Shown: positions 1 through 64,000 of the stretch, one piece after another
Layout: every line of letters starts with the position of its first letter
Position numbering within the stretch: position 1 is the stretch's first letter
Source of the DNA: Acidobacteriota bacterium
GTDB lineage: Bacteria > Acidobacteriota > Polarisedimenticolia > SMYD01
Direction: 5' to 3'
Assembly: GCA_046757405.1 (NCBI GenBank)
Contig: JBHHYE010000007.1
Span: forward strand, 25,222 to 89,221
Length of the DNA: 64,000 nucleotides
The notes under the pieces: generated by a model
Seen by the model: the letters and a program-made list of their open reading frames with translations, nothing else
Told to the model about the DNA's origin: nothing
Databases searched by the model: none
Position numbers and translations under genes: made by a program

Positions 1-1
1 G

Positions 2-592
2 GGCCAGGTCCGCGTCCTGGGGCTTCCCCCCGATCGCGCCAGGGGACAGGTGGCCTATGTCCCGCAGCACGTGGAATTCGACCGCAGCTTCCCGATTTGC
101 GTGCAGGACGTGGTCCTCATGGGCCGCCACCAGAGGAAAAAGCTCCTGGCCCCCTACCGGCAGCACGATCGAGACCGTGCCCGGGATGCCCTGCGAAGAG
201 TGGAGCTCTCCGATCTGGCCAACCGCCAGATCGGAGAGCTCTCCGGGGGCCAGCTCAAACGAGTCCTCATTGCACGAGCCCTGGCCGTGGATGCCCGCCT
301 TCTGCTTCTGGACGAGCCCATGGCCAGCCTCGACACCCGCATGGGGGAGGAAATGTACGGACTCCTGGATGCGCTCTCGCGCGGCATGACCTTGATCCTC
401 GTTTCTCACGACATCGGCGTCCTCTCCCAGCACGTGAGCAGCGTGGCTTGCCTGAACCGCCGCCTGTTTCATCATGGTTCCCGCGAGATCACACGCGAGA
501 TGCTGGATGCAACCTACGGGAGCGGCGTCAATGTGGTCGTTCACGATCATCCGCACCATTTGCCGGCAGGAACCGGCCACCGAGGCCCTTGA
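2..592 (+). CDS. znuC: Zn/Mn-type ABC transporter ATP-binding protein (C-terminal part; 5' end lies outside the window)
   Basis: The frame is open to the window edge. ABC signature LSGGQLKRV, Walker B LLLLDEP, H-loop VSHD, His-rich tail HDHPHH. The stop shares a base with the next start (TGATG at 590-594). Confidence 0.85.
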   Translation, partial: GQVRVLGLPPDRARGQVAYVPQHVEFDRSFPICVQDVVLMGRHQRKKLLAPYRQHDRDRARDALRRVELSDLANRQIGELSGGQLKRVLIARALAVDARLLLLDEPMASLDTRMGEEMYGLLDALSRGMTLILVSHDIGVLSQHVSSVACLNRRLFHHGSREITREMLDATYGSGVNVVVHDHPHHLPAGTGHRGP

Positions 593-1446
593 TGCTCGTG
601 GAGCCGCTCCAGTACCCCTTTTTTCAGCGCGCTTTGGCGGCCGGCATTCTGGCTGGGATCGCTTGCGGCATCATGGGAACCTTGGTCGTGGTCAAGCGGA
701 TGGCGTCCGTTTCCGGAGGATTGTCCCATGCTGCCTTCGGCGGCGTCGGCCTGGGGTACCTGCTGGGCTTCGACCCCATGCTGGGCGCCACCGCATTCGC
801 AGTGCTCACCGGCACCGTCCTGGGCATGGCTTACCGCTACCTCCAGACGAGCCTGGACACCCTCATCGCCATGCTCTGGTCGGTCGGGATGGCCATGGGC
901 ATTCTCTTCGTGTCCCTGGCCCCCGGTTACGCACCGGACCTGATGAGCTATCTGTTCGGAAGCATCCTGTTTGTCCCGCTCCACCACATATGGTTGGTCC
1001 TGGCCCTGGACCTGGTCATGGTGTTCACGGTCTGGCTCCTCTACAAGGAAATCCAGGCCGTGGTTTTCGATGAGCAGTTTGCCGCGGTCATGGGAGTCCC
1101 GGTGCAACCGATTTTCCAGGGTCTTCTTGTCATGACCTCCCTGACCGTGGTGACCCTGATCAAAGTCGTGGGCATCATCCTGGTCATCGCGCTGCTGACC
1201 ATTCCAGCGGCCATCGCCGCACAGTGGTCCCGAAGCCTCTCCCGTATGATGATCATGGCCTCGGTGCTGGGCACGGCCTGCGCCATTTCCGGGATTTACC
1301 TGTCTTACTGGCTCTCGTCCCTCTGGGACCTCAAGGCTCCGACCGGCCCCCTGATCGTTCTTCTGGCCGCCAGTCTGTACGGACTGAGCAGCCTCGTCCA
1401 GAACCTTTCCCGCCGGCCCGCGGTCCAGGGGCCCCGGCCGGAGTGA
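592..1446 (+). CDS. znuB: Zn/Mn-type ABC transporter permease (ZnuB/ABC-3 family)
   Basis: The ATG at 592 is coupled to the znuC stop. The sequence from MLVEPLQYPFFQRAL onward is polytopic and hydrophobic, as in ABC-3 permeases. The upstream part of the 97..1446 track ORF is Pro/Arg-rich junk. Confidence 0.85.
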   Translation: MLVEPLQYPFFQRALAAGILAGIACGIMGTLVVVKRMASVSGGLSHAAFGGVGLGYLLGFDPMLGATAFAVLTGTVLGMAYRYLQTSLDTLIAMLWSVGMAMGILFVSLAPGYAPDLMSYLFGSILFVPLHHIWLVLALDLVMVFTVWLLYKEIQAVVFDEQFAAVMGVPVQPIFQGLLVMTSLTVVTLIKVVGIILVIALLTIPAAIAAQWSRSLSRMMIMASVLGTACAISGIYLSYWLSSLWDLKAPTGPLIVLLAASLYGLSSLVQNLSRRPAVQGPRPE

Positions 1447-1462
1447 GGTGGCAAGCCACCCC

Positions 1463-4400
1463 ATGAAACCGCGCCGTCACCTCCACAGTCGACTCCAATG
1501 CGTCCCCCACCGGGGCATGGCGAGCGGTTCCCACAGCACCAGAAGAAAGGAGACTCCCGTGGCAAGGCTCTTCATCCTCCTCACAATCGTCATGCTGGCC
1601 GCCAGCGGCCCGTCTCTGGAATCGGAGACGGGCGCGAAGAGTACCAACGACGGTGATCTCCTGACCGCGGAGACTTTTTCCGGTCTGGCGTTTCGTTCTC
1701 TGGGCCCTGCTTTGATGTCGGGACGCATCGCTGATATCGCGGTTCACCCACACCGACGACATGAGTACTACGTGGCCGCCGCATCCGGTGGGGTCTGGAA
1801 AACCATGGATGCCGGAATCACCTGGGCGCCCATCTTCGATCAAGAAGACTCCTACTCGATTGGCTGCCTGGCCATCGATCCGGAGGATCCGCTGGTGCTC
1901 TGGGTCGGAACCGGAGAAAACAACAGCCAGCGAAGCGTTTCCTATGGCGACGGCATCTACAAATCAACCGACGGCGGGGCAAGCTGGAACCGGGTTGGCC
2001 TGGAGCATTCAGAGCACATCGCCAAGATTCTCATCGATCCTCGCGACTCGGATACGGTCTACGTGGCGGCCCAAGGCCCCCTCTGGGGCCCTGGTGGCGA
2101 CCGCGGACTCTACAAGACCACCGACGGCGGAGCGAGCTGGAACGCGGTGCTCCAGATCAGCGAGAACACCGGAGTCACCGATGTGGTGATGGATCCCCGC
2201 AATCCGGACGTCCTCTATGCCGCCGCCTACCAGCGCCGGCGCCGCGCTTGGACGCTCATTGACGGCGGTCCCGAATCGGCCATTCACAAGTCGGTGGACG
2301 GCGGCAAGACCTGGACGAAGCTCGAGCAAGGTCTTCCCGAAGAGGACATGGGCCGGATCGGCCTGGCCATTGCGCCAACCCGTCCGGACACGGTGTACGC
2401 CATCATCGAGGCGGCCGGCAAAGCGGGCGGCTTTTACCGTTCCTCCAACGGCGGCGGGACGTGGATCAAGCGCAGCGATTACATCAGCTCGAGCCCCCAG
2501 TACTACCAGGAGATCGTGCCCGACCCTTTGGATGCCGACCGGGTGTACTCGCTGGATACCTTCATGATGGTCACCGAAGATGGCGGAAAGAAATTCCACA
2601 AGGTCGGCGGACGGACGAAACATGTCGACGACCATGCCCTGTGGATCGACCCGGCCGACCCGGCCTATCTCCTCGCTGGCTGCGACGGCGGCCTCTATGA
2701 AAGTTTCAGCCGGGGTCTCACCTGGGGTTTCAAGGCCAACCTACCCGTGACCCAGTTCTACAGGGTGGGCCTCGACAACGATTTCCCCTTCTACAACCTC
2801 TATGGAGGGACCCAGGACAACGCGACCCTTGGCGGTCCCTCCCGCACCATCAGCAGCCATGGCATCACCAATCGCGACTGGTTCGTGACCGTTTTTGGCG
2901 ATGGCTTCGGGACTCAGGTCGACCCTGAAGATCCCGACACCATTTACTCCCAGTCGCAATACGGCGGGCTCGTGCGGTTCAACCGGCGCAGCGGAGAGAT
3001 CACGGATATCCAACCCCAGCCCGGTCCTGGCGAGCCGGCGTTGCGGTGGAACTGGAATTCGCCGCTGATGATCAGCCCCCATTCCCACACCCGCCTCTAC
3101 TTTGGCGCCCAGGCCCTCTTTCGAAGCGACGATCGAGGGAACACCTGGCATGCGGTCAGCGGCGACCTGACCCGCGGCCTGGAACGGAATCAGCTCGAGG
3201 TGATGGGCCGCATCCAGAGCGTTGACGCCGTGGCCAAGAACGAATCGACCTCCTTCTTCGGAAACCTGGTTGCCCTCTCCGAATCTCCGCTGCTGGAGGG
3301 TCTTCTCTACGCCGGCACCGACGATGGATTGATCCAGGTCTCCGGGGACGGCGGCAGGAGCTGGCGGCGGATCGCGCGCTTTCCCGGGGTTCCCGAGATG
3401 GCCTCCGTCAGCGACATCGAGGCCTCCCTCCACGAGCCGGACACGGTCTATGTCACCTTCGACAATCATAAGAGCGCCGACTTCAAACCGTATGTTCTCA
3501 AGAGCGCCGACCGGGGACACCGATGGACCTCCGTTTCCGGAGATCTCCCAGGGCGCGGCTCCGTTCATTCTCTCAAGGAAGATCATGTCCATCCGGGGCT
3601 CTTGTTCGCCGGCACCGAATTCGGCGTTTACTTCACGCAAGATGGCGGCCGGAGATGGATCCAGCTCGAGGGGGGACTGCCGACCATTGCTGTCCGCGAC
3701 CTGGAGATCCAGCGGCGCGAGAACGACCTGATCATCGCCACTTTCGGAAGGGGCTTCTACATTCTGGATGACTACACACCGCTCAGAATTCTGAACGAGG
3801 ACATGCTGGCCCGAGACGCTGTGCTCTTGCCCGTCAAAAACCCTTGGCTGTATGTTCCCAGCCATGCGCTGGGGCTGCCCGGCAAGTCGTTCCAGGGGGA
3901 CGCCTTCTATAGTGCACCCAATCCACCCTTCGGCGCCACCATCACCTATTACCTTCGAGAAACCATCAAGACGCGGCAGCAGCGGCGGCGAGATTTCGAA
4001 AAAGAGAGGCTCGAGGCGCACGAGACTTCACCCTATCCCACCTGGGATGATCTCCGGTTGGAAGATCGGGAGGAGAAGCCGGCCGTCGTTCTCACCGTCA
4101 AGGACGGACAGGGACGGATCCTCCGGCGTCTCACCGGCCCGGTCACCAGCGGCCTCCACCGTGTGGCCTGGGACCTGCGCCTGCCGGCTCCCAATCCAAC
4201 CCGGCTGAAACCTCCGGAGGACCTGCCCCCATGGGCCGCTCCGCCGCGGGGCCCCCTGGTGGTGCCCGGCCCGTACGCGGTGGACCTGGCCACGCGGGTG
4301 GACGGCAAGACCCTCTCCCTCGCGGCCTCCCAGGATTTCTCGGTGATCCCCCTGGGAGCCGGGACCATGGATGCCGCGCAACGAAGAGACCTCTACGAGT

Positions 4401-4855
4401 TCGAGCGCCGCACCGCCCGGCTCCAGCGCGCCGTCCTGGGCGCGGTCCGGACCCTGGCAGATGCCCAGGTTCGTCTCGATCATATCAAGCAGGCGCTCTA
4501 CGACACGCCAGAAATCGATCCAAGCATGGATTCCCGGGTTCGGTCCCTGGAAAGACGCCTGAAGACTCTTCGCGCGGAGCTCGCCGGCGACAGGACACTT
4601 CAAGAGCGGAACGAGCCGGTCCCGCCTTCTCTCGTCGGCCGGGTCCAACGCATCGTGGAAGGACACTGGAGTTCCACCTCCGCGCCGACCACAACCCAGC
4701 GCCAGAACTATGATGCTGCGGCCGCCGCCTTCGGCAGCTTGCTGGAAAAGATCCGGGAACTGGTCAAGGAAGACATGGGGCGGCTCGAAACCGATCTCGA
4801 AACGGCCAGGGTTCCCTGGACACCGGGGAGAGTGCCACTCTGGCAGCCTGATTGA
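1463..4855 (+). CDS. Large secreted BNR/Asp-box (sortilin/VPS10-like) repeat protein
   Basis: Repeated SxDxGxTW Asp-boxes (STDGGASWNRV, TTDGGASWNAV, SVDGGKTWTKL, SSNGGGTWIKR, SGDGGRSWRRI, TQDGGRRWIQL). N-terminal hydrophobic signal LFILLTIVMLAASG. The start is uncertain: GTG 1448, ATG 1463 or ATG 1517. Confidence 0.8.
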   Translation: MKPRRHLHSRLQCVPHRGMASGSHSTRRKETPVARLFILLTIVMLAASGPSLESETGAKSTNDGDLLTAETFSGLAFRSLGPALMSGRIADIAVHPHRRHEYYVAAASGGVWKTMDAGITWAPIFDQEDSYSIGCLAIDPEDPLVLWVGTGENNSQRSVSYGDGIYKSTDGGASWNRVGLEHSEHIAKILIDPRDSDTVYVAAQGPLWGPGGDRGLYKTTDGGASWNAVLQISENTGVTDVVMDPRNPDVLYAAAYQRRRRAWTLIDGGPESAIHKSVDGGKTWTKLEQGLPEEDMGRIGLAIAPTRPDTVYAIIEAAGKAGGFYRSSNGGGTWIKRSDYISSSPQYYQEIVPDPLDADRVYSLDTFMMVTEDGGKKFHKVGGRTKHVDDHALWIDPADPAYLLAGCDGGLYESFSRGLTWGFKANLPVTQFYRVGLDNDFPFYNLYGGTQDNATLGGPSRTISSHGITNRDWFVTVFGDGFGTQVDPEDPDTIYSQSQYGGLVRFNRRSGEITDIQPQPGPGEPALRWNWNSPLMISPHSHTRLYFGAQALFRSDDRGNTWHAVSGDLTRGLERNQLEVMGRIQSVDAVAKNESTSFFGNLVALSESPLLEGLLYAGTDDGLIQVSGDGGRSWRRIARFPGVPEMASVSDIEASLHEPDTVYVTFDNHKSADFKPYVLKSADRGHRWTSVSGDLPGRGSVHSLKEDHVHPGLLFAGTEFGVYFTQDGGRRWIQLEGGLPTIAVRDLEIQRRENDLIIATFGRGFYILDDYTPLRILNEDMLARDAVLLPVKNPWLYVPSHALGLPGKSFQGDAFYSAPNPPFGATITYYLRETIKTRQQRRRDFEKERLEAHETSPYPTWDDLRLEDREEKPAVVLTVKDGQGRILRRLTGPVTSGLHRVAWDLRLPAPNPTRLKPPEDLPPWAAPPRGPLVVPGPYAVDLATRVDGKTLSLAASQDFSVIPLGAGTMDAAQRRDLYEFERRTARLQRAVLGAVRTLADAQVRLDHIKQALYDTPEIDPSMDSRVRSLERRLKTLRAELAGDRTLQERNEPVPPSLVGRVQRIVEGHWSSTSAPTTTQRQNYDAAAAAFGSLLEKIRELVKEDMGRLETDLETARVPWTPGRVPLWQPD

Positions 4856-4907
4856 TCCAGCGCCCCCGGGCAGCAGGCAATGGATCCAGGAGTGCGGAAA
4901 TCCCGCT

Positions 4908-6422
4908 TCAGCCCATCGCCGCTTCGCGCAGTCGTTGGCGGACAAAATCGGCCGGCAAAGCCGCCAGAAAATGTCCCGCCCGCGGCCCGCGCGGCTTGCC
5001 GATCAGGGCAAGGTACAGAGCGGTGAAGAAGGGGGCCGGGGAGGGGGCGCCTTGTTCCTGGACAAGGTCGTAAATCAGGGCGTGAAGACTCTCCGCGTCA
5101 GCCTCGTCCTGGATCCGAGAGGTGAGCGCTGCCAGGAAGGTCTTCTGCTCCACGGTCAGCCGGCGAGCCGCCTCGGGCAGCGTCGGAGCCAGAGAGAACC
5201 GGACAGCCTCCGGCGCAAAACCCTCCAGCCAGTTACGAATATATCCCATGCTCCTTTCCAAGGCCCGGGAATCCCCGGCCTGGTAGCCGGTGCGCTCCAG
5301 GATCTCTTTCACCCGACCCACATCGAAATCGGCCACCTGCGCCACGGTCACCAGGTGTCTGAAGGGCACGCGACAACCTGGCTCGCCCGCCAAGCACGCC
5401 AGTTGCGCCGCACGCGGGTTCCGGTTCTTGCTGCCCGGGTCCTCAAGCTCTTCGTGCAGCGCCAGGAGCGGCAGCCCGGGATCGAAAACGATGCTCTTCT
5501 GCGGCTCCGTTCTGAGAACCAGGTATCTCAGAACCTGCGGCGGAACCACCCTGAGCATCTTGTGGATGGCGAGGACATTGCCCTTGGAGGAGGACATATC
5601 ACCCTTCCCCCGCAGTGCAATCCACTCGTAGGGCACAGGGAACGGCGGGGGAGCTCCGAAAACCTCCCGGGCAATGCGGATCCCGGTGTCGTAGGAACCG
5701 CCGCGACTCGCATGATCCTTGCCGAACGGTTCCAGGGTCACATTCAGAACCTTCCAGCGCGCGGGCCAGTCAACCCGCCAGGTCAACTTGCCGCCGCCGG
5801 CGAACGGCACGGACCCTTTCCCGCCGCACGCGCAATCATAGAAGACCTTCTTGGCTCCCAGGTCAAAACCCGTGACCATGGTCTCCGTGAGCCGGTTGCA
5901 CCGCGCGCAACGCGGGTCGAACGGCGACCAGCCCCGGTGCACCTGCTTGCCGGTCAACTCACTCAGAATGACCGCGATCTGCTCCGTGTGCTGGAGGGCC
6001 GTGCCGATGACGGCGTCCATCCTTCCGGAAGCGTAAAGCTCGTCGGCGCGGATGACCTCCGCTCCAACTCCCAGCTCCCGCAGGGCCGCCACGAACGGCT
6101 GGAGGAAGTGCTCGCTGTAGGATGCATGATCCGAACAGGGGCAGCCAATCTGAGCCAGCGACCGGCCGATCAGCGGGCCGTAGATTGACGGATCCAGGAA
6201 CGAGTAGACTCTGCGGAGAGGGTCCAGGTTATCGGCAATGAACAGGAAATGGGCCTCGACGCCCCTCTCCTCCAGGACCCGGAACACACCTTCCGCCGTC
6301 ATGATCTCACGCAGGTTGCCCAGATGAATCTCACCCGACGGCGAGATCCCCGTCGCGAGCCTCTGGGGCTCGTTCCCGCCCGCCAGGAGCCTGTCTGCCA
6401 CGTGATCCGCCCAGAACGCCAT
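4908..6422 (-). CDS. lysK: Lysine--tRNA ligase, class I (archaeal type)
   Basis: N-terminus MAFWADHVADRLL, HIGH-like IHLGNLRE and KMSKS-like DMSSSKGN are characteristic of class I LysRS. The ATG at 6422 is preceded by GGAGG 5 nt upstream, so it is preferred over the longer ORF start at 6443. Confidence 0.9.
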   Translation of the reverse strand: MAFWADHVADRLLAGGNEPQRLATGISPSGEIHLGNLREIMTAEGVFRVLEERGVEAHFLFIADNLDPLRRVYSFLDPSIYGPLIGRSLAQIGCPCSDHASYSEHFLQPFVAALRELGVGAEVIRADELYASGRMDAVIGTALQHTEQIAVILSELTGKQVHRGWSPFDPRCARCNRLTETMVTGFDLGAKKVFYDCACGGKGSVPFAGGGKLTWRVDWPARWKVLNVTLEPFGKDHASRGGSYDTGIRIAREVFGAPPPFPVPYEWIALRGKGDMSSSKGNVLAIHKMLRVVPPQVLRYLVLRTEPQKSIVFDPGLPLLALHEELEDPGSKNRNPRAAQLACLAGEPGCRVPFRHLVTVAQVADFDVGRVKEILERTGYQAGDSRALERSMGYIRNWLEGFAPEAVRFSLAPTLPEAARRLTVEQKTFLAALTSRIQDEADAESLHALIYDLVQEQGAPSPAPFFTALYLALIGKPRGPRAGHFLAALPADFVRQRLREAAMG

Positions 6423-6529
6423 GACGCCTCCGGAGCGGGTCATCCTAGCAGCCCCTCACACCGGGCGAAAGACGGGCCGTTCGCGACGACGGTTTGTGCG
6501 GAGTGTCGACCGACCGGAAAGATCGCCCC

Positions 6530-6562
6530 GCGCGCCCGGTGACGGTTTCATTCCGGGCGCGC
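6530..6562. terminator. Perfect 10-bp GC inverted repeat (GCGCGCCCGG-N13-CCGGGCGCGC) between modC and lysK
   Basis: Read directly from the sequence. There is no U-tract on either strand, so a terminator or attenuator role is only a guess. Confidence 0.25.
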
Positions 6563-6687
6563 AGGGCCGGGGATCCAGTGACCCCCCCCTTGATGATCAT
6601 CGTATGGGTGGACCTCGCTTCCGAGGACAAATCGTATATACCTTGATGGCTGCGCCATGTCAACGGTTTCTCCACCTGGAGCGGGAA

Positions 6688-7767
6688 TCATGTGGACGGT
6701 CCGTCCGCACCTGCGTTCGCCCGCTCCACGGCGAGCGCCTTGAACATCGCCGTGACCTCCACTCCGGCCGCCAGGGACAGCTCTTTTTCGGCCTCACGCG
6801 TGATCAGCGCGAAGAAGGGGTCCGGTCCCCCCAGCTCCACCCAGGAGCGGTCCCCCAGCGGCAGGATCGATCGAACCCGCATCCTGAGCTGGTTGCGGGC
6901 ACTGATCTGGCCGGGCCCTCCCACTGCCAGGAGGACCTCGGAAGGGCGCACCAGGAGCGTGGTCGCGTCTCCCGGGGTCACGCCGTTCAAGACCGCCTGC
7001 AGCCGGTACTCTCCCCACTGAAGCTGCATCTGACCATCGGTTTGGCGGCCCACCACCCGAACGTCGAGAAAGTTGTTCGGTTCGTCGGTTCCCAGGCCGA
7101 CGGCGTCCTGGAGGATTCGGCTCGGCCTCCCTTCCCAGAGGACCCGCCCCCCCTGGAGCCGAACCACGCGATCGGCGATGGCAAGCACTTCCGCCGGCTG
7201 GTGCGTCACGTAAAGCACGGGAAACTCCAGTTGCCTCCGCAGCCGCCGCAAGGCGAGAAGCGTCTCCCGCTTCAGTGCCGGGTCGAGCCCGCTCAGCGGT
7301 TCATCCAGCATCAGGGCGCGGGGAGCCGTCGCCAAGGCGCGGGCCATGGCGACCCGGCGTACCTCGCCTCCGGAAAGGGTCGCGGGGCGCCGTTCCCGGA
7401 GTGCGTTCAAGCCGAGGAGTTTCATCCACTCCTGCATGCGCGTCCCATGCGCCACACTGCCCCGGCGGAAACCGAAATAAATATTCTTCTCCACGTTCAG
7501 ATGGGGAAAAAGCAGTCCTTCCTGGAAGACGGCGCCGAACCGCCGCTTCTCAGGCGGGACGCGCGGTCCGCCGGGAGCCCGCTCGATGAGATGATCTTTC
7601 CACCAGATCTCACCGGAGTGAAGGCGCTCGATGCCGAGAAGAAGATGGAGAATCGTGGACTTTCCGCTGCCCGAGGGGCCCACCAGGGCCGTCACCCCGG
7701 GCGGCATCTCGAGGGAGAGATCGAGAGCGAACGCGCCGCGGCGGCAAGAGAGAGAACAGCGGATCAT
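6688..7767 (-). CDS. modC: Molybdate ABC transporter ATP-binding protein
   Basis: Walker A GPSGSGKST, signature LSGGEVRRV, Walker B LMLDEP, plus a C-terminal TOBE/Mop-like extension. The gene lies in a modA-modB-modC arrangement with overlapping junctions. Confidence 0.9.
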   Translation of the reverse strand: MIRCSLSCRRGAFALDLSLEMPPGVTALVGPSGSGKSTILHLLLGIERLHSGEIWWKDHLIERAPGGPRVPPEKRRFGAVFQEGLLFPHLNVEKNIYFGFRRGSVAHGTRMQEWMKLLGLNALRERRPATLSGGEVRRVAMARALATAPRALMLDEPLSGLDPALKRETLLALRRLRRQLEFPVLYVTHQPAEVLAIADRVVRLQGGRVLWEGRPSRILQDAVGLGTDEPNNFLDVRVVGRQTDGQMQLQWGEYRLQAVLNGVTPGDATTLLVRPSEVLLAVGGPGQISARNQLRMRVRSILPLGDRSWVELGGPDPFFALITREAEKELSLAAGVEVTAMFKALAVERANAGADGPST

Positions 7768-8450
7768 TTCTCGCCCCAGATCCGCAACCGGTGCTCAGCC
7801 ATGCGGCCCAGAGCCAGTGTTCCAAACGCCAGGCCGGCTGAGATAGCGGCCAGGCGCAGGGCACCGGCCTCGTCACCATTGGCCACGCGGTGGAACAGGT
7901 CGAGAGGAAGGGTTCGGGTTTGCCCGGGAATGGAGCCGGCAACGATGACCGTCGCACCGAATTCGCCCAGGGCGCGGGCGAAGGCCAGCAATGAACCGGA
8001 GATCACCGCGGGGAGCGCCAGCGGCAGGTGAACGCGAAAATAGATGGACACCGGTCCTGCGCCCAGGGTTCGGGCCACCTGTCCTAGCCGGGGGTCCACC
8101 GCCTCGAAACCCAGGAGCAAGGAGCGCAGCACCAAGGGAAAGGAAACAACCGCCGCGGCCAGCGCGGCACCCAGCCAGGTGAACACCAGGCGGACCCCCA
8201 GGGTCGCGGCCAGGAAATGACCCAGGGGGGAACGGGGTGCCAGAAGCGCAAGAAGAAGGAATCCTGTCGCCACAGGGGGCAGAACCAGGGGAAGGCTCAA
8301 AATCGTCTCCACCGCTCCCCGTCCAGGAAACCGGCGCCGGGCCAGCAACCGGGCGGCGATCAGGGCCGGCGGCAAGTTCAGCAGAACGGCCATCACCGCG
8401 ACCTTGAGACTCAGGAGAACCGTGACCGTCACCTGCCCCATATCACTCAT
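7764..8450 (-). CDS. modB: Molybdate ABC transporter permease
   Basis: The ATG at 8450 overlaps the modA stop. The polytopic protein has an EAA-type loop (ARALGEFGATVIVAGSIPGQTRTLP). The upstream part of the track ORF is non-coding-like. Confidence 0.9.
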   Translation of the reverse strand: MSDMGQVTVTVLLSLKVAVMAVLLNLPPALIAARLLARRRFPGRGAVETILSLPLVLPPVATGFLLLALLAPRSPLGHFLAATLGVRLVFTWLGAALAAAVVSFPLVLRSLLLGFEAVDPRLGQVARTLGAGPVSIYFRVHLPLALPAVISGSLLAFARALGEFGATVIVAGSIPGQTRTLPLDLFHRVANGDEAGALRLAAISAGLAFGTLALGRMAEHRLRIWGEK

Positions 8451-9225
8451 GCAGATCCCGGCGCGACAGAACCTCGAACCCCGCTTCCCGAAACCGTCTT
8501 GAACCGCGGGGAGAAAGAAGAAACTCCAGAAAGACGCTCCCCCCGGGCCGGCCGCCGGCCAGCGGGACCGCCGCATAAACGATAGGAGGATGGTCCGCGG
8601 GAGAAAAGACGAAGGCGACCCGCACACGGCGGGAGACCCGGGCATCGGTGGCATAAACAATCCCGGCGTCGGCGCGGCCCGCTTCAACGAACGCCAGCGC
8701 CGCCCGGACATCCGGCGCCGGAACCAGGCGCGATGCCACCCGGCTCCAGACGCCGGAGTGCTCCAGAGCCGCCCGCCCGTACCAGCCGGCGGGGACCGTG
8801 TCCGGATCCCCCATGGCGAGGAGGCGCACGCGCGGGCTCAGAAGATCAGCCGGCCGCCTGAGGCGGAGTGGGGAATCGGCGGGCACCACGACCACCAGGC
8901 GGTTGGAGAGGAGGTCCCGGCGGGAAGCCCGGCTGGCCCGGCCTTCACCGATGAGCTCCTCCACCGGTTGCGGCCCGGCGGCGATGAAGAGATCCGCCGG
9001 CGCCCCTGATTCGATCTGTCTCTGGAGAAACTTGGACGAGCCGGCGCTCACCACCACCGCCGGCCCTTCCTGCGCGGTGAAATCCCGGGCCAGCACCTCC
9101 ACCGTGTCCGCGACACTCGATGCGGCAAAGACCAGAATCGCACCTTTCTGCCCCATGCCGCAGCTCATGCACAGGAAAGGCAGCAACCCGGCCGTGACGG
9201 CCCGGAGCGGAGCATACCCGCGCAT
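8443..9225 (-). CDS. modA: Molybdate-binding periplasmic protein
   Basis: Signal peptide or lipobox-like LLPFLCMSCG, then a type II periplasmic binding fold sequence (ILVFAASSVADTVE, GAPADLFIAA, VPAGWYGRAALE). The ATG at 9225 is preferred over the TTG at 9234. Confidence 0.85.
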   Translation of the reverse strand: MRGYAPLRAVTAGLLPFLCMSCGMGQKGAILVFAASSVADTVEVLARDFTAQEGPAVVVSAGSSKFLQRQIESGAPADLFIAAGPQPVEELIGEGRASRASRRDLLSNRLVVVVPADSPLRLRRPADLLSPRVRLLAMGDPDTVPAGWYGRAALEHSGVWSRVASRLVPAPDVRAALAFVEAGRADAGIVYATDARVSRRVRVAFVFSPADHPPIVYAAVPLAGGRPGGSVFLEFLLSPRGSRRFREAGFEVLSRRDLHE

Positions 9226-9237
9226 GGTTCTCAACCC

Positions 9238-11394
9238 TCAGTGGACCCGCAGGAGGAAATCGCCCCCTGGTCCCGGCAAGGCAACGGGCTGAAATACGGA
9301 ATCAAGGGCATGGACGGCATCCAGGCGGAGGATCGTCTCTCCCGGCCCCAGCGAGCGCCACTGGGTGGAGAGCAAGACCCCTTTTCTATCCTCCACGGCG
9401 GGATCCACGCCAACCAGATCGGTGCGCGCCACGGTGAAGCGGAGCTCGCCCACCGTGGAAGCCCCGGCGGAAGAATCAACGCGCAAGGGCTCATTTTTCG
9501 GGCCTAACAACGGGCCAGGCGCGGGATGTCCATCTGGGATCATCCGATCCGGATCGTAGACCATCACCAGAGAGACGGCGTAAAGGTCGTGCAAGGTAGG
9601 CGGAAGAGCCACGACCACATCGATGCGCAGCCGTTTCTGGGACCCGCCGAGAACGCGGAGGCTCCAGTTCCCGCCGTCGCTTTCCGGAGCAGCAACCCGG
9701 GCGATTGCAACATCCAGACACGGTTCGCCGGCCGGGCGCGGCAGACCCGTGGAAGCGCGGCCGAAGGAGCCGGGCCCGCATCGTGACTCTCCCGTCGACA
9801 AGTAATAGAAGTAGGAGCCGGGAGAGGGTTCCTCCGCATCGCGAGCTTCGTTCTCGCGCAAGCCGCCCCAAAAACAGGAATGATTGTACTCGAACGGGGC
9901 CTGGAGACGTCCCGACCCCCGCGAGAAACGGTAGGGGCCGGACGTCTCTCCCGGCCACTGCCAGCGTTGGCCGGTCCGCCCCGCCGCCTGCAATCCCACT
10001 CCCACCTCTCGCGCCGGCCGCCCGGCCCCGGGATCGGTCACATCACAATCCACGTCATCATCCACGTGATCGCCATCGGCGTCCGGATCGCAGGCATCCC
10101 CGGTCCCATCATGGTCGCGGTCTGCCTGGCCGGGATTGCTCAGTCCGGCACAGTTATCCTCGGCATCTGCGCGTCCGTCACCGTCAGCATCCCCCTCCAC
10201 CGGGCCTCCAGGCAGCGAGCCGTTCCTTGCCGGGCCACCGCCTGGGGAGGCCGCCATGCCCCCGCCTTCCGCCCGGGCGGCACCGTCCTCCCGCCGCCCG
10301 GCCCCCCCTTCCTGCGACTCCTGGCTGCCTTCCGGGTTCGTCTCACAGGCATCCCCCGTGCCGTCGCCGTCGGCATCAAGCTGATCCGGATTGTAGAGTC
10401 CGGGGCAGTTGTCCTGTGAGTCGTCGACCCCGTCTTCATCCGCATCGACCTCCTCCTCATCGTCTTGATCCTCTTCTTCGAACTGCACAGGTTTGCTATT
10501 GGCGGAGAAAAAGAGGGACTCCAGGTTCCCCACGTACACCAGGCGCAGCGCGAAGGTCGCCTGGGAGACGCCGTCCAGCGCGGGGTTGTCGGAGTTGATC
10601 ACGACAGAGATCTCGGCTGGGGAAGCCAACTCAGCCACCAACCGTGCCTGGTTGAGAGCCGCCTGGTTGGGGTTCTCCCCCGGATAAACGTAGAGGCGGT
10701 AACCGGCAATTCCCTCGGGCGCCCCGTCGATGGCCGTCACCGCCACAGCGCGCTGCCAGCGCAGACGAATCGTCCCGGCGGACTGGCTGACCACCTGGGG
10801 AACGGGAATGGGGGCCAGCCCACCGATGGACCGCAGGCCATTCGACAGGGTCACTGATGAGGTGATACTGGTCAGGGGCTCGAAGCAGGCCATGACGGGA
10901 CCCGGCTGATCCGGTTGGTTGCAGTTCGGTCTGGCGGAATTTCCCGTTTCCCCGAAATGCACCAGTTGCGACTGGACCCCGTAGTAACCGGCATGCTTCG
11001 CACTGCCCGGCTGGATCACGCCATCCCACACATTGAAGAACGGCAGATCAAGAACGCCCAGGGCACCGGGAAAGTTTCCAGAAACGGTCGCTCCGGTCCG
11101 GTATCCCCTCCGCTTCGGCGCATATCTGGCCCTGCCGTCCAGGGAGGCTGAACTGTTGATCACCGGAGTGCCGGTGAGAAGATGGTACATCCTGTACCGG
11201 AGATTGCAGGTGCCTTCCCCCCGGCATCCAAAGACGTCGCTGGGAACATCCAGAACATAGGCCTGCAGGATTTCCCCTGGGTTCTGGGCGAGGGACGGGC
11301 TCCCACCTGCCCACAAGGCCAGCAGGACTCCAACCGCCAACCCCCAGCCCCAGGACGAGTGGTGGGGCTCCTGACTCGCCAAGACGCAGCTCAC
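9238..11394 (-). CDS. Secreted protein with thrombospondin type-3 (Ca-binding) repeats, an FN3-like region and a cohesin-like C-terminal domain
   Basis: TSP3-type motifs DNCPGLYNPDQLDADGDGTGDAC and DNCAGLSNPGQADRDHDGTGDACDPDADGD. Acidic linker EEEDQDDEEEVDADEDG. N-terminal signal WGLAVGVLLALWAGG. GTG start. Confidence 0.7.
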   Translation of the reverse strand: MSCVLASQEPHHSSWGWGLAVGVLLALWAGGSPSLAQNPGEILQAYVLDVPSDVFGCRGEGTCNLRYRMYHLLTGTPVINSSASLDGRARYAPKRRGYRTGATVSGNFPGALGVLDLPFFNVWDGVIQPGSAKHAGYYGVQSQLVHFGETGNSARPNCNQPDQPGPVMACFEPLTSITSSVTLSNGLRSIGGLAPIPVPQVVSQSAGTIRLRWQRAVAVTAIDGAPEGIAGYRLYVYPGENPNQAALNQARLVAELASPAEISVVINSDNPALDGVSQATFALRLVYVGNLESLFFSANSKPVQFEEEDQDDEEEVDADEDGVDDSQDNCPGLYNPDQLDADGDGTGDACETNPEGSQESQEGGAGRREDGAARAEGGGMAASPGGGPARNGSLPGGPVEGDADGDGRADAEDNCAGLSNPGQADRDHDGTGDACDPDADGDHVDDDVDCDVTDPGAGRPAREVGVGLQAAGRTGQRWQWPGETSGPYRFSRGSGRLQAPFEYNHSCFWGGLRENEARDAEEPSPGSYFYYLSTGESRCGPGSFGRASTGLPRPAGEPCLDVAIARVAAPESDGGNWSLRVLGGSQKRLRIDVVVALPPTLHDLYAVSLVMVYDPDRMIPDGHPAPGPLLGPKNEPLRVDSSAGASTVGELRFTVARTDLVGVDPAVEDRKGVLLSTQWRSLGPGETILRLDAVHALDSVFQPVALPGPGGDFLLRVH

Positions 11395-11477
11395 CGAGCC
11401 AGATTACCATGGGGTTCGCACACCAACCAGGGATGGAGAGCGGCAACCGTCGCCACCGGGTCGAACAGACCCTCGAA

Positions 11478-13874
11478 TCATGCCTCCAGCGTCAGCACGG
11501 TCGCACCTTCTCCGCCTTCATTGGGAGCACCACCCCGGTGACCCGCCACCAGGGGATGCCCCTGCAGGTGTTGCCGGATGGCCTTCCGCAGCCGGCCGGT
11601 TCCGTGCCCGTGAACGACACGTACTTCTTTGCGGCCGGCGAGAAGGGCACGGTCCAGGAAGCGGTCCAGGCTCTGCAGCGCAACGTCCACCCGCTCCCCA
11701 ATCAGGTTGATCTCGCCACTGACGGACGTCCCCGCCGAGGCGCACAGGGTCACTCCGGGGAGGTGGCGCGGCCCCGGCGCCGGGCCGCGGAGCCCGGTGA
11801 CCTTCTTCCGGTCCACCTGGAGCCTCTTCCCCTCAACCTGAACGATGAGAGTGCCGCTGGAGACAACCCTTTCCACGGTGGCCTCCCTGCCAATGGCTGG
11901 CACCAGGACCCGCTGCCCAACCTGCAGGGGGAGGGTGCTCTCCGAACCCACTTCCGGTTCCGGATCCAGGGGAACGGCCTGGTTAATCTGGCGGCGGGCC
12001 TGCCGGGAGAATTCGGCCCGGGCCCGCGCCGTCTCCAGCCGTGCGCGTTCCCGCCCCACGGTCCGCTCCAGCTGCCCTAGGATTTCTTCCGCCGTCCGGC
12101 GGAAGCTCTTTCCGGCCTCCTCGAGAATGGACTCCAGGCGCCTCCGAGCCAGCGCCGCGCCACGCTGCCGATCCCTCTCGGCTCTTTCACGCTCGGCCCG
12201 CACCTTCACCAGTTCCTCGCGCGCCGCTTCTCGATCGGAGACAGCGGCCTCCGCCAGCTCCGCCAGGCGGGCCAGGTAACGCTCCACGCCACGGCTCCCA
12301 TCACCGACCAGCGCGCGGGCCTCATTCACGATCTCCGTGGATAAGCCCAGGCGCCCGGCAATCTCCAGGCCGCTGGAGCGACCGGCCATACCATCCAGCA
12401 GCCGGTAGGTTGGCGCGAGACTGGTCTCGTCGAATTCCACCGCCGCGTTCCGCACACCCTCCGTGGTTTCGGCAAAGGCCTTGAGGCCATTGTGGTGGGT
12501 GGTCACCAGAATGGACGATTGGCGCTTGCGGAAGAACTCCACGACCGCCACGCCGAGCGCCATGCCCTCCTCGGGATCTGTGCCTGTTCCCAGCTCGTCG
12601 ATGAGGACCAAGGCCGGCGCCTCCAGCTTCCGCGTCATGCGCACCAGAGCCCGCATATGCGAGGAAAAGGTGGACAGGTCCTCGGCAATCGATTGATGAT
12701 CCCCGATATCCGCCAAGATCTGCTTGAAGACCGGCAGCAACGCTTCCCGGGCCGGCACCGCCAATCCGGCCTGGTTCATGAGTGCAACTAGGCCGACCGT
12801 TTTCAGAACCACGGTCTTGCCGCCTGTGTTGGGCCCGGAGATCACCAGCACCGGCGCCTGTGGCCGCAGATGGATGGAGATCGGCACGGCCGTGCGCCCT
12901 TCTCGGCGCAGACGCTCCACCAGAAGCGGGTGCTTCGCGTCGCTCAACCGCACAGTCCTCTCGCTGGCCAGACGAGCGGGAACCGCCCCCAGGTCGCGGC
13001 CCAGGGCAACGGCCGCCGCGAGCCGATCGAAAACCGCGATGGTCTCCACGGCCCAGGAGAGGTCCTCCATCTGGCGTCGCGCCTGGTCGGTCAATGCCCT
13101 GAGAATGCGCCGGATTTCCCGGGACTCATCGCCCTGGAGCGCCACGAGCTCGTTGTTGAGGGAAACCGTCTCCGCGGGCTCCATGAAGAGAGTGGCTCCC
13201 GAGCCGGATGCGGCGTGAACAATGCCGCTCACGGAATGCCGGCGATCCGCACGGACCGGAATCACGAAACGGCCACTCCTCTGGGTCACGAACCGATCGC
13301 CCAGGTAGCGGTCCGCGTCCGGCCTGTCCAGGTAGGACTCCAGCTTCCGGTTCAACTGCCGGCGGAGTGCCGACAACCGGGACCGGATGCCCGCCAGCTC
13401 CCGGCTGGCCCCGTCACGCACGGAGCCATCCGCCGCGAAGGTCCGCGCCGCAGCCTGAATAAACGGTTGGAGATCCGGGGCGCCGTCAATCCGGACGCAC
13501 ATCACCGGCGCCTGCTCCCGTCGGGAACCGAGTGACAGAACCAGCCGCCGGCCGGCCTTCGCAATCCTGGCCAGATTGCCGAGGCTTTCCTCCCCGAGAG
13601 CAGCACCCGGCAGTCTCAGGCGGTTCAGATCCGCGCTGGGGTCGTCCAGGGCGGGAAAAGTCCACCGAAATCCATCCTCGCCCATGGCCATGGCCTCCGA
13701 GAGGCAGGCCAGGCGCCTCTCCACGGTCTCCCGCTCACAACTTGGTTCCAGCGCCAAGGCGGATGCCCGGCCCATGGGCGTGGACGTCCGTTCGGCCAGG
13801 AGCGCCAGAACGTCGTCAAACTCCAGATCTCCCCGGGAAAGGGGATCCCCCGGCCCCGCCGGCGCTGCGGTCAT
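11478..13874 (-). CDS. mutS2: Endonuclease MutS2 (MutS domain V ATPase + C-terminal Smr)
   Basis: Walker A GPNTGGKT, DELGTGTDPEEG, Smr motif VRVVHGHGTGRLRKAI. The ATG at 13874 overlaps the pgsA stop (ATGA). Confidence 0.9.
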   Translation of the reverse strand: MTAAPAGPGDPLSRGDLEFDDVLALLAERTSTPMGRASALALEPSCERETVERRLACLSEAMAMGEDGFRWTFPALDDPSADLNRLRLPGAALGEESLGNLARIAKAGRRLVLSLGSRREQAPVMCVRIDGAPDLQPFIQAAARTFAADGSVRDGASRELAGIRSRLSALRRQLNRKLESYLDRPDADRYLGDRFVTQRSGRFVIPVRADRRHSVSGIVHAASGSGATLFMEPAETVSLNNELVALQGDESREIRRILRALTDQARRQMEDLSWAVETIAVFDRLAAAVALGRDLGAVPARLASERTVRLSDAKHPLLVERLRREGRTAVPISIHLRPQAPVLVISGPNTGGKTVVLKTVGLVALMNQAGLAVPAREALLPVFKQILADIGDHQSIAEDLSTFSSHMRALVRMTRKLEAPALVLIDELGTGTDPEEGMALGVAVVEFFRKRQSSILVTTHHNGLKAFAETTEGVRNAAVEFDETSLAPTYRLLDGMAGRSSGLEIAGRLGLSTEIVNEARALVGDGSRGVERYLARLAELAEAAVSDREAAREELVKVRAERERAERDRQRGAALARRRLESILEEAGKSFRRTAEEILGQLERTVGRERARLETARARAEFSRQARRQINQAVPLDPEPEVGSESTLPLQVGQRVLVPAIGREATVERVVSSGTLIVQVEGKRLQVDRKKVTGLRGPAPGPRHLPGVTLCASAGTSVSGEINLIGERVDVALQSLDRFLDRALLAGRKEVRVVHGHGTGRLRKAIRQHLQGHPLVAGHRGGAPNEGGEGATVLTLEA

Positions 13875-14467
13875 GAGGGCGCACTCTGCCCGTCCACATC
13901 CGCAGCGAGGTTCCGGGCGGCGTGCCAGGCATAATGAAGTCCCGAGCCGACCGTTGCCACGAGGCAAACAGCGATCCACAGGCGGCGCATGACCAGGGAG
14001 CTTATGGCCAGGGCGTTGAAGAAAAGAAAAAATGAAACGGTGAGCACCTGGGCGCCGGTGGTGAGCTTGCCGGGCAAGGTCGGCGGAAACCGCTTGATGT
14101 TGAAGGCCAGGTTGAAGAGGAGGGCCACCAGGACGATCAGGACATCCCGGCCGATGACGAGAACCGCCAGCCAGATGGGTACACGGTTAGCGGGCTGAAA
14201 ATGAGGCAGGGAAGCCAGTGGGGGGAGCGAGAGTACCACGAACACGGCGGTCATGAGCAGCTTGTCGGCCAGCGGGTCCAGGAAGGCCCCCAGGGCGGAC
14301 TTCTGCCTGGTGAGTCTTGCGATGAGCCCGTCCAGCGCATCCGTGACGCCCGCCATGAGGAAGAGAACAAAGGCCCAGCCGAAGTGGCCATAGAGAACCG
14401 CCACCACGAGAAAGGGAATGAGGACCATGCGAAACAGGGTCAGCTGATTCGGCAGTGTGAGTCCCAA
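13871..14467 (-). CDS. pgsA: CDP-diacylglycerol--glycerol-3-phosphate 3-phosphatidyltransferase
   Basis: CDP-alcohol phosphatidyltransferase motif DALDGLIARLTRQKSALGAFLDPLADK. The TTG start at 14467 is preceded by GGAGGAGG. Confidence 0.9.
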   Translation of the reverse strand: MGLTLPNQLTLFRMVLIPFLVVAVLYGHFGWAFVLFLMAGVTDALDGLIARLTRQKSALGAFLDPLADKLLMTAVFVVLSLPPLASLPHFQPANRVPIWLAVLVIGRDVLIVLVALLFNLAFNIKRFPPTLPGKLTTGAQVLTVSFFLFFNALAISSLVMRRLWIAVCLVATVGSGLHYAWHAARNLAADVDGQSAPS

Positions 14468-14503
14468 AGGGTGCCCTCCTCCCCGGATCTTGCCCGCGGC
14501 TGA

Positions 14504-15415
14504 TTATTTCTGCGTCCAATCCGCGGAGGCCGTTTGCAAGACGTACACCTTCCCCGCCGCCAGGAGGTCTCCGACCCCGGCCTCGGCCAATCGCTTTTCC
14601 TGTCCGCCCCGCAAGACGATGTCAGCCAGAAAATCGCCGGAGATCTTGGAGACCTTGAGAACCAGGGGATGGGCGCCCAGATCCTTGGCCAGCTTCTTGG
14701 TGAATCCACTGCGTTTCACCTGGGCTCCCGAGCGTACCAGGTAGGTGACCGGCGCGGCCTGGATCCGGGCCTTCGCACTCAGGTCGCCGGGACCGTACAG
14801 CACCTCTCCCGCCTCGTCGAGGACCCGGGGAAAGAGCGCCGTCTGCAGGCTGGTGCCACTGGCATCGAAAACCACACTGGTGAAAGAACCGCCACTCGTT
14901 CCGGACAGCGCGCCGGGCTGGGCATCCGAGAGGGCCACCGCGCGGATCGTCTCCGCCAGAGCCCTCTTGCCGTAAAGACGCAACCGGAACGTGGTCCTCA
15001 TGGTCATGTTGGCCGTCTTCCTGTCCGTCATGGATCGCCTCTTGGGAATCATCTTGCGCAGGGCGTCTTCCAGCGCCGCATTCCCGGCGATCCGTGTGGA
15101 GCCGTCGACGTTGATGCCACGCAGCAAGCGGTAAAAAGCCGGGTCGGCCTTCTCCTCGGCATCCTCGATCGCCCGGATCTTGGCATGGCTTCCGCCGAAT
15201 CGCTGGGTGTCGTAGACGGCATCGACGACGACTTCAGCATACCCCTCCCCCCAATTGATGAATCCGGTCGGGATCCGCTCCGTGTAAGGCTGAAGCGCGG
15301 ACGGATCGAGTTCCTGGGCAAGAAGCGGACCGCCCAGAAGCACACCGAACAGGGAAAACGCCGCCGGGACCAGACGGCTGCGGCGCCGGAGCAAGCTGAG
15401 AATCTGAGTCGTCAT
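14504..15415 (-). CDS. Hypothetical secreted protein
   Basis: In-frame ATG at 15415 ([34 protein letters not shown]) gives a signal peptide. I recognise no motif. The ORF is GC3-rich and fills the gap between hfq and pgsA. Confidence 0.5.
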   Translation of the reverse strand: MTTQILSLLRRRSRLVPAAFSLFGVLLGGPLLAQELDPSALQPYTERIPTGFINWGEGYAEVVVDAVYDTQRFGGSHAKIRAIEDAEEKADPAFYRLLRGINVDGSTRIAGNAALEDALRKMIPKRRSMTDRKTANMTMRTTFRLRLYGKRALAETIRAVALSDAQPGALSGTSGGSFTSVVFDASGTSLQTALFPRVLDEAGEVLYGPGDLSAKARIQAAPVTYLVRSGAQVKRSGFTKKLAKDLGAHPLVLKVSKISGDFLADIVLRGGQEKRLAEAGVGDLLAAGKVYVLQTASADWTQK

Positions 15416-15523
15416 AGACAGGGCCTCCGGGCTTCCCAGCACAGCCGCTCCGCGCGACTGTTTCCTACCCGGGAGCCTCTCGAATACCATGTTACTCTCT
15501 CGGAAGGGTTCCCGGAAATGCCT

Positions 15524-15892
15524 TCATCCGCTGGTATCGGGGTCTGCTCCTTCTTTGTCCAGATGTTCCTGGCCCGGCCGCGCCCCCGCCGGTCGTGGTG
15601 ACGCGTGCGTTGCTCCGCCTTCCCGGGAAACATCTGAAACGTCCATCCGGTTATTGAATCCTTCCCGGGGCCGCGGTGCCTGCGCATGGATCGGGCCGAC
15701 CGTTGCGATGGCATGCTTGAACACCATCTGCTCACCCTGATGGGTCTCCAGCAAGATGGTGAACCGATCAAACGACTTGATTCGGCCGGTGAGTCGCTTG
15801 CCGTTGTTGAGGAAAATCGCCATCCGTCGCTTCTCACGTCGAACCTGGTTAAAGAAATCATTTTGAATATTCGGAACCGCATCCTCTTGCAT
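15524..15892 (-). CDS. hfq: RNA chaperone Hfq with an extended C-terminal tail
   Basis: Sm1/Sm2-like IFLNNGKRLTGRIKSFDRFTILL and MVFKHAIATV. The ATG at 15892 is preceded by GGAGAAACC. Classical position downstream of miaA. Confidence 0.9.
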   Translation of the reverse strand: MQEDAVPNIQNDFFNQVRREKRRMAIFLNNGKRLTGRIKSFDRFTILLETHQGEQMVFKHAIATVGPIHAQAPRPREGFNNRMDVSDVSREGGATHASPRPAGARPGQEHLDKEGADPDTSG

Positions 15893-15906
15893 GGTTTCTC
15901 CTGTCC

Positions 15907-16836
15907 TCAGTAAAGCAGCGCCTCCGCGGAGCTCAATGTCTCCAGGGGATCGGCACTCGCCTCGAGCCAATGCGTCCCTTCCTCACGCCGGAACCAGGTC
16001 ATTTGCCGCCTGGCATACTGGCGCGTGGCGACCATCGTGCGCTGCATGGCCTCCGTCTCGTTCATCCGCCCCCGGATCACCGCCAGGCATTGCCGGTACC
16101 CGATCCCCTTGAACGCGTTGGCGGCCTCCGGAACACCCCGTGCCAGCAGCCCCCGGACCTCGTCCACCAGACCCTGCGCAAAGAACGTGCGAACCCGCTT
16201 TTCGATCCTCTCCCACAGCATCCGACGGTTCATCTTGAGCCCCACCTTGACGACCGGAAATCGATCACACCCCCGCCAGTCTCCGTGGAACGATCCTGTC
16301 AGATGGGCCGAAAGTGGGCGGCGGGTGGCAAAACGCACCTCCAGGGCACGGATGATCTTTTGGCTGTCACCGGGCATGAGACGGGCGGCCGTCGGCGGGT
16401 CCAGCCGGGCGAGCATCCGGTGCAGGTGGCCGGGCCCACCCCTGCGGGCACTCCGGCGCAAGCGCTTCCTGAGCGATTCTACCCGCGCAGGCCCTTGGAA
16501 GAGTCCTTTGAGGAACGCCCGCACATAGAGCCCCGTCCCCCCCACCATCATGGGCCTGAGACCCCGTGAGCGCACCGATTGCAGCGCCCTCTCAGCCGCG
16601 CGGACATAGTCTCCCGCCGAGAAATCCTCCTCGGGATCGGCAATGTCCACCAGAAAATGAGGAACACGTTCACGGTCCTCCAGGGTCGGCTTGGCTGTGC
16701 CCGTGTCAAAACCCCGGTAGACCTGCATGGCGTCTGCGCTCATGATGGCTCCCCCATGCCGCAGCGCCAAGGAGAGGGCCAGAGCGCTTTTCCCCACGGC
16801 TGTGGGCCCGATGATGAGGACCAACGGTTCTTCCAC
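15907..16836 (-). CDS. miaA: tRNA dimethylallyltransferase
   Basis: P-loop GPTAVGKSALAL, then MSADAMQVYRGFDTGTAKP. GTG start. Confidence 0.9.
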   Translation of the reverse strand: MEEPLVLIIGPTAVGKSALALSLALRHGGAIMSADAMQVYRGFDTGTAKPTLEDRERVPHFLVDIADPEEDFSAGDYVRAAERALQSVRSRGLRPMMVGGTGLYVRAFLKGLFQGPARVESLRKRLRRSARRGGPGHLHRMLARLDPPTAARLMPGDSQKIIRALEVRFATRRPLSAHLTGSFHGDWRGCDRFPVVKVGLKMNRRMLWERIEKRVRTFFAQGLVDEVRGLLARGVPEAANAFKGIGYRQCLAVIRGRMNETEAMQRTMVATRQYARRQMTWFRREEGTHWLEASADPLETLSSAEALLY

Positions 16837-16882
16837 AATGACCCATCATGAATCAGAAGGACTCACCAGATGCCGGGAGGCG

Positions 16883-19147
16883 TCATCTTACCGGCGCGGT
16901 CTCCGGCATGTCAAGCAACGCCGCGTTCTCATGGAGGTCCTCCAAGCGAACACCTCGGTAATAGTGCGTCAGGATCTGACGGTAATCCTGTCCGCGCACT
17001 GCCATGCCATAGGCACCGATCTGGCAGAGTCCGACTCCATGCCCCCATCCCTTCCCCGAAAAGATAAATTCCGTGATGCGCCCGGAAGAATCCTTCTGGC
17101 GTTGGATCGTGAAAAGTGTTTCATGGAGCCGCAACGCGACACGAATATCGAACCCGCGCAGACGCGACCTGCCGGCCGTCCCCACGACGTCCAGCTCGGC
17201 GACCCGCCCGGAGAGCCCACGCCGCACCACCGTCAGGTCCACCAGGTCCCCGATGGAGAGTAGGCGGCCCAGGCGGCGCGAGAGCTCCGGTTGGCTCACC
17301 TTGATCTCCCAGTCGAGCCGGGTCGAAAAGCGATCGTCGCTGAGGCTGCGGAAAGGCCGCAGGCCCTCGAGATAATCCAGCCGTCCCTTCCTATCCTGAT
17401 GGACCAGGATCGGCTCACCTCGGGTGACCGCCATGCGGGAGACCGGAACCGGGGCAGGCGAGCCCGCCGCAAAGAGAAAACGGCGCGGCGCCAGGGCCAG
17501 GCTTCCGGATTCCCGGGTCTCGAGAACCGCATTCTCGAACTGTTCCACCCGGACCTTCATGAGCCCGGTGTTTCCGTAGCGCTCCAGCAGGCGTCCCAGG
17601 ATCCCCAGCGTCTCGGCCACATGAATCGGCTCGTCCCAGGCATGCTTCCCGTCCGCGGCCGAGAGCTGCATGATTCCCTCACGAAGCAGGAGGGCGAGCT
17701 CCACTCCTCCACCGTCCACCGCCGGCTCCGGGAGTTGGATCGGTTGCATGCCCAGAAACACCGCGGCGTCCGCATCCAGCAACAGCATCTCGACTCTTTG
17801 CTCCCATCCAAGAAGCTGGACGAGATCCCTGGCGGCCGACCCGCGGGAGACAGCACGGGACTTCCCTTCCGGCTCCCCGGCGAACGAGCGCCCCAGGATC
17901 GGCGCCAGCTTGCGCCGCCAGAGCGTCCAGTCCTTCCCATCGAGTGACGAGCGCAGAAACTCTTCCTCCAGGCGCTGCCCCTCCACCACACCCAGAACCA
18001 CCAGAAGGGCCACCCCCCGGGCCAGACTGGGCGCGAGGTCCAGAAACTCCAGCCGGGCTGAACCCTCGACCTGGGCGACCACTTCCTGGCGCGCATCGGC
18101 TTCTGGAACACAAGGAACGCTCCTGAGATACGGTTCTTTCTGCTCTGGAAAAACATTCTCCACGTTCTCCGTCTGGCCCCCGCAGGTCGACGTGAACAAG
18201 GCATTGATCAACGCGCCCTGGTAGGTCAGCACCTGGCCCTCGGATGCCTCCACCGCATGATCAGTAAGGGAGTGCTCGCTGTCCACTCCTCCGTAGACCT
18301 GGCAGCGGGCCGTCTCGCAGATGTCATAACCCTCTTCGGCGTATTGTCCCCGGTTGCGAACCGCATAGGTCCGCGCCGCGACGGTCTGAGCCTTCAGGGC
18401 CTCGATCTCGGCGTACAGCTCCGGGCCCATCTCCTCCGGTACCACACCCCGCAGGTAGTCTTCCAGGTTCACCCGGTTGACCACCCCCAGGCGTCCCGCC
18501 GGATGAACGAAGATTTCCACAACCCCCCGGTACCTCTTTCCATTGACGGAAACGAAACCGTGGCCCGCAGGCCGGATCAGGAGGCGGATCCGGCCCACCA
18601 CCTTCTCCTCATAGTCGGCATCCACCAGGCGCAGGGTGGCGTGAGCGGACTCTCCCTGCTGGCTGGTGGCAATCCAGGCGTCGGGAAAACCCAATCCCCG
18701 CAGCCGATCCGTCAGCGCCGAGGCGCTCAGGCGACGGTCGAACTCGCCCACTCGCACCCGGTAAAGACGCCGCTGGGAGTCATGATGGACCTCCACCGGC
18801 TCGCCGAGCTCGCGTTCCAGGCGTCCGGCCAGATTCCGGGCCTCGCCCCGGTCTTGGAAGGAGCCCACCTGAACCTTGTATGTGGCGGCTTCCTCCTGTG
18901 CGCCCAGGAGAACAACCTGGACCTCTCCCTGGTACAGATCGCGCCATGGAGGCTCACCGGTTTCGGCATCGACCACCTCCAAGCCGTCCTGCGCGCCCAG
19001 TGTGACCACCCTGCCCTGGGCACCCGTGAGTCCGATGCGCATGACCGGCGGCAGGACCGCTCCCGCAGTGGCGGGGATTTCCCCGGCGGACGGCCCCGCC
19101 CCGGGGAACAACCACAGCAGGGTCAGCAGGAAGAGCGCGCGTTTCAT
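16883..19147 (-). CDS. SpoIID/LytB-domain protein with a SPOR peptidoglycan-binding domain
   Basis: SPOR-like YKVQVGSFQDRGEARNLAGRL..YRVRVGEF. SpoIID core LEDYLRGVVPEEM..ALKAQTVAARTYA..ICETARCQVYGG and C-terminal GKGWGHGVGLCQIGAYGMA. N-terminal signal peptide. Confidence 0.85.
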   Translation of the reverse strand: MKRALFLLTLLWLFPGAGPSAGEIPATAGAVLPPVMRIGLTGAQGRVVTLGAQDGLEVVDAETGEPPWRDLYQGEVQVVLLGAQEEAATYKVQVGSFQDRGEARNLAGRLERELGEPVEVHHDSQRRLYRVRVGEFDRRLSASALTDRLRGLGFPDAWIATSQQGESAHATLRLVDADYEEKVVGRIRLLIRPAGHGFVSVNGKRYRGVVEIFVHPAGRLGVVNRVNLEDYLRGVVPEEMGPELYAEIEALKAQTVAARTYAVRNRGQYAEEGYDICETARCQVYGGVDSEHSLTDHAVEASEGQVLTYQGALINALFTSTCGGQTENVENVFPEQKEPYLRSVPCVPEADARQEVVAQVEGSARLEFLDLAPSLARGVALLVVLGVVEGQRLEEEFLRSSLDGKDWTLWRRKLAPILGRSFAGEPEGKSRAVSRGSAARDLVQLLGWEQRVEMLLLDADAAVFLGMQPIQLPEPAVDGGGVELALLLREGIMQLSAADGKHAWDEPIHVAETLGILGRLLERYGNTGLMKVRVEQFENAVLETRESGSLALAPRRFLFAAGSPAPVPVSRMAVTRGEPILVHQDRKGRLDYLEGLRPFRSLSDDRFSTRLDWEIKVSQPELSRRLGRLLSIGDLVDLTVVRRGLSGRVAELDVVGTAGRSRLRGFDIRVALRLHETLFTIQRQKDSSGRITEFIFSGKGWGHGVGLCQIGAYGMAVRGQDYRQILTHYYRGVRLEDLHENAALLDMPETAPVR

Positions 19148-19539
19148 CAACGAGGCGGGATGCGGCGGGGAACCGGGTCCCCGCGCCGCCGACGGATGTC
19201 GACTCCCACCCAGTCCACGATGCCATCGAGCACAGGAGTCTCCTTGCGCACCTGGACACGCACTGAATCCACGGGAAACTCATCGAGCACATGGGCGGCA
19301 ACCTGCCCGGCGAAGGTTTCCAGAAGATAAAAACGATTCTCTCGGGCAATCGCCTTGACACGCTGGTGGACCTGGCCGTAATCGATGGTGTCCGCCAGGG
19401 AATCACTGATCATGGAAGGCGTCAGGTCTTTTTCCATTTCCACGGTCACCCAGTACCGGACACCGACCTCGCGCTCGAGACGGGTCGCCCCGTGGCGAGC
19501 ATGAAACCGAATACCGCTGACGATGATTCTGTCCGCCAT
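19147..19539 (-). CDS. folB: Dihydroneopterin aldolase
   Basis: MADRIIVSGIRFHARHGATRLEREVG..TIDYGQV is typical of FolB. The start is either ATG 19539 or GTG 19545. Confidence 0.85.
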   Translation of the reverse strand: MADRIIVSGIRFHARHGATRLEREVGVRYWVTVEMEKDLTPSMISDSLADTIDYGQVHQRVKAIARENRFYLLETFAGQVAAHVLDEFPVDSVRVQVRKETPVLDGIVDWVGVDIRRRRGDPVPRRIPPR

Positions 19540-19575
19540 GGCCACCGCCAGTCTAGGCCCCGCCTGGATAGGGCG

Positions 19576-20754
19576 TCAACGGCACGCTCCCCCCAGTGAT
19601 TCCAGGTAGCTCAGCCCGGTACCGGTCATGAAGATCACGACGGTCTCGCGCGGCCTCAACCATCCCCGTTCCAGGAGAGAGGAAACCGCGGCGACGGTCG
19701 CACCGCCCTCCGGGGAGGCAAGGATCCCTTCCATGGCTCCCAGGCGGTAGGATCCCTCGACCATGGCCGCATCCTCGACCGCCACGGCCGTGCCTCCGGA
19801 CGCCCGGAGCGCGGCGAGGATGAGACGGTCGCCAATCGCCGCCGGCACGCGCAGGCCCGAGGCCAAGGTGCGGGCATCTTCCCACGGACGAGCCTCCTCC
19901 GCCCCTTCGTGGAAAGCGCGCACCAGGGGTGCACATCCCGCCGCCTGCACGGAAACCATGCGCGGGCGCCGGTGGTTGATCCATCCCATGGATTCCATCT
20001 CGTCAAAGGCCTTCCACATGCCGACCAGGCCCGTCCCCCCGCCGGTGGGATAGATCACCACATCGGGCAACTGCCATCCCATCTGCTCGGCCAGCTCGTA
20101 CCCCATGGTCTTCTTGCCTTCGATCCGGTAGGGCTCTTTGAGGGTGGAGACATCGAAAGACCCCGCGCGCGCCGCTTGCTCCCGCGCCCGCGCGCCGCAG
20201 TCCGTGATCAGGCCTTCCACCTCGTGCACCGTCGCGCCCAGGAGCTTCATGCTCTGCAGGAAAGGCGCCGGTGTGTCGGATGGACAGTACACCACCGCAC
20301 CCAGTCCGGCGGCGGCGGCATAAGCTGCCATGGCCATCCCCGCATTGCCCGCGGTCGGCACCACCACGGTGCGCACCCCCAGCTCCCGGGCCATGCTCAC
20401 TGCCGCGGAAAGACCCCGCGCCTTGAACGAACCGGTCGGGTTCACCGATTCGTCCTTGATGTAGAGCTTCTCCAGCCCCAGACTGGCACCCAGGCGGACG
20501 CCCCGGCGCAGAGGAGTGAACCCTTCTCCCAGCGACACAGGTTGGTCCCGGACCGGCAGCACCTCCCGGTAGCGCCACATGTCCGGGCGCCGGGAAGACA
20601 GCTCACCGGGGCGGAAGGTCTTCGCGGCACGGTCGAGATCGTAACGGGCCAGCAAGGGACGCTGGCAGGTCGTGCACAGATTCTGCAAGGAGCCGGGATC
20701 CTGGAACCTGGAACAGCCACTACACTCCAGTCCCACGAGCGCAGTCTCCGGCAT
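19576..20754 (-). CDS. thrC: Threonine synthase (short form with an N-terminal Cys4 zinc-ribbon)
   Basis: CSGCS..CTTCQ ribbon, PLP-lysine motif GSFKARG, and a Gly-rich loop PTGGGTGLVG. Confidence 0.85.
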   Translation of the reverse strand: MPETALVGLECSGCSRFQDPGSLQNLCTTCQRPLLARYDLDRAAKTFRPGELSSRRPDMWRYREVLPVRDQPVSLGEGFTPLRRGVRLGASLGLEKLYIKDESVNPTGSFKARGLSAAVSMARELGVRTVVVPTAGNAGMAMAAYAAAAGLGAVVYCPSDTPAPFLQSMKLLGATVHEVEGLITDCGARAREQAARAGSFDVSTLKEPYRIEGKKTMGYELAEQMGWQLPDVVIYPTGGGTGLVGMWKAFDEMESMGWINHRRPRMVSVQAAGCAPLVRAFHEGAEEARPWEDARTLASGLRVPAAIGDRLILAALRASGGTAVAVEDAAMVEGSYRLGAMEGILASPEGGATVAAVSSLLERGWLRPRETVVIFMTGTGLSYLESLGGACR

Positions 20755-20756
20755 GG

Positions 20757-22061
20757 TCAGGATTCGAAGCGAAAACGTCGGTAGTGGCGCTTCCCCACCT
20801 TCACCAGGACACCCTCTCGCAGCTTGGCCCCGCCGACCACGAACTGTTCCGATCGCGCGGTTTCTCCGTCAATCTTCACGGCACCCTGCTCCACCAGCCG
20901 CCGCGCCGCGGACCGCGAGCGCGCCAGCCCCGCATCGGCCAGCAGGACCGGCAGGAGCAGGGTAGACTGATCCGGGGTCTGGTTGGAGGCCGGATCCAGC
21001 AGATACCGCCCCCGCTCGTGAACCGCGACCACCCGTTCCGCAACCTGCGCGGGCACCTGGCCCCGGGAGAAAACGCGCTGGAACTCCTCCGCCGCCTCTG
21101 CAGCCGCGGTCGCGCTGTGAAAATCGGTGATGATGATCTTCGCCAGATCCACCTTGGCGTCCCTGGGGTGAAGCTGCCCGTTTTTCACGCGTCGCTTGCG
21201 GCTCTCGATCTCCTGGACGGTGAGGTCGGTGCACAGGAGATAGTAGCGCCACATCAGCTCATCGGAGACCGACATGATCTTCCCGAAGATCTCGCCGGGC
21301 GGCTCCGTGACCCCGATATAGTTGCCCAGTGATTTGGACATCTTCTCGGTTCCATCGATGCCTTCCAGCAGCGGCGTGGTCATGACCACCTGGGGTGGCA
21401 GGCCATACTCGGGCATGATATCCCGCCCAACATTCAGATTGAACAGCTGATCGGTCCCGCCCAGCTCCACGTCAGTCTTCAGGGTGACCGAGTCGAAAGC
21501 CTGCGCCAGCGGATAGAGAAATTCATGGATGCGGATGGATTCACCCGCGCCATACCGTTTCTTGAAATCCCGGCGCTCCAGCATGCGGGCCACGTTGTAG
21601 CGCGCCGCCAGCCGGATGAACCCTTCGGATCCCAGCCGGCCGAGCCACTCCGAGTTGAACCGGGTCACGGTGCGCGCAGGATCCAAGATCTTGAAGGCTT
21701 GTTCCTTGTAGGTCTCGGCATTGCGGCGGATCTCCTCCGGCGTGAGCTGGGGGCGCGTCTTGGAACGTCCGGTAGGATCGCCAATCAAGCTGGTGAAATC
21801 GCCGATGAGAAAGACGACCTGGTGCCCCAGATCCTGGAACTGTTTCATCTTGCGGAGCAAGACCGTATGGCCCAAGTGGATGTCCGGCGCCGAGGGATCG
21901 AACCCGACCTTGACTCGCAACGGGCGCCCCGCCTGCCGGGAGGCCACCAGCTTTTTCTCCAGCTCCGCCTCGGTGACCAGATCGACCACTCCCTTCCGCA
22001 GGGACTCGATCTGCTCCTCGACAGGCGCGAACCATCTGGCTGATGCTCCCTCACTTTTCAC
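20757..22061 (-). CDS. tyrS: Tyrosine--tRNA ligase
   Basis: HIGH = HLGH, KMSKS = KMSKS, C-terminal S4-like domain (RRLVEQGAVKIDGE). GTG start. Confidence 0.9.
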   Translation of the reverse strand: MKSEGASARWFAPVEEQIESLRKGVVDLVTEAELEKKLVASRQAGRPLRVKVGFDPSAPDIHLGHTVLLRKMKQFQDLGHQVVFLIGDFTSLIGDPTGRSKTRPQLTPEEIRRNAETYKEQAFKILDPARTVTRFNSEWLGRLGSEGFIRLAARYNVARMLERRDFKKRYGAGESIRIHEFLYPLAQAFDSVTLKTDVELGGTDQLFNLNVGRDIMPEYGLPPQVVMTTPLLEGIDGTEKMSKSLGNYIGVTEPPGEIFGKIMSVSDELMWRYYLLCTDLTVQEIESRKRRVKNGQLHPRDAKVDLAKIIITDFHSATAAAEAAEEFQRVFSRGQVPAQVAERVVAVHERGRYLLDPASNQTPDQSTLLLPVLLADAGLARSRSAARRLVEQGAVKIDGETARSEQFVVGGAKLREGVLVKVGKRHYRRFRFES

Positions 22062-22074
22062 GGCTCACCTGTTC

Positions 22075-22312
22075 CTTGGACGTTGTCCGGCCACAGAGAA
22101 TCTACCATGGTCCACCACACGGCTCCATCAGGCCGCCCTTCCCGGGACGAGCGCATCGGATGGACGTCGAAGCCGATATCCAGGATGGCGGCGGCCCGGA
22201 CGGCCCGGCGAATGAGCCCGGCGCCCCGGATCGAGGCAACCAGGGACCCACCGGGCCGAGGGTGCACGAGAACAAATCCACTCCGGCGTTTTTGTGTATC
22301 ATGGCCTGCCAC
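22075..22312. repeat. Diverged direct repeat, copy 1 (radC 3' end plus about 25 nt beyond the stop)
   Basis: Nucleotide blocks such as gagaatctacca(t/g)ggtcc, ctccatcaggccgc and gaagcc(g/a)atatcca(g/t)gatggc(g/c)gcggcccgg are shared with 24515-24775. Confidence 0.6.
22102..22312 (-). pseudogene. Degenerate, frameshifted copy of the radC 3' end (JAB-domain remnant)
   Basis: The translation RRSGFVLVHPRPGGSLVASIRGAGLIRRAVRAAAILDIGFDVHP aligns with RadC LALGFILAHNHPSGSLVPSIQDTEFTRGVARAAAIMDIGFYDH. The JAMM HNH is changed to HPR. An indel shifts the frame. In the homologous frame the end reads GLMEPCGGPW-stop against GLMEECDGPW-stop in radC. Confidence 0.6.
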
Positions 22313-22405
22313 CGATTCGGCTCCCTTCTCGGTGATGCCTCGGCCCCTGGGAATTGGTTGGCGCCATTGGACCTGACGGTGTCACCCGTCCAACGAGGAA
22401 GAGCC

Positions 22406-24364
22406 ATGGCCACATCAAGCACCACCGGAGACAGGGCGAGCCGCGGACCCTACATCCCCGCCTCGAGCCGCCTTCCCGAGATCACCCTCAAGGCCCTGCT
22501 GCTGGGAGTCCTGCTCGCGGTCATTCTGGCGGGGGCCAACGCCTATCTGGGACTGTTCGCAGGCATGACCGTTTCCGCCTCCATCCCGGCGGCCGTGATC
22601 TCGATGGCCGTTCTGCGGCTCTTCCGGCGCTCCAACATCCTCGAAAACAACATCGTCCAGACCTGTGCCAGCGCCGGGGAATCGCTGGCGGCCGGGGTGA
22701 TCTTCACCCTGCCAGCTCTTGTCCTCCTCAAGACCTGGGCAGACTTCAATTTCCTGCAAACGTTCCTGATCGCAGGATTCGGCGGGGTCCTGGGAGTCCT
22801 TTTCACGGTCCCTCTCAGAAGAGCCCTGATCGTCGAGCAGCCCCTCCAGTTCCCCGAGGGGATCGCCTGCGCCGAGGTGCTGGAGACCGGTGAACGCGGC
22901 GGTTCGGGGGTCAGGCTCGTGGTGGGGGCGGCCCTGTTCTCCGCCGTCTTCAAGCTCTGCCAGACAGGTGTCAGACTCTGGGCGGAGACCATCGAGGGAG
23001 CGCATTACCTGTTCGGCCGCCGGACGATTGCCTACTTCGGCTCGAACCTCTCACCCGCCCTCGTGGCGGTGGGCTACATCGTCGGCCTCAACATCGCGGT
23101 GCTCGTCTTCGCGGGCGGCGCTTTGAACTGGCTGGTGGCCATCCCCATCCTGACCGCGGTGCAAGGCGGTGGTCCGCCAGGGACGATGGCTGTCGAGCAT
23201 GCCGGAGAACTCTGGTCCAGCCAGACGCGCTACCTGGGAGTCGGGGCCATGGTCATCGGCGGTCTTTGGGCTCTCGTCCAGATGCGCGGCAGCGTGATGT
23301 CCGGCATCCGCTCGGGCCTGGCGGCCTACAAGCGGATGCGCCATGGAGACGGCCAGGAGCGCACCAACCAGGACATGCCGATGCACTGGGTGCTGGGCGT
23401 GATCATCGTCTCGATAGTGCCGCTGTTCTTCCTCTATCACTTCCTGGTGGGCTCCATTGGAATGAGCCTGGCGATGGCCGCCATCATGGTCGTCGCCGGC
23501 TTTCTCTTCTCGGCGGTGTCGGGATACATGACAGGCCTGGTGGGCTCGTCCAACAATCCGATCTCGGGCGTGACCATCGCAACCATCCTGTTCGCCTCCC
23601 TGCTGATCCTCGGCCTCTTCGGCAACCTGGGAGGACATGGCCCTTCAGCCGCCATCCTGATCGGCGCGGTGGTGGCCTGCGCGGCCGCCATCGCGGGAGA
23701 TAACCTGCACGATCTCAAGACCGGCTACATCGTGGGCGCCACGCCGTGGAAGCAGCAGTCCATGCTCATCCTCGGCACCCTCGTCTCGGCGCTGGTGATG
23801 GCCCCTGTCTTGAACCTCCTGCTGGCCGCCTACGGAATTGGCCCGGCCACAGCGGACCATCCTCATGCTCTTGCCGCCCCCCAGGCCACCTTGATGTCCT
23901 CCGTGGCACAGGGTGTCTTCGAGGGAGGCTTACCCTGGCTCATGGTCGGCACCGGCGCGGCCCTGGCCGTGTTGATCATCGCCCTGGATGTCTGGCTGGA
24001 GAAAAGATCGGCTTCCTTCCGCACCCCCGTGCTGGCGGTGGCGGTCGGGATCTATCTGCCGTTCGAGCTTTCCACCCCTATCTTCCTGGGGGGCCTGGTG
24101 GCCTATCTTGTCCAGCGCGCCCTGCGCAAGACCCCCGGGGAAGAACAAACCAAGGCGGCCGAACAGCGGGGATTGCTCCTGTCTTCCGGCCTCATCACCG
24201 GAGAAGCCCTGGTGGGGATCGGCCTGGCCATCCCGATTGTCCTGACCGGCAGCGCCGAGGCGCTGGCTTTCCTGGGCGTGCACGAAGGAGCCTGGCCCGG
24301 CGCGTTGCTCCTCCTGCTGATGCTCTTCGGCCTGTACCGCTTCAGTGCGCCGAACAAGGCCTGA
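22406..24364 (+). CDS. OPT-family oligopeptide transporter
   Basis: The N-terminus PEITLKALLLGVLLAVILAGANAYLGLFAGMTVSASIPAAVISMAVL is typical of the OPT superfamily. The protein is polytopic throughout. The ATG at 22406 follows GGAAGAG. The upstream part of the track ORF is junk. Confidence 0.9.
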   Translation: MATSSTTGDRASRGPYIPASSRLPEITLKALLLGVLLAVILAGANAYLGLFAGMTVSASIPAAVISMAVLRLFRRSNILENNIVQTCASAGESLAAGVIFTLPALVLLKTWADFNFLQTFLIAGFGGVLGVLFTVPLRRALIVEQPLQFPEGIACAEVLETGERGGSGVRLVVGAALFSAVFKLCQTGVRLWAETIEGAHYLFGRRTIAYFGSNLSPALVAVGYIVGLNIAVLVFAGGALNWLVAIPILTAVQGGGPPGTMAVEHAGELWSSQTRYLGVGAMVIGGLWALVQMRGSVMSGIRSGLAAYKRMRHGDGQERTNQDMPMHWVLGVIIVSIVPLFFLYHFLVGSIGMSLAMAAIMVVAGFLFSAVSGYMTGLVGSSNNPISGVTIATILFASLLILGLFGNLGGHGPSAAILIGAVVACAAAIAGDNLHDLKTGYIVGATPWKQQSMLILGTLVSALVMAPVLNLLLAAYGIGPATADHPHALAAPQATLMSSVAQGVFEGGLPWLMVGTGAALAVLIIALDVWLEKRSASFRTPVLAVAVGIYLPFELSTPIFLGGLVAYLVQRALRKTPGEEQTKAAEQRGLLLSSGLITGEALVGIGLAIPIVLTGSAEALAFLGVHEGAWPGALLLLLMLFGLYRFSAPNKA

Positions 24365-24514
24365 TCCCAAGACCCGCCCGGCCTGATCTCCAGGGTTCTG
24401 ATGGCGAGTCCTTCGGGGGTGATGCCGTGGCCGGGGCATGGACTCCTTGTCGGCGTCATCGAAGGAGACCAGGGCGCAACCCTTCGAGCCCTCTCGACAA
24501 GATGAGAAGCGCAA

Positions 24515-24775
24515 CCTGTGGTGGTTCCGTCCGCTGGAGAATCTACCAGGGTCCGTCACATTCCTCCATCAGGCCGCGCTCTCTCAGGCTGACATACCCC
24601 CTCGACGAGACGATCAGATGGTCGTAGAAGCCAATATCCATGATGGCCGCGGCCCGGGCGACTCCACGAGTGAACTCGGTGTCCTGGATCGAGGGAACCA
24701 GAGAGCCGCTCGGGTGATTGTGGGCGAGAATGAAGCCCAGAGCCAGGCGCCGGAGAGCTGGCTCCAGGATCTCGC
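24515..24775. repeat. Diverged direct repeat, copy 2 (3' end of the intact radC)
   Basis: See copy 1. By eye the alignable blocks are about 70-87% identical, with at least one indel. Confidence 0.6.
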
Positions 24776-25313
24776 GAGGGTGGGTGCGGGTCGTGTTCAG
24801 CGAACCGATGGAGAGCGTTTCCCGGGCCAGAAGGCCGTTCTGTCCATCCAGGTAAAGCCCAACCAGATGCTCCTTGCGCACACGTCCCAGGTCCCGGATC
24901 AGCCGGAAGGCCTCGGCCGGACTCGTGATCCGGGGTGGCGCCTCCAGCGCCCGGCTGCCAGCCCGCCGGCCGAGCTCGAATGCGGCGACCAGCCGGGCCC
25001 CCCGGGCCAAACCGATGCCGCGTTCGCGCATCCAGCTCCGGGCCGGGCGCTGCGCGAGATCGGTCAGAGATCGCCGGCGCACCAGGCGGCCGGCCATGCG
25101 GATGGCGCTCTCCTTCCGGGTTCCACCGCCCAAAAGCAAGGCGAGGAGATCCGAGTCGGCAAGAGCCCCGGCGCCCCGGGCCAGGAGTTTCTCGCGCGGC
25201 CTGGACGCCGGGGGGAGCTCCTGCACGGTGGGGCCTCGAACGGGTCCCGGCGCCCGGGATCGTGGACTCGTTTCCTTGCGTGGGGATGCGACAGGCCGGG
25301 GTGGACCGGTCAT
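24543..25313 (-). CDS. radC: RadC-family JAB/MPN-domain protein
   Basis: N-terminal HhH-like PREKLLARGAGALADSDLLALLLG and JAMM motif HNHPSGSLVPSIQD. The ATG at 25313 overlaps the purN stop (ATGA). Confidence 0.85.
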   Translation of the reverse strand: MTGPPRPVASPRKETSPRSRAPGPVRGPTVQELPPASRPREKLLARGAGALADSDLLALLLGGGTRKESAIRMAGRLVRRRSLTDLAQRPARSWMRERGIGLARGARLVAAFELGRRAGSRALEAPPRITSPAEAFRLIRDLGRVRKEHLVGLYLDGQNGLLARETLSIGSLNTTRTHPREILEPALRRLALGFILAHNHPSGSLVPSIQDTEFTRGVARAAAIMDIGFYDHLIVSSRGYVSLRERGLMEECDGPW

Positions 25314-25951
25314 CCTGCCGGTGCCGGCAGAATGACCGTGTGGCGGCCCTCGATCCTGAGGCGGCCCTCGAAGAAGAGGCGGACGGCACGGGGATAAAGA
25401 AGGTGCTCCTTCTCCAGGATCCTCCCGGAGAGCCCTTCGACCGTGTCGTTTTCTTTCACTCGGACGCACTCCTGGTCGATGATGGGGCCCTGGTCCAGCT
25501 GCCCGTCGACGAAGTGGACCGTGCAACCTGCCACCTTCACGCCGTGGGCCAGAGCCTGTTCCTGGGCCGCGAGCCCCGGGAAGGAAGGGAGCAATGAAGG
25601 GTGGATATTCATGATCCGGCCGCGGTAGGCCGTGACAAAAAAGGACGAAAGAATCCGCATGTATCCCGCCAGGCAGACGAGCTGTACATGGTATCCCTGG
25701 AGGACGGCCAGCAACCGCTGTTCGTGAGCCTGCCGGCTCTCGGCCTCGCGGTGATCGACCACGGCCGTCGGCACCTCCAGGGCCCGAGCGCGCTCCAGTC
25801 CCCGGGCGCCCGGCTGGTCGGCAATGACCGCGGCGACCTGCGCCGGAATGCGGCCTTCAAGGCTGGCGTGGATCAAGGCCTCCATGTTGCTCCCGCGGCC
25901 GGAAATAAGGATGGCCAGCCTGCCGCCGGTGGAAGTGGCCGGGGGCGCCAT
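25310..25951 (-). CDS. purN: Phosphoribosylglycinamide formyltransferase
   Basis: LAILISGRGSNMEAL, NIHPSLLPSFPG, VTVHFVD-type motif (CTVHFVDGQLDQGPII). Confidence 0.9.
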   Translation of the reverse strand: MAPPATSTGGRLAILISGRGSNMEALIHASLEGRIPAQVAAVIADQPGARGLERARALEVPTAVVDHREAESRQAHEQRLLAVLQGYHVQLVCLAGYMRILSSFFVTAYRGRIMNIHPSLLPSFPGLAAQEQALAHGVKVAGCTVHFVDGQLDQGPIIDQECVRVKENDTVEGLSGRILEKEHLLYPRAVRLFFEGRLRIEGRHTVILPAPAG

Positions 25952-27009
25952 CAGCCTGATTCAGGGCGATAGGTGACCTTCCTGGTTCCCTCCACGACCG
26001 AGCCGATCGGGTGCACCGTCTCACCACTGTCCTGCAGCCGGCGGATGACGCCGGCCGCATCGTCCGGGGAGACCACCAGGACCAGCCCCACCCCCAGGTT
26101 GAACGTCCGCTCCATCTCCGCCGCCGAAAGACCTCCCCACTCACGGATTCTCTCAAACAACGGCGGAACCGGCCACGTGCCCCGGTGGATTTCCGCTCCG
26201 CATCCAGGAGGCAGGATCCGGGGCAGGTTATCCGTCAGCCCGCCCCCGGTGATGTGTGCGAGCCCCTTGACCTTTCCTTGGCTGAGGAGCGGCCGGATCG
26301 CCTTCAGATAGGATCGATGCGGCGCGAGCAAGGCTTCTCCCACACTGAGATTCATTCCGGGCATGGGATCCGACACCCGCAGGCCCCTCACCTGGAAGAT
26401 CACCTTCCGGGCCAGTGAATACCCATTGGTATGCAGGCCGGTGGACTCCAGGCCCAGGAGCCGATCGCCGCTCTGGATGGCGCACCCGTCAAGAATGTTC
26501 CGCTTCTCGACCGCGCCCAGGATGAATCCAGCGATGTCGTACTGTCCCTCCCGGTAGAAGCCCGGCATTTCCGCGGTCTCGCCACCTAGAAGCGCACATT
26601 CCGCCTCGCGGCAGGCGGAGGCCATCCCCCGGACAACCTCCACCACGACCTGCGGCTGCAGCCGGCCACTCGCGAAGTAATCCATGAAGAAGAGAGGAAC
26701 CGCTCCCTGCACCAAGATGTCATTGATGCAATGGTTGACGAGATCGGCTCCAATGGTCGCGTGGCAAGCCATTTCTTGCGCCACGGCGAGCTTGGTTCCG
26801 ACGCCGTCCACGCTGGCGACCAGGACCGGCTCCCGCCAGCCACTGACCTGGAACAGACCGCCGAACCCTCCGATCTCCGAGAGAACCGCCGGAGTCGCCG
26901 TTTCCCGGGCGAGATCTTTGACCGCGCCCAGGGCCTCATTCATGGCATCGATGTCAACGCCAGCGCCCCGGTAAGATAGGCCTTCAGGTGCGTCTGGTTT
27001 ACGGGACAT
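25951..27009 (-). CDS. purM: Phosphoribosylformylglycinamidine cyclo-ligase (AIR synthetase)
   Basis: LSYRGAGVDIDA, VASVDGVGTKL, GGETAEMPG. The ATG at 27009 is preferred over the longer ORF. Confidence 0.9.
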   Translation of the reverse strand: MSRKPDAPEGLSYRGAGVDIDAMNEALGAVKDLARETATPAVLSEIGGFGGLFQVSGWREPVLVASVDGVGTKLAVAQEMACHATIGADLVNHCINDILVQGAVPLFFMDYFASGRLQPQVVVEVVRGMASACREAECALLGGETAEMPGFYREGQYDIAGFILGAVEKRNILDGCAIQSGDRLLGLESTGLHTNGYSLARKVIFQVRGLRVSDPMPGMNLSVGEALLAPHRSYLKAIRPLLSQGKVKGLAHITGGGLTDNLPRILPPGCGAEIHRGTWPVPPLFERIREWGGLSAAEMERTFNLGVGLVLVVSPDDAAGVIRRLQDSGETVHPIGSVVEGTRKVTYRPESG

Positions 27010-27281
27010 GCTCGCCGCCTCACGACCGGGCATCAGCCCGCCGCGGTCAAGTTCCAAGAGGGATTAGAAGGGTTCTCAGACGGCCAGATCGTTCGAACGG
27101 GCAGGAATGCTCCCTGCCTGTTCAAGTGTCCCACACGCATTCCGCGGTGTCAAGGCAGCCTCGTTGCCTCCGCGCCGGCCCCCTGTTATTCTTCGCCCCG
27201 AGCATGGCAGGCCATCCGGGCGCCTGGGGTCACTTCCAGCCGAACCGGCCCCGCGAGGAGAGCGCCATCGGCAAGGTCGCG

Positions 27282-29120
27282 ATGGATCCGGAACGTATCC
27301 GCAAGGGGTTGGTGCTGGGCGCCGCGGCTCTTCTTCTCCTGGCCTTCCTCCTGAACGCATGGCTCTCCGCGCGGCAGAAAACCCCCACGGTGGACGAGTT
27401 CGCCCATGTCCCCGCCGGCTACCGCGGTCTCGTGACCGGCGAATTCGACCTGTATGGCAAGACCCCGCCCCTGGCGCGGACGCTGTTCGCGCTGCCGCTT
27501 CTCACGAGCCGCCCCCTCCTTCCGGAGCCCCCTCCCGGAAATCGCATGGCAGGGTGGTACCCCTGGTCCTATGCCACCGGTTTTTTCAATCTCAATGTCC
27601 GGCAACGGGGCATCGCGTTCGTCGATCACGTTTATGGCCAGGCTCGGCTGGTGGTGATCGGCCTCGCCCTCCTGCTGGGCGCCGGGCTCTTCTCCTGGGC
27701 GCGCCGCCTCCATGGCCCTGCCGGCGGCTTGCTGGCCCTGGCTCTTTTTACCTTCGATCCCAATATCCTGGCGCACGCGCGGCTGGCAACCGTGGACCTG
27801 CCTGAGACCCTTTTCTTCTTTGCGGCCGTCGCCTGCTTCACTCTCTACCTGGCCCAGCCGGGCCGGTCCCGTCTCGCTGCCGCCGGGTTGCTCGCCGGCG
27901 CCGCCCTGTCCTCCAAGTTCACAGCCGTCCTCCTGGTTCCCATCTGGATCGGGATGTGCCTCATCCGCCTCCTGCACCAGAGCCGGGAGACGCGAAGAGC
28001 CCTGACCAAACAGCTTCTCCAGGGCAGCGCCACGCTTCTTCTCCTGGCACTCCTGGTGGTGAATGCCTCCTATGCTTTTGCCGGGTCCTTCCGCCGGCTC
28101 GGAGATTTCCAGTTCCGGAGCACCGTCCTGTCGTCCCTCGAGGTTCCCTGGCTCCGCTGGATGCCGGTGCCGGTGCCGAGAGATTTCCTGCGCGGCCTGG
28201 ACGCCCAGCAAGTCGACGTGGAAGAGGTCGACTTTCCCAACTACCTGGCGGGACAGTGGTCAAGATCGGGTTGGTGGTACTACTACCCGGTGGCCTGGGC
28301 CCTGAAGACGCCTCTGCCCGCGTCGATCTTGATCCTGGTCGCTCTGGCTCTCACAACGACCCGCCGGTTTGACAGGCGCAGGCGCCTGCCGGTCCACGAT
28401 GGGACCGGACGACCTCCTGGAGATCTCTTGCGCCAGCTCTCAGCCTGGGCCGTCGGCTTGAGCATCGGCGTGGTGGCCTTTGCCGCCTGTTTTCTCAACC
28501 GGCTGGACATCGGAGTACGCTACCTGCTTCCCCTTTACCCTTTCCTGTTCCTGGGCGTCGCCTCCCTGGGACGCCTGCTCCGGCGCCGGGAGCCCGTGGC
28601 CGGAGGCCTCATCCTCGCCGCCCTGACGGGCGCCGCCATCTCGACCCTGGCCGTCTACCCTCACTACCTCAGTTACTTCAACCTTCTGGCCGGAGGGCCA
28701 TCCGAGGGGTGGCGGATCCTCATCAACTCCAACAACGATTGGGGCCAGGATCTCAAGTTCCTGCGCCGCGAGATCGAGGCGCGTGGTGGAGGGCCGGTGC
28801 GCCTGGCCTACTTCGGCCATGCGGAGCCCGAGGCTTATGGCATCGACTACACGGTGCCGCTTCCCGGAGGCTCCGGCGCCGACGCCTTGCTCCCGGGGAA
28901 TGGACGATTCCCCCACACGTTCTCTCCCGGCCTCTATGCCATTTCCGCCAATCTACTGGCCGGTTTCCCCTACCTGGTCATGGATCACGGGCGCTGGATC
29001 CCCGCCGGGAAGGCGCTCTCCCAGCCCCAGGAGATCTTTTCCTGGTTCCGGAAACGTGTTCCCTTTGCGGTGATCGGCGGCAGCATCCTGCTCTTCGTTG
29101 TCGAGGAGCCACCCAGGTGA
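27282..29120 (+). CDS. GT-C fold membrane glycosyltransferase (GT39/ArnT/PMT_2-like)
   Basis: The first periplasmic loop carries a DE motif (PTVDEFAHVPAGY). There are about 11 or more hydrophobic segments and a soluble C-terminal domain. ATG at 27282. Confidence 0.8.
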   Translation: MDPERIRKGLVLGAAALLLLAFLLNAWLSARQKTPTVDEFAHVPAGYRGLVTGEFDLYGKTPPLARTLFALPLLTSRPLLPEPPPGNRMAGWYPWSYATGFFNLNVRQRGIAFVDHVYGQARLVVIGLALLLGAGLFSWARRLHGPAGGLLALALFTFDPNILAHARLATVDLPETLFFFAAVACFTLYLAQPGRSRLAAAGLLAGAALSSKFTAVLLVPIWIGMCLIRLLHQSRETRRALTKQLLQGSATLLLLALLVVNASYAFAGSFRRLGDFQFRSTVLSSLEVPWLRWMPVPVPRDFLRGLDAQQVDVEEVDFPNYLAGQWSRSGWWYYYPVAWALKTPLPASILILVALALTTTRRFDRRRRLPVHDGTGRPPGDLLRQLSAWAVGLSIGVVAFAACFLNRLDIGVRYLLPLYPFLFLGVASLGRLLRRREPVAGGLILAALTGAAISTLAVYPHYLSYFNLLAGGPSEGWRILINSNNDWGQDLKFLRREIEARGGGPVRLAYFGHAEPEAYGIDYTVPLPGGSGADALLPGNGRFPHTFSPGLYAISANLLAGFPYLVMDHGRWIPAGKALSQPQEIFSWFRKRVPFAVIGGSILLFVVEEPPR

Positions 29121-29806
29121 AGCTCTCCATCATCGTCCCTATCTATAACGAGCGATCCACCATCCAGGCTCTTCTGAGACGTCTGGAGGACCTGCCGCTG
29201 GAAAAAGAAATCATCATCGTGGACGACGGATCCACTGACGGCACCCGATCGTTTCTCGCCACTCGCCAGCAGGAGCGCCCCGCCTCACCCGCTCTCAAGA
29301 TCATCTTTCACTCCGCCAACCAGGGGAAGGGAGCCTCCATCCGGACCGCCCTGGGTCATGTGGAAGGCGAGGTCGTCATCATCCAGGATGCCGACCAGGA
29401 ATACGACCCGGCCGAGATCCCGCGCCTGGTGGAACCGATTGCCGCCGGCCTCGCCGACGTGGTGTATGGATCGCGATTCCTCGGCTCCATCCGCGGCATG
29501 CGCTGGAGCCACTGGGTGGCCAACAAGATTCTCACCGCGACGACCAACCTTCTCTACGGCGCCCACCTCACCGACGAGGCCACCGGCTACAAGGTCTTCC
29601 GGTGGTCGGCCCTCTCCCGCGTCCAGCTCACCTGCCGCCGGTTTGAATTCTGCCCGGAGGTGACCGCCCGTCTCTTGAAGCTTGGCTACCGGATTCACGA
29701 GATCCCGATACACTCGTATGTCGCCCGGCACCTGGACAAGAAGATCTCCTGGACCGACGGCTTCTCTGCTTTCTGGGTGCTCCTCCGCGAGCGTGTCAAG
29801 AAATGA
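29117..29806 (+). CDS. GT2 polyprenyl-phosphate glycosyltransferase (DPM1/ArnC-like)
   Basis: LSIIVPIYNE, IIVDDGSTDGT, DxD = IQDADQEYDP. The GTG start overlaps the preceding stop (GTGA). Confidence 0.85.
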   Translation: MKLSIIVPIYNERSTIQALLRRLEDLPLEKEIIIVDDGSTDGTRSFLATRQQERPASPALKIIFHSANQGKGASIRTALGHVEGEVVIIQDADQEYDPAEIPRLVEPIAAGLADVVYGSRFLGSIRGMRWSHWVANKILTATTNLLYGAHLTDEATGYKVFRWSALSRVQLTCRRFEFCPEVTARLLKLGYRIHEIPIHSYVARHLDKKISWTDGFSAFWVLLRERVKK

Positions 29807-29825
29807 CGGCGGCCGGACCCCTCCC

Positions 29826-30461
29826 CTAGATCCGGTAGGCCACCAGCATCCCGTCGCGCACGGTCAAGAGCGCGTTCTCGACCCGCGGATCGTCCTGCAC
29901 TCGATCCGCAGCCTCGGCGATGGCGCGGGCGTCGTCGTCTTTCGGGTCCAGGACCCGGCCGCTCCACAGGGCATTGTCGAAGACCAGGACCCCGCCCCGC
30001 CGCACCTTGTCGATCACCCCCTCGAAATAGCGAGAGTAGTTGCCCTTGTCGGCGTCGATGAACACCAAATCGAAAGGACCCTCCAAGGAGGCAAGGGTCT
30101 CCAGGGCAGGCCCCATCCGGATCTCGATCTTTTGTCCATGGGGGCTGCGGGCAAAGAACGACCGCGCCATGGCCTCCGCCTCCGGATCGATTTCGCAGGT
30201 GATCAGGCGGCCATCCCGGGGAAGTCCCTCCGCCATCATCAGGGCCGAGTACCCGGTGAACATCCCGATCTCGAGAACGGCCCGGGCTCGCGTCATGCGG
30301 ACCAGCAGCTTCAGAAAGGTTCCTTCCAGCCGGCCGACCTGCATCTGTGGAACAGGCATCCGGGCATAGGTTTGTTCCCGCAGCTCCGCCAGGAGATCCG
30401 TCTCGGGCGTGGTGTGCCGCCGGGCATAGGCTTCGATCGCTTCCGGCACCAAGGTCAGCAT
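29826..30461 (-). CDS. Class I SAM-dependent O-methyltransferase (caffeoyl-CoA OMT-like)
   Basis: SAM motif VLEIGMFTGYSAL, FIDADKGNY, VFDNALWSGRV. Confidence 0.8.
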   Translation of the reverse strand: MLTLVPEAIEAYARRHTTPETDLLAELREQTYARMPVPQMQVGRLEGTFLKLLVRMTRARAVLEIGMFTGYSALMMAEGLPRDGRLITCEIDPEAEAMARSFFARSPHGQKIEIRMGPALETLASLEGPFDLVFIDADKGNYSRYFEGVIDKVRRGGVLVFDNALWSGRVLDPKDDDARAIAEAADRVQDDPRVENALLTVRDGMLVAYRI

Positions 30462-30464
30462 GAA

Positions 30465-31289
30465 TCATTCCTCCTGAGGCCGGGATCCGATCCGGTCCAG
30501 CCACGCGGGCAGCTCGGCGAGCGAGTCGATGACGCCCGTGGGGGCCGGATGGACCCGATCCTCGTCTCCCGGACGGTACTTGCCGGTCCGCACCAGAACT
30601 CCCGCCATTCCCAGGGCGACCGCTCCCGACGCATCGAACTCGGCGTCATCCCCTACCATGACCATCTCCTCCATCCGGACACCCGCCTCCTGCGCCAGAG
30701 ACCTGAAGAGCAGTGCCGAGGGCTTCCCCAGATTGTGCGCCGGAGAGGCCGAAGCGTAGGAAAGAAATGCGGACAGAGGGCCGAGATCCGTCACCAGCTC
30801 CCCGCCCTTGCGAAAATACCGGTTTTCCTGGAGCGTGTACAGCGCGGCCCCTTCCAGCAACCTCCGGACCGCCGGCTGCAGATCGGCGATGGCAAGATCA
30901 TGGCCCTCCGTGGCGAGCAGGACCACAGGCCCCCGGGGATCTTCACGGAACCATGCATAGTCCCGCCGCGTTGCCGCATCAGCCAGCAGAAGACCGGATA
31001 CCTGGCCGCGGCGCTCCAGGAGGCGCCTGGCCGTGAGGGCGGGGGTGACCAGGCCGTCCAGATAGTCACCCAGCCCGACGCTTGCCAGCCAGCCCTCCAG
31101 CGCGGCGCGGCTGCGGCTGGTGGTGTTGGTCACCAGGCGCACCGGGGCTCTGCCGCGGAGCCGCGCCAGGGCGCCCTCGACTCCGGGCAGGAGCGGTCCG
31201 TCCACGCCGCGGGTCAGCGTTCCATCGATATCGAGGCAGATCAAACGTGCCTCGGCCGCAGCCGATGGGGACCCGGAAGGACCGGTCAC
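30465..31289 (-). CDS. HAD-superfamily hydrolase, subfamily IIA-like
   Basis: Motif I LDIDGTL, VTNTTS, motif IV VGDDAEFD. The GTG start overlaps the pgi stop. Confidence 0.75.
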   Translation of the reverse strand: MTGPSGSPSAAAEARLICLDIDGTLTRGVDGPLLPGVEGALARLRGRAPVRLVTNTTSRSRAALEGWLASVGLGDYLDGLVTPALTARRLLERRGQVSGLLLADAATRRDYAWFREDPRGPVVLLATEGHDLAIADLQPAVRRLLEGAALYTLQENRYFRKGGELVTDLGPLSAFLSYASASPAHNLGKPSALLFRSLAQEAGVRMEEMVMVGDDAEFDASGAVALGMAGVLVRTGKYRPGDEDRVHPAPTGVIDSLAELPAWLDRIGSRPQEE

Positions 31290-32902
31290 GGACCCGGATC
31301 CGGCTGGTCCGTGAAGAGATAGCGCGCTGTGAAGGGCGTCGAGCCCGCCTCCCGGCGGATCCCCCGCCCGGGGTTGGCCGCCAGGTGCGTGAGGATGTGA
31401 AAGATGCTTTCGGCCGCTTCCGGGGCGCCCAGCGCCTCCGCCAGCTCCTCCACCGTGAACCCTTTGCCGGGATTGGCCCGGAGTCGGCCCAGGACATGAA
31501 CCTGCAGGGTGATGATCTCTCCGGCCGCCTTCTTGCCGGCCTCGACTCCGGGCTGGTGGTAAGCGTTGACGCCCACCAGAGAGGCATAAAAACCAACGGC
31601 TCGCTCGAACAGCGCGATGATGGCGCCCAGCGAGGTCTCGTCGAGCCGGGGTACGGAAATGGTCAACGACTCCCGCCCCTTCTCGAAGAGCGCCTTCCGG
31701 GTGCCCAGGAGGAAGCCGGCCAGGTAATCCCCGGAGGTGACGCCCGGCTCGATCTCGACGGGACCGCCCGCCCGATCCTCCAGAACCTGGAGAAAGGTGA
31801 CGAAGAAGTTGGGCACTCCGTCGCGCAGCTGTTGCACATAGGCATGCTGGTCCGTGGACCCCTTGTTCCCGTACACGGTGATCCCCTGGTGAACAACCCG
31901 CCCCTCCAGGTCATGTTCTTTCCCCAAAGACTCCATGACCAGTTGCTGGAGGTAGCGCGAAAGGGGGGCCAGGCGGTCCTTGTACGGCAGGATCACCATA
32001 TCCTTGGCCCCGCGTCCGCCGGTGAGGTGAAACCAGGACAGGGCCAGCAGCGCCGACGGATTCTCCTGAACCACACGATTCCGGGTCAGTTCGTCCATGC
32101 GGCGGGCGCCATCCAGGAAGGCGGTGACGTCGAATCCGGAGAGCGCCGCCGGCAAGAGCCCCACCACGGAGGTCTGGGACGTCCTCCCACCGATCCACTC
32201 CTGGAGAGGGAAGCGGCGCAACCAGCCCTGCCGCTGAGCCAGCCGGTCCAGGGACGACCCGGGGCCGGTCACCGCCACGGCATGGCGGGCGAAGGACAAC
32301 CCCGCCGCCTGGTGAACCTTGCGCACCTCGATCATGGCGTTGCGTGTCTCCCTGGTTTCCCCGGACTTGGACACCACCACGATGAGGGTGGAATTCAGGT
32401 CGGGACCGATCTCCAGCATCACCCGATCGAAGCCGTCGGGATCGGTGTTGTCGATGAAAAAGGCGCGCAAGGGATCGCCCGGCCCGGAGAGCACATGATC
32501 GGCGAGTTGCGGGCCCAGTGCCGACCCGCCGATGCCCAGGAGAAGAAACTGCTTGAACCGCCGGGCCCGGGGAGGGCGGATCCGGCCCTCGTGGATATCG
32601 GCCGCGAAGCTCTTCACCTGGCGGATGCCATCGAGGATCTGCTCCCGGAACTCCTCCGGCGCCCGATCCGGCGTCCTGAGCCAGTAATGACCGACCTGTC
32701 TCCCCTCATCCGGGTTCGCCACACCGCCGTCCTCCAGGGCCTGCATCTGGACGAACGCGTCCTGCACGCGGGAATGCATCTCTTCCAGAAAGCTTGACGG
32801 CCAGAGCACCCGGCTCACATCCAGCGAGAAGCCGAGAGATGCATCCTGGAAATAGAGGGCCTGGAAGCGCTGCCAGAGATCAACGGTCATGAGAGTCTCC
32901 AT
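31286..32902 (-). CDS. pgi: Glucose-6-phosphate isomerase
   Basis: GRQVGHYWLR, LLLGIGGSALGP, IGGRTSQTSVVGLLP, GNKGSTDQHAYVQQLRDG. The start is ATG 32902 or 32890, and either overlaps the 3' end of the upstream gene. Confidence 0.85.
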   Translation of the reverse strand: METLMTVDLWQRFQALYFQDASLGFSLDVSRVLWPSSFLEEMHSRVQDAFVQMQALEDGGVANPDEGRQVGHYWLRTPDRAPEEFREQILDGIRQVKSFAADIHEGRIRPPRARRFKQFLLLGIGGSALGPQLADHVLSGPGDPLRAFFIDNTDPDGFDRVMLEIGPDLNSTLIVVVSKSGETRETRNAMIEVRKVHQAAGLSFARHAVAVTGPGSSLDRLAQRQGWLRRFPLQEWIGGRTSQTSVVGLLPAALSGFDVTAFLDGARRMDELTRNRVVQENPSALLALSWFHLTGGRGAKDMVILPYKDRLAPLSRYLQQLVMESLGKEHDLEGRVVHQGITVYGNKGSTDQHAYVQQLRDGVPNFFVTFLQVLEDRAGGPVEIEPGVTSGDYLAGFLLGTRKALFEKGRESLTISVPRLDETSLGAIIALFERAVGFYASLVGVNAYHQPGVEAGKKAAGEIITLQVHVLGRLRANPGKGFTVEELAEALGAPEAAESIFHILTHLAANPGRGIRREAGSTPFTARYLFTDQPDPGP

Positions 32903-33974
32903 CGTTGGTCTGCGAGAAGAAGGGCGCATCGCCTCCCAGCCACCCGTGGCGCCGGATCGCTTTGGCAATGGCCTGCGCGGCCACCAGGTGGCCGGACGGT
33001 GTCGGATGGTCCTGGTCCAGGAAGGCTCTCCCGGCTCCGAGGCGCTGGAAGTCCCGCGTCAGGTCGACCAAAGGAACTCCGGCGGCCTCGGCCCAGCTCT
33101 TCAGCCGCTGCTGCGGGCGGGGATCCGCTTTCTCAGCAATCTGGAAGCGGAACGGGAAGACCACCAGGCAGAGGGGCACCTTTCTCTGCCGGGCCGCCAT
33201 CACCATCTTGTCCAGCTCCGACTCGGTTCGGCGCCAGGCCGCGTCGATCCTCGGCAACAGGGGATCGTCGAAAAGTCGGCGCACGGAATAGACCTCCCGG
33301 CGAGCCTGCCCCCGCCGCAGCAGGGAGATCACGAAACGAAAGAAGGCGGTTCGCCGCAGCCAGCGATGCAAGGGAGCCAGGGTCGCCGTGGTATCCACTC
33401 CCAGAGTCGTATTGGCGCCGCCATAGGCCGCTAGCGTCATGAACCGCTCCACCACGTCGTTCAGAACAAACCCCACCACCACCAGATCAGGTTTGAGATC
33501 CCAGCCTTTTTCCCGCAGCCATGCCAGCTCCTGGAAGGGTGAATAACCGGGCACTCCCGCATTGATGACCTGGATGGTCGAAGAAGAGCCCCGCTGCAGA
33601 AGAGCTTCCAGGCGGCGGGGAAACGCCTGCTCCGCCTCCACCCAGTGCCCGAAGGTGACCGAGTCTCCGACGCACAGCACCCGGAAGACACCATCGGACT
33701 TGGCCGGGGAGAACTCCCGCTCCCGGAGTCCCAGCGAGTTGATGTTGACCGTCCCATACCCTTCCCGCCCGTTCCATCCAGGGACCAGTTCCCAGATCAG
33801 GGTCCTGGAGGCGCGGAACTTGCCGTACTGGTAAAGAATCTCCTGGTTGGAGGTGACAGGCCGGACGGGGAGTGGCCGATAGCCAGCCATTCGCAGGCCG
33901 AACTCCACAGCCGCCAGACCCAGAGCCACGGCCGTGACGGCGAAGAGAAACCGTTTCGCCCGAGCTCCCGGCAC
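32880..33974 (-). CDS. SGNH/GDSL-family hydrolase
   Basis: Block I VLCVGDSVTFG, block III GFVLNDV, block V DQDHPTPSGH. N-terminal membrane anchor. GTG start. Confidence 0.75.
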   Translation of the reverse strand: MPGARAKRFLFAVTAVALGLAAVEFGLRMAGYRPLPVRPVTSNQEILYQYGKFRASRTLIWELVPGWNGREGYGTVNINSLGLREREFSPAKSDGVFRVLCVGDSVTFGHWVEAEQAFPRRLEALLQRGSSSTIQVINAGVPGYSPFQELAWLREKGWDLKPDLVVVGFVLNDVVERFMTLAAYGGANTTLGVDTTATLAPLHRWLRRTAFFRFVISLLRRGQARREVYSVRRLFDDPLLPRIDAAWRRTESELDKMVMAARQRKVPLCLVVFPFRFQIAEKADPRPQQRLKSWAEAAGVPLVDLTRDFQRLGAGRAFLDQDHPTPSGHLVAAQAIAKAIRRHGWLGGDAPFFSQTNDGDSHDR

Positions 33975-34021
33975 GGCTCAGACCTTATCAAACCTGCCTG
34001 GCGGGGTGCTAGAATCCGGCC

Positions 34022-36025
34022 GTGGTCAAGCGGGCAAAGGCTCGCGGGCGAGGCCGTTCCGCGCTGTCGGCCGACCCGCCGGCGGGTGGCAGTGTTGCGC
34101 GTGGAGTGGATGCCGCCTGGATGGGAGGCCTGTTCCTGGCGGCCTTGGCGCTCCGGCTGGCTCATCTGGCCACCATCCGGAACTCGCCCTTCTTTCAATA
34201 TCTGGGACTCGACCCGCTGGCCTATGATACCTGGGGATGGCGCATCGCCCAGGGCGACTGGCTGGGGAGCCGCGTCTTTTACCAGGATCCCCTCTATCCA
34301 TATTTCCTCGGCTTGGTCTACGCCATATGGGGACATGTGCATCTTGGAGTGCTCGCTCTGCAGATGCTGCTGGGCGCGGCGACCGTCCCCCTGATTTACC
34401 ATCCGACCCGCCAGTGGCTCGGCCGGGGCGAAGCCGCGCTGGCTGGCCTGCTCGCCGCGATCTATCTCCCCTCCCTTTATTATGAAGGCCTGATCCTGAA
34501 GTCATGGATGGGGGCTGTCCTGGTTGCGGCCGCTCTGTTCGCCCTGTCCCGGTCGCTGTTGCGCGGCGGCGGCGCCTGGATGGCCACGGGGTTCCTTCTG
34601 GGTCTCGCCGCGCTGGTGCGGGGGAACATCCTGCTGTTCATCCCGGTCCTGGCGGCCTGGGTCCTTTTCACCCTCCCCACCCCGCCGTCCACCGGCCCGG
34701 GGCGGTCTGGGCCCCGCGGCCTGCATGTTCCAAGCCCCCGCGCCTGGCGGAGCGTTGCCGGGCTCCTCCTGGGAGTCATGCTGGTTCTCGGGCCCACGGC
34801 CTTGCGCAATCGTCTGGTTGGAGGTGAATGGGTCCTGACCACGTCCCAGGGCGGGCAAAACTTTTACATCGGCAATAATCCAACCAATCGGGATGGCCGG
34901 TACGACCCGCTCCCGTTCGTCGGGGCCAACCCGAAGTACGAGGAGAAGGGGTTCGCCAACGAGGCCAGCCGACGCGCCGGGCATCCCCTGCGGCCCACGG
35001 AGGTCTCCCGGTTCTGGTTTCGGGAAGCGTCCCGCTGGATCGCCACCCATCCCGCCGACTGGGCCCGGCTGATGTGGCTCAAGCTGCGCAACTACTGGGG
35101 TGCGTACGAGGTCCCGGACAACCTCGACTATTACCTCTACCGCGAACACGCGCCTGTCTTGCGCCTCCCGCTCCCCGGCTTCGGCCTGCTGGCCCCCCTC
35201 GGCCTGCTGGGAATGGGTCTCGCGTGGCGGCGGCGCGGCTGGCCCCGTGCGTTGACACTTTTCATCCTCGTCTATTCCGCCTCGGTGATCCTGTTCTTTG
35301 TTTTTTCCCGCTACCGCATCGCCATGCTGCCGGCCCTGTTCCCCTTCGCCGGCCTGGCGCTGATGGAGATCTACCGCCGGACCCGGAAGCCGTACGAGCG
35401 CAGAACCGGAGGCCTGGCTTTGCTGTCGGCTCTCCTGGCGGTGGTCCTCCTTCTGGCTTTTGTCAACCTGCCGGTGGCTGCTCCGGCTTCCCACTGGACT
35501 TATCGTCTGGCCAGCCGTCTCGGACTTCCCACGCGGCTCGAGACCTCGTCCACCGCCCACTACAACCTGGCCCTGGCCTACGCCCGGCAGGCCAAGGAAG
35601 TCGAAGCGCCCGAACCGCTCCTGGAGATGGCCCTAGCGGAGTTCCGCGAAGCCGTGCGCCAGGACCCTGACTTTCCCCATCCGTACGCCGAGATGGCCAA
35701 GGTCCTGACGCGGTTACATCGGGACCGGGAAGCCATCGAGGCGTACCAGACCGTGGTCTCCCTGGCGCCGCAGCAAGCCCGGCCCTTTCATGCCATGGGC
35801 CTTCTCTACCTTCGCATGGGCGATCTGCCGCAAGCCGAGGCTGCTTTCCGGCGGGCCCTGGCGCTCGATCCGGAACGGATCGAAAGCCTGAACCGGCTTG
35901 GTGCGGTTCTCCTGGAAGAAGGCCGGCCGGACCTGGCAGGGACGGTCTTTCGCCGCGTTCTCGAGAAGGCTCCCGGAAATCCTTCGGCCAGCGAGGGGTT
36001 GCGGCGGAGCCAGGCCGGCTCGTGA
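34022..36025 (+). CDS. GT-C/PMT_2-like membrane glycosyltransferase fused to C-terminal TPR repeats
   Basis: The polytopic N-terminal two-thirds contains FFQYLGLDPLAYDTWGWRIAQGDW..YQDPLYPYFLGLVY. The C-terminal TPRs contain HYNLALAYARQAK, YAEMAKVL, FHAMGLLYLRMGDLPQAEAAFRRALALDP. Confidence 0.75.
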   Translation: MVKRAKARGRGRSALSADPPAGGSVARGVDAAWMGGLFLAALALRLAHLATIRNSPFFQYLGLDPLAYDTWGWRIAQGDWLGSRVFYQDPLYPYFLGLVYAIWGHVHLGVLALQMLLGAATVPLIYHPTRQWLGRGEAALAGLLAAIYLPSLYYEGLILKSWMGAVLVAAALFALSRSLLRGGGAWMATGFLLGLAALVRGNILLFIPVLAAWVLFTLPTPPSTGPGRSGPRGLHVPSPRAWRSVAGLLLGVMLVLGPTALRNRLVGGEWVLTTSQGGQNFYIGNNPTNRDGRYDPLPFVGANPKYEEKGFANEASRRAGHPLRPTEVSRFWFREASRWIATHPADWARLMWLKLRNYWGAYEVPDNLDYYLYREHAPVLRLPLPGFGLLAPLGLLGMGLAWRRRGWPRALTLFILVYSASVILFFVFSRYRIAMLPALFPFAGLALMEIYRRTRKPYERRTGGLALLSALLAVVLLLAFVNLPVAAPASHWTYRLASRLGLPTRLETSSTAHYNLALAYARQAKEVEAPEPLLEMALAEFREAVRQDPDFPHPYAEMAKVLTRLHRDREAIEAYQTVVSLAPQQARPFHAMGLLYLRMGDLPQAEAAFRRALALDPERIESLNRLGAVLLEEGRPDLAGTVFRRVLEKAPGNPSASEGLRRSQAGS

Positions 36026-38043
36026 GCAACCCGGCTGCACGGGCGCGCGCGGCCGGAACAGCGTGGCGGCGGCGCTTGGCCACGGCCTTGATCCTCCTGG
36101 CCTTGGTCCTCGCCGCCGGAGCCTCCGCCCGGACGCTCCTGGCCTACGGATCCTGGATCACGGGGCCGCGCTTCTATCCACGCCTCGGTCCCGGGCAAGC
36201 CCGGGCCTTCGTGGCCGGCCAAGCAGCCGGCTGGCTTCCCGATGTCCTTTCCCGCGTCGCTCCCGGGCAGGAGGTCCTGGTGCCGACCAACCCTCCCCGG
36301 GACCAGGAGCGGCTGGCAGCCTATTACCTCTATCCACGCCCCGTGCGTATCGTTCCCACCGCCGCCGGACACCCTTTCTCTCCCCGTCCCTCGCCGGCCA
36401 GGGGCGACTTTCTCCTGCGAGACGGACACCTCCTGGAGTGGCCCTCGCTGGCGCCCGCATCCGTATCCCGGCCGCGGAACTCGCATGATTTTCCCCCGCC
36501 CTTCCCCTCGCCCCGGGCCTGGCTGGCCCTCCTGGTGACCGCCCTTTCCTCCCTGGGTTGGGGAACGATCTTTCTCAGGTGGCTCCGCCTGCGGTGGAGC
36601 CTGCGTCTCTCGACGGGCGAGTCCCGCGTGGTGCAAGCCGGCCTGGGTCTACTGATCGGGCTTTCCTTCCAGGGAGCGGTCGGCTTCGCCGCCGCCTACG
36701 CGGGATGGTCCGCCACCCCATGGCTCACCGTCTCCCTTTCCGCAGGAGGCCTGGTTCTCCTCTGGCCCTTCGCCCGCTCGCTGGCCGGCGGCCGGCTTTC
36801 CGCCTCTTCCCAGCCCGGACAGCGGCGTCCCACCTTCACTCCCCCGGACCCGTTCACCCCGTCTCTCGGCCGGATCCTGCGTCCTGTCTTGATTTTCCTC
36901 ATCGGTCTGCTGAGCCTGGCGCCCCTGGCACGCGCCCTCGCCGAGCCGATGCACCACTGGGATGAACGGTTTCAGTGGGCCTTCAAAGGGAAGATCCTGC
37001 TGGAAGAGGGAGGCCTGATGGGGCCCACCTTTCAGGAAAACGGTCGTCTCCACCTGCACCGCCGCTACCCTCTTCTGGTGCCCGCGCTGGAAGCCCACCT
37101 GGCGCGGCTGGCCGGGGGGTTTGCCCAGGAACGCGCCGTGAAGGGACTCTTCCCCCTTTTCTTCGCCGCCCTCCTGGCGGTGGCGTACGGAACCTTTCGT
37201 TGCCGTCTGGCCCCCTTTCCGGCCCTGGTCTGGACCACGCTGCTGGCCGCCCTGCCACCCTTCCACCACGCCTCCCTCATTCAGGGGGGCCCGGCGCACA
37301 CCGGCTTCGCCGATCTGCCGCTGGCTGCCCTGCTCGCGGGCGCCTGCTTTCTTCTCCTCTTCTTGCTGGAAGACCCGGGCGCGTCCACGGCCCGGGCCCT
37401 CCCTGGCTCGCCTCCAGGCTCTTCCGGCCCCTGCCTGCGCCTGAGCCTGGCGGTGGGATTCCTGGCCGGATGCGCGGCGCTCACCAAGCCCGAAGGCCTG
37501 GCCATTGCCGTGGCCATTCTCGCCGTGGTCGCCCTGGCCGCTCCGCGTCATGGCTCCGCCGGCTGGAAGGCCCTGGCGAGCGCCCTGCTGGTGGCCACGG
37601 TGATCGCCATGCCGCGTCTGGCCATGCGGTTCGTGGTGCCGGGGGCGGGGACCCTGGATTACACCGGCGATGCAGCCTATCTCTCCAGGCTGGCCCCCGC
37701 GCACCTGGTGGCGGGTCTCCGGGACCACCTGGCGCCGGCCCTAGGGGCCCTGATCACGGCGCCCTTTTCCAGCCGCTGGGCCTTCCTGGGGCTTCTCCTG
37801 GCAGGTGGACTCCTCACCGTGCCCGCCTCTCCCCGCCGCCATCCCCACCGGCTCGCTCTCCTGGTCCTGATTCCCCTGGCCGCGGATGGGCTGGCCTTCA
37901 TCCTCTCGACCTCGGACATCCACTGGCACCTGGCGGTCGCCCTCGATCGTCTGTGGATGCAGGTTCTGGTCCCTGCTTTCATGGTGGCCGGCGGCCAGGT
38001 GGCCAGCCTGCTGGAGGGCCCGGAGCACTTCTCCCCGGGTTGA
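36022..38043 (+). CDS. Uncharacterised polytopic membrane protein (possible GT-C-like)
   Basis: The GTG start overlaps the preceding stop (GTGA). One N-terminal TM is followed by a Pro-rich segment of about 150 aa and then 10 or more hydrophobic segments. Loop motif EPMHHWDERFQWAFKGK. No family is recognised with certainty. Confidence 0.5.
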   Translation: MSNPAARARAAGTAWRRRLATALILLALVLAAGASARTLLAYGSWITGPRFYPRLGPGQARAFVAGQAAGWLPDVLSRVAPGQEVLVPTNPPRDQERLAAYYLYPRPVRIVPTAAGHPFSPRPSPARGDFLLRDGHLLEWPSLAPASVSRPRNSHDFPPPFPSPRAWLALLVTALSSLGWGTIFLRWLRLRWSLRLSTGESRVVQAGLGLLIGLSFQGAVGFAAAYAGWSATPWLTVSLSAGGLVLLWPFARSLAGGRLSASSQPGQRRPTFTPPDPFTPSLGRILRPVLIFLIGLLSLAPLARALAEPMHHWDERFQWAFKGKILLEEGGLMGPTFQENGRLHLHRRYPLLVPALEAHLARLAGGFAQERAVKGLFPLFFAALLAVAYGTFRCRLAPFPALVWTTLLAALPPFHHASLIQGGPAHTGFADLPLAALLAGACFLLLFLLEDPGASTARALPGSPPGSSGPCLRLSLAVGFLAGCAALTKPEGLAIAVAILAVVALAAPRHGSAGWKALASALLVATVIAMPRLAMRFVVPGAGTLDYTGDAAYLSRLAPAHLVAGLRDHLAPALGALITAPFSSRWAFLGLLLAGGLLTVPASPRRHPHRLALLVLIPLAADGLAFILSTSDIHWHLAVALDRLWMQVLVPAFMVAGGQVASLLEGPEHFSPG

Positions 38044-38099
38044 AGGCGCGGCATGCGGTCCGCGCTCGCGATCCCGCCTGCCCGGAGAGGGCGGGTCGG

Positions 38100-39521
38100 T
38101 CAGCGCGGAACGTCGAACAGGTTCGCCTGGGCCGGCCGTTCCCTGGGAACAGGGACCGGGTACTCGTTGGTGTAGCAGGCCACACAGAAGGCCTCCGGAT
38201 CCCCCACCGCGCGGCGCAGCCCTTCCAGCGACAGGTATCCCAGGCTATCGGCGCGGATGAAGCGGCAGATCTCTTCCACGGATTGGTTGGCTGCAATCAG
38301 CTCCGAGCGGGTGGGGGTATCCACGCCGTAGTGACAGGGTCCCACCGTGGGCGGGCAGGAGATGCGCACATGGACCTCCATGGCTCCCGCGTCCCGAACC
38401 ATCGAGACGATCTTCCGGCTGGTCGTGCCCCGCACAATGGAGTCATCGACCAGGACGACCTTCTTCCCTTTCAGGAGCGTCTGGACCGCATTGAGCTTCA
38501 GCTTGACTCCAAAGTGCCGGATGGCCTGCTGGGGCTCGATGAAGGTCCGCCCCACGTAGTGGTTGCGAACCAGGCCGAACTCGAACGGAAGGTTCGATTC
38601 CCCAGCGAACCCCTGCGCGGCCACCACACCCGAATCGGGGACCGGCACCACGATGTCGGCCGGCACGGGCTGCTCTCGTGCCAGCGCGGCCCCCATGCGC
38701 TTGCGAATCTGGCTGACCGAGCACCCGAAGACGATGGAGTCGGGACGGGAGAAGTACACGTGCTCGAAGATGCACTGGCGCGTCGGAGAGGACTTGAACG
38801 GGAATTCGGACCGCACGCCTGAGCTATCGATGATCAGCACTTCCCCCGGCTGCACGTCGCGCACGGCCTGGGCATCGATGAGATCGAAGGCGCAGGTTTC
38901 CGAGGCAAGAACATGGGCGCCGTCGAGCTGGCCCAGAGAGAGCGGCCGGAAACCGTGGGGATCCCGCGCCGCCACCAGACGATCCTTGAGCAGGAAGACC
39001 AGGGAATAGGCTCCCTCCACCTGGATCAGCGCATCCACCAGAGCCCCCTCCACCGTCCGTGCCGACGAGCGCGCCACCAGGTGGAGAAGCACCTCCGAGT
39101 CGGAGGAGGTCATGAAAATGGAACCGGCGCGCTCCAGGTCGGCGCGGATCTGGCCAGCATTGATGAGGTTGCCGTTGTGGCTGACCGCAATCTCGCCGCG
39201 GTGGCAGGTGATCCGGAAGGGCTGGGCATTGACGAGCCGACTGCTTCCCGCAGTGGAGTACCGGGTGTGTCCGATGGCCAGCGAGCCCAGCAGGCGGGCG
39301 AGCCGTTCGCGGGTGAAGACATCCGCCACCAGGCCCATGCCCCGCTCCTGGTGCAGCCTCCGGCCATCGGAGGAGACGATGCCGGCCGATTCTTGCCCGC
39401 GGTGCTGCAGGGCATGGAGACCCAGGTAGGTCATGTTGGCGGCCTCGCCGTGGCCGCAAATGGCAAACACGCCGCACTCTTCGTGAAACCCCTTACCCGG
39501 ATGGGCCACAGGGCTGTTCAC
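38100..39521 (-). CDS. purF: Amidophosphoribosyltransferase
   Basis: Ntn nucleophile context EECGVFAI, QHRGQESAGI, PRTase loop VLVDDSIVRGTT, C-terminal Cys cluster. Confidence 0.92.
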   Translation of the reverse strand: MNSPVAHPGKGFHEECGVFAICGHGEAANMTYLGLHALQHRGQESAGIVSSDGRRLHQERGMGLVADVFTRERLARLLGSLAIGHTRYSTAGSSRLVNAQPFRITCHRGEIAVSHNGNLINAGQIRADLERAGSIFMTSSDSEVLLHLVARSSARTVEGALVDALIQVEGAYSLVFLLKDRLVAARDPHGFRPLSLGQLDGAHVLASETCAFDLIDAQAVRDVQPGEVLIIDSSGVRSEFPFKSSPTRQCIFEHVYFSRPDSIVFGCSVSQIRKRMGAALAREQPVPADIVVPVPDSGVVAAQGFAGESNLPFEFGLVRNHYVGRTFIEPQQAIRHFGVKLKLNAVQTLLKGKKVVLVDDSIVRGTTSRKIVSMVRDAGAMEVHVRISCPPTVGPCHYGVDTPTRSELIAANQSVEEICRFIRADSLGYLSLEGLRRAVGDPEAFCVACYTNEYPVPVPRERPAQANLFDVPR

Positions 39522-39617
39522 GCCCCCCTCCCCGCATCCAGGGGCCGGCGAGAGCCATCGATGCCGGCTGTCACCATCGAGCCTTTAGTGTACCACCGGC
39601 ACACTCTTTCCTCCCCG

Positions 39618-41837
39618 CTACCGCGGCGAAGACGCGGCCTGCGCCGATTCCATGGCCGCGGGAAGGGCTCCCGACCAGACCCGGAAGAGGTCGGCGGTTT
39701 TCCGGCAGATGGCTTCCTCACCATCCACGCGCACCCGGAGACGATCCCCGCGGACCTCGCCCAGGTCGGCTATCTCCAGGCCGGCGGCGGCCGCCTGTTT
39801 CTCCATCCAGGCCACCTCCTGGGCGGGCGCCGCCAGCACCACGCGCGGGCCCGACTCACCGAACAGCAGAACATCCAGGCGCAGCCCGGAGGCCGCCAGC
39901 GCCACATCCATTCCGGTCTCGCACCCGCCGAAAAGCATCTCCGCCAGAGCCACGGCCAGCCCGCCCTCGCTGACGTCATGAGCCGCGGTGATCCGGCCCT
40001 GCCGGATTCCCTCGCGGACCAGGGCCGAGGTGGCTCGCTCGCCGGGCAGATCGAGAAAGGGCGGGTGCCCGCGCTCGAGACCGTGGCAGGATGCCAGGTA
40101 CTCGGTGGCCCCGATCTCGTTGCGCGTCACACCGAGAAGCAGAATCCGGTCTCCTGGCTCACGGACCCAGGGACCGGTATGACATTGCGCGTTCTCCAGA
40201 AGGCCCACCATGCCCACGGTCGGATTCGGGATCACGGCGCGTCCCTCGGTCTCGTTGTAGAGGCTCACATTGCCGGAGACCACCGGCGTTCCCAGAACCC
40301 GGCAGGCCGCCGAAAGGCCGGCCACGGCCCGCTCGAATTGCCACATGATCTCCGGCCGCTCCGGTTTGCCAAAGTTCAGGCAATCGGTCACCGCCAGCGG
40401 CTCGCCTCCGACACAGGAGATATTGCGAGCGGCCTCGGCCACGGCCAGGGCGGCGCCGCGGTAAGGATCGATCTGGCAGTAGCGGGGATTGCAGTCGGTG
40501 GTCAGAGCCAGAGCCTTCCGGCTCCCTTTCAGACGGACCACGGCGGCGTCGCCTCCTGGTCCCAGGACCGTGTTGGTCCGCACGGTGGTGTCGTACTGCC
40601 GGGTGATCCACTCCCTCGAGCACAGGTTGGGCGAGGCCAGGAGATCGGCCAGGATCTCTCCCGCATCATCCGGTTCCTTGATTCCATCCAGATCCAGGAC
40701 GGCCAGGTCAGCCAGCCCATCCGGCTCGCGGCGGGGGCGATCGTAGAGCGGCGCCTCCTCAGCCAGCGGACGCGCCGGGATATCCACGACCAGCAGGGGG
40801 CCGGAAAAGACGCGGACCCGCCCGTCATCGGTGACCCGGCCCACCACGTTGGCCTCGAGATCCCACTTGCGAAAGATTCCCATCACCTCTTCCTCGCGCC
40901 CTGCCCGGACCACCAGGAGCATGCGCTCCTGCGATTCGGAAAGCATGACTTCATAGGGGGTCATGTCACGCTCCCGGCGTGGCACCCGCTCGAGATCGAG
41001 TTCCATCCCGCTCCCCCCGCGCGACGCCATCTCGAAGGTGGAACAGGTCAGCCCGGCGGCGCCCATGTCCTGGATACCGACCACCGCGTCGGTCCGGAAG
41101 AGCTCGAGGCAGGCCTCCATGAGGAGCTTCTCGGAGAAAGGGTCGCCCACCTGCACGGTCGGCCGCCGTTCCGGCGAAGACGCATCGAACTCTTCTGATG
41201 CCATGGTGGCGCCGTGAATGCCGTCGCGGCCGGTCCGGGAACCGGCATAGAGCACCGGATTGCCGACGCCGGCCGCTTTCCCCAGGAACAGCCGGTCCGC
41301 CCGCGCAATCCCCAGATTGAAGGCATTGACCAGGATGTTGCCGTTATAGCTCGGGTGAAAGAAGACCTCCCCGCCGACCGTGGGAACCCCGATGGAGTTT
41401 CCGTAGCCTCCAATCCCGGAAACCACGCCATTCACCAGGTACCGCATGCGAGGGTGCTCCAGGTCCCCGAAGCGCAGGGAGTCCAGGGACACCATGGGAC
41501 GGGCTCCCATGGTGAAGATATCCCTCAGGATACCGCCGACTCCCGTGGCGGCTCCCTGGTACGGTTCGATGTAACTGGGATGATTGTGGGATTCCATCTT
41601 GAACACGGCCGCCATTCCCTCTCCCAGGTCCACCACGCCGGCGTTCTCGCCTGGTCCCTGGAGAACCCGCGGGCCCCGGGTCGGCAGTCCCCGCAGGTGG
41701 AGACGGCTGGACTTGTACGAACAGTGCTCGGACCACATGGCCACGAAGACTCCCAGCTCCGTCTCGCCGGGCTCGCGGCCGAGAATCTTGCAGGCACGGC
41801 GGTACTCCTCGGGTGTCAGGCCGTGGATGTCATTCAC
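39618..41837 (-). CDS. purL: Phosphoribosylformylglycinamidine synthase subunit PurL
   Basis: [39 protein letters not shown], duplicated AIRS-type halves. GTG start. Confidence 0.92.
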
Positions 41838-42090
41838 GCCAGAAGCTCCCGCTCGCGAAGGGCGGCGATTCTAGCCCTGCCCCGGGATCCTTGTCCAGGC
41901 GGGACCGGGAAGCTGCATGAATGCACCACTCCTTGCCATCGGCGGGCGATTTCACTGAACGTTCCCTCTTCCCGGCGCGTATAGAAGAGTGACAGCGAAA
42001 CCGACGCCGGAGCTGAAGCGGCCAGATCAACCAGGACTCGGTGACCTCCCCCCTTCCATGCCGAGCAGCTTCGGTTCCGGCGTTTTTTTT

Positions 42091-43203
42091 CTAGCCCCCG
42101 GCGGCAGGGTTTCCGAAGAGCCTGACCATCTGCAGGCCCCAGACCAGCAGACCCACCGCGAGAACCCCCCAGAGCCAGGGATCGCGCAGCAGAAGGCCAG
42201 CAGGCCGGCCGGGGAGCATCGTTTCCCATCGACCCCCGAGGCGTCTTCGCAGGCCGTTCAGGCAGAGCCAGATGAGCACGGCCAGGGTGAGACCGGCCAG
42301 GAGACAGAGAGCCGATGTCGCCACCAGAGCCAGCAGGGCCATCGCCTCCGGATCCCACCCCGCCAGGAGACTCCCCGAGGCTCCGATCTGGCGGGCCACC
42401 TCATCGCGAAAGCTCTCCCAGGACATCATGTCCGCCTGCGCCCCGCCGGCGCGCCCGGCCAGGTGCGCCAGGCTGAGAGCCACCAGGTTGTTGACGGAGT
42501 GGGCGGCCACCGCCGGGAGGACCGATCCGGTGGCCAGGGTCAGCTCACCGAACACCACCCCGAGAGCCATGGTGGGCAAGAATCGAACCGGATCCATGTG
42601 AAAGAGCCCGAAGCAAACGGCGGTCACCCACACGGCCAGGTGGGCGCCATGGGTCCGCAGAGACGCCAGCAGGAAGCCGCGGAAAAAAACCTCCTCACAA
42701 AACGGCGCCACCACGGCCCCGGACAAGAGAGCCCAGGCGTAGTCGTTTCCCCCTTGCAAGGGGAGGGGCAGACCCGGATGATGACCCCCTAGAAAGAGAA
42801 AGATCAGGACCAGCGGCACCGTCAGACCGACCGCCATGCCGAAAGCCAATCCGCCGATGCCCGCCCCGGCCAGGAGCGGATCCCAGGCCTCTCTCCCGGC
42901 GAGCCTTCTTCCCAGGATCACGGCCGGGCGAATGCCATGCAGCCTGCAGGCCAGGAGGGCCGGGGCCAGGAGAAGCGCGATCTCGGTGAAGAGAAGGCCC
43001 GGGATGACCGACCATTCTTGCGCGGCCGCGCCCAGGCTGAGCAACAGGACAAATACGATGAAGAGCAAACGGGTCCCCTGGCCGGGTCGAGGCAGGTGGG
43101 TGTCGGTGGGCATCATGGCCGAGACCGCCACCAGCTGAGACATTCCCAGGGATCTGTGCCGGGCGGCGCCGGCCAAGGTATCAGAGGGACCCTGCACGGA
43201 CAA
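42091..43203 (-). CDS. CPBP-family intramembrane glutamic endopeptidase (CAAX protease-like) with extra C-terminal TMs
   Basis: Motifs CEEVFFRGFLL, FGLFH, AAHSVNNLV. The start is uncertain (43203 or the internal ATG at 43143). Confidence 0.8.
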   Translation of the reverse strand: MSVQGPSDTLAGAARHRSLGMSQLVAVSAMMPTDTHLPRPGQGTRLLFIVFVLLLSLGAAAQEWSVIPGLLFTEIALLLAPALLACRLHGIRPAVILGRRLAGREAWDPLLAGAGIGGLAFGMAVGLTVPLVLIFLFLGGHHPGLPLPLQGGNDYAWALLSGAVVAPFCEEVFFRGFLLASLRTHGAHLAVWVTAVCFGLFHMDPVRFLPTMALGVVFGELTLATGSVLPAVAAHSVNNLVALSLAHLAGRAGGAQADMMSWESFRDEVARQIGASGSLLAGWDPEAMALLALVATSALCLLAGLTLAVLIWLCLNGLRRRLGGRWETMLPGRPAGLLLRDPWLWGVLAVGLLVWGLQMVRLFGNPAAGG

Positions 43204-43220
43204 TCCGCCCTCTCACGAGA

Positions 43221-43238
43221 TCGTAATTCCTATTACGA
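43221..43238. promoter_or_regulatory. Perfect 7-bp inverted repeat TCGTAAT-tcct-ATTACGA in the AT-rich island
   Basis: Read directly from the sequence. It lies about 20 bp upstream of the predicted -35 of the pilin-module promoter and is a candidate operator. Confidence 0.35.
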
Positions 43239-43257
43239 ATAATGAATATTAATACTC

Positions 43258-43285
43258 TTGCAGAAGCATAGCTTTTGTCTATACT
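43258..43285 (+). promoter_or_regulatory. Sigma70-like promoter (TTGCAG - 16 nt - TATACT) for the pilin/EPS module
   Basis: The hexamers and spacing were read directly. It sits in the only markedly AT-rich stretch of the window, 57 nt upstream of the first pilin-like start. Confidence 0.5.
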
Positions 43286-43341
43286 ATAGATATGCAGAAA
43301 GGTGTCTTGGGCAACCCAAAAATATGGTGAAGGAGATGAGA

Positions 43342-43821
43342 ATGCCGTGCCTTCGCAGTGGCAGGGAACGAGGCTATTCACTGGTCGAGATTCTTCTGGT
43401 TCTCGCCATCGCGGCAATTCTCCTCACCGTCTCCATCCCGGCTCTCAGCCAGTACATGCGCTCCTACTCGGCGCGCGTGGCGGCCGACCAGTTCGTCAGC
43501 CACCTGCGGCTGGCGCGCCACCTGTCCATCGCGCGCCACCAGCCCGTGAATGTCGCCGTGACGTCCAAGACCTACACCCTACCCGACTGGAACAGCTCCG
43601 ATCTCTCCACGGCGCCGTCACGCTCCTGGGACCTACCGCCGACCTGCTCCATCGTCAGCGGGACGGCAACGGTGTCGTTCCAGCCTGACGGAACCGTCTC
43701 CGCGGGCAGCGGGAACATCCGGCTGGAGATCGCCCTGGACGACACGGTGACGGCCCGCTACGAGGTCACCGTCTCGGCCTCGGGCAAGGTGAGCTCCACC
43801 TACACGCGGGTGAGCTCGTGA
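43342..43821 (+). CDS. Minor (pseudo)pilin, FimT/FimU/GspH-like
   Basis: Class III signal MPCLRSGRERG|YSLVEILLVLAIAAILLTVSIP (Glu at +5), followed by SARVAADQFVSHLRLARHLSIARHQPV, typical of the GspH/FimT domain. SD AAGGAG lies 6 nt upstream of the ATG at 43342. Confidence 0.75.
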   Translation: MPCLRSGRERGYSLVEILLVLAIAAILLTVSIPALSQYMRSYSARVAADQFVSHLRLARHLSIARHQPVNVAVTSKTYTLPDWNSSDLSTAPSRSWDLPPTCSIVSGTATVSFQPDGTVSAGSGNIRLEIALDDTVTARYEVTVSASGKVSSTYTRVSS

Positions 43822-44294
43822 CCCAGCCCCGGCGGTTCTCCCTCCAGCGCGGTTTCAGCATGGTGGAGGTGCTGCTGGCGTTGAGCCTCCTGGGCGTCGT
43901 CCTGATCTCCATCACCTCCCTGTTCATCATCGGCGGCCGGCGCGTCGCCCAGGGGAGGGAGCGGACCGAGGCCCTCTCGGTGGGAACACACATCATGGAA
44001 ACCCTGGACCAGATGTCCTACCGCGGCCTGTACACCAACTTCACCACGGCATCCGACCCCGGCGCCGCCGCCGGCCCACTCACCATCGACAGCCGCACCA
44101 ACCCCGATGCTCTCACCCTGGGCTGGCAGAACCTGATCGACGCCAAGCTGGACAACGGCTACGCCATCATCACCGTGGAGCGGATCGGAGGTGCCGATTT
44201 CCGGACCGCCACCAGCCTCCGGGTGACGACCACCGTCTACTGGGATGATCTGGACCGCAGCCGTAACATCACGCTCGAGACCTTGAGATTCTAG
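43818..44294 (+). CDS. Minor (pseudo)pilin, PilV/GspI-like
   Basis: Leader VTQPRRFSLQRG|FSMVEVLLALSLLGVVLISITSLF. The GTG start overlaps the preceding stop (GTGA). Confidence 0.7.
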   Translation: MTQPRRFSLQRGFSMVEVLLALSLLGVVLISITSLFIIGGRRVAQGRERTEALSVGTHIMETLDQMSYRGLYTNFTTASDPGAAAGPLTIDSRTNPDALTLGWQNLIDAKLDNGYAIITVERIGGADFRTATSLRVTTTVYWDDLDRSRNITLETLRF

Positions 44295-44320
44295 AGCCGC
44301 CGGAAGCCATGGAGGGTCCC

Positions 44321-46930
44321 ATGCAAGACCAGGCAAATCACCGACGGCGACTGCAGGAGGGGTTCAGCCTCGTCGAATTGACGGTCGCCTTCGCCATCTT
44401 CCTGGTGGCGGCGCTGGCCGCGTACGCGCTTTATTATGGCGGCACGCGGTCGTTCAAGCAGGCCGAGAACGCCACGGACGTCCAGCAGAACGCGCGCACC
44501 GGTTTCGACCGCCTGACCCGCGAGCTACGCCTCGCCGGGTTCAACCAGAACGCCGACGGCGCCGCTGCCCGTCCCGACGAGCAGTTCGAGGGGGCGTGGG
44601 ACACGGCCATCACCATCCGCGGCGACTTCGACGCAGAAGACCCGGCCCTGAGCACGACCCCGGAGACCTCCCTGGCCGGCACTTTCAATGTCGTCACGAC
44701 CGGCAACGATGAGATCGTGACCTACGCTCTTGGGAAACCGGCTCTCCCCAACAGCACGGCGATCTCCTACACCGCCGACGTGGCCGAAACCACCCGCGAC
44801 GGCGACGAGGAGGCGGTCTCCATTCCCGGTCCGGTGCTGGTGCAGGATGATCCCCCCTACACCCTTTACCGGATCAGCCCGAAGAATGTGAGCAGCATGG
44901 GGGGGTTCGACGGTGCCTTCGACAGCGCCGCCGAATTCCTCTTCGAGCCGATTGCCGAGAACATTCGCTCCCTCACCTTCAAGTACTTCGATGTGTCCGG
45001 AGCGCTCATCAATCCGGATACGCCAGCGGACCCCACGGATGACATCGGAGGCGGCGATGCCAACCGCAACCAGCGCGCGCGGATCACGCGGGTGGAGCTC
45101 GACCTCGAGGCCATGACACCGGAGCCGGATCCCCAGTTCATCGATCCGGCCGACCCCAATCCGGCCACCCAGAACTTTCGCAAGATTGATCTGACCGCCA
45201 GTGTCACGCCGCGGAACACCGGCCTCAAGGGAATCCCCGACCTGGATCTGCAGCCGCCGTCCACTCCCACCGGCCTGGCCGCCTGCCCGGGGCACTGTGC
45301 CGGCATCCTCCTCACCTGGAATGCCAATCCCCCCAGCGAGCTGGTGACCGAGTACCGGGTGGCCTACGGCACCTCCACCGGAAACCTCACCACCACCCGT
45401 ACCACCAGCCAAACATCCCTCTTCATCAATGCGCTGAACCCGGCGGCGACCTACTATTTCTCCATCCAGGCCCTGGACGCCGCAGGCAACGCCAGCCCGC
45501 CCTCGGCGGAGATCAGCGCCACCACCCTGGACGACACCGAGCCCGGCCTGGTCCCTGGCTTCGCCGCCGCGGGCTCCACCGCCGACCCGGGCATCCTGGT
45601 GAGCTGGACTCCGGTGACGCAGAACGACAATACCGTCGCCGGCGCGTCCGGCCCCGGCGGGTGCGACGTCGACAAGCCTTTGAACCGAGACCTGGATGGG
45701 TACGCCCTCTTCCGCAACCAGGGAGGCGATCCGGCCACCAGCAACCTCGGCAGTGCCCTGGCCGGCCCCACGACCCTTAACCAGAACGCCGTCCAGTACC
45801 TGGACACGGCCGTGGTCGCCTGCCGCAATTACACGTATGACATCCGCGCCGTGGACGCTTGCGGCACCGCGGGGGGGAATCAGGCCTCCACCGTGACCAC
45901 CAGCTACACCACGACCGTACCGCCGGCCAAACCCCAGAATGTCAACGCCTCGGAGTCGGGCGTCAACAAGAATACCATTGTCTGGGACGCGGTGACGGCC
46001 GATGCCGGCGGCAAGCCGACCTCCGTGGCCGGGTACCACATCTACCGCGCCGAGGCGCCCCCCGGGAACCCGCCCGGCGCCTCGCTGTTCACCACTCCCA
46101 TCGGGTTCAGCAATACCAATTCTTACGTGGACAACTATACCGGCGGGGACCCGCCCGCAACGGGCAATATCTACTACTACCGCATCACCGCCCTGGACGA
46201 CTGTCCCAATGAATCGGAGCTCTCGGCCGCTTCAGGCGCCAGCTGCGCCTTCGACGGACAGGTGATCATCACCCCGGGCGCCGGCACCACGGTCTTCGGG
46301 GTGCAAACCATCCAGCTCACCGCCGATGGGACCGACACCTACGTGCAGGGCAGCGTGACGGTCTTCGATGAGACCGGAAACAGCGTGCTGGGCCCCCTCA
46401 CCTCCATGACCTACCCGTTCAGCTTCACCTGGGACACCCGCAGCCTGAACCCCGGCCCGTACCTGATCACGGGTGCCATCGTCAACGCCACGGGTTGCAA
46501 CAAGACCTCCTCGGCGGCGGTCCAGACCATCACCACCCCGGCCTGCTGCCTCACCCAGACCTCCACGAGCCTGGCCTCGGATAACAAGGCCAACTCGAAC
46601 CTGGTGGCCGGGATCCTGGCCAATCTCTGCCAGAATAACCTGGTCGCCAGCGCCATCACGGTGACCTTCAACCTGACCGACAGCAAGACCAAGCTCGACG
46701 ACATCCGCTGGAACGGCGTGAGCATCATCTCGGGCGTGAACCACACCTCTCCGTTCAGCTCCTCGATTTCGGTCCCCATCCCCTCGACCTTCAACGGCGG
46801 GGGCCAGCAAGACGTCGTGTTCGATTTCGACCGCACTCTCGTTCCCGGCGACATCGTGAGCTTCGACCTGACCTACAGCGGCCCGGTGGTCAGCACCCAG
46901 ACCTGCACCTTCACCAGCGTGGTCAACTAG
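44321..46930 (+). CDS. Giant PilW/GspJ-like minor (pseudo)pilin with three FN3-like modules and C-terminal Ig-like modules
   Basis: Leader MQDQANHRRRLQEG|FSLVELTVAFAIFLVAALAAYALY, then the PilW-like NARTGFDRLTRELRLAG. FN3-like units run from about 45250 to 46250 (for example PSTPTGLAA..LLTWNANPP..YRVAYGT..YYFSIQALDAAGNASPPS). GGAGGG lies 4 nt upstream of the ATG at 44321; the ATG at 44309 is also possible. Confidence 0.7.
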   Translation: MQDQANHRRRLQEGFSLVELTVAFAIFLVAALAAYALYYGGTRSFKQAENATDVQQNARTGFDRLTRELRLAGFNQNADGAAARPDEQFEGAWDTAITIRGDFDAEDPALSTTPETSLAGTFNVVTTGNDEIVTYALGKPALPNSTAISYTADVAETTRDGDEEAVSIPGPVLVQDDPPYTLYRISPKNVSSMGGFDGAFDSAAEFLFEPIAENIRSLTFKYFDVSGALINPDTPADPTDDIGGGDANRNQRARITRVELDLEAMTPEPDPQFIDPADPNPATQNFRKIDLTASVTPRNTGLKGIPDLDLQPPSTPTGLAACPGHCAGILLTWNANPPSELVTEYRVAYGTSTGNLTTTRTTSQTSLFINALNPAATYYFSIQALDAAGNASPPSAEISATTLDDTEPGLVPGFAAAGSTADPGILVSWTPVTQNDNTVAGASGPGGCDVDKPLNRDLDGYALFRNQGGDPATSNLGSALAGPTTLNQNAVQYLDTAVVACRNYTYDIRAVDACGTAGGNQASTVTTSYTTTVPPAKPQNVNASESGVNKNTIVWDAVTADAGGKPTSVAGYHIYRAEAPPGNPPGASLFTTPIGFSNTNSYVDNYTGGDPPATGNIYYYRITALDDCPNESELSAASGASCAFDGQVIITPGAGTTVFGVQTIQLTADGTDTYVQGSVTVFDETGNSVLGPLTSMTYPFSFTWDTRSLNPGPYLITGAIVNATGCNKTSSAAVQTITTPACCLTQTSTSLASDNKANSNLVAGILANLCQNNLVASAITVTFNLTDSKTKLDDIRWNGVSIISGVNHTSPFSSSISVPIPSTFNGGGQQDVVFDFDRTLVPGDIVSFDLTYSGPVVSTQTCTFTSVVN

Positions 46931-46939
46931 GAGTCCGCC

Positions 46940-48859
46940 ATGCGAAACCGATTCATGGCAGACCGGAGAACGACTGGCAGGAGCCGCGAGCGCGGCTCGG
47001 CGCTGGTGATCGCCACCCTGGTGATGGTGATCCTGACCCTGCTGGGGCTGTCGTACCTGACCCTGGCCGACACCGAGAGCCTCATCGCCCTCAACATGAC
47101 CTACCAGGAGCAAGCCCTCTACGCCGGCGAGTCGGCGGCCCGGGCGGTGGTGAACTGGTTCAACGACCCCTCGCCGGCCACCGGGTTCCTGATCCCGACG
47201 CTGGCCCAGGTGGACCGCACCCAGCGCTTCATCGATCATGACGACGACCCCACCACGGCCACCATCACCAACTCCGGCACGCCGGTGGTGGAAGGCGACC
47301 CGACCAAGCCGTTCTACCGGGACGGCAGCAATGACCTGTTCGACAAGCCGTACAGGGGATCCCTGGCGCTGGCGTTCACCGGGACCGAGGCCGGTCCCGA
47401 CCTGGTGGTTGACGCCGCCGCCGGAGGCAACCAGGCCGTCTTCCTGAACAGCTTGAACGCCGCTCTCTTCGACACCTATCCGTCGGACATCACGATCACC
47501 ACCGCGGCGGAGGCTCCTCTCCGCGCCCGGGTCCTCAAGATCGAGATGTACGAGCCGCCCCTGGTGAATCTGTCCGGCACCTGGAGCCGGTACGGTATCG
47601 CCACCATCAAGGTCACGGTGGGGATCTTCGCCTTCGCCGCCGATGCAGACGCCTCCAACGACCGCCAGGTGGCGCGGAAGGTCGTGAAGGTGGTGGTCAA
47701 CGAGACCCCTTACCCCGGCCCCACCGGGCCGCTCGAGACCTGCAACCTGCTGCAAACCAACGGTGACTTCGAGGTGCACTGGGGTGTGGCTTCGGCAATC
47801 GGCGACGTGACCCTCAACGCAAACTGGGATTCGAAGCAGGATTCCACCTTCCCGTTCGCCCAGGACAGCAACACCAGCCATATCTACACGGATCCCATGG
47901 GACCTCCGGGCAACTCGGATTTCTTCGATACCTGGTATGCCAACTGGCAGGGACAGATCCTGGAGGATCCCTGGTACAAGCTCGAGGCCGGGGGACAGAT
48001 CAACGCCCTGGGCACCGGTGACATCCAGCCGTTCGACCCCCAGCTGGCCACGGCTCCGGAGGACCACTCCAACCTGTTCCAGAACCTGGGCGCGCTGGCG
48101 GTCCAGTGCCCCGATTTCGACTACCAGACCTGGAAGGCCATCGCCCAGACCGGGGGCAAGAACGTTCTCTACCTGGCTTACGACCAGGCCACCCAGACCT
48201 TCAAGCTCGACGGCATGGGCGATCCCAAGTCGTTCCGCACCTGGACGGAAGACCAGACCGGAGTCTTCTTCTTCGACACCACCGACGCCCTGCCTCCGGC
48301 CCCCGACGGCTCCAACCTGACCCCCACCATCGGCATCAGCGGCGGCACCTGGACCACCGAAGGGTTCATCTACCTCAACGCGGCCAACTTCACCACCACC
48401 GGCGCCGGCTCGCCTCCCAGCCGCTGGATCTTCCCGCCGGGCGAGCCGTATATCGACCTGGACAACGACGGCCAGTTTGACGTGGGCGAGCCGTATGTGA
48501 ACCTGAACTACGCCTCCGGAGTCTTCACCGTAGATCAGACCGCCGCGCAGACCGTCATCGCCGACACCGACGGCGACGGCATCACCGAGACCTACACCAC
48601 AACCGCCGCCCGGGATGTGCTGGGACCGCCGTTCCAGACCCCCATCAACCTGTACGGCATCATGTACACCAGCGGAGACTACCAGGCACAGGGGAACTTT
48701 TCTTATTTCGGCTCGGTGGTGGCCAAGGGGCAGATCGGCCCGAGCGCCTCCGGCACGCCCGATTATTACTGGGACGACCGGATCATCCAGGGAGGCTGGC
48801 CGCCCCCCGGCCTGGACCTGCCACGGGTCATCATCTCCCGCTGGGAGGTCGAGCTGTAG
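46940..48859 (+). CDS. Giant PilX/GspK-like cap subunit with PilY1-like Ca-binding loops
   Basis: The PilX_N-type N-terminus RGSALVIATLVMVILTLLGLSYLTLADTE has no Glu at +5. The C-terminal region of about 570 aa contains DLDNDGQFD (48455-48481) and DTDGDGITE (48563-48589). SD AGGAG lies 6 nt upstream. Confidence 0.65.
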   Translation: MRNRFMADRRTTGRSRERGSALVIATLVMVILTLLGLSYLTLADTESLIALNMTYQEQALYAGESAARAVVNWFNDPSPATGFLIPTLAQVDRTQRFIDHDDDPTTATITNSGTPVVEGDPTKPFYRDGSNDLFDKPYRGSLALAFTGTEAGPDLVVDAAAGGNQAVFLNSLNAALFDTYPSDITITTAAEAPLRARVLKIEMYEPPLVNLSGTWSRYGIATIKVTVGIFAFAADADASNDRQVARKVVKVVVNETPYPGPTGPLETCNLLQTNGDFEVHWGVASAIGDVTLNANWDSKQDSTFPFAQDSNTSHIYTDPMGPPGNSDFFDTWYANWQGQILEDPWYKLEAGGQINALGTGDIQPFDPQLATAPEDHSNLFQNLGALAVQCPDFDYQTWKAIAQTGGKNVLYLAYDQATQTFKLDGMGDPKSFRTWTEDQTGVFFFDTTDALPPAPDGSNLTPTIGISGGTWTTEGFIYLNAANFTTTGAGSPPSRWIFPPGEPYIDLDNDGQFDVGEPYVNLNYASGVFTVDQTAAQTVIADTDGDGITETYTTTAARDVLGPPFQTPINLYGIMYTSGDYQAQGNFSYFGSVVAKGQIGPSASGTPDYYWDDRIIQGGWPPPGLDLPRVIISRWEVEL

Positions 48860-49004
48860 GAGAACACCGCCAGACCTCCACCACCCTCCTTTCCTCTCTC
48901 CCCTGGAAGAGAGAACATGGAAGGCGGCGGCGGGAGGCCGGACGACAAGGGGCCGGGCCAGGTGAGGGAGGCCCCCGCCGGCCCGGGGAGGGGGGTGAAC
49001 GGAC

Positions 49005-51323
49005 ATGAGCCTGCTCACCAAAATGTTCCTGGTGTCCATGCTCCTGGGCGCCACGGTGGTGCTGAGCCGCTGGGTTCCCCGGCATCCCCGCTGGCGTCCC
49101 CTGGTCATCCTCCTCAATCTGGCCATCACCGGACGCTACCTGTGGTGGCGGGGCACCCAGACGCTGAACTGGACCAGCGGCTGGGGCATCGCGGTCAGCC
49201 TGGCGGTCTATCTGGCCGAGCTGTACGGCTTCCTGGTGGTCCTGCACCACTATGTCATCGCCACCCGGGCCACCTCCCGGCAAGCGCCCGAGCTCAAGGA
49301 AGGAAAATACCCGCCGGTGGATGTCTTTGTCGCCACCTACAACGAGAGCACCGACATCCTCTACCGGACCCTGGTCGGCTGCCTGGCCATGGACTACCCG
49401 GACAAGCGGATTCATGCCCTGGATGACGGCGCTCGCCAGGAGGTGGCCGACCTCTGCCGGCGGCTGGGCGTGGATTACCTGGCGCGAGAGGATCATGCGG
49501 GCGCCAAGGCCGGCAATCTGAACCACGGCCTGGCCTCCACTCACGCCGACCTGGTGGCCACCTTCGACGCGGATCACGTGCCGGTGGAGAGCTTCCTGAA
49601 GGAGACCGTGGGTTTCTTCCGCAATCCCGGCGTGGCCCAGGTGCAGACGGCGCATCACTTCTACAACCCCGACCTCTTTCAGGATCAGCTGCGCATCCGC
49701 GAGTACATCGCCAACGAGCAGGACATGTTCTACCACATCGTCCAGCCCGGGCGGGACGTCTACAACTCGAGCTTTTACTGCGGCTCCGGCGCCGTGTTCC
49801 GGCGGAGCGCGCTCGAGGAGATCGGCGGCTTCCCCACCGCCACCGTGACCGAGGATCTCCACACCTCGATGCTCCTGCACAGCCGTGGCTGGAGATCCAT
49901 CTATCTGGACCGCAATCTCTCCGCCGGCCTGGCGCCCGAGTCGTACGACGCTTTCCTGACCCAGAGACGGCGATGGGCCCGGGGCACCTTCCAAGTCCTG
50001 CTGCGCCAAGGCGGTCTGTTCCTGCGCGGACTCACCCTCATGCAGCGCCTCAACTACTTCGCCACCTTCTGGTACTGGCTCTACGGATTCCCCCGGCTGG
50101 TCTATCTGGTGGCTCCCCTTCTGTTCCTGCTGGGAGGGTTGCATCCCCTCCTGGTGCGGGACCTCAGCGACCTGCTGGTCTTTTACCTTCCCCATCTGGC
50201 GGTCTCCATTGCCGCTTTCCAGCTGGTCAATCGCTCCATGCGGCGCATCTTCTGGTCGGATGTCTACGAATCGTGCATCTCGGTCCAGGTCGCCCTCACC
50301 GCGCTCTTTTTCCCCTTATCTCGCGGCCGCGGCCGCTTCCGGGTGACACCCAAGGGGCATGCCACGGCGACGGGATCCTCGTGGAAGATCGCCTGGCCTC
50401 TGGTTCTGCTGGCCGGGCTGGTGGCGGTCGGCTTCTTCACCGGCCTCACACGCCTGATCACCTCGGGAACGGAGCAGGAGGGGCTGCTGATCAACACCAT
50501 CTGGGCTGCCTACAATCTGCTGGTCCTGTCCCTGGGCCTGCTTCTTCTCCGACCCCGCCCCCACCGGCGGGCCGCCATCCGCCTGCCGCGGCACCTCCCC
50601 TGCCATCTGTCGGGCAAGGATCTCTCGGTGGCCGGACAGACCCTGGACCTCTCGGAGACCGGCCTCTCCGTTCGCATCGAGCCGGCCCGGCCGCTACCCG
50701 AGCGACTGGATATCGTCCTCACGGACCGCCAGGGCCAGCGGCTCACGGTGCGCGGGCGGCTCGTGCGCTGCGACGTGGATGCCGACAACCGCCTCGCGGC
50801 GGCGGTGGATTTCACCGACCTGTCTCCCGACCAGCATCGACGGATCGTGGAGCTGATATTCTCGCCCGCCCATTCCTGGAGTGGCCCCCATGGCCTGACC
50901 ATGGGGGCTCCGGAGCACCTGTTGCGGATCCTGCGTTCCCTGATCGGCATCTTTTCTCCCGAGGAGCGCATGCGCCGCCTGTCTCCCCGTTTCCGCTGCA
51001 ACCTGCCGGCCTCCATCCTTTCCGAGGACGGCACCAGCACGCCGGCGCGCGCCATTGACGTGAGCGTGCGGGGCGCGGCCCTGCGCCTGCGGCGCGGCCA
51101 GCGCCCCCCGGTTCCCGAGCGGTTCCGGCTGACCCTGTCCTGGAATGCCCTGGAACGCACCACCCTGGAGGCCAAGGTCCGGGATGTGCGCACGGGAGCC
51201 GGCGGCGGGCCGATCCTGGGAGTCGTCTTCACGGAGCTTGGACCCCAGCAGCGGGCCGATCTCAGGAAGCAACTGTACCGGCGGCCCAGGCGGGTCATGT
51301 CCGCGGCCAGCACGGCCTCATGA
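49005..51323 (+). CDS. Processive GT2 glycan synthase (BcsA-like) with two tandem C-terminal PilZ domains
   Basis: VDVFVATYNES, DDGAR, FDADHVP, TEDLHTS, QRRRWARG (QxxRW). PilZ-1 is RRAAIR..DLSETGLSV (about 50565-50865). PilZ-2 is RRLSPR..DVSVRGAAL (about 50973-51280). Confidence 0.85.
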   Translation: MSLLTKMFLVSMLLGATVVLSRWVPRHPRWRPLVILLNLAITGRYLWWRGTQTLNWTSGWGIAVSLAVYLAELYGFLVVLHHYVIATRATSRQAPELKEGKYPPVDVFVATYNESTDILYRTLVGCLAMDYPDKRIHALDDGARQEVADLCRRLGVDYLAREDHAGAKAGNLNHGLASTHADLVATFDADHVPVESFLKETVGFFRNPGVAQVQTAHHFYNPDLFQDQLRIREYIANEQDMFYHIVQPGRDVYNSSFYCGSGAVFRRSALEEIGGFPTATVTEDLHTSMLLHSRGWRSIYLDRNLSAGLAPESYDAFLTQRRRWARGTFQVLLRQGGLFLRGLTLMQRLNYFATFWYWLYGFPRLVYLVAPLLFLLGGLHPLLVRDLSDLLVFYLPHLAVSIAAFQLVNRSMRRIFWSDVYESCISVQVALTALFFPLSRGRGRFRVTPKGHATATGSSWKIAWPLVLLAGLVAVGFFTGLTRLITSGTEQEGLLINTIWAAYNLLVLSLGLLLLRPRPHRRAAIRLPRHLPCHLSGKDLSVAGQTLDLSETGLSVRIEPARPLPERLDIVLTDRQGQRLTVRGRLVRCDVDADNRLAAAVDFTDLSPDQHRRIVELIFSPAHSWSGPHGLTMGAPEHLLRILRSLIGIFSPEERMRRLSPRFRCNLPASILSEDGTSTPARAIDVSVRGAALRLRRGQRPPVPERFRLTLSWNALERTTLEAKVRDVRTGAGGGPILGVVFTELGPQQRADLRKQLYRRPRRVMSAASTAS

Positions 51324-53140
51324 GCCGCCCTCTCACCTGGATGCTGCTGGCGGCCCTGCTGGTGTCCCTGCCCGGCGGTCCCCGGGCCGCGGCCGCTCCG
51401 GAGCAGGAGGCCGCCCTCGAGAGCGCCCGCAGGCTCACCTGGAAGGCGGAGACCCGCGAGGCCGGGATTGCCTCCTTGCGCCGGCTGGTGGCCAAGCATC
51501 CGGATGGGGTCGAAGCCCGCCTGGAGCTGGGCCGGGTCCTGACCTGGAAGCAGAGCACGCGCGCCGAAGGGATCCGTCTCCTGCGCGCGGTCCACGCCGA
51601 GGTTCCCCAGTGCGCCGATGTCACCGAAGCCCTGGCTGAAGTGCTCACCTGGAATCCCGGCACCCGGGAAGAAGCGATCGGGTTGTTGCGCCGGCTGGGC
51701 CGGGATCACCCGGAGTGGGTCTCGGCGCGGCTGGTGCTGGCCGAGGTCCTGTCATGGGATCGGAGCACCTTGAACGAGGCCATCGGCCTCTATCGGAAGA
51801 CCCTGGCGCAGTCTCCCGACTCGGCCAAGGCCCGGCTGGGACTGGCCCGGACGCTTTCCTGGCAAGGCGACCTGGAGGCCTCGCGCACTCTGTACGAGGA
51901 GGCCCTGGCCCGCGAGCCGGGCGATCCGGTGGCGCGCCTGGGGCTGGCCGAGGTGGAGCGCTGGTCCGGACGCTCGAGGATCTCCTTGAGAGTCCTGGGC
52001 ACACTCTCACCAGAAGAGACCGATTCTCCCGCCGCCCATGCCCGGCGAGGCGACGCCTACGCGGACCTGGGACGCCCGGCGCTGGCGCTGGCCGAGTACG
52101 ATGCCATCCTCGCCGTGGATCCGGACAACGAAGCGGCGCGGCGCGGCGCCAATCACGCGCGCCGCAAGCTGCGCCCCTCCCTGGAGACCGGAGCCAGCGG
52201 CAGCACCGAATCAGGAGACCCCCGCACCAGCAAGGTGCAGATCCTGTCGCTCCCGATCACCTACCGCTGGCATCCCGCAGGGGATGCCGAGGTCCGCCTG
52301 CTGGCTCGGCCCGCGTTTTACGATAATGACCGCGGCACCACCGAGACCGTCTCTGCCGGGGCCACCTTCGAGACCCCGGTGGGCTTGCGCTCCCGGCTGC
52401 ACGCCCAGGTGATGGGCCACGATTTCGAGGACACCGACTCGGAGATCACCGGCCGACTCGAATGGCGCGTGGCGGCCTCCGACCGGGTCGTGTTTCGCGT
52501 GGGCGGCGAACGGGAACTGCTGCAGGACTCGCGTCTTTCGGCCGTGGGGGAGAGCCTGGGCGGCCTCGTTTTCGGCCCCGCCGTCCAGACGGAAGCGTTC
52601 CTGGAGATCACGGTTCACCCGGGCCGTGCCTGGGACGCCTCCCTCCGTGGCGCCACCGGCACGGTGGAGGGAGACAACCTGCGTGATAACGATCGGCGGG
52701 CCCTCTTCGGCGGGTTCGGCCGCTCCTTCCACCTGGGCAACGCCTGGCTGCGGCCCGGATACAGTGCCACCTGGTTCTCCTTTGACCGGGATCTCAGCGG
52801 TTTTCCGCCCGGCGATCTCGCCGGGGATGGCGTGGACAGCCGGGGCGTGGGTGGTTACTTCTCCCCTTTCCGTTTTCTGAACCAGATGGTCCGGCTGGAC
52901 ACGGCGTGGAGCATGGGCCAGCGCCTCGAGTTCAGCGCCGGCGGCGGCATCGGGCTCCAGCAGGTCGAGGACATCGGCTCCCCCGATTTCGACGACACCA
53001 CCACCTCGTCGGATGCCTACTTCCGGCTGCAGTGGCAGATCGCCCTGGATGTGGCCCTCCGGGCATCCGTCAGCCACCAGGATGTGGCCTCGGCCTTTGA
53101 CCGCACCCGGGGCGGAATCTCCCTCATCTGGACCTTCTAG
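51320..53140 (+). CDS. TPR-repeat + C-terminal outer-membrane beta-barrel exporter (PgaA/BcsC-like architecture)
   Basis: The ATG overlaps the synthase stop (ATGA). Signal peptide MLLAALLVSLPGGPRAAAA. Five TPR-like repeats have a conserved (L/E)xW (LTWK, LTWK, LTWN, LSWD, LSWQ). The C-terminal half has alternating hydrophobic strands and ends in ISLIWTF, with the terminal Phe typical of OMPs. Confidence 0.65.
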   Translation: MSRPLTWMLLAALLVSLPGGPRAAAAPEQEAALESARRLTWKAETREAGIASLRRLVAKHPDGVEARLELGRVLTWKQSTRAEGIRLLRAVHAEVPQCADVTEALAEVLTWNPGTREEAIGLLRRLGRDHPEWVSARLVLAEVLSWDRSTLNEAIGLYRKTLAQSPDSAKARLGLARTLSWQGDLEASRTLYEEALAREPGDPVARLGLAEVERWSGRSRISLRVLGTLSPEETDSPAAHARRGDAYADLGRPALALAEYDAILAVDPDNEAARRGANHARRKLRPSLETGASGSTESGDPRTSKVQILSLPITYRWHPAGDAEVRLLARPAFYDNDRGTTETVSAGATFETPVGLRSRLHAQVMGHDFEDTDSEITGRLEWRVAASDRVVFRVGGERELLQDSRLSAVGESLGGLVFGPAVQTEAFLEITVHPGRAWDASLRGATGTVEGDNLRDNDRRALFGGFGRSFHLGNAWLRPGYSATWFSFDRDLSGFPPGDLAGDGVDSRGVGGYFSPFRFLNQMVRLDTAWSMGQRLEFSAGGGIGLQQVEDIGSPDFDDTTTSSDAYFRLQWQIALDVALRASVSHQDVASAFDRTRGGISLIWTF

Positions 53141-53151
53141 CCGCGCCCGCA

Positions 53152-53169
53152 CCGGGCATTCCCGCCCGG
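53152..53169. terminator. Small GC hairpin (CCGGGC-attccc-GCCCGG) between convergent genes
   Basis: Read directly. The stem is only 6 bp and there is no U-tract. Confidence 0.2.
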
Positions 53170-53184
53170 ACTGGAAAGACAGGC

Positions 53185-53952
53185 TCAGTCCGATGGCCCG
53201 CCGAGCAAGCCGAGCAAGAAGAAGAAGACGCCGCGGAAGACCAGCTTGAAGTGCTGGGTGAAGTCCAGGGCGACGACGAACAAGGAGGGATAGAAGATCG
53301 CCGGATGGCGCTCCGCCCCATCCACCACGCGGTCCAGGAGCCGGGCCGGCCGCCGCTCCACCTGCCAGGCCGCCAGGCCCGCGCCCGCGCCCATGAGAGC
53401 GCCGGCCAGCATATCGGAGGGATAATGAAAGCCGACACCGATGCGGACGAAGGAAAGACAGGCCGCACCCACCAGGCCGGCCCAGCCGAGCCTCGCGCCC
53501 CAGGCGAAGAGACCCACCGCCAGCGCGAAGAACAAGGCGGCATGGTCCGATGGAAAAGCGCCGAAACCGAGCATTCCGCCCACGATCCCATCCCACTGCT
53601 CCTTTTCAATCGGAATACGGAGCGACTCCTGTACCAGAGGCCGGCTCCCATCGACGGCGTAGGCCACCAGACGGGCGCCGATGAAGGCGGCGGCCACCCC
53701 CTGCGCCACACTGACGCATCGACGCCTCGAAATCCTCAGGCCCGGCGACTCCGGGGCCGCGCCACCGGCCAGGAGACGCCCTCTCCAGCTGCGCCCCCCC
53801 TCCAGATCAGTCCACCACAACGCCAGCAAGACCACTACGCAGCCCACCAGGGGGAGGGGGCCGCACAGGAGCAAGGCCATCTCGAACAGCCCGCGGGAAC
53901 TCGCGAGAGCATGGTTGCACAACTCCAGAAGATGCAGGTCCAGACCGTTCAC
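53185..53952 (-). CDS. PAP2-family (type 2 phosphatidic acid / polyprenyl-PP) phosphatase
   Basis: PSDHAALFFA (PSGH-like) and RIGVGFHYPSDMLAGALMG (SRxxxxxHxxxD-like) motifs. Polytopic. Confidence 0.8.
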   Translation of the reverse strand: MNGLDLHLLELCNHALASSRGLFEMALLLCGPLPLVGCVVVLLALWWTDLEGGRSWRGRLLAGGAAPESPGLRISRRRCVSVAQGVAAAFIGARLVAYAVDGSRPLVQESLRIPIEKEQWDGIVGGMLGFGAFPSDHAALFFALAVGLFAWGARLGWAGLVGAACLSFVRIGVGFHYPSDMLAGALMGAGAGLAAWQVERRPARLLDRVVDGAERHPAIFYPSLFVVALDFTQHFKLVFRGVFFFLLGLLGGPSD

Positions 53953-54082
53953 AGGCCACCCCGGACCAAGGTCGGCATCGAAAGGCCGCAGGTCAAGAAA
54001 AGAGGATTCCCGGCCACGGGCCGCCGATCTTCACCTGGTGCCGGTGAGCGCCCGGTCCGGGACCCGTCCTGACGCGGGGTCC

Positions 54083-55909
54083 TCAGAAGGCGGGCCGGGC
54101 TCCAGGTCGCGAAGCCTCCCCTGCCCCGGCTGCCTGGCCACCAACCGCCTTGAGATGCTCCACGAATCCCGCCGGCCCCATGTAGCCGACCAGGCGCAGG
54201 TCCGGATGCTCGCGACCCTCAGCATCGATGAAGAGAATCGTGGGAGGCCCGAAGACCCCGAACGTCTTGATGAGCGTCTTCAGCTCCGGCGAGACCGATC
54301 GGGTCAGATCGGCCTGTAGCTTGACAAACCCGGCAGAGGCCGCGATGACCCGCGGATCATTGAACACCTTCTGCTCGTACTCCTTGCACGGCACGCACCA
54401 GTCCGCGGTGAAATCGATGAGGACGGGCCGTCCCGCTTCCCGGGCGGCCCGGACGGCCGACGCGGAATACGGTTTGAAGACCATGTGCTCGCTCTGGTCG
54501 GGCCAGACCAGCCAGGCGGCAGCCAGGATGGCCACCCCGGCCAGGCCAAAACGGCTGTAATTGAACCAGCCGGCCGTCCGCCTGCGCTCGAAGAAGGCCA
54601 GCCAGACCGCCGACCCGGCCAGGGTTCCCGGAAGGAGATAGGCCCCCGCGGGGGCTGGAACCGCCTGTCCCATGAAGTAGGCCGCCACCGCCAGCAGAAC
54701 CAGGCCGAAGAGATGCTTGACGCCGTCCATCCAGTCGCCGGCCCGGGGCATCCGCGCCAGCCCTCCCGAGAAGGCGCCCAGGAAGAGATACGGGGTGCCG
54801 AGCCCCAGGGACAGGATGAAGAATTTCCAGAATCCGAGCACCGGGTCCCCTTCCCGGGCCACCGTGGCCAGCAGGACCACCACGAACGGGCCGATGCAGG
54901 GCGCCGCCACCAGTCCCACCACCATGCCCATGACCAGGGCGCCCACGGTGCCCCGCCGGGAGCCCAGGCGGGACGTGCCCGGAATACGGAATTCATAGAC
55001 GCCGAACTGGGACAAGGCCAGCCCCACCAGGACCGCGGCCACCAGGGTCAGAACCAGCGGATTCTGCAGCGCGGCGCCGAAGAGCCCTCCCGTCAACGCC
55101 ACGGCGACGCCCAGGCTGGAGTAAGTCGCGGCCATCCCGAGGACATAGACGGACGCCAGGCCGAACGTGCCCAGGGTCGAGCGCTTCACCTGGCCGCCGA
55201 AGAACGCGATGGTGATGGGAATCAGGGGATAGACGCAGGGGGTCAGATTCAGGGCCAGTCCACCCAGGTAGATGAGCAGGAAGACCAGGAAAGATGCCCC
55301 GCCGATCTGCACGCTTCCCGGCTCGGCCGGGGACGGATCCGCCAGGCCGGTGACCCCGCCCCGCCCCTCGAAGAGCTCCGGATGCCGGGGGGAGACCGCC
55401 TCGCCGGGAGCCGCCACCTCCAGTTCAACGGTGAAGGGAACCTTGGCCGGCGGCAGGCAGACCCGGTCAGTGCACGACTGGTAGGAGAGAGTTCCGGCGA
55501 TTTTTTCCGTCCCGGGCCGGAGATCCTTGGCCACCTGGACCGGCGCCACGATCACGAAACGAGTCTCGTACACCCGGAGCGGCTGGCCGGCGAATGCGAA
55601 CGTCACCATCTCACCTTCCGGGTAGCGAGCCTCGCCCACCCGGATCCCCGGCGGCGGCTCGAAACGGACCTCCGTGGGAATGAGGTAGTCTGCGCTCGGG
55701 ACATGGGCGTTCACATGCCAGCCGGGCAAGATGTCGCCGGCCACGGCGATCTGCGCTCCCCCTCCCGCGTGGACCGCGCTCAGGGAGAGGTAGGGGGTGG
55801 GAGTGACAATCTTGTCAGGCGCCGGCAACTCGGCCGCCAGCGCCGCCGGGCCGGCGAGGCACAGCAGTCCCAGGAGCGTGCCGCCGACGCTGCGTCTCAC
55901 GATGTCCAT
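54083..55909 (-). CDS. dsbD: Thiol:disulfide interchange protein DsbD (alpha domain + transmembrane core + thioredoxin)
   Basis: TM cysteines LTPCVYPLIP and AAPCIGPF. C-terminal thioredoxin FTADWCVPCKEYE. The ATG at 55909 gives a signal peptide and follows GGAGAAGG. Confidence 0.85.
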   Translation of the reverse strand: MDIVRRSVGGTLLGLLCLAGPAALAAELPAPDKIVTPTPYLSLSAVHAGGGAQIAVAGDILPGWHVNAHVPSADYLIPTEVRFEPPPGIRVGEARYPEGEMVTFAFAGQPLRVYETRFVIVAPVQVAKDLRPGTEKIAGTLSYQSCTDRVCLPPAKVPFTVELEVAAPGEAVSPRHPELFEGRGGVTGLADPSPAEPGSVQIGGASFLVFLLIYLGGLALNLTPCVYPLIPITIAFFGGQVKRSTLGTFGLASVYVLGMAATYSSLGVAVALTGGLFGAALQNPLVLTLVAAVLVGLALSQFGVYEFRIPGTSRLGSRRGTVGALVMGMVVGLVAAPCIGPFVVVLLATVAREGDPVLGFWKFFILSLGLGTPYLFLGAFSGGLARMPRAGDWMDGVKHLFGLVLLAVAAYFMGQAVPAPAGAYLLPGTLAGSAVWLAFFERRRTAGWFNYSRFGLAGVAILAAAWLVWPDQSEHMVFKPYSASAVRAAREAGRPVLIDFTADWCVPCKEYEQKVFNDPRVIAASAGFVKLQADLTRSVSPELKTLIKTFGVFGPPTILFIDAEGREHPDLRLVGYMGPAGFVEHLKAVGGQAAGAGEASRPGARPAF

Positions 55910-56074
55910 GACCTTCTCCCGGTCCACCAGCCCCCCGCCAGGCTCCCCCCTGTCAACCGCGCCCCCGCCGGAATTATTGCGGCCCCGGCGGCCTGATTCA
56001 AGGCGCGCCCCGGGCGGCTTGAACACCTCCTCCAGGCACCCTAGATTCTCATCAGGAGGCCATGCCCAGAAAAC

Positions 56075-56893
56075 ATGCTGAATATCCCTTCAGGCCGCCG
56101 GACCGGGCTCCCCCGGCGCACGGGCCTCTTCCCCCTGATCCTGCTGCTCCTGTCCTCCTCCATGGCGGAGGCATCCGTGGGTCCGCTTCCAGCCACCGAC
56201 AGAGAGATGACCCAGGTCATCCGGCGGGCGCTCTCCCGCGACCCGGAGCTGGCCCGGGCTCCCCTGTCCGTCTCCGCCACCGCCGGCCACGTGGTGCTGC
56301 GCGGCCAGGTCAAGACCCTGGCAGGGCGGCGGAAGGCCGTCCGCCTGACCGCCCAGCAGCGGGGAGTCCTGGCCATCGAAGATCAGCTGGAGCTGTCCAG
56401 CGCCGGCCTCGACGATCGGACCATCCTCCTCAGATTGTCCCGGCTGCTGGTGCCCTACCGCGATCTGACCCCGCCTGGCTTGCGCCTCGAGGTCCGGGGC
56501 GGAGTGGTCCACGCCGAGGGATACCTGGGAACCATGGGTCGCCTCCTGTTCCTGGAACGCCTGCTCCAGAGGGTGGAAGGGGTGCAGGATCTCGACCTGG
56601 GGCGTTTGCGTGTCGAGGTCATGGAAACCGAGCCTCGGGATGACCATCGTCTGCGCTCGGCCGTGCTGGGTCTGATTCGAAACCCCTTGATCTTCCCGAT
56701 CTCGGGAAGAATTGATGTGGAGGCGGTCCAGGGAACCGTCATCCTGAGCGGTGCGGTGCCGCGCCTCATCGACCGCATGGAGGCGATCAAGGTCGCCTCC
56801 CTGGTCCCCGGCGTGGTCGCGGTGAAGGACACCATCGAGGTCGTTCCGACCCTGGGGCGGACACGTCAAATCAAGCCCGGCTCGAAAGATTGA
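56075..56893 (+). CDS. Periplasmic protein with three BON domains (OsmY-like)
   Basis: A signal peptide is followed by three repeats of the BON pattern (..LSVSATAGHVVLRGQV.., ..LRLEVRGGVVHAEGYL.., ..IDVEAVQGTVILSGAV..). Confidence 0.8.
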   Translation: MLNIPSGRRTGLPRRTGLFPLILLLLSSSMAEASVGPLPATDREMTQVIRRALSRDPELARAPLSVSATAGHVVLRGQVKTLAGRRKAVRLTAQQRGVLAIEDQLELSSAGLDDRTILLRLSRLLVPYRDLTPPGLRLEVRGGVVHAEGYLGTMGRLLFLERLLQRVEGVQDLDLGRLRVEVMETEPRDDHRLRSAVLGLIRNPLIFPISGRIDVEAVQGTVILSGAVPRLIDRMEAIKVASLVPGVVAVKDTIEVVPTLGRTRQIKPGSKD

Positions 56894-56962
56894 CGGGACC
56901 ACCCCGTGCATGGTTTGGTCTCAGCCTTGAAAAAGCCGGCAAACGTATCCGGAGGTGGCAAG

Positions 56963-57556
56963 ATGAGAAACAGCCGAGCATGGTCCCGGTGGGCGAGCCT
57001 GGCCGTCGTGGCCGCCTGCCTCGCCCTGGCCCCGGGGTCCAGCCGGAGCCTGGCCGCGACCACGGTGCACGGCCGAGTCCTGGGACCATCAGGGGTCACG
57101 GCCATGTCGGGGGCAAGCGTGACCTTTTACCACCTGGCGACCGGCGCCACGTACCGGTCCGAGCCGGCGGATGCCACCGGGGCCTATGCATTGCCGGGGC
57201 TTCCGGAAGGACGCTATGACGTGGCCGTGGAAACCGACCGAGGCCTCTGGCTGGTGGAGAAACCGGTCGACCTCGGGGCCGATACGGACCGCACCCTGTC
57301 GTTCGCGCTGCACGAGCATGCGTACTGGGAGGGAACGGCCGCAGGAAGCCCGCGGAGCACGCCGCTGGGCGACAAGTTCGTCGGCATGGCGCTCATCCTT
57401 GAATCGGAAAAGAAAGGAGGCGCTGTCCCCGCGGGCCGGGGTCGCCGGATAGGAATCGGCCTCGGGGTCGGTGGCGGCGTTCTCGCCCTGGCCCTGGCGG
57501 GCGGAGGAAACGGCGGCGGCAACGGAGAGGCCAGCCCGTTCATGCCTCCGCCGTGA
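56963..57556 (+). CDS. CarboxypepD_reg-like domain protein with a Gly-rich C-terminal membrane anchor
   Basis: The ATG at 56963 follows GGAGGTGG. Signal peptide WASLAVVAACLALAPG. VHGRVLGPSG..SVTFYHLATG..ATGAYALPGLPEGRYDV is typical of the carboxypeptidase-regulatory fold. Tail GIGLGVGGGVLALALAGGGNGGGNG. Confidence 0.65.
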   Translation: MRNSRAWSRWASLAVVAACLALAPGSSRSLAATTVHGRVLGPSGVTAMSGASVTFYHLATGATYRSEPADATGAYALPGLPEGRYDVAVETDRGLWLVEKPVDLGADTDRTLSFALHEHAYWEGTAAGSPRSTPLGDKFVGMALILESEKKGGAVPAGRGRRIGIGLGVGGGVLALALAGGGNGGGNGEASPFMPPP

Positions 57557-57589
57557 AGGGCCACCTGACTTCCTGGGTCCCCCCGAGGC

Positions 57590-57799
57590 TCAGTGCCCGC
57601 CCCGATCTCCTTCCGAGCGAAAGGCGCTCAAAACCTGGACCGCCCGGGATGTCTCGACCACGATCCAGTCACGGTAAACCTTGCTTTGATCGGGAAGCAA
57701 GGTGTATCTCCGCTCCTGGAACTGAAAGTTGACATAACCGCTGGGGTCCGTTTTTTCTCTCGCCGTGCGGCGAGTCGTGGACAGGCGAGGCGTCGACAT
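57590..57799 (-). CDS. Candidate small protein (69 aa), unknown function
   Basis: The ATG at 57799 is preceded by GGAGGG about 11 nt upstream. My hand count of GC3 is about 71%, which is coding-like. I recognise no motif (MSTPRLSTTRRTAREKTDPSGYVNFQFQERRYTLLPDQSKVYRDWIVVETSRAVQVLSAF..). Confidence 0.35.
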   Translation of the reverse strand: MSTPRLSTTRRTAREKTDPSGYVNFQFQERRYTLLPDQSKVYRDWIVVETSRAVQVLSAFRSEGDRGGH

Positions 57800-58001
57800 C
57801 CTGGGGGTTCCCTCCTTCCGATTCCGCCCCGTACGGGAGAGCAATTTCCGCGCCAGCCCGGTCAGACGCGCTCCGTTCACGGCTCCCGGCCATCCTCAGG
57901 ACCGTCTCTGCCGTCTGCGGCCGCATTCACGCCGCCGGAGCGCTTCTGTCTCCACCGGGACGATCGCCGCGCCGCCGGCCATTCTGGCCAACCGGGCACA
58001 C

Positions 58002-58030
58002 TTGATCGGCCAAAATGGCCGGCATACTAT
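58002..58030 (+). promoter_or_regulatory. Sigma70-like promoter TTGATC - 17 nt - TACTAT ending 6 nt before the regulator ATG (implies a leaderless mRNA)
   Basis: The hexamers and spacing were read directly. The spacer contains the palindrome GGCCAaaaTGGCC. There is no SD between the -10 and the ATG at 58037. Confidence 0.4.
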
Positions 58031-58036
58031 CTTCGG

Positions 58037-59389
58037 ATGGCGGCCCCCCACACCATCCTCCTGGCGCTGGGGCCGCAGCGGAAGGGAGCCCGGGTCATCC
58101 GGAAGCTCCTTCGGGTGGACGGAGGCCGCCTCCTGGTCGCTCGATCCGCCCGGCAGCTGTTCACTCACCTCGACTCGATGCCCGTGGACCTGGTCCTCCT
58201 GGACCAGGGCTTCCCCGAACCGCCCGGCATGGAGCTCCTCCTCATGCTCAGGGATCGCATGGCACCGCCTCCGGTGATCATGCTCGCGGACCCGGCTGAG
58301 CCGCAGTCCATCTGCGAGTGCCTGCGCCGAGGAGCGGACGACTGTGTGGTCCGGCCGTTCAGGGGAGAGGAACTGCGCGCCAGGGTGGACCACACCCTCG
58401 AGCGCGCGGCCATGGAGCACCGCGTGAGGAACTTCCAGACACTCGCTCCCGCCACGCCGTTGATCATCCAGGATTCCCCCGCCATGCGCCGCGCGCTCCA
58501 CCTGGTGGCTCGCATCGCGCCGACGCGAAGCACCGTTCTCATCCTGGGTGAGAGCGGTGTCGGCAAGGAGCTCTTCGCCCGCGCCATCCATCGCCAGAGT
58601 CCCCGCATCCACGGACCCTGGATACCATTGAACTGCTCGGCGATTCCAGAGTCCATCATCGAATCCGAGCTGTTCGGCCATGAGCGCGGGGCCTTCACCG
58701 GCGCCATCAGCCAGACGAAAGGGAAATTCGAGCTCGCTGATGGTGGCACGGTCTTCCTGGACGAGGTGGGAGAAATGAACCGCTCCAGCCAGGCCAAGCT
58801 ACTGCGCATTCTGGAGGAAAGAGAAACGATGAGAGTCGGCGGATCCCGGCCGGTCCGCATCGACGTCCGCGTCCTCGCGGCCACCAACAGCGACCTGCAG
58901 GCCAAGATGAGAACGAAAGAGTTCCGGGAGGACCTCTTTTTCCGCCTCAACGTGGTCAGCATCCGGGTCCCCGCCCTGCGCGAGCGCCGGGAGGACATTC
59001 CGCATCTCGCCGATCATTTCCTCGGGAAGTCCATCCGGACCAACTGTGCGCCGCTTCGCCGCTTCCACCCGCAGGTGCTTGATCTCTTTCTCTCTTACTC
59101 CTGGCCCGGGAACGTCCGGGAGCTCAAGAACCTCATCGAGAACTTGGTCCTGACGGTTCCCACCACCGAGATCGCCGCCGACGACCTGCCCACGGTGATG
59201 CGCCATCCACGCGCTGCCCCTCCGGCTCCGGGAGTCCTGCGGCCAGGAATGGCCATTCACGAGGCCGAGAAGGAGTTGATCCGCCGGACGCTGGTCCACG
59301 TCCGGGGCAATCGTGCACAAGCCGCAGGCCTGCTCCAGATCGGGGTGCGCACCCTGCAGCGCAAGATCCGCCGCTATGACCTGTCCTGA
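58037..59389 (+). CDS. Sigma54-dependent Fis-family transcriptional activator (NtrC class) with a degenerate receiver domain
   Basis: AAA+ Walker A GESGVGKE, GAFTGA, Walker B VFLDEVGEM, R-finger region, C-terminal Fis HTH GNRAQAAGLLQIGVRTLQRKI. The receiver keeps DLVLLD but lacks the DD pair (ILLALGPQ), and KPF is replaced by RPF. Confidence 0.88.
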   Translation: MAAPHTILLALGPQRKGARVIRKLLRVDGGRLLVARSARQLFTHLDSMPVDLVLLDQGFPEPPGMELLLMLRDRMAPPPVIMLADPAEPQSICECLRRGADDCVVRPFRGEELRARVDHTLERAAMEHRVRNFQTLAPATPLIIQDSPAMRRALHLVARIAPTRSTVLILGESGVGKELFARAIHRQSPRIHGPWIPLNCSAIPESIIESELFGHERGAFTGAISQTKGKFELADGGTVFLDEVGEMNRSSQAKLLRILEERETMRVGGSRPVRIDVRVLAATNSDLQAKMRTKEFREDLFFRLNVVSIRVPALRERREDIPHLADHFLGKSIRTNCAPLRRFHPQVLDLFLSYSWPGNVRELKNLIENLVLTVPTTEIAADDLPTVMRHPRAAPPAPGVLRPGMAIHEAEKELIRRTLVHVRGNRAQAAGLLQIGVRTLQRKIRRYDLS

Positions 59390-61317
59390 GGGACGGTGTT
59401 CAACCGCTCCTCCTCAGCGCGGGTCTGGTCGACCACCGCCTGGAAGGTGGCGGCCACTTCCTCCAGGTGGAACGGCTTTCTGAGCAGCACATTCCCGGAG
59501 TCAGCGAGGAAGCGGGTCACGGAGGAGGCATCCAGATCACCCGTGGTGAAGATCACGCGGGAAGCCATGTCCGGGCGCCGTTCACAGACAACCTCATAGA
59601 GGCGCCTGCCGTCCATGTCCGGCATCTTGAGATCAATCAGCATGGCGTCAAAGCCGGTTTCCCGGATCTGCTCCAGGGCTTGCGCTCCATTCCCCGCCCG
59701 CCGGACATGGAAGCCCGAGTCGGAAAGAACATCCTCGATGAGGTCGAGGATCACCGGCTCGTCGTCCACCAGGAGGACCGACGGCGGGGTCTTCCCCCGA
59801 ACACCCTCTCCCTCCCGCAGCCCTTTCCGGCCTCCGGCGGCCTCCGCCTGCGGGAGGTCGATCCGCATGGTGGTCCCCATGGCGGAGTCGACCAGGCCGA
59901 TGCGCCCGCCGTTTTCCTGCACGATGCCGCGGCAGATGGCCAGGCCCAGTCCGGTTCCGCCTTCCAGCCGGTGGGTGGTGAAGAACGGCTCGAAGATTCG
60001 CTCCCGGTTCTCCACGGGGACTCCCGGTCCGCTGTCCTCCACTTCCACCCTGACATTTCCTGGCCCGGCGGAAGTACGCACCGTGATCCGGCGCTGGCCC
60101 TCTGGCTGTCCCGCGAGCGCCTGCAGCGAGTTGCCCACCAGATTGGTGATCACCTGTTCGATCTGGGCGCGATCGAACCGGCCATGGGGAAGGTCGCGGT
60201 CAAGCTCCAGCACGATCTTGGCGTTCGTCTTGGCGCCAGCCAGCGACTGCTGGGCCAGCACGTTCTTCACCACACTGTTGAGGTCATGAGACCTGGGGTA
60301 GGCCTGGCGTTTTCCTGCAAAGCAGAGAAGATTCTCGACCACTCTCCGGCAACGAAGGGCTTCGTGCTGGAGCTTTTGCAGCCGCGTGCACAACCGCTCG
60401 TCGGACGCAAGCTGCAGGAGCAGATCCGCGTATCCGATGACGGCGGTGAGAGGATTATTGAGCTCGTGAGCCACTCCGGAGACGATCTCGCCGAGCTCGG
60501 CGCTGCGCTTGGCGGCTTGCATGCGCTCCTGGAGCTCGCGCCGTTCCCGGCGGGCCGATTCCTCTTCCGTGACATCCGAGAGCAGGATGAACTGCTCCTG
60601 GTGCGTGCCCGACTGGATCCGCTTGGTGGCGCGGGCCTCCAGGACGCGCTCTGCCGAGACCAGGCGCGCCCTGCCTCCGGTCTCCGGGCAGAGAAGGTCC
60701 TGAATCCGCTCCTCGCCGCAACCCAGGACGGTGGCGGCGCTCTGATTCACGATCTCCCCCTCGGTTCGATCCAGCATCTGGAGCGCGGCAGGATTGGCCT
60801 CGATCACCCGGCCGTTCTCGGCCAGCCGCAGGTATCCCTCCGTCAGGGAGCTGAGGATGGCATTCGACGAGCGCCTCGCTTGCAGGAGCTCCGAGACCAC
60901 CTCGCGGCGGTGCATGGCGGCGAATCCGCGCCGGGCATCCCGGAGAGTCCCCGCCAGGAGCTCCTCCAGGGTGACCAGAAGATTGGCCACCATTTCGGAG
61001 GCCTGCATCTTGGCCACGTAGGCGTCGGCTCCGGTCGAATCCGGCTGGTCGATCTCGTCCTCGCGGAGCCCCGAGAGAATCACCACGGGAATGGAACGTG
61101 TGGCAGGATTGCTCTTGATCTGGCGGCAAGCCCGCGCACCATCCAGGTGCGGCATGACCAGATCCAGAACAATGGCGTCGGGAGGCTCCTGGGACAGCGC
61201 CTCCAGCGCCTCCAGGCCGTCTCCCACCGCGCGCACCCGGTGCCCCCCCTCGCCCAGCGCATCGACGAGGAGTTGCCGGTAAAACGGGCTATTGTCAGCG
61301 ACCAGCAGGAATGCCAT
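59374..61317 (-). CDS. Hybrid sensor histidine kinase (REC-PAS-HisKA-HATPase-REC)
   Basis: N-terminal REC (LLVADNS..IVLDLVMPHLDG..VAK). H-box VSGVAHELNNPLTAV, N-box NLVGNSLQA, G1 DSGPGV, G2 GTGLGLAI. C-terminal REC (VLLVDDEP..MLIDLKMPDMDG..RKPF). Confidence 0.88.
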   Translation of the reverse strand: MAFLLVADNSPFYRQLLVDALGEGGHRVRAVGDGLEALEALSQEPPDAIVLDLVMPHLDGARACRQIKSNPATRSIPVVILSGLREDEIDQPDSTGADAYVAKMQASEMVANLLVTLEELLAGTLRDARRGFAAMHRREVVSELLQARRSSNAILSSLTEGYLRLAENGRVIEANPAALQMLDRTEGEIVNQSAATVLGCGEERIQDLLCPETGGRARLVSAERVLEARATKRIQSGTHQEQFILLSDVTEEESARRERRELQERMQAAKRSAELGEIVSGVAHELNNPLTAVIGYADLLLQLASDERLCTRLQKLQHEALRCRRVVENLLCFAGKRQAYPRSHDLNSVVKNVLAQQSLAGAKTNAKIVLELDRDLPHGRFDRAQIEQVITNLVGNSLQALAGQPEGQRRITVRTSAGPGNVRVEVEDSGPGVPVENRERIFEPFFTTHRLEGGTGLGLAICRGIVQENGGRIGLVDSAMGTTMRIDLPQAEAAGGRKGLREGEGVRGKTPPSVLLVDDEPVILDLIEDVLSDSGFHVRRAGNGAQALEQIRETGFDAMLIDLKMPDMDGRRLYEVVCERRPDMASRVIFTTGDLDASSVTRFLADSGNVLLRKPFHLEEVAATFQAVVDQTRAEEERLNTVPQDRS

Positions 61318-61497
61318 GTAAGCCCCGTTGGGCGTGGGAACCCCCCCATCCCTGCTCTGAATCTAGGCGTGGACCGGAAAAGATCAAGTCCCGGTCCCCT
61401 GGCTCGGGAGGAGCTGGGGGGACGGCCGGCGCCCCCCTCCCTGCGGGCCGCCGGTCCGGGCAGCGGCCTCAATTTCCCTCCAGCAGAGGATTTTCCC

Positions 61498-61526
61498 TTG
61501 ACACTCCCGGGGCCTCATGGTAAATG
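61498..61526 (+). promoter_or_regulatory. Sigma70-like promoter TTGACA - 17 nt - TAAATG upstream of the 38-aa peptide gene
   Basis: Consensus -35 hexamer with optimal spacing, read directly. It lies about 70 nt upstream of the peptide ATG. Confidence 0.5.
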
Positions 61527-61594
61527 TTGCCTGTCGAGTTCGCTTGCTGTAGAGCCCGCCTGTACCCGGTCGACAAAGAGGAGAGTCTTATCAG

Positions 61595-61711
61595 ATGAAG
61601 AAGCCGTATGAGAAGCCCAGAATCATCTATTCCGAGAAGATGGAAGCCCGCGCTGTCGCCTGCGCGAAGGCTGACGCAGCAACCTGCTCAACGGGGCCCA
61701 TCACCTCCTGA
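61595..61711 (+). CDS. Candidate stand-alone small peptide (38 aa, two Cys): MKKPYEKPRIIYSEKMEARAVACAKADAATCSTGPITS
   Basis: Not in the supplied ORF track because it is too short. The ATG at 61595 is preceded by AAAGAGGAGAG. My hand count of GC3 is about 76%. It has its own promoter-like element and a downstream hairpin. Confidence 0.45.
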   Translation: MKKPYEKPRIIYSEKMEARAVACAKADAATCSTGPITS

Positions 61712-61773
61712 GGCAGCGATGTGCACTCCGGGGTCTTCCGAGCCCTGGTGAGGAATGAAACCGTAAGCGAACC

Positions 61774-61800
61774 GAGCCCACCCTGTGGTGGGCTCTCGTT
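61774..61800. terminator. Rho-independent-type hairpin GAGCCCACC-ctgt-GGTGGGCTC followed by TCGTTTGTC
   Basis: Perfect 9-bp stem with a tetraloop and a T-rich tail on the plus strand. It lies between the peptide gene (+) and the convergent TPR gene (-), so it may act in both directions. Confidence 0.55.
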
Positions 61801-61814
61801 TGTCGGAAATGGCT

Positions 61815-61874
61815 GCGGATCAGGCTTCAGGGATCAGGGCGGCTCAGGCTTCAGGGGTCAGGCGGCTCAGGCGC
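61815..61874. repeat. About 2.4 tandem copies of a 24-nt unit (GCGG[A/C]TCAGGCTTCAGGG[A/G]TCAGG) spanning the stop codon of the TPR gene
   Basis: Read directly. Units 1 and 2 differ at 2 of 24 positions. The unit contains the reverse-complement stop (TCA), so the 3' coding end ..PEA-stop is duplicated. Confidence 0.6.
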
Positions 61875-63862
61875 TGCAGAGCCTCATCGACCATTCTCTG
61901 GCTGTGGCCCTGCATCGCGCCCCAGTAAGTCCGGACAATGGAGGCCTGATGCTCCGCCTCCTCCATCCGGTTGTCACGCGCCGCCAGCTCCGCCAGATTC
62001 ATGTGGGCCTCGACCCAGATCCACGGCCAGGCAAGACGGGCCGCGTGCATCTCGGTGATCTGCTCGAACAGTTTCTGCGCCGCGGCCAGGTCCCCTTGAT
62101 CCAGGTACGCCCGGGCCGCTGACTCGGCGAAGAGGGGCCCGTCGGAGAAGAATCCGATCCCCTCGATGAAGCGCAGCTTCGCGCGGGCACGGTCCAGTAA
62201 CTCGATGGCCCGGTCGAAATCCCCATCGATGCGGGAAAGAGTTCCTTCAAGGAGCAGGGCATAATCCTTCCAGTGGGGGGACCACTTGTACTTCTTCGCG
62301 GCCTCCTCGAGCTCTCCCAAGATCAGCCGCGCGTCCTTTTCTTTGCCCTGGCGCGCGTAGAGGAGACCCATGGCCGCCATGTTCTCCATGAACTGGGGAT
62401 AGAAACTAAAGGCCTTGGTGTACTGCTTGATGGCGAAATCCGCCATGTCGTTGCGCTCGAAGATCATTCCGCTGAACCAGAGAGCCGCCGCGGCCGGCAA
62501 ACCCCTGCGCTGCGCCAGCAACGGCCCGATCATCTGGTCCAGATGGGCCTGGGAGAGACTCGCGCCACCGCGGTACAATTCGGCCACGGCCTCCAGGAAG
62601 GATGATTCCAGCCCCTCGATGCTTCTCAAGGCGCCGACGGGATCTCCCTGGAGAAGCAACAGGCGCGCCTGTTCTTCCCGGAACGATGGATAATTCCAGA
62701 ACCGCAGTGCATCGGAGAGCTTCCGGTCCGCCGCCTGGTAATCCCCGGAAAAGAGATCCAGGCGCACATCGGTCTCCAGCAGGATCGGATCTTCCGGGTT
62801 GATGGCGAGTCCCGCGTCCACGGCCTCCCGGGCGCGGTCCCACTTCCCCACGAGGAATGCCGACTGGGCCAGCCCCTGCCAGGCGGGAATGAACCGCGGA
62901 CCGCATGCCGCCGCGTTCTCGAACACCTCCATGGCATCCGCAGTGCGCTTCAGCCGGCTCAAGGCGGCACCATGGAAAAACGCCAGCTCTTGATCGCCCG
63001 GCCAGCGGCGTCTCACTTCCTGGTAGAAGGTGTCGGCTTGCTCGAAATCGTTGAAAATGAGGGCCCGCATCGCCTCGATGGCCAGCTGGTCCCTTTCCGC
63101 GGCATGCTTCCGCTTGGACCAGGCAATGGAGATATCCGATTTCAACTGGGGTGTTGATACCAACGTGTACTGCATGCGGGCCGTGGCCTTGCGGTAGTGC
63201 GCCAGGGAGAAATTAATATCGGCTTTCGCCGCTCTGGTGAAATGATCCCGCGCGGCCAGAAATTTCTCCTGGGAATAGAGAACCTCGCCGGTGATGAACT
63301 CGCCAAGGGCGGCGTCATTGGCGGTGGTCAATTCGTCCACCGGGCGGACGGGGGTCGAGGCGGAGGTGCCCATGGCCCGCCAGATGGCGTCCCTGAGGGA
63401 ATCGACCCCCTGGGAGAGGTTCGCCGGGCCTTTCACCCGCACCTGCACCGAGTCGTGCCAGGTCCCTTTTCCTGCATCGCTCAGCTCGGCGCTCAGGAGG
63501 TACCCGCCGGCTTCCCGGGCCACTCTCCCGAAGATCACCACGTCGGCGCCCGCCTGCGCGGCCGCCTCCAGCAGGCCGGCCCGGTCGAGATCGAGATGTC
63601 CCTGGCGGAACGAAAAACTGCGCAGCGGCGACCAGACCACCGGTGATTCCGCCTGCCACATGGACCGCGCCAGGAGATCCGTCAACTCGGGATCCCAGAT
63701 GTCGAGCTGCGGATTTCCGGTGTCGTTGGTGAAGGAATAGACCAGAACAGGTCCGCCTGCCGGGCCCGGACCACACTGGCTGCAGACCAGGAAAACCAGG
63801 AGGAGGGCGGCCATGAAGAGGCTGGCCGGCCGACGCGAGAGGAGGAATCTCTGAGACAACAT
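61844..63862 (-). CDS. Secreted or lipid-anchored TPR-repeat protein with a TolB_N/LpoB-like N-terminal domain
   Basis: The ATG at 63862 gives the signal MLSQRFLLSRRPASLFMAALLLVFLVCSQCG. The N-terminal domain VLVYSFTNDTGNPQLDIW..ADVVIFGRV..YLLSAEL resembles TolB-N-type modules. It is followed by many TPR-like helical pairs. Confidence 0.75.
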   Translation of the reverse strand: MLSQRFLLSRRPASLFMAALLLVFLVCSQCGPGPAGGPVLVYSFTNDTGNPQLDIWDPELTDLLARSMWQAESPVVWSPLRSFSFRQGHLDLDRAGLLEAAAQAGADVVIFGRVAREAGGYLLSAELSDAGKGTWHDSVQVRVKGPANLSQGVDSLRDAIWRAMGTSASTPVRPVDELTTANDAALGEFITGEVLYSQEKFLAARDHFTRAAKADINFSLAHYRKATARMQYTLVSTPQLKSDISIAWSKRKHAAERDQLAIEAMRALIFNDFEQADTFYQEVRRRWPGDQELAFFHGAALSRLKRTADAMEVFENAAACGPRFIPAWQGLAQSAFLVGKWDRAREAVDAGLAINPEDPILLETDVRLDLFSGDYQAADRKLSDALRFWNYPSFREEQARLLLLQGDPVGALRSIEGLESSFLEAVAELYRGGASLSQAHLDQMIGPLLAQRRGLPAAAALWFSGMIFERNDMADFAIKQYTKAFSFYPQFMENMAAMGLLYARQGKEKDARLILGELEEAAKKYKWSPHWKDYALLLEGTLSRIDGDFDRAIELLDRARAKLRFIEGIGFFSDGPLFAESAARAYLDQGDLAAAQKLFEQITEMHAARLAWPWIWVEAHMNLAELAARDNRMEEAEHQASIVRTYWGAMQGHSQRMVDEALQRLSRLTPEA

Positions 63863-64000
63863 GGGCTCTCCGCTGGAAACAGGACGCTGTCCGGAAGGCT
63901 GAATTATGCTCCCGGTTCCACGACCTGTCAAGAAAAGAGCCTGCCGGCCCCTATGATACGATTCGCTGGTGGAATCCCTCTGCAGGAGAACCGGGATGGA

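Follow-up and report, generated by a model that had tools for sequence, protein, structure and literature searches.

The competence pilin locus of Thermus thermophilus has the order pilA1-pilA2-pilA3-comZ. ComZ (structure 6QVI) is a large atypical pilin without Glu5; it has a large beta-solenoid in addition to its GspK-like head and has been argued to fit only at the filament tip (PMC6561018). The products of fimU-pilVWXY1E in Pseudomonas aeruginosa and GspH-I-J-K in type II secretion systems (T2SS) prime assembly of the filament and make up its tip (PMC5979040). Cellulose secretion by the Bcs systems of Escherichia coli and Rhodobacter uses BcsA-BcsB-BcsC (PMC11379886, PMC8892547). In Nostoc punctiforme, the hps locus joins hpsA to hpsD (a membrane protein and pseudopilins) with hpsE to hpsG (glycosyltransferases), and its products have been proposed to cooperate with the type IV pilus system to export polysaccharide (PMC6495340).

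Here, we examined six genes within a 64,000-nucleotide stretch of acidobacterial DNA (the window) in which genes resembling parts of these systems lie side by side. The initial annotation had read them as one cotranscribed functional module. We find that they are better described as two separable operons of known kinds, for which we estimate a probability of roughly 70%.

Gene layout and promoter region

The features of the region are as follows.

43224..43323, plus strand: AT-rich intergenic region (32% GC) with a sigma-70-like promoter of the pilin operon, -35 and -10 positions conserved
43342..43821, plus strand: gene 1, GspH/FimU-like minor pilin, ~160 amino acids (aa) (PF12019 GspH, N_methyl)
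43818..44294, plus strand: gene 2, minor pilin in the PilV/GspI position, 158 aa (N_methyl; G|FSMVE)
44309..46930, plus strand: gene 3, giant pilin, 869 to 873 aa (N_methyl, fn3, Big_7; G|FSLVE; AF2 model)
46940..48859, plus strand: gene 4, ComZ-like minor pilin in the GspK/PilX position, 639 aa (PilX_N, AF2 model, ComZ match)
48860..49004, plus strand: GC-rich gap of 145 nt between genes 4 and 5 (terminator and promoter scans)
49005..51323, plus strand: gene 5, BcsA-type processive GT2 synthase, 772 aa, with two C-terminal PilZ domains (7lby match, TIGR03030, PilZ)
51320..53140, plus strand: gene 6, short BcsC-like outer-membrane exporter, 606 aa (TPR_19, BCSC_C)

The six same-strand open reading frames (the first recorded as 43258/43342-43821) lie at the positions given initially, with successive junctions of -4, +14, +9, +145, and -4 nt, and are flanked on both sides by opposite-strand genes. 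Third-position GC is 0.81 to 0.91 in each of the six, the range expected of genuine genes at a genomic GC content of 66%, and each has many homologues. Among the other genes of the window we found no major pilin, PilB/C/D/M-Q, GspD/E/F, or BcsB, in agreement with the initial annotation.

The AT-rich region is the lowest-GC 100-nt stretch of the window (window mean, 0.659; standard deviation, 0.052) and is divergent from a CAAX/Rce1-like protease gene (42091-43203, minus strand). It carries the promoter-like element noticed earlier, TTGCAG (43258-43263) and TATACT (43280-43285) with a 16-nt spacer. A stricter sigma-70 consensus scan of the window did not list this site. Both hexamer positions are kept in three relatives (L001, L007, and L087) as TTGACT/TTGATA-16-TATATT.

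Four minor-pilin genes

The quartet holds to the proposed pattern of three class III signal peptides with Glu+5 followed by a fourth protein without it, in H/I/J/K-like order. The leaders of genes 1 to 3 (ending in RERG|YSLVE in gene 1, with G|FSMVE and G|FSLVE in genes 2 and 3) are the only three of this class in the window, and the N terminus of gene 4 reads G|SALVI. Gene 1 has AAGGAG 6 nt upstream of its ATG at 43342 (alternative starts, 43336 and 43325) and matches PF12019 GspH at 39.6 bits (cutoff, 21) and N_methyl at 25.8 bits, with subthreshold matches to the ComGD, XpsH, and GspH models. Gene 2, which overlaps gene 1 through GTGA, scored 24.5 bits with N_methyl and 28.3 bits with TIGR02523 PilV (cutoff, 52.2).

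Genes 3 and 4 had been assigned to the PilW/GspJ and PilX/GspK families, and profile searches upheld this in part. Gene 4 matched PilX_N at 21.8 bits, slightly under the cutoff of 25.5, and its homologues carry PF14341. The head of gene 3 had no PilW/GspJ match in similarity searches, so that label rests on position and the pilin helix. This pilin-type head (~300 aa) precedes about five beta-sandwich domains of fn3/Ig-like type, which probably serve as a stalk or adhesin; the AF2 model (pLDDT, 83) returned only multi-fn3 chains in Foldseek. The gene 4 model (pLDDT, 74; pTM, 0.72) combines an N-terminal pilin helix with a beta-solenoid. Its top PDB match is ComZ (6qvi; E value, 2.7e-5; probability, 0.98), followed by ice-binding beta-solenoids; at a TM-score of 0.19 to 0.23 and ~10% identity, the ComZ match informs architecture only. 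Giant minor-pilin cassettes were also observed to be multicopy.

The quartet resembles the Thermus locus in having three type IV pilin genes of small to medium size followed by a much larger atypical pilin gene lacking Glu5, whose product has ComZ as its best PDB match. It differs in that gene 3 too encodes a giant pilin (873 aa, including the fn3/Ig stalk) and in that no major pilin gene (a pilA4 equivalent) follows. The GspH/FimU-like protein encoded first of four and the distribution of Glu+5 are shared with fimU-pilVWXY1E and GspH-I-J-K. Unlike in those systems, genes 2 to 4 fall under curated family cutoffs, genes 3 and 4 exceed their counterparts three- to fourfold in size, and PilY1 and PilE of the P. 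aeruginosa set are missing here.

Synthase and exporter genes

The initial reading of gene 5 as a QxxRW GT2 synthase with tandem PilZ domains and of gene 6 as a TPR/beta-barrel exporter was borne out. Gene 5 has a BcsA core with all signature motifs and aligns to E. coli BcsA, including its PilZ domain, over residues 8 to 626 (7lby; E value, 1.3e-108). The domain search returned GT2/Cellulose_synt and two PilZ stretches. Unlike BcsA, gene 5 has a second intact C-terminal PilZ domain; the c-di-GMP-binding motifs are RRAAIR/DLSETG and RLSPR/DVSVRG, and these and the catalytic motifs are invariant across 17 homologues. Gene 6, overlapping gene 5 through ATGA, encodes a signal peptide, TPR repeats (TPR_19, 83 bits), and a BCSC_C beta-barrel (53.1 bits; cutoff, 23.5), as in the outer-membrane partner of Bcs systems; at 606 aa it is roughly half as long as BcsC (~1,150 aa). 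Both genes miss the NCBIfam equivalog cutoffs (TIGR03030, 576.8 bits versus 699.1 for gene 5; BcsC, 52.6 bits versus 858 for gene 6). Gene 6 homologues are always paired with gene 5 homologues, and this operon has only two genes: no BcsB-family gene adjoined any member of the synthase family in ~25 loci examined. The BcsB-less synthase with tandem PilZ domains is noted here as a separate observation.

Distribution of the two gene sets in relatives

We then compared neighborhoods in relatives, whose contigs come mostly from metagenome-assembled genomes. Among 77 genome loci with the gene 4 family, a synthase lies nearby only in the clade with at least 72% identity; BcsA/BcsC was absent within 10 kb from every locus whose gene 4 homologue is at most 44% identical, and none of ~70 acidobacterial quartet loci outside the window's clade has a synthase nearby. 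The usual neighbors are instead a prepilin peptidase, a PAS histidine kinase, and a sigma-54 regulator. About 35 of the loci at or below 44% identity have the order TPR-PilD(A24)-PAS kinase-quartet-177-aa open reading frame-sigma-54 regulator, and others have TPR-PilD-quartet; some quartet relatives also adjoin an ABC transporter and PilD.

Conversely, 17 synthase-family loci lack pilin genes (counting those in which the upstream DNA spans 1.9 kb or more) versus 7 that have them. The pilin-free synthase/porin pairs are in L084 (complete genome CP070706; a sister lineage), L085, L086, and 14 more metagenome loci. Co-occurrence of giant J/K-like genes with the tandem-PilZ synthase was confined to seven loci: the window, L001, L007, L087, L090, L091, and one JGI contig. 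In a neighbor-joining tree of full-length BcsA, the six linked loci for which DNA was available group as one clade (150 of 200 bootstraps, 75%), so the juxtaposition arose once and was then inherited with the surrounding housekeeping synteny. Adjacency is kept through ~30 to 35% protein divergence. In the linked loci, the neighboring CAAX, PAP2, DsbD, and BON genes are as conserved as the six genes, so that synteny of the six does not exceed the background level.

The gap between genes 4 and 5

The junction of genes 4 and 5 is the widest in every linked locus (145 to 398 nt). In relatives the gap measures ~175 to 398 nt and usually contains an intrinsic terminator; a hairpin with a T-run was found just 3' of gene 4 in four of the six linked loci with DNA. 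These are a 10-bp stem followed by TCTTTTTTT in L001 (z, -5.6), an 11-bp stem in L087 (z, -3.65), a hairpin followed by T5CT5 in L090 (z, -4.45), and a weaker one in L091; none was detected in L007. No promoter motif upstream of gene 5 was conserved across linked and unlinked loci. The initial annotation had named a transcript end or independent promoter in this gap, together with a lack of conserved synteny, as evidence against a single module. Such evidence is present in the relatives; the window's own gap showed neither a hairpin plus T-run terminator nor a sigma-70-like promoter match. With this gap also the shortest, transcription from the pilin promoter could plausibly continue into the synthase gene in the window.

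One system or two

The evidence is against the pilus-tip and synthase genes forming one machine. A single transcription unit and functional system is unlikely. In that reading, the pilus-tip complex and the glucan would work together; for example, the filament tip might display or guide the glucan, or attachment might depend on joint production of a tip adhesin and a matrix polymer. Such a system would fit the shared strand between opposite-strand flanks, the sole promoter-like element upstream of gene 1, the window's terminator-free gap, and the seven loci that retained the adjacency. The hps locus is the only described precedent we found for such pilin-glycan coupling, with pseudopilin genes (hpsB to hpsD) directly upstream of polysaccharide glycosyltransferase genes (PMC6495340), and in P. 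aeruginosa surface sensing by type IV pili and PilY1 raises c-di-GMP (PMC4324313, PMC8806160). The hps likeness is one of gene arrangement. The Hps glycosyltransferases do not belong to the BcsA-type processive synthases with PilZ domains, the two halves of hps respond differently to sigma factors, and conservation of the adjacency here stops at one clade. Against the single module also stand the separation of the halves in every locus outside that clade, the single origin of the adjacency, the terminators 3' of gene 4, the evident self-sufficiency of the synthase/porin pair in 17 loci, and the usual association of the quartet with PilD and a PilS/PilR-like pair.

A structural role for the pseudopilins within the glucan exporter, in which they would take the place of BcsB as a periplasmic piston or conduit, is hardly credible. 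The pilin genes do lie immediately upstream of a synthase whose family has no adjoining BcsB gene, but the same BcsB-less pair occurs pilin-free in 17 loci, including the sister lineage, and quartet relatives adjoin type IV pilus genes rather than synthases. A pseudopilus requires an ATPase and a platform, which are absent from the window. A different question concerns the quartet alone, since the synthase adjacency would be incidental either way: it might form the tip of a competence (DNA uptake) pilus or a T2SS pseudopilus instead of a motility or adhesion pilus. The resemblance of gene 4 to the DNA-binding tip pilin ComZ (PMC6561018) and the GspH and ComGD matches of gene 1 point that way. 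We consider this improbable, as the ComZ match is architectural, no GspD/E/F genes were seen, and relatives adjoin PilD, an ABC transporter, and a PAS kinase with a sigma-54 regulator, an arrangement like that of PilS/PilR in type IVa pilus systems.

Two separable operons that became neighbors once, in one sublineage of Polarisedimenticolia-like Acidobacteriota, remain our preferred reading, and the two gene sets of the window are likely regulated separately. The first operon (promoter, ~43258-43285; genes, 43342-48859) would supply four minor pilins. A prepilin peptidase encoded elsewhere would cleave and N-methylate three of them, as established for such proteins, and with the ComZ/GspK-like fourth, which lacks Glu+5, these three may form the complex that primes assembly of a type IV filament and ends at its tip. 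The models suggest that this tip could carry an adhesive or ligand-binding head made up of the gene 3 fn3/Ig stalk and the gene 4 beta-solenoid. From the second operon (49005-53140), the BcsA-type inner-membrane synthase would polymerize and translocate a beta-glucan, most likely cellulose-like, upon binding of c-di-GMP to its PilZ domains, and the short BcsC-like protein would conduct the chain through the periplasm and outer membrane. Any link between the two operons would be regulatory at most, for example through surface contact raising c-di-GMP, and not structural.

Layout of the locus and the probable promoter of gene 1

ORF calling recovered six plus-strand ORFs at exactly the positions proposed in the initial annotation, which had read them as a single module joining a pilin tip to a glycan synthase. 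Genes 1 to 4 (the minor-pilin quartet) are treated here as operon A and genes 5 and 6 as operon B. The block has opposite-strand genes on both sides:

42091-43203 (-), CAAX/Rce1-like protease, upstream of the block
43342-43821 (+), gene 1, minor pilin
43818-44294 (+), gene 2, minor pilin
44309-46930 (+), gene 3, minor pilin
46940-48859 (+), gene 4, minor pilin
49005-51323 (+), gene 5, BcsA-type synthase
51320-53140 (+), gene 6, BcsC-like porin
53185-53952 (-), PAP2 phosphatase, downstream of the block

The genes purL and purF also lie upstream, and DsbD lies downstream. The successive junctions of the six ORFs measure -4, +14, +9, +145, and -4 nt, and all six have a third-position GC content of 0.81 to 0.91, typical of coding DNA (the window has 66% GC). 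Two long antisense ORFs lie opposite genes 3 and 4 and the gap that follows (46232-49129 on the minus strand, 965 amino acids [aa]; 44525-46039 on the minus strand, 504 aa). They are shadow ORFs of a GC-rich genome, without the third-position GC bias seen in real genes (neither is on the list of ORFs with a GC3 of ≥0.75).

Directly upstream of gene 1, positions 43224-43323 have 32% GC, the lowest 100-nt value of the window and about 6 standard deviations under its mean. The promoter-like motif noted earlier in this AT-rich stretch, TTGCAG-16-TATACT, is present, with the hexamers and spacer at 43258-43285. It is probably the real promoter of gene 1, since the same two hexamer positions are kept in three relatives (TTGACT/TTGATA-16-TATATT). 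About 10 nt 5' of the -35 hexamer, at 43240-43249, lies a TGAATAT/TGCATAT element that is kept in all four aligned loci (the window and the homologous loci L001, L007, and L087 from other genomes) and may be a regulator binding site. An Rfam scan of 42800-53400 for riboswitches, such as those for c-di-GMP, matched zero families at an E value of ≤1.

The reported absence of type IV pilus or type II secretion machinery, a major pilin, and BcsB from the window was confirmed; the remaining genes are housekeeping or unrelated. No prepilin peptidase or filament assembly machinery is encoded within the 64 kb.

Identity of the minor pilins

Genes 1 to 3 carry the only class III signal peptides of the whole window (G|YSLVE, G|FSMVE, and G|FSLVE, respectively), and gene 4 (G|SALVI) has the hydrophobic helix with Glu+5 missing, so that the described pattern of three pilins with Glu+5 and one without it holds. 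N_methyl scores of the pilins were 24.5 to 26.1 bits against a cut-off of 21.2. Gene 1 belongs to the GspH/FimU family (PF12019, 39.6 bits; cut-off, 21). In gene 2 the methylation motif is present, and the full PilV model (TIGR02523) matched at 28.3 bits, under its cut-off of 52.2; the GspI model scored 15.2 bits (cut-off, 44.35).

The PilW/GspJ label that had been given to gene 3 was not sustained by profile searches: the GspJ model scored 15.4 bits against 64.85, with the match confined to the N-terminal helix. A profile of the 305-aa head of gene 3 retrieved only pilin helices from the PDB and only N_methyl from Pfam. Because the head has no sequence similarity to PilW/GspJ, this assignment comes from gene order and nothing else. 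The 873-aa protein has the pilin motif; in its AlphaFold2 model (pLDDT, 83), about five fn3/Ig-like beta-sandwiches come after a head of about 300 aa. A Foldseek search with the whole model was dominated by fn3 chains and was uninformative on the head and the C-terminal domain.

Gene 4 (639 aa) scored 21.8 bits with PilX_N (cut-off, 25.5), and many of its homologues carry PF14341. The best PDB match of its model (pLDDT, 74; pTM, 0.72) was Thermus thermophilus ComZ (E = 2.7e-5; probability, 0.98), and ice-binding beta-solenoids came next. Because the TM-scores are low (~0.2), the modeled likeness to ComZ shows shared architecture, not close kinship. A profile of the gene 4 family found zero matches among PDB sequences; structure comparison alone was informative. 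The comZ gene follows pilA1-pilA2-pilA3, and its product, a GspK-like pilin that carries a large beta-solenoid, has been argued to be compatible with no position in the pilus other than the tip (PMC6561018).

Another lead was dropped. Tapirin, a cellulose-binding pilus protein, had been considered as a sign of cellulose binding; the NCBIfam match covered only the N-terminal helix (E = 0.014), and the tapirin structure ranked only 10th in the comparison with the gene 4 model (E = 1.2). The models of the four-gene Verru_Chthon pseudopilin cassette (TIGR02596-02600) did not recognize the quartet at their cut-offs (protein D, 33.3 bits versus 70; protein C, 12 to 13 bits versus 256.5), and the protein A and protein B models gave no match to it.

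Identity of the synthase and the porin

Gene 5 aligned over residues 8-626 with Escherichia coli BcsA (7lby) at an E value of 1.3e-108. The BcsA signature is complete (DDG, KAGN, DxD, QTxHHF, FxCGS, TED, and QxxRW), and its catalytic motif residues do not vary among 17 homologues. The tandem PilZ domains predicted for this protein are both intact, each stretch containing RxxxR and DxSxxG; the residues R522/R526 and D548/S550/G553 of one and R658/R662 and D685/S687/G690 of the other are likewise invariant in the 17 homologues. Gene 5 scored under the cellulose synthase equivalog cut-offs (TIGR03030, 576.8 bits versus 699.1; PRK11498, 442 bits versus 992). Two real differences set it apart from described Bcs systems, the lack of a nearby BcsB and the presence of another PilZ domain; no BcsB-family gene was found within 8 to 10 kb in the window, L001, or L084-L089.

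Gene 6 is a TPR/beta-barrel exporter, as first proposed, with a signal peptide, TPR repeats, and a BCSC_C barrel (53.1 bits versus a cut-off of 23.5; profile positions 89-272 of 336). With about half the length of BcsC, it scored 52.6 bits against the BcsC equivalog NF008520 (cut-off, 858). Models of the Pga (PNAG) system fell below their cut-offs (PgaC-type TIGR03937, 90 bits versus 422; PgaA, 34 bits versus 367). An exact-sequence look-up of the synthase returned no record, and a literature search found no paper on an acidobacterial bcsA/PilZ cellulose synthase.

The quartet in other genomes

Gene 4 belongs to a large acidobacterial family, found mostly in metagenome-assembled genomes of Polarisedimenticolia and Thermoanaerobaculia. 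When 77 pilin-side loci taken from species-representative genomes were searched with the window's proteins, a BcsA/BcsC-like pair adjoined the quartet in only one of them (L007, 73% identity). In L008 (72% identity), the DNA stops directly after gene 4. The remaining loci have gene 4 homologues of ≤44% identity and no synthase within 10 kb; in these relatives PilD (Peptidase_A24) is directly upstream. About 35 of them share the arrangement TPR protein, Peptidase_A24, PAS histidine kinase, quartet, ORF of 177 to 207 aa, and sigma-54 response regulator. Judged by these neighbors, the usual context of the quartet is that of a type IV pilus, with PilD and a PilS/PilR-like pair. In a second context (TPR-PilD-quartet) the kinase is absent, and in a third the gene 4 homologue stands without recognizable genes 1 to 3.

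The 177- to 207-aa ORF 3' of the quartet was rejected as a major pilin; it encodes a signal-peptide/coiled-coil protein with no Pfam family. In two loci (L003, 1-14023; L005, 1-14054), the conserved cluster in which the quartet is usually found also has a GT4 glycosyltransferase and an ABC transporter (ATPase and ABC-2 permease) upstream of the TPR protein. The giant minor-pilin cassette is present as two or three paralogues in several genomes of Polarisedimenticolia and Thermoanaerobaculia, in the three gene contexts among L007-L083 (for example, L045/L046/L049 in one genome; L026/L047; L025/L054; L040/L055; L029/L058; L038/L063; L019/L069), which suggests several specialized pilus tips per cell.

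Elsewhere in the window, two convergent genes encode a sigma-54 response regulator whose N-terminal extension is long (57593-59389, plus strand) and a hybrid PAS histidine kinase that has two receiver stretches (59374-61317, minus strand). This regulator is probably not an orthologue of the PilR-like regulator encoded in the loci of the quartet, because the two are only 40% identical (AAA+ core). PMT_2 (ArnT/GT39-like) membrane glycosyltransferases are encoded at 26988-29120 and 34022-36025 (both plus strand) and an SGNH hydrolase with a weak AlgX-like match at 32880-33974 (minus strand). These are envelope or glycan genes 9 to 16 kb upstream of the six genes, and a tie to the synthase is not evident. 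The gene at 34022-36025, a PMT_2/TPR glycosyltransferase-like gene, overlaps by 4 nt the start of a 673-aa ORF (36022-38043, plus strand) that has no Pfam match. Nowhere in the window is the GC content higher than in the region that contains this ORF (0.71), where the AT skew is strongly negative. A 1,135-aa protein with Sortilin-Vps10/BNR repeats is encoded at 1448-4855 (plus strand).

The synthase/porin pair and the origin of its linkage to the quartet

The BcsA-like and BcsC-like genes are paired, with a 4-nt overlap, wherever downstream DNA exists. The quartet precedes them in seven loci (the window, L001, L007, L087, L090, L091, and one JGI contig for which no DNA was available) and is absent upstream of the pair in 17, each with at least 1.9 kb of upstream sequence. 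One quartet-less locus, L084 from a complete genome (CP070706), has riboflavin genes before the pair and the same PAP2 gene after it. The tandem-PilZ BcsA-like gene and the half-size BcsC-like gene make up an operon of two genes that is conserved and has BcsB nowhere near it in the loci seen (window, 49005-53140; L084-L086; L092-L106). More distant synthase relatives (41 to 43% identity) are accompanied by a GH8 (BcsZ-like) gene and BcsG (L088) or by a GT2 and a TPR protein (L089), with BcsB absent; these neighbors support a cellulose-like product.

In a neighbor-joining tree of full-length BcsA (740 columns, 200 bootstraps), the six linked loci with DNA formed one clade in 150 of 200 bootstraps, with the unlinked L084 as sister. 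When the tree was restricted to the N-terminal 404 columns, the placement of L090 and L091 relative to the unlinked loci was not resolved; the full-length tree resolved both. The single clade of the full-length tree means that the quartet/synthase adjacency had one origin. The linkage is confined to this clade. Within the clade, the neighboring CAAX, PAP2, DsbD, BON, and CarboxypepD_reg genes are conserved too. As these flanking genes are equally kept, the order of the six genes is background synteny and no more.

Transcription signals between genes 4 and 5

The gene 4/5 junction is the widest junction in every linked locus, and its shortest form is that of the window.

Length of the gap between genes 4 and 5 in the linked loci
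Window: 145 nt
L091: about 175 nt
JGI contig: 240 nt
L087: 251 nt
L090: about 275 nt
L007: about 360-400 nt
L001: 398 nt

Directly 3' of gene 4, L001 has a 10-bp stem (9 GC) followed by TCTTTTTTT (z = -5.6), L087 an 11-bp stem followed by TCTTCTT (z = -3.65), and L090 a long hairpin followed by TTTTTCTTTTT (z = -4.45); L091 has a weaker hairpin and a T run 3' of gene 4. These hairpins and T runs suggest that, in most of the clade, the quartet and the synthase set are transcribed separately. Neither L007 nor the window has a hairpin and T run after gene 4. The window's 145-nt gap folds no more stably than shuffled sequence (z = -0.30), its halves folded separately contain no terminator, and by alignment it has lost the segment that bears the hairpin in L001 and L087. 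Transcription may therefore read through from the pilin operon into the synthase operon in the window. In a comparison for a common promoter or operator motif upstream of the synthase, across linked and unlinked loci, sharing of k-mers was confined to subgroups; TATTCGTCAT occurred in L007 and L087 only.

Discussion

Operon A would form the priming or tip complex of a type IV filament. A prepilin peptidase whose gene lies elsewhere would cut three of its pilins, and the gene 4 product would cap the complex in the manner of ComZ/GspK. The tip would probably be made adhesive or ligand binding by the fn3/Ig stalk and the beta-solenoid. These roles are modeled on Pseudomonas FimU-PilVWX, GspHIJK, and Thermus ComZ (PMC5979040, PMC6561018). 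Operon B would be a minimal synthase-dependent exopolysaccharide system in which a BcsA-type enzyme, switched by c-di-GMP, is responsible for synthesis and translocation of a beta-glucan and the short BcsC-like porin for its export, by analogy with BcsA and BcsC (PMC11379886, PMC8892547).

The observations and protein families of the initial annotation stand, the PilW/GspJ label of gene 3 excepted; its idea of one coupled system is not supported. The nearest precedent for coupling of pilins to a polysaccharide is the Nostoc hps locus, where pseudopilin genes precede glycosyltransferase genes and have been proposed to aid polysaccharide export via the type IV pilus (PMC6495340). The synthase here is of a different type, and the linkage is not conserved. 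A coupling limited to the window's lineage could still be imagined: with the terminator lost and the gap shrunk to 145 nt, read-through would place an adhesive tip and a cellulose-like matrix in one programme, and the tip might bind the glucan of its own cell. We consider this scenario unlikely; if the read-through were true, two adhesion modules would here be at the beginning of an evolutionary fusion. Any link between the operons would most likely take a regulatory form; in Pseudomonas, surface sensing that depends on the type IV pilus raises c-di-GMP (PMC4324313, PMC8806160).

Taken together, the evidence indicates that the region holds variants of two known kinds of gene set side by side and not one system, which would be why no described system of a minor-pilin quartet and a BcsA/BcsC pair was found. 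What looks like a new pilus/exopolysaccharide hybrid consists of two autonomous operons brought side by side in one lineage and should therefore be neither annotated nor pursued as a single machine. The widespread acidobacterial BcsA-like family, with two intact PilZ domains, a half-size BcsC-like porin, and BcsB never nearby, bears on whether BcsB is universally required. The cassettes of Polarisedimenticolia and Thermoanaerobaculia, present in one to three copies and with giant third (fn3/Ig stalk) and fourth (ComZ-like beta-solenoid) members, are candidate specialized pilus tips in a poorly studied phylum.
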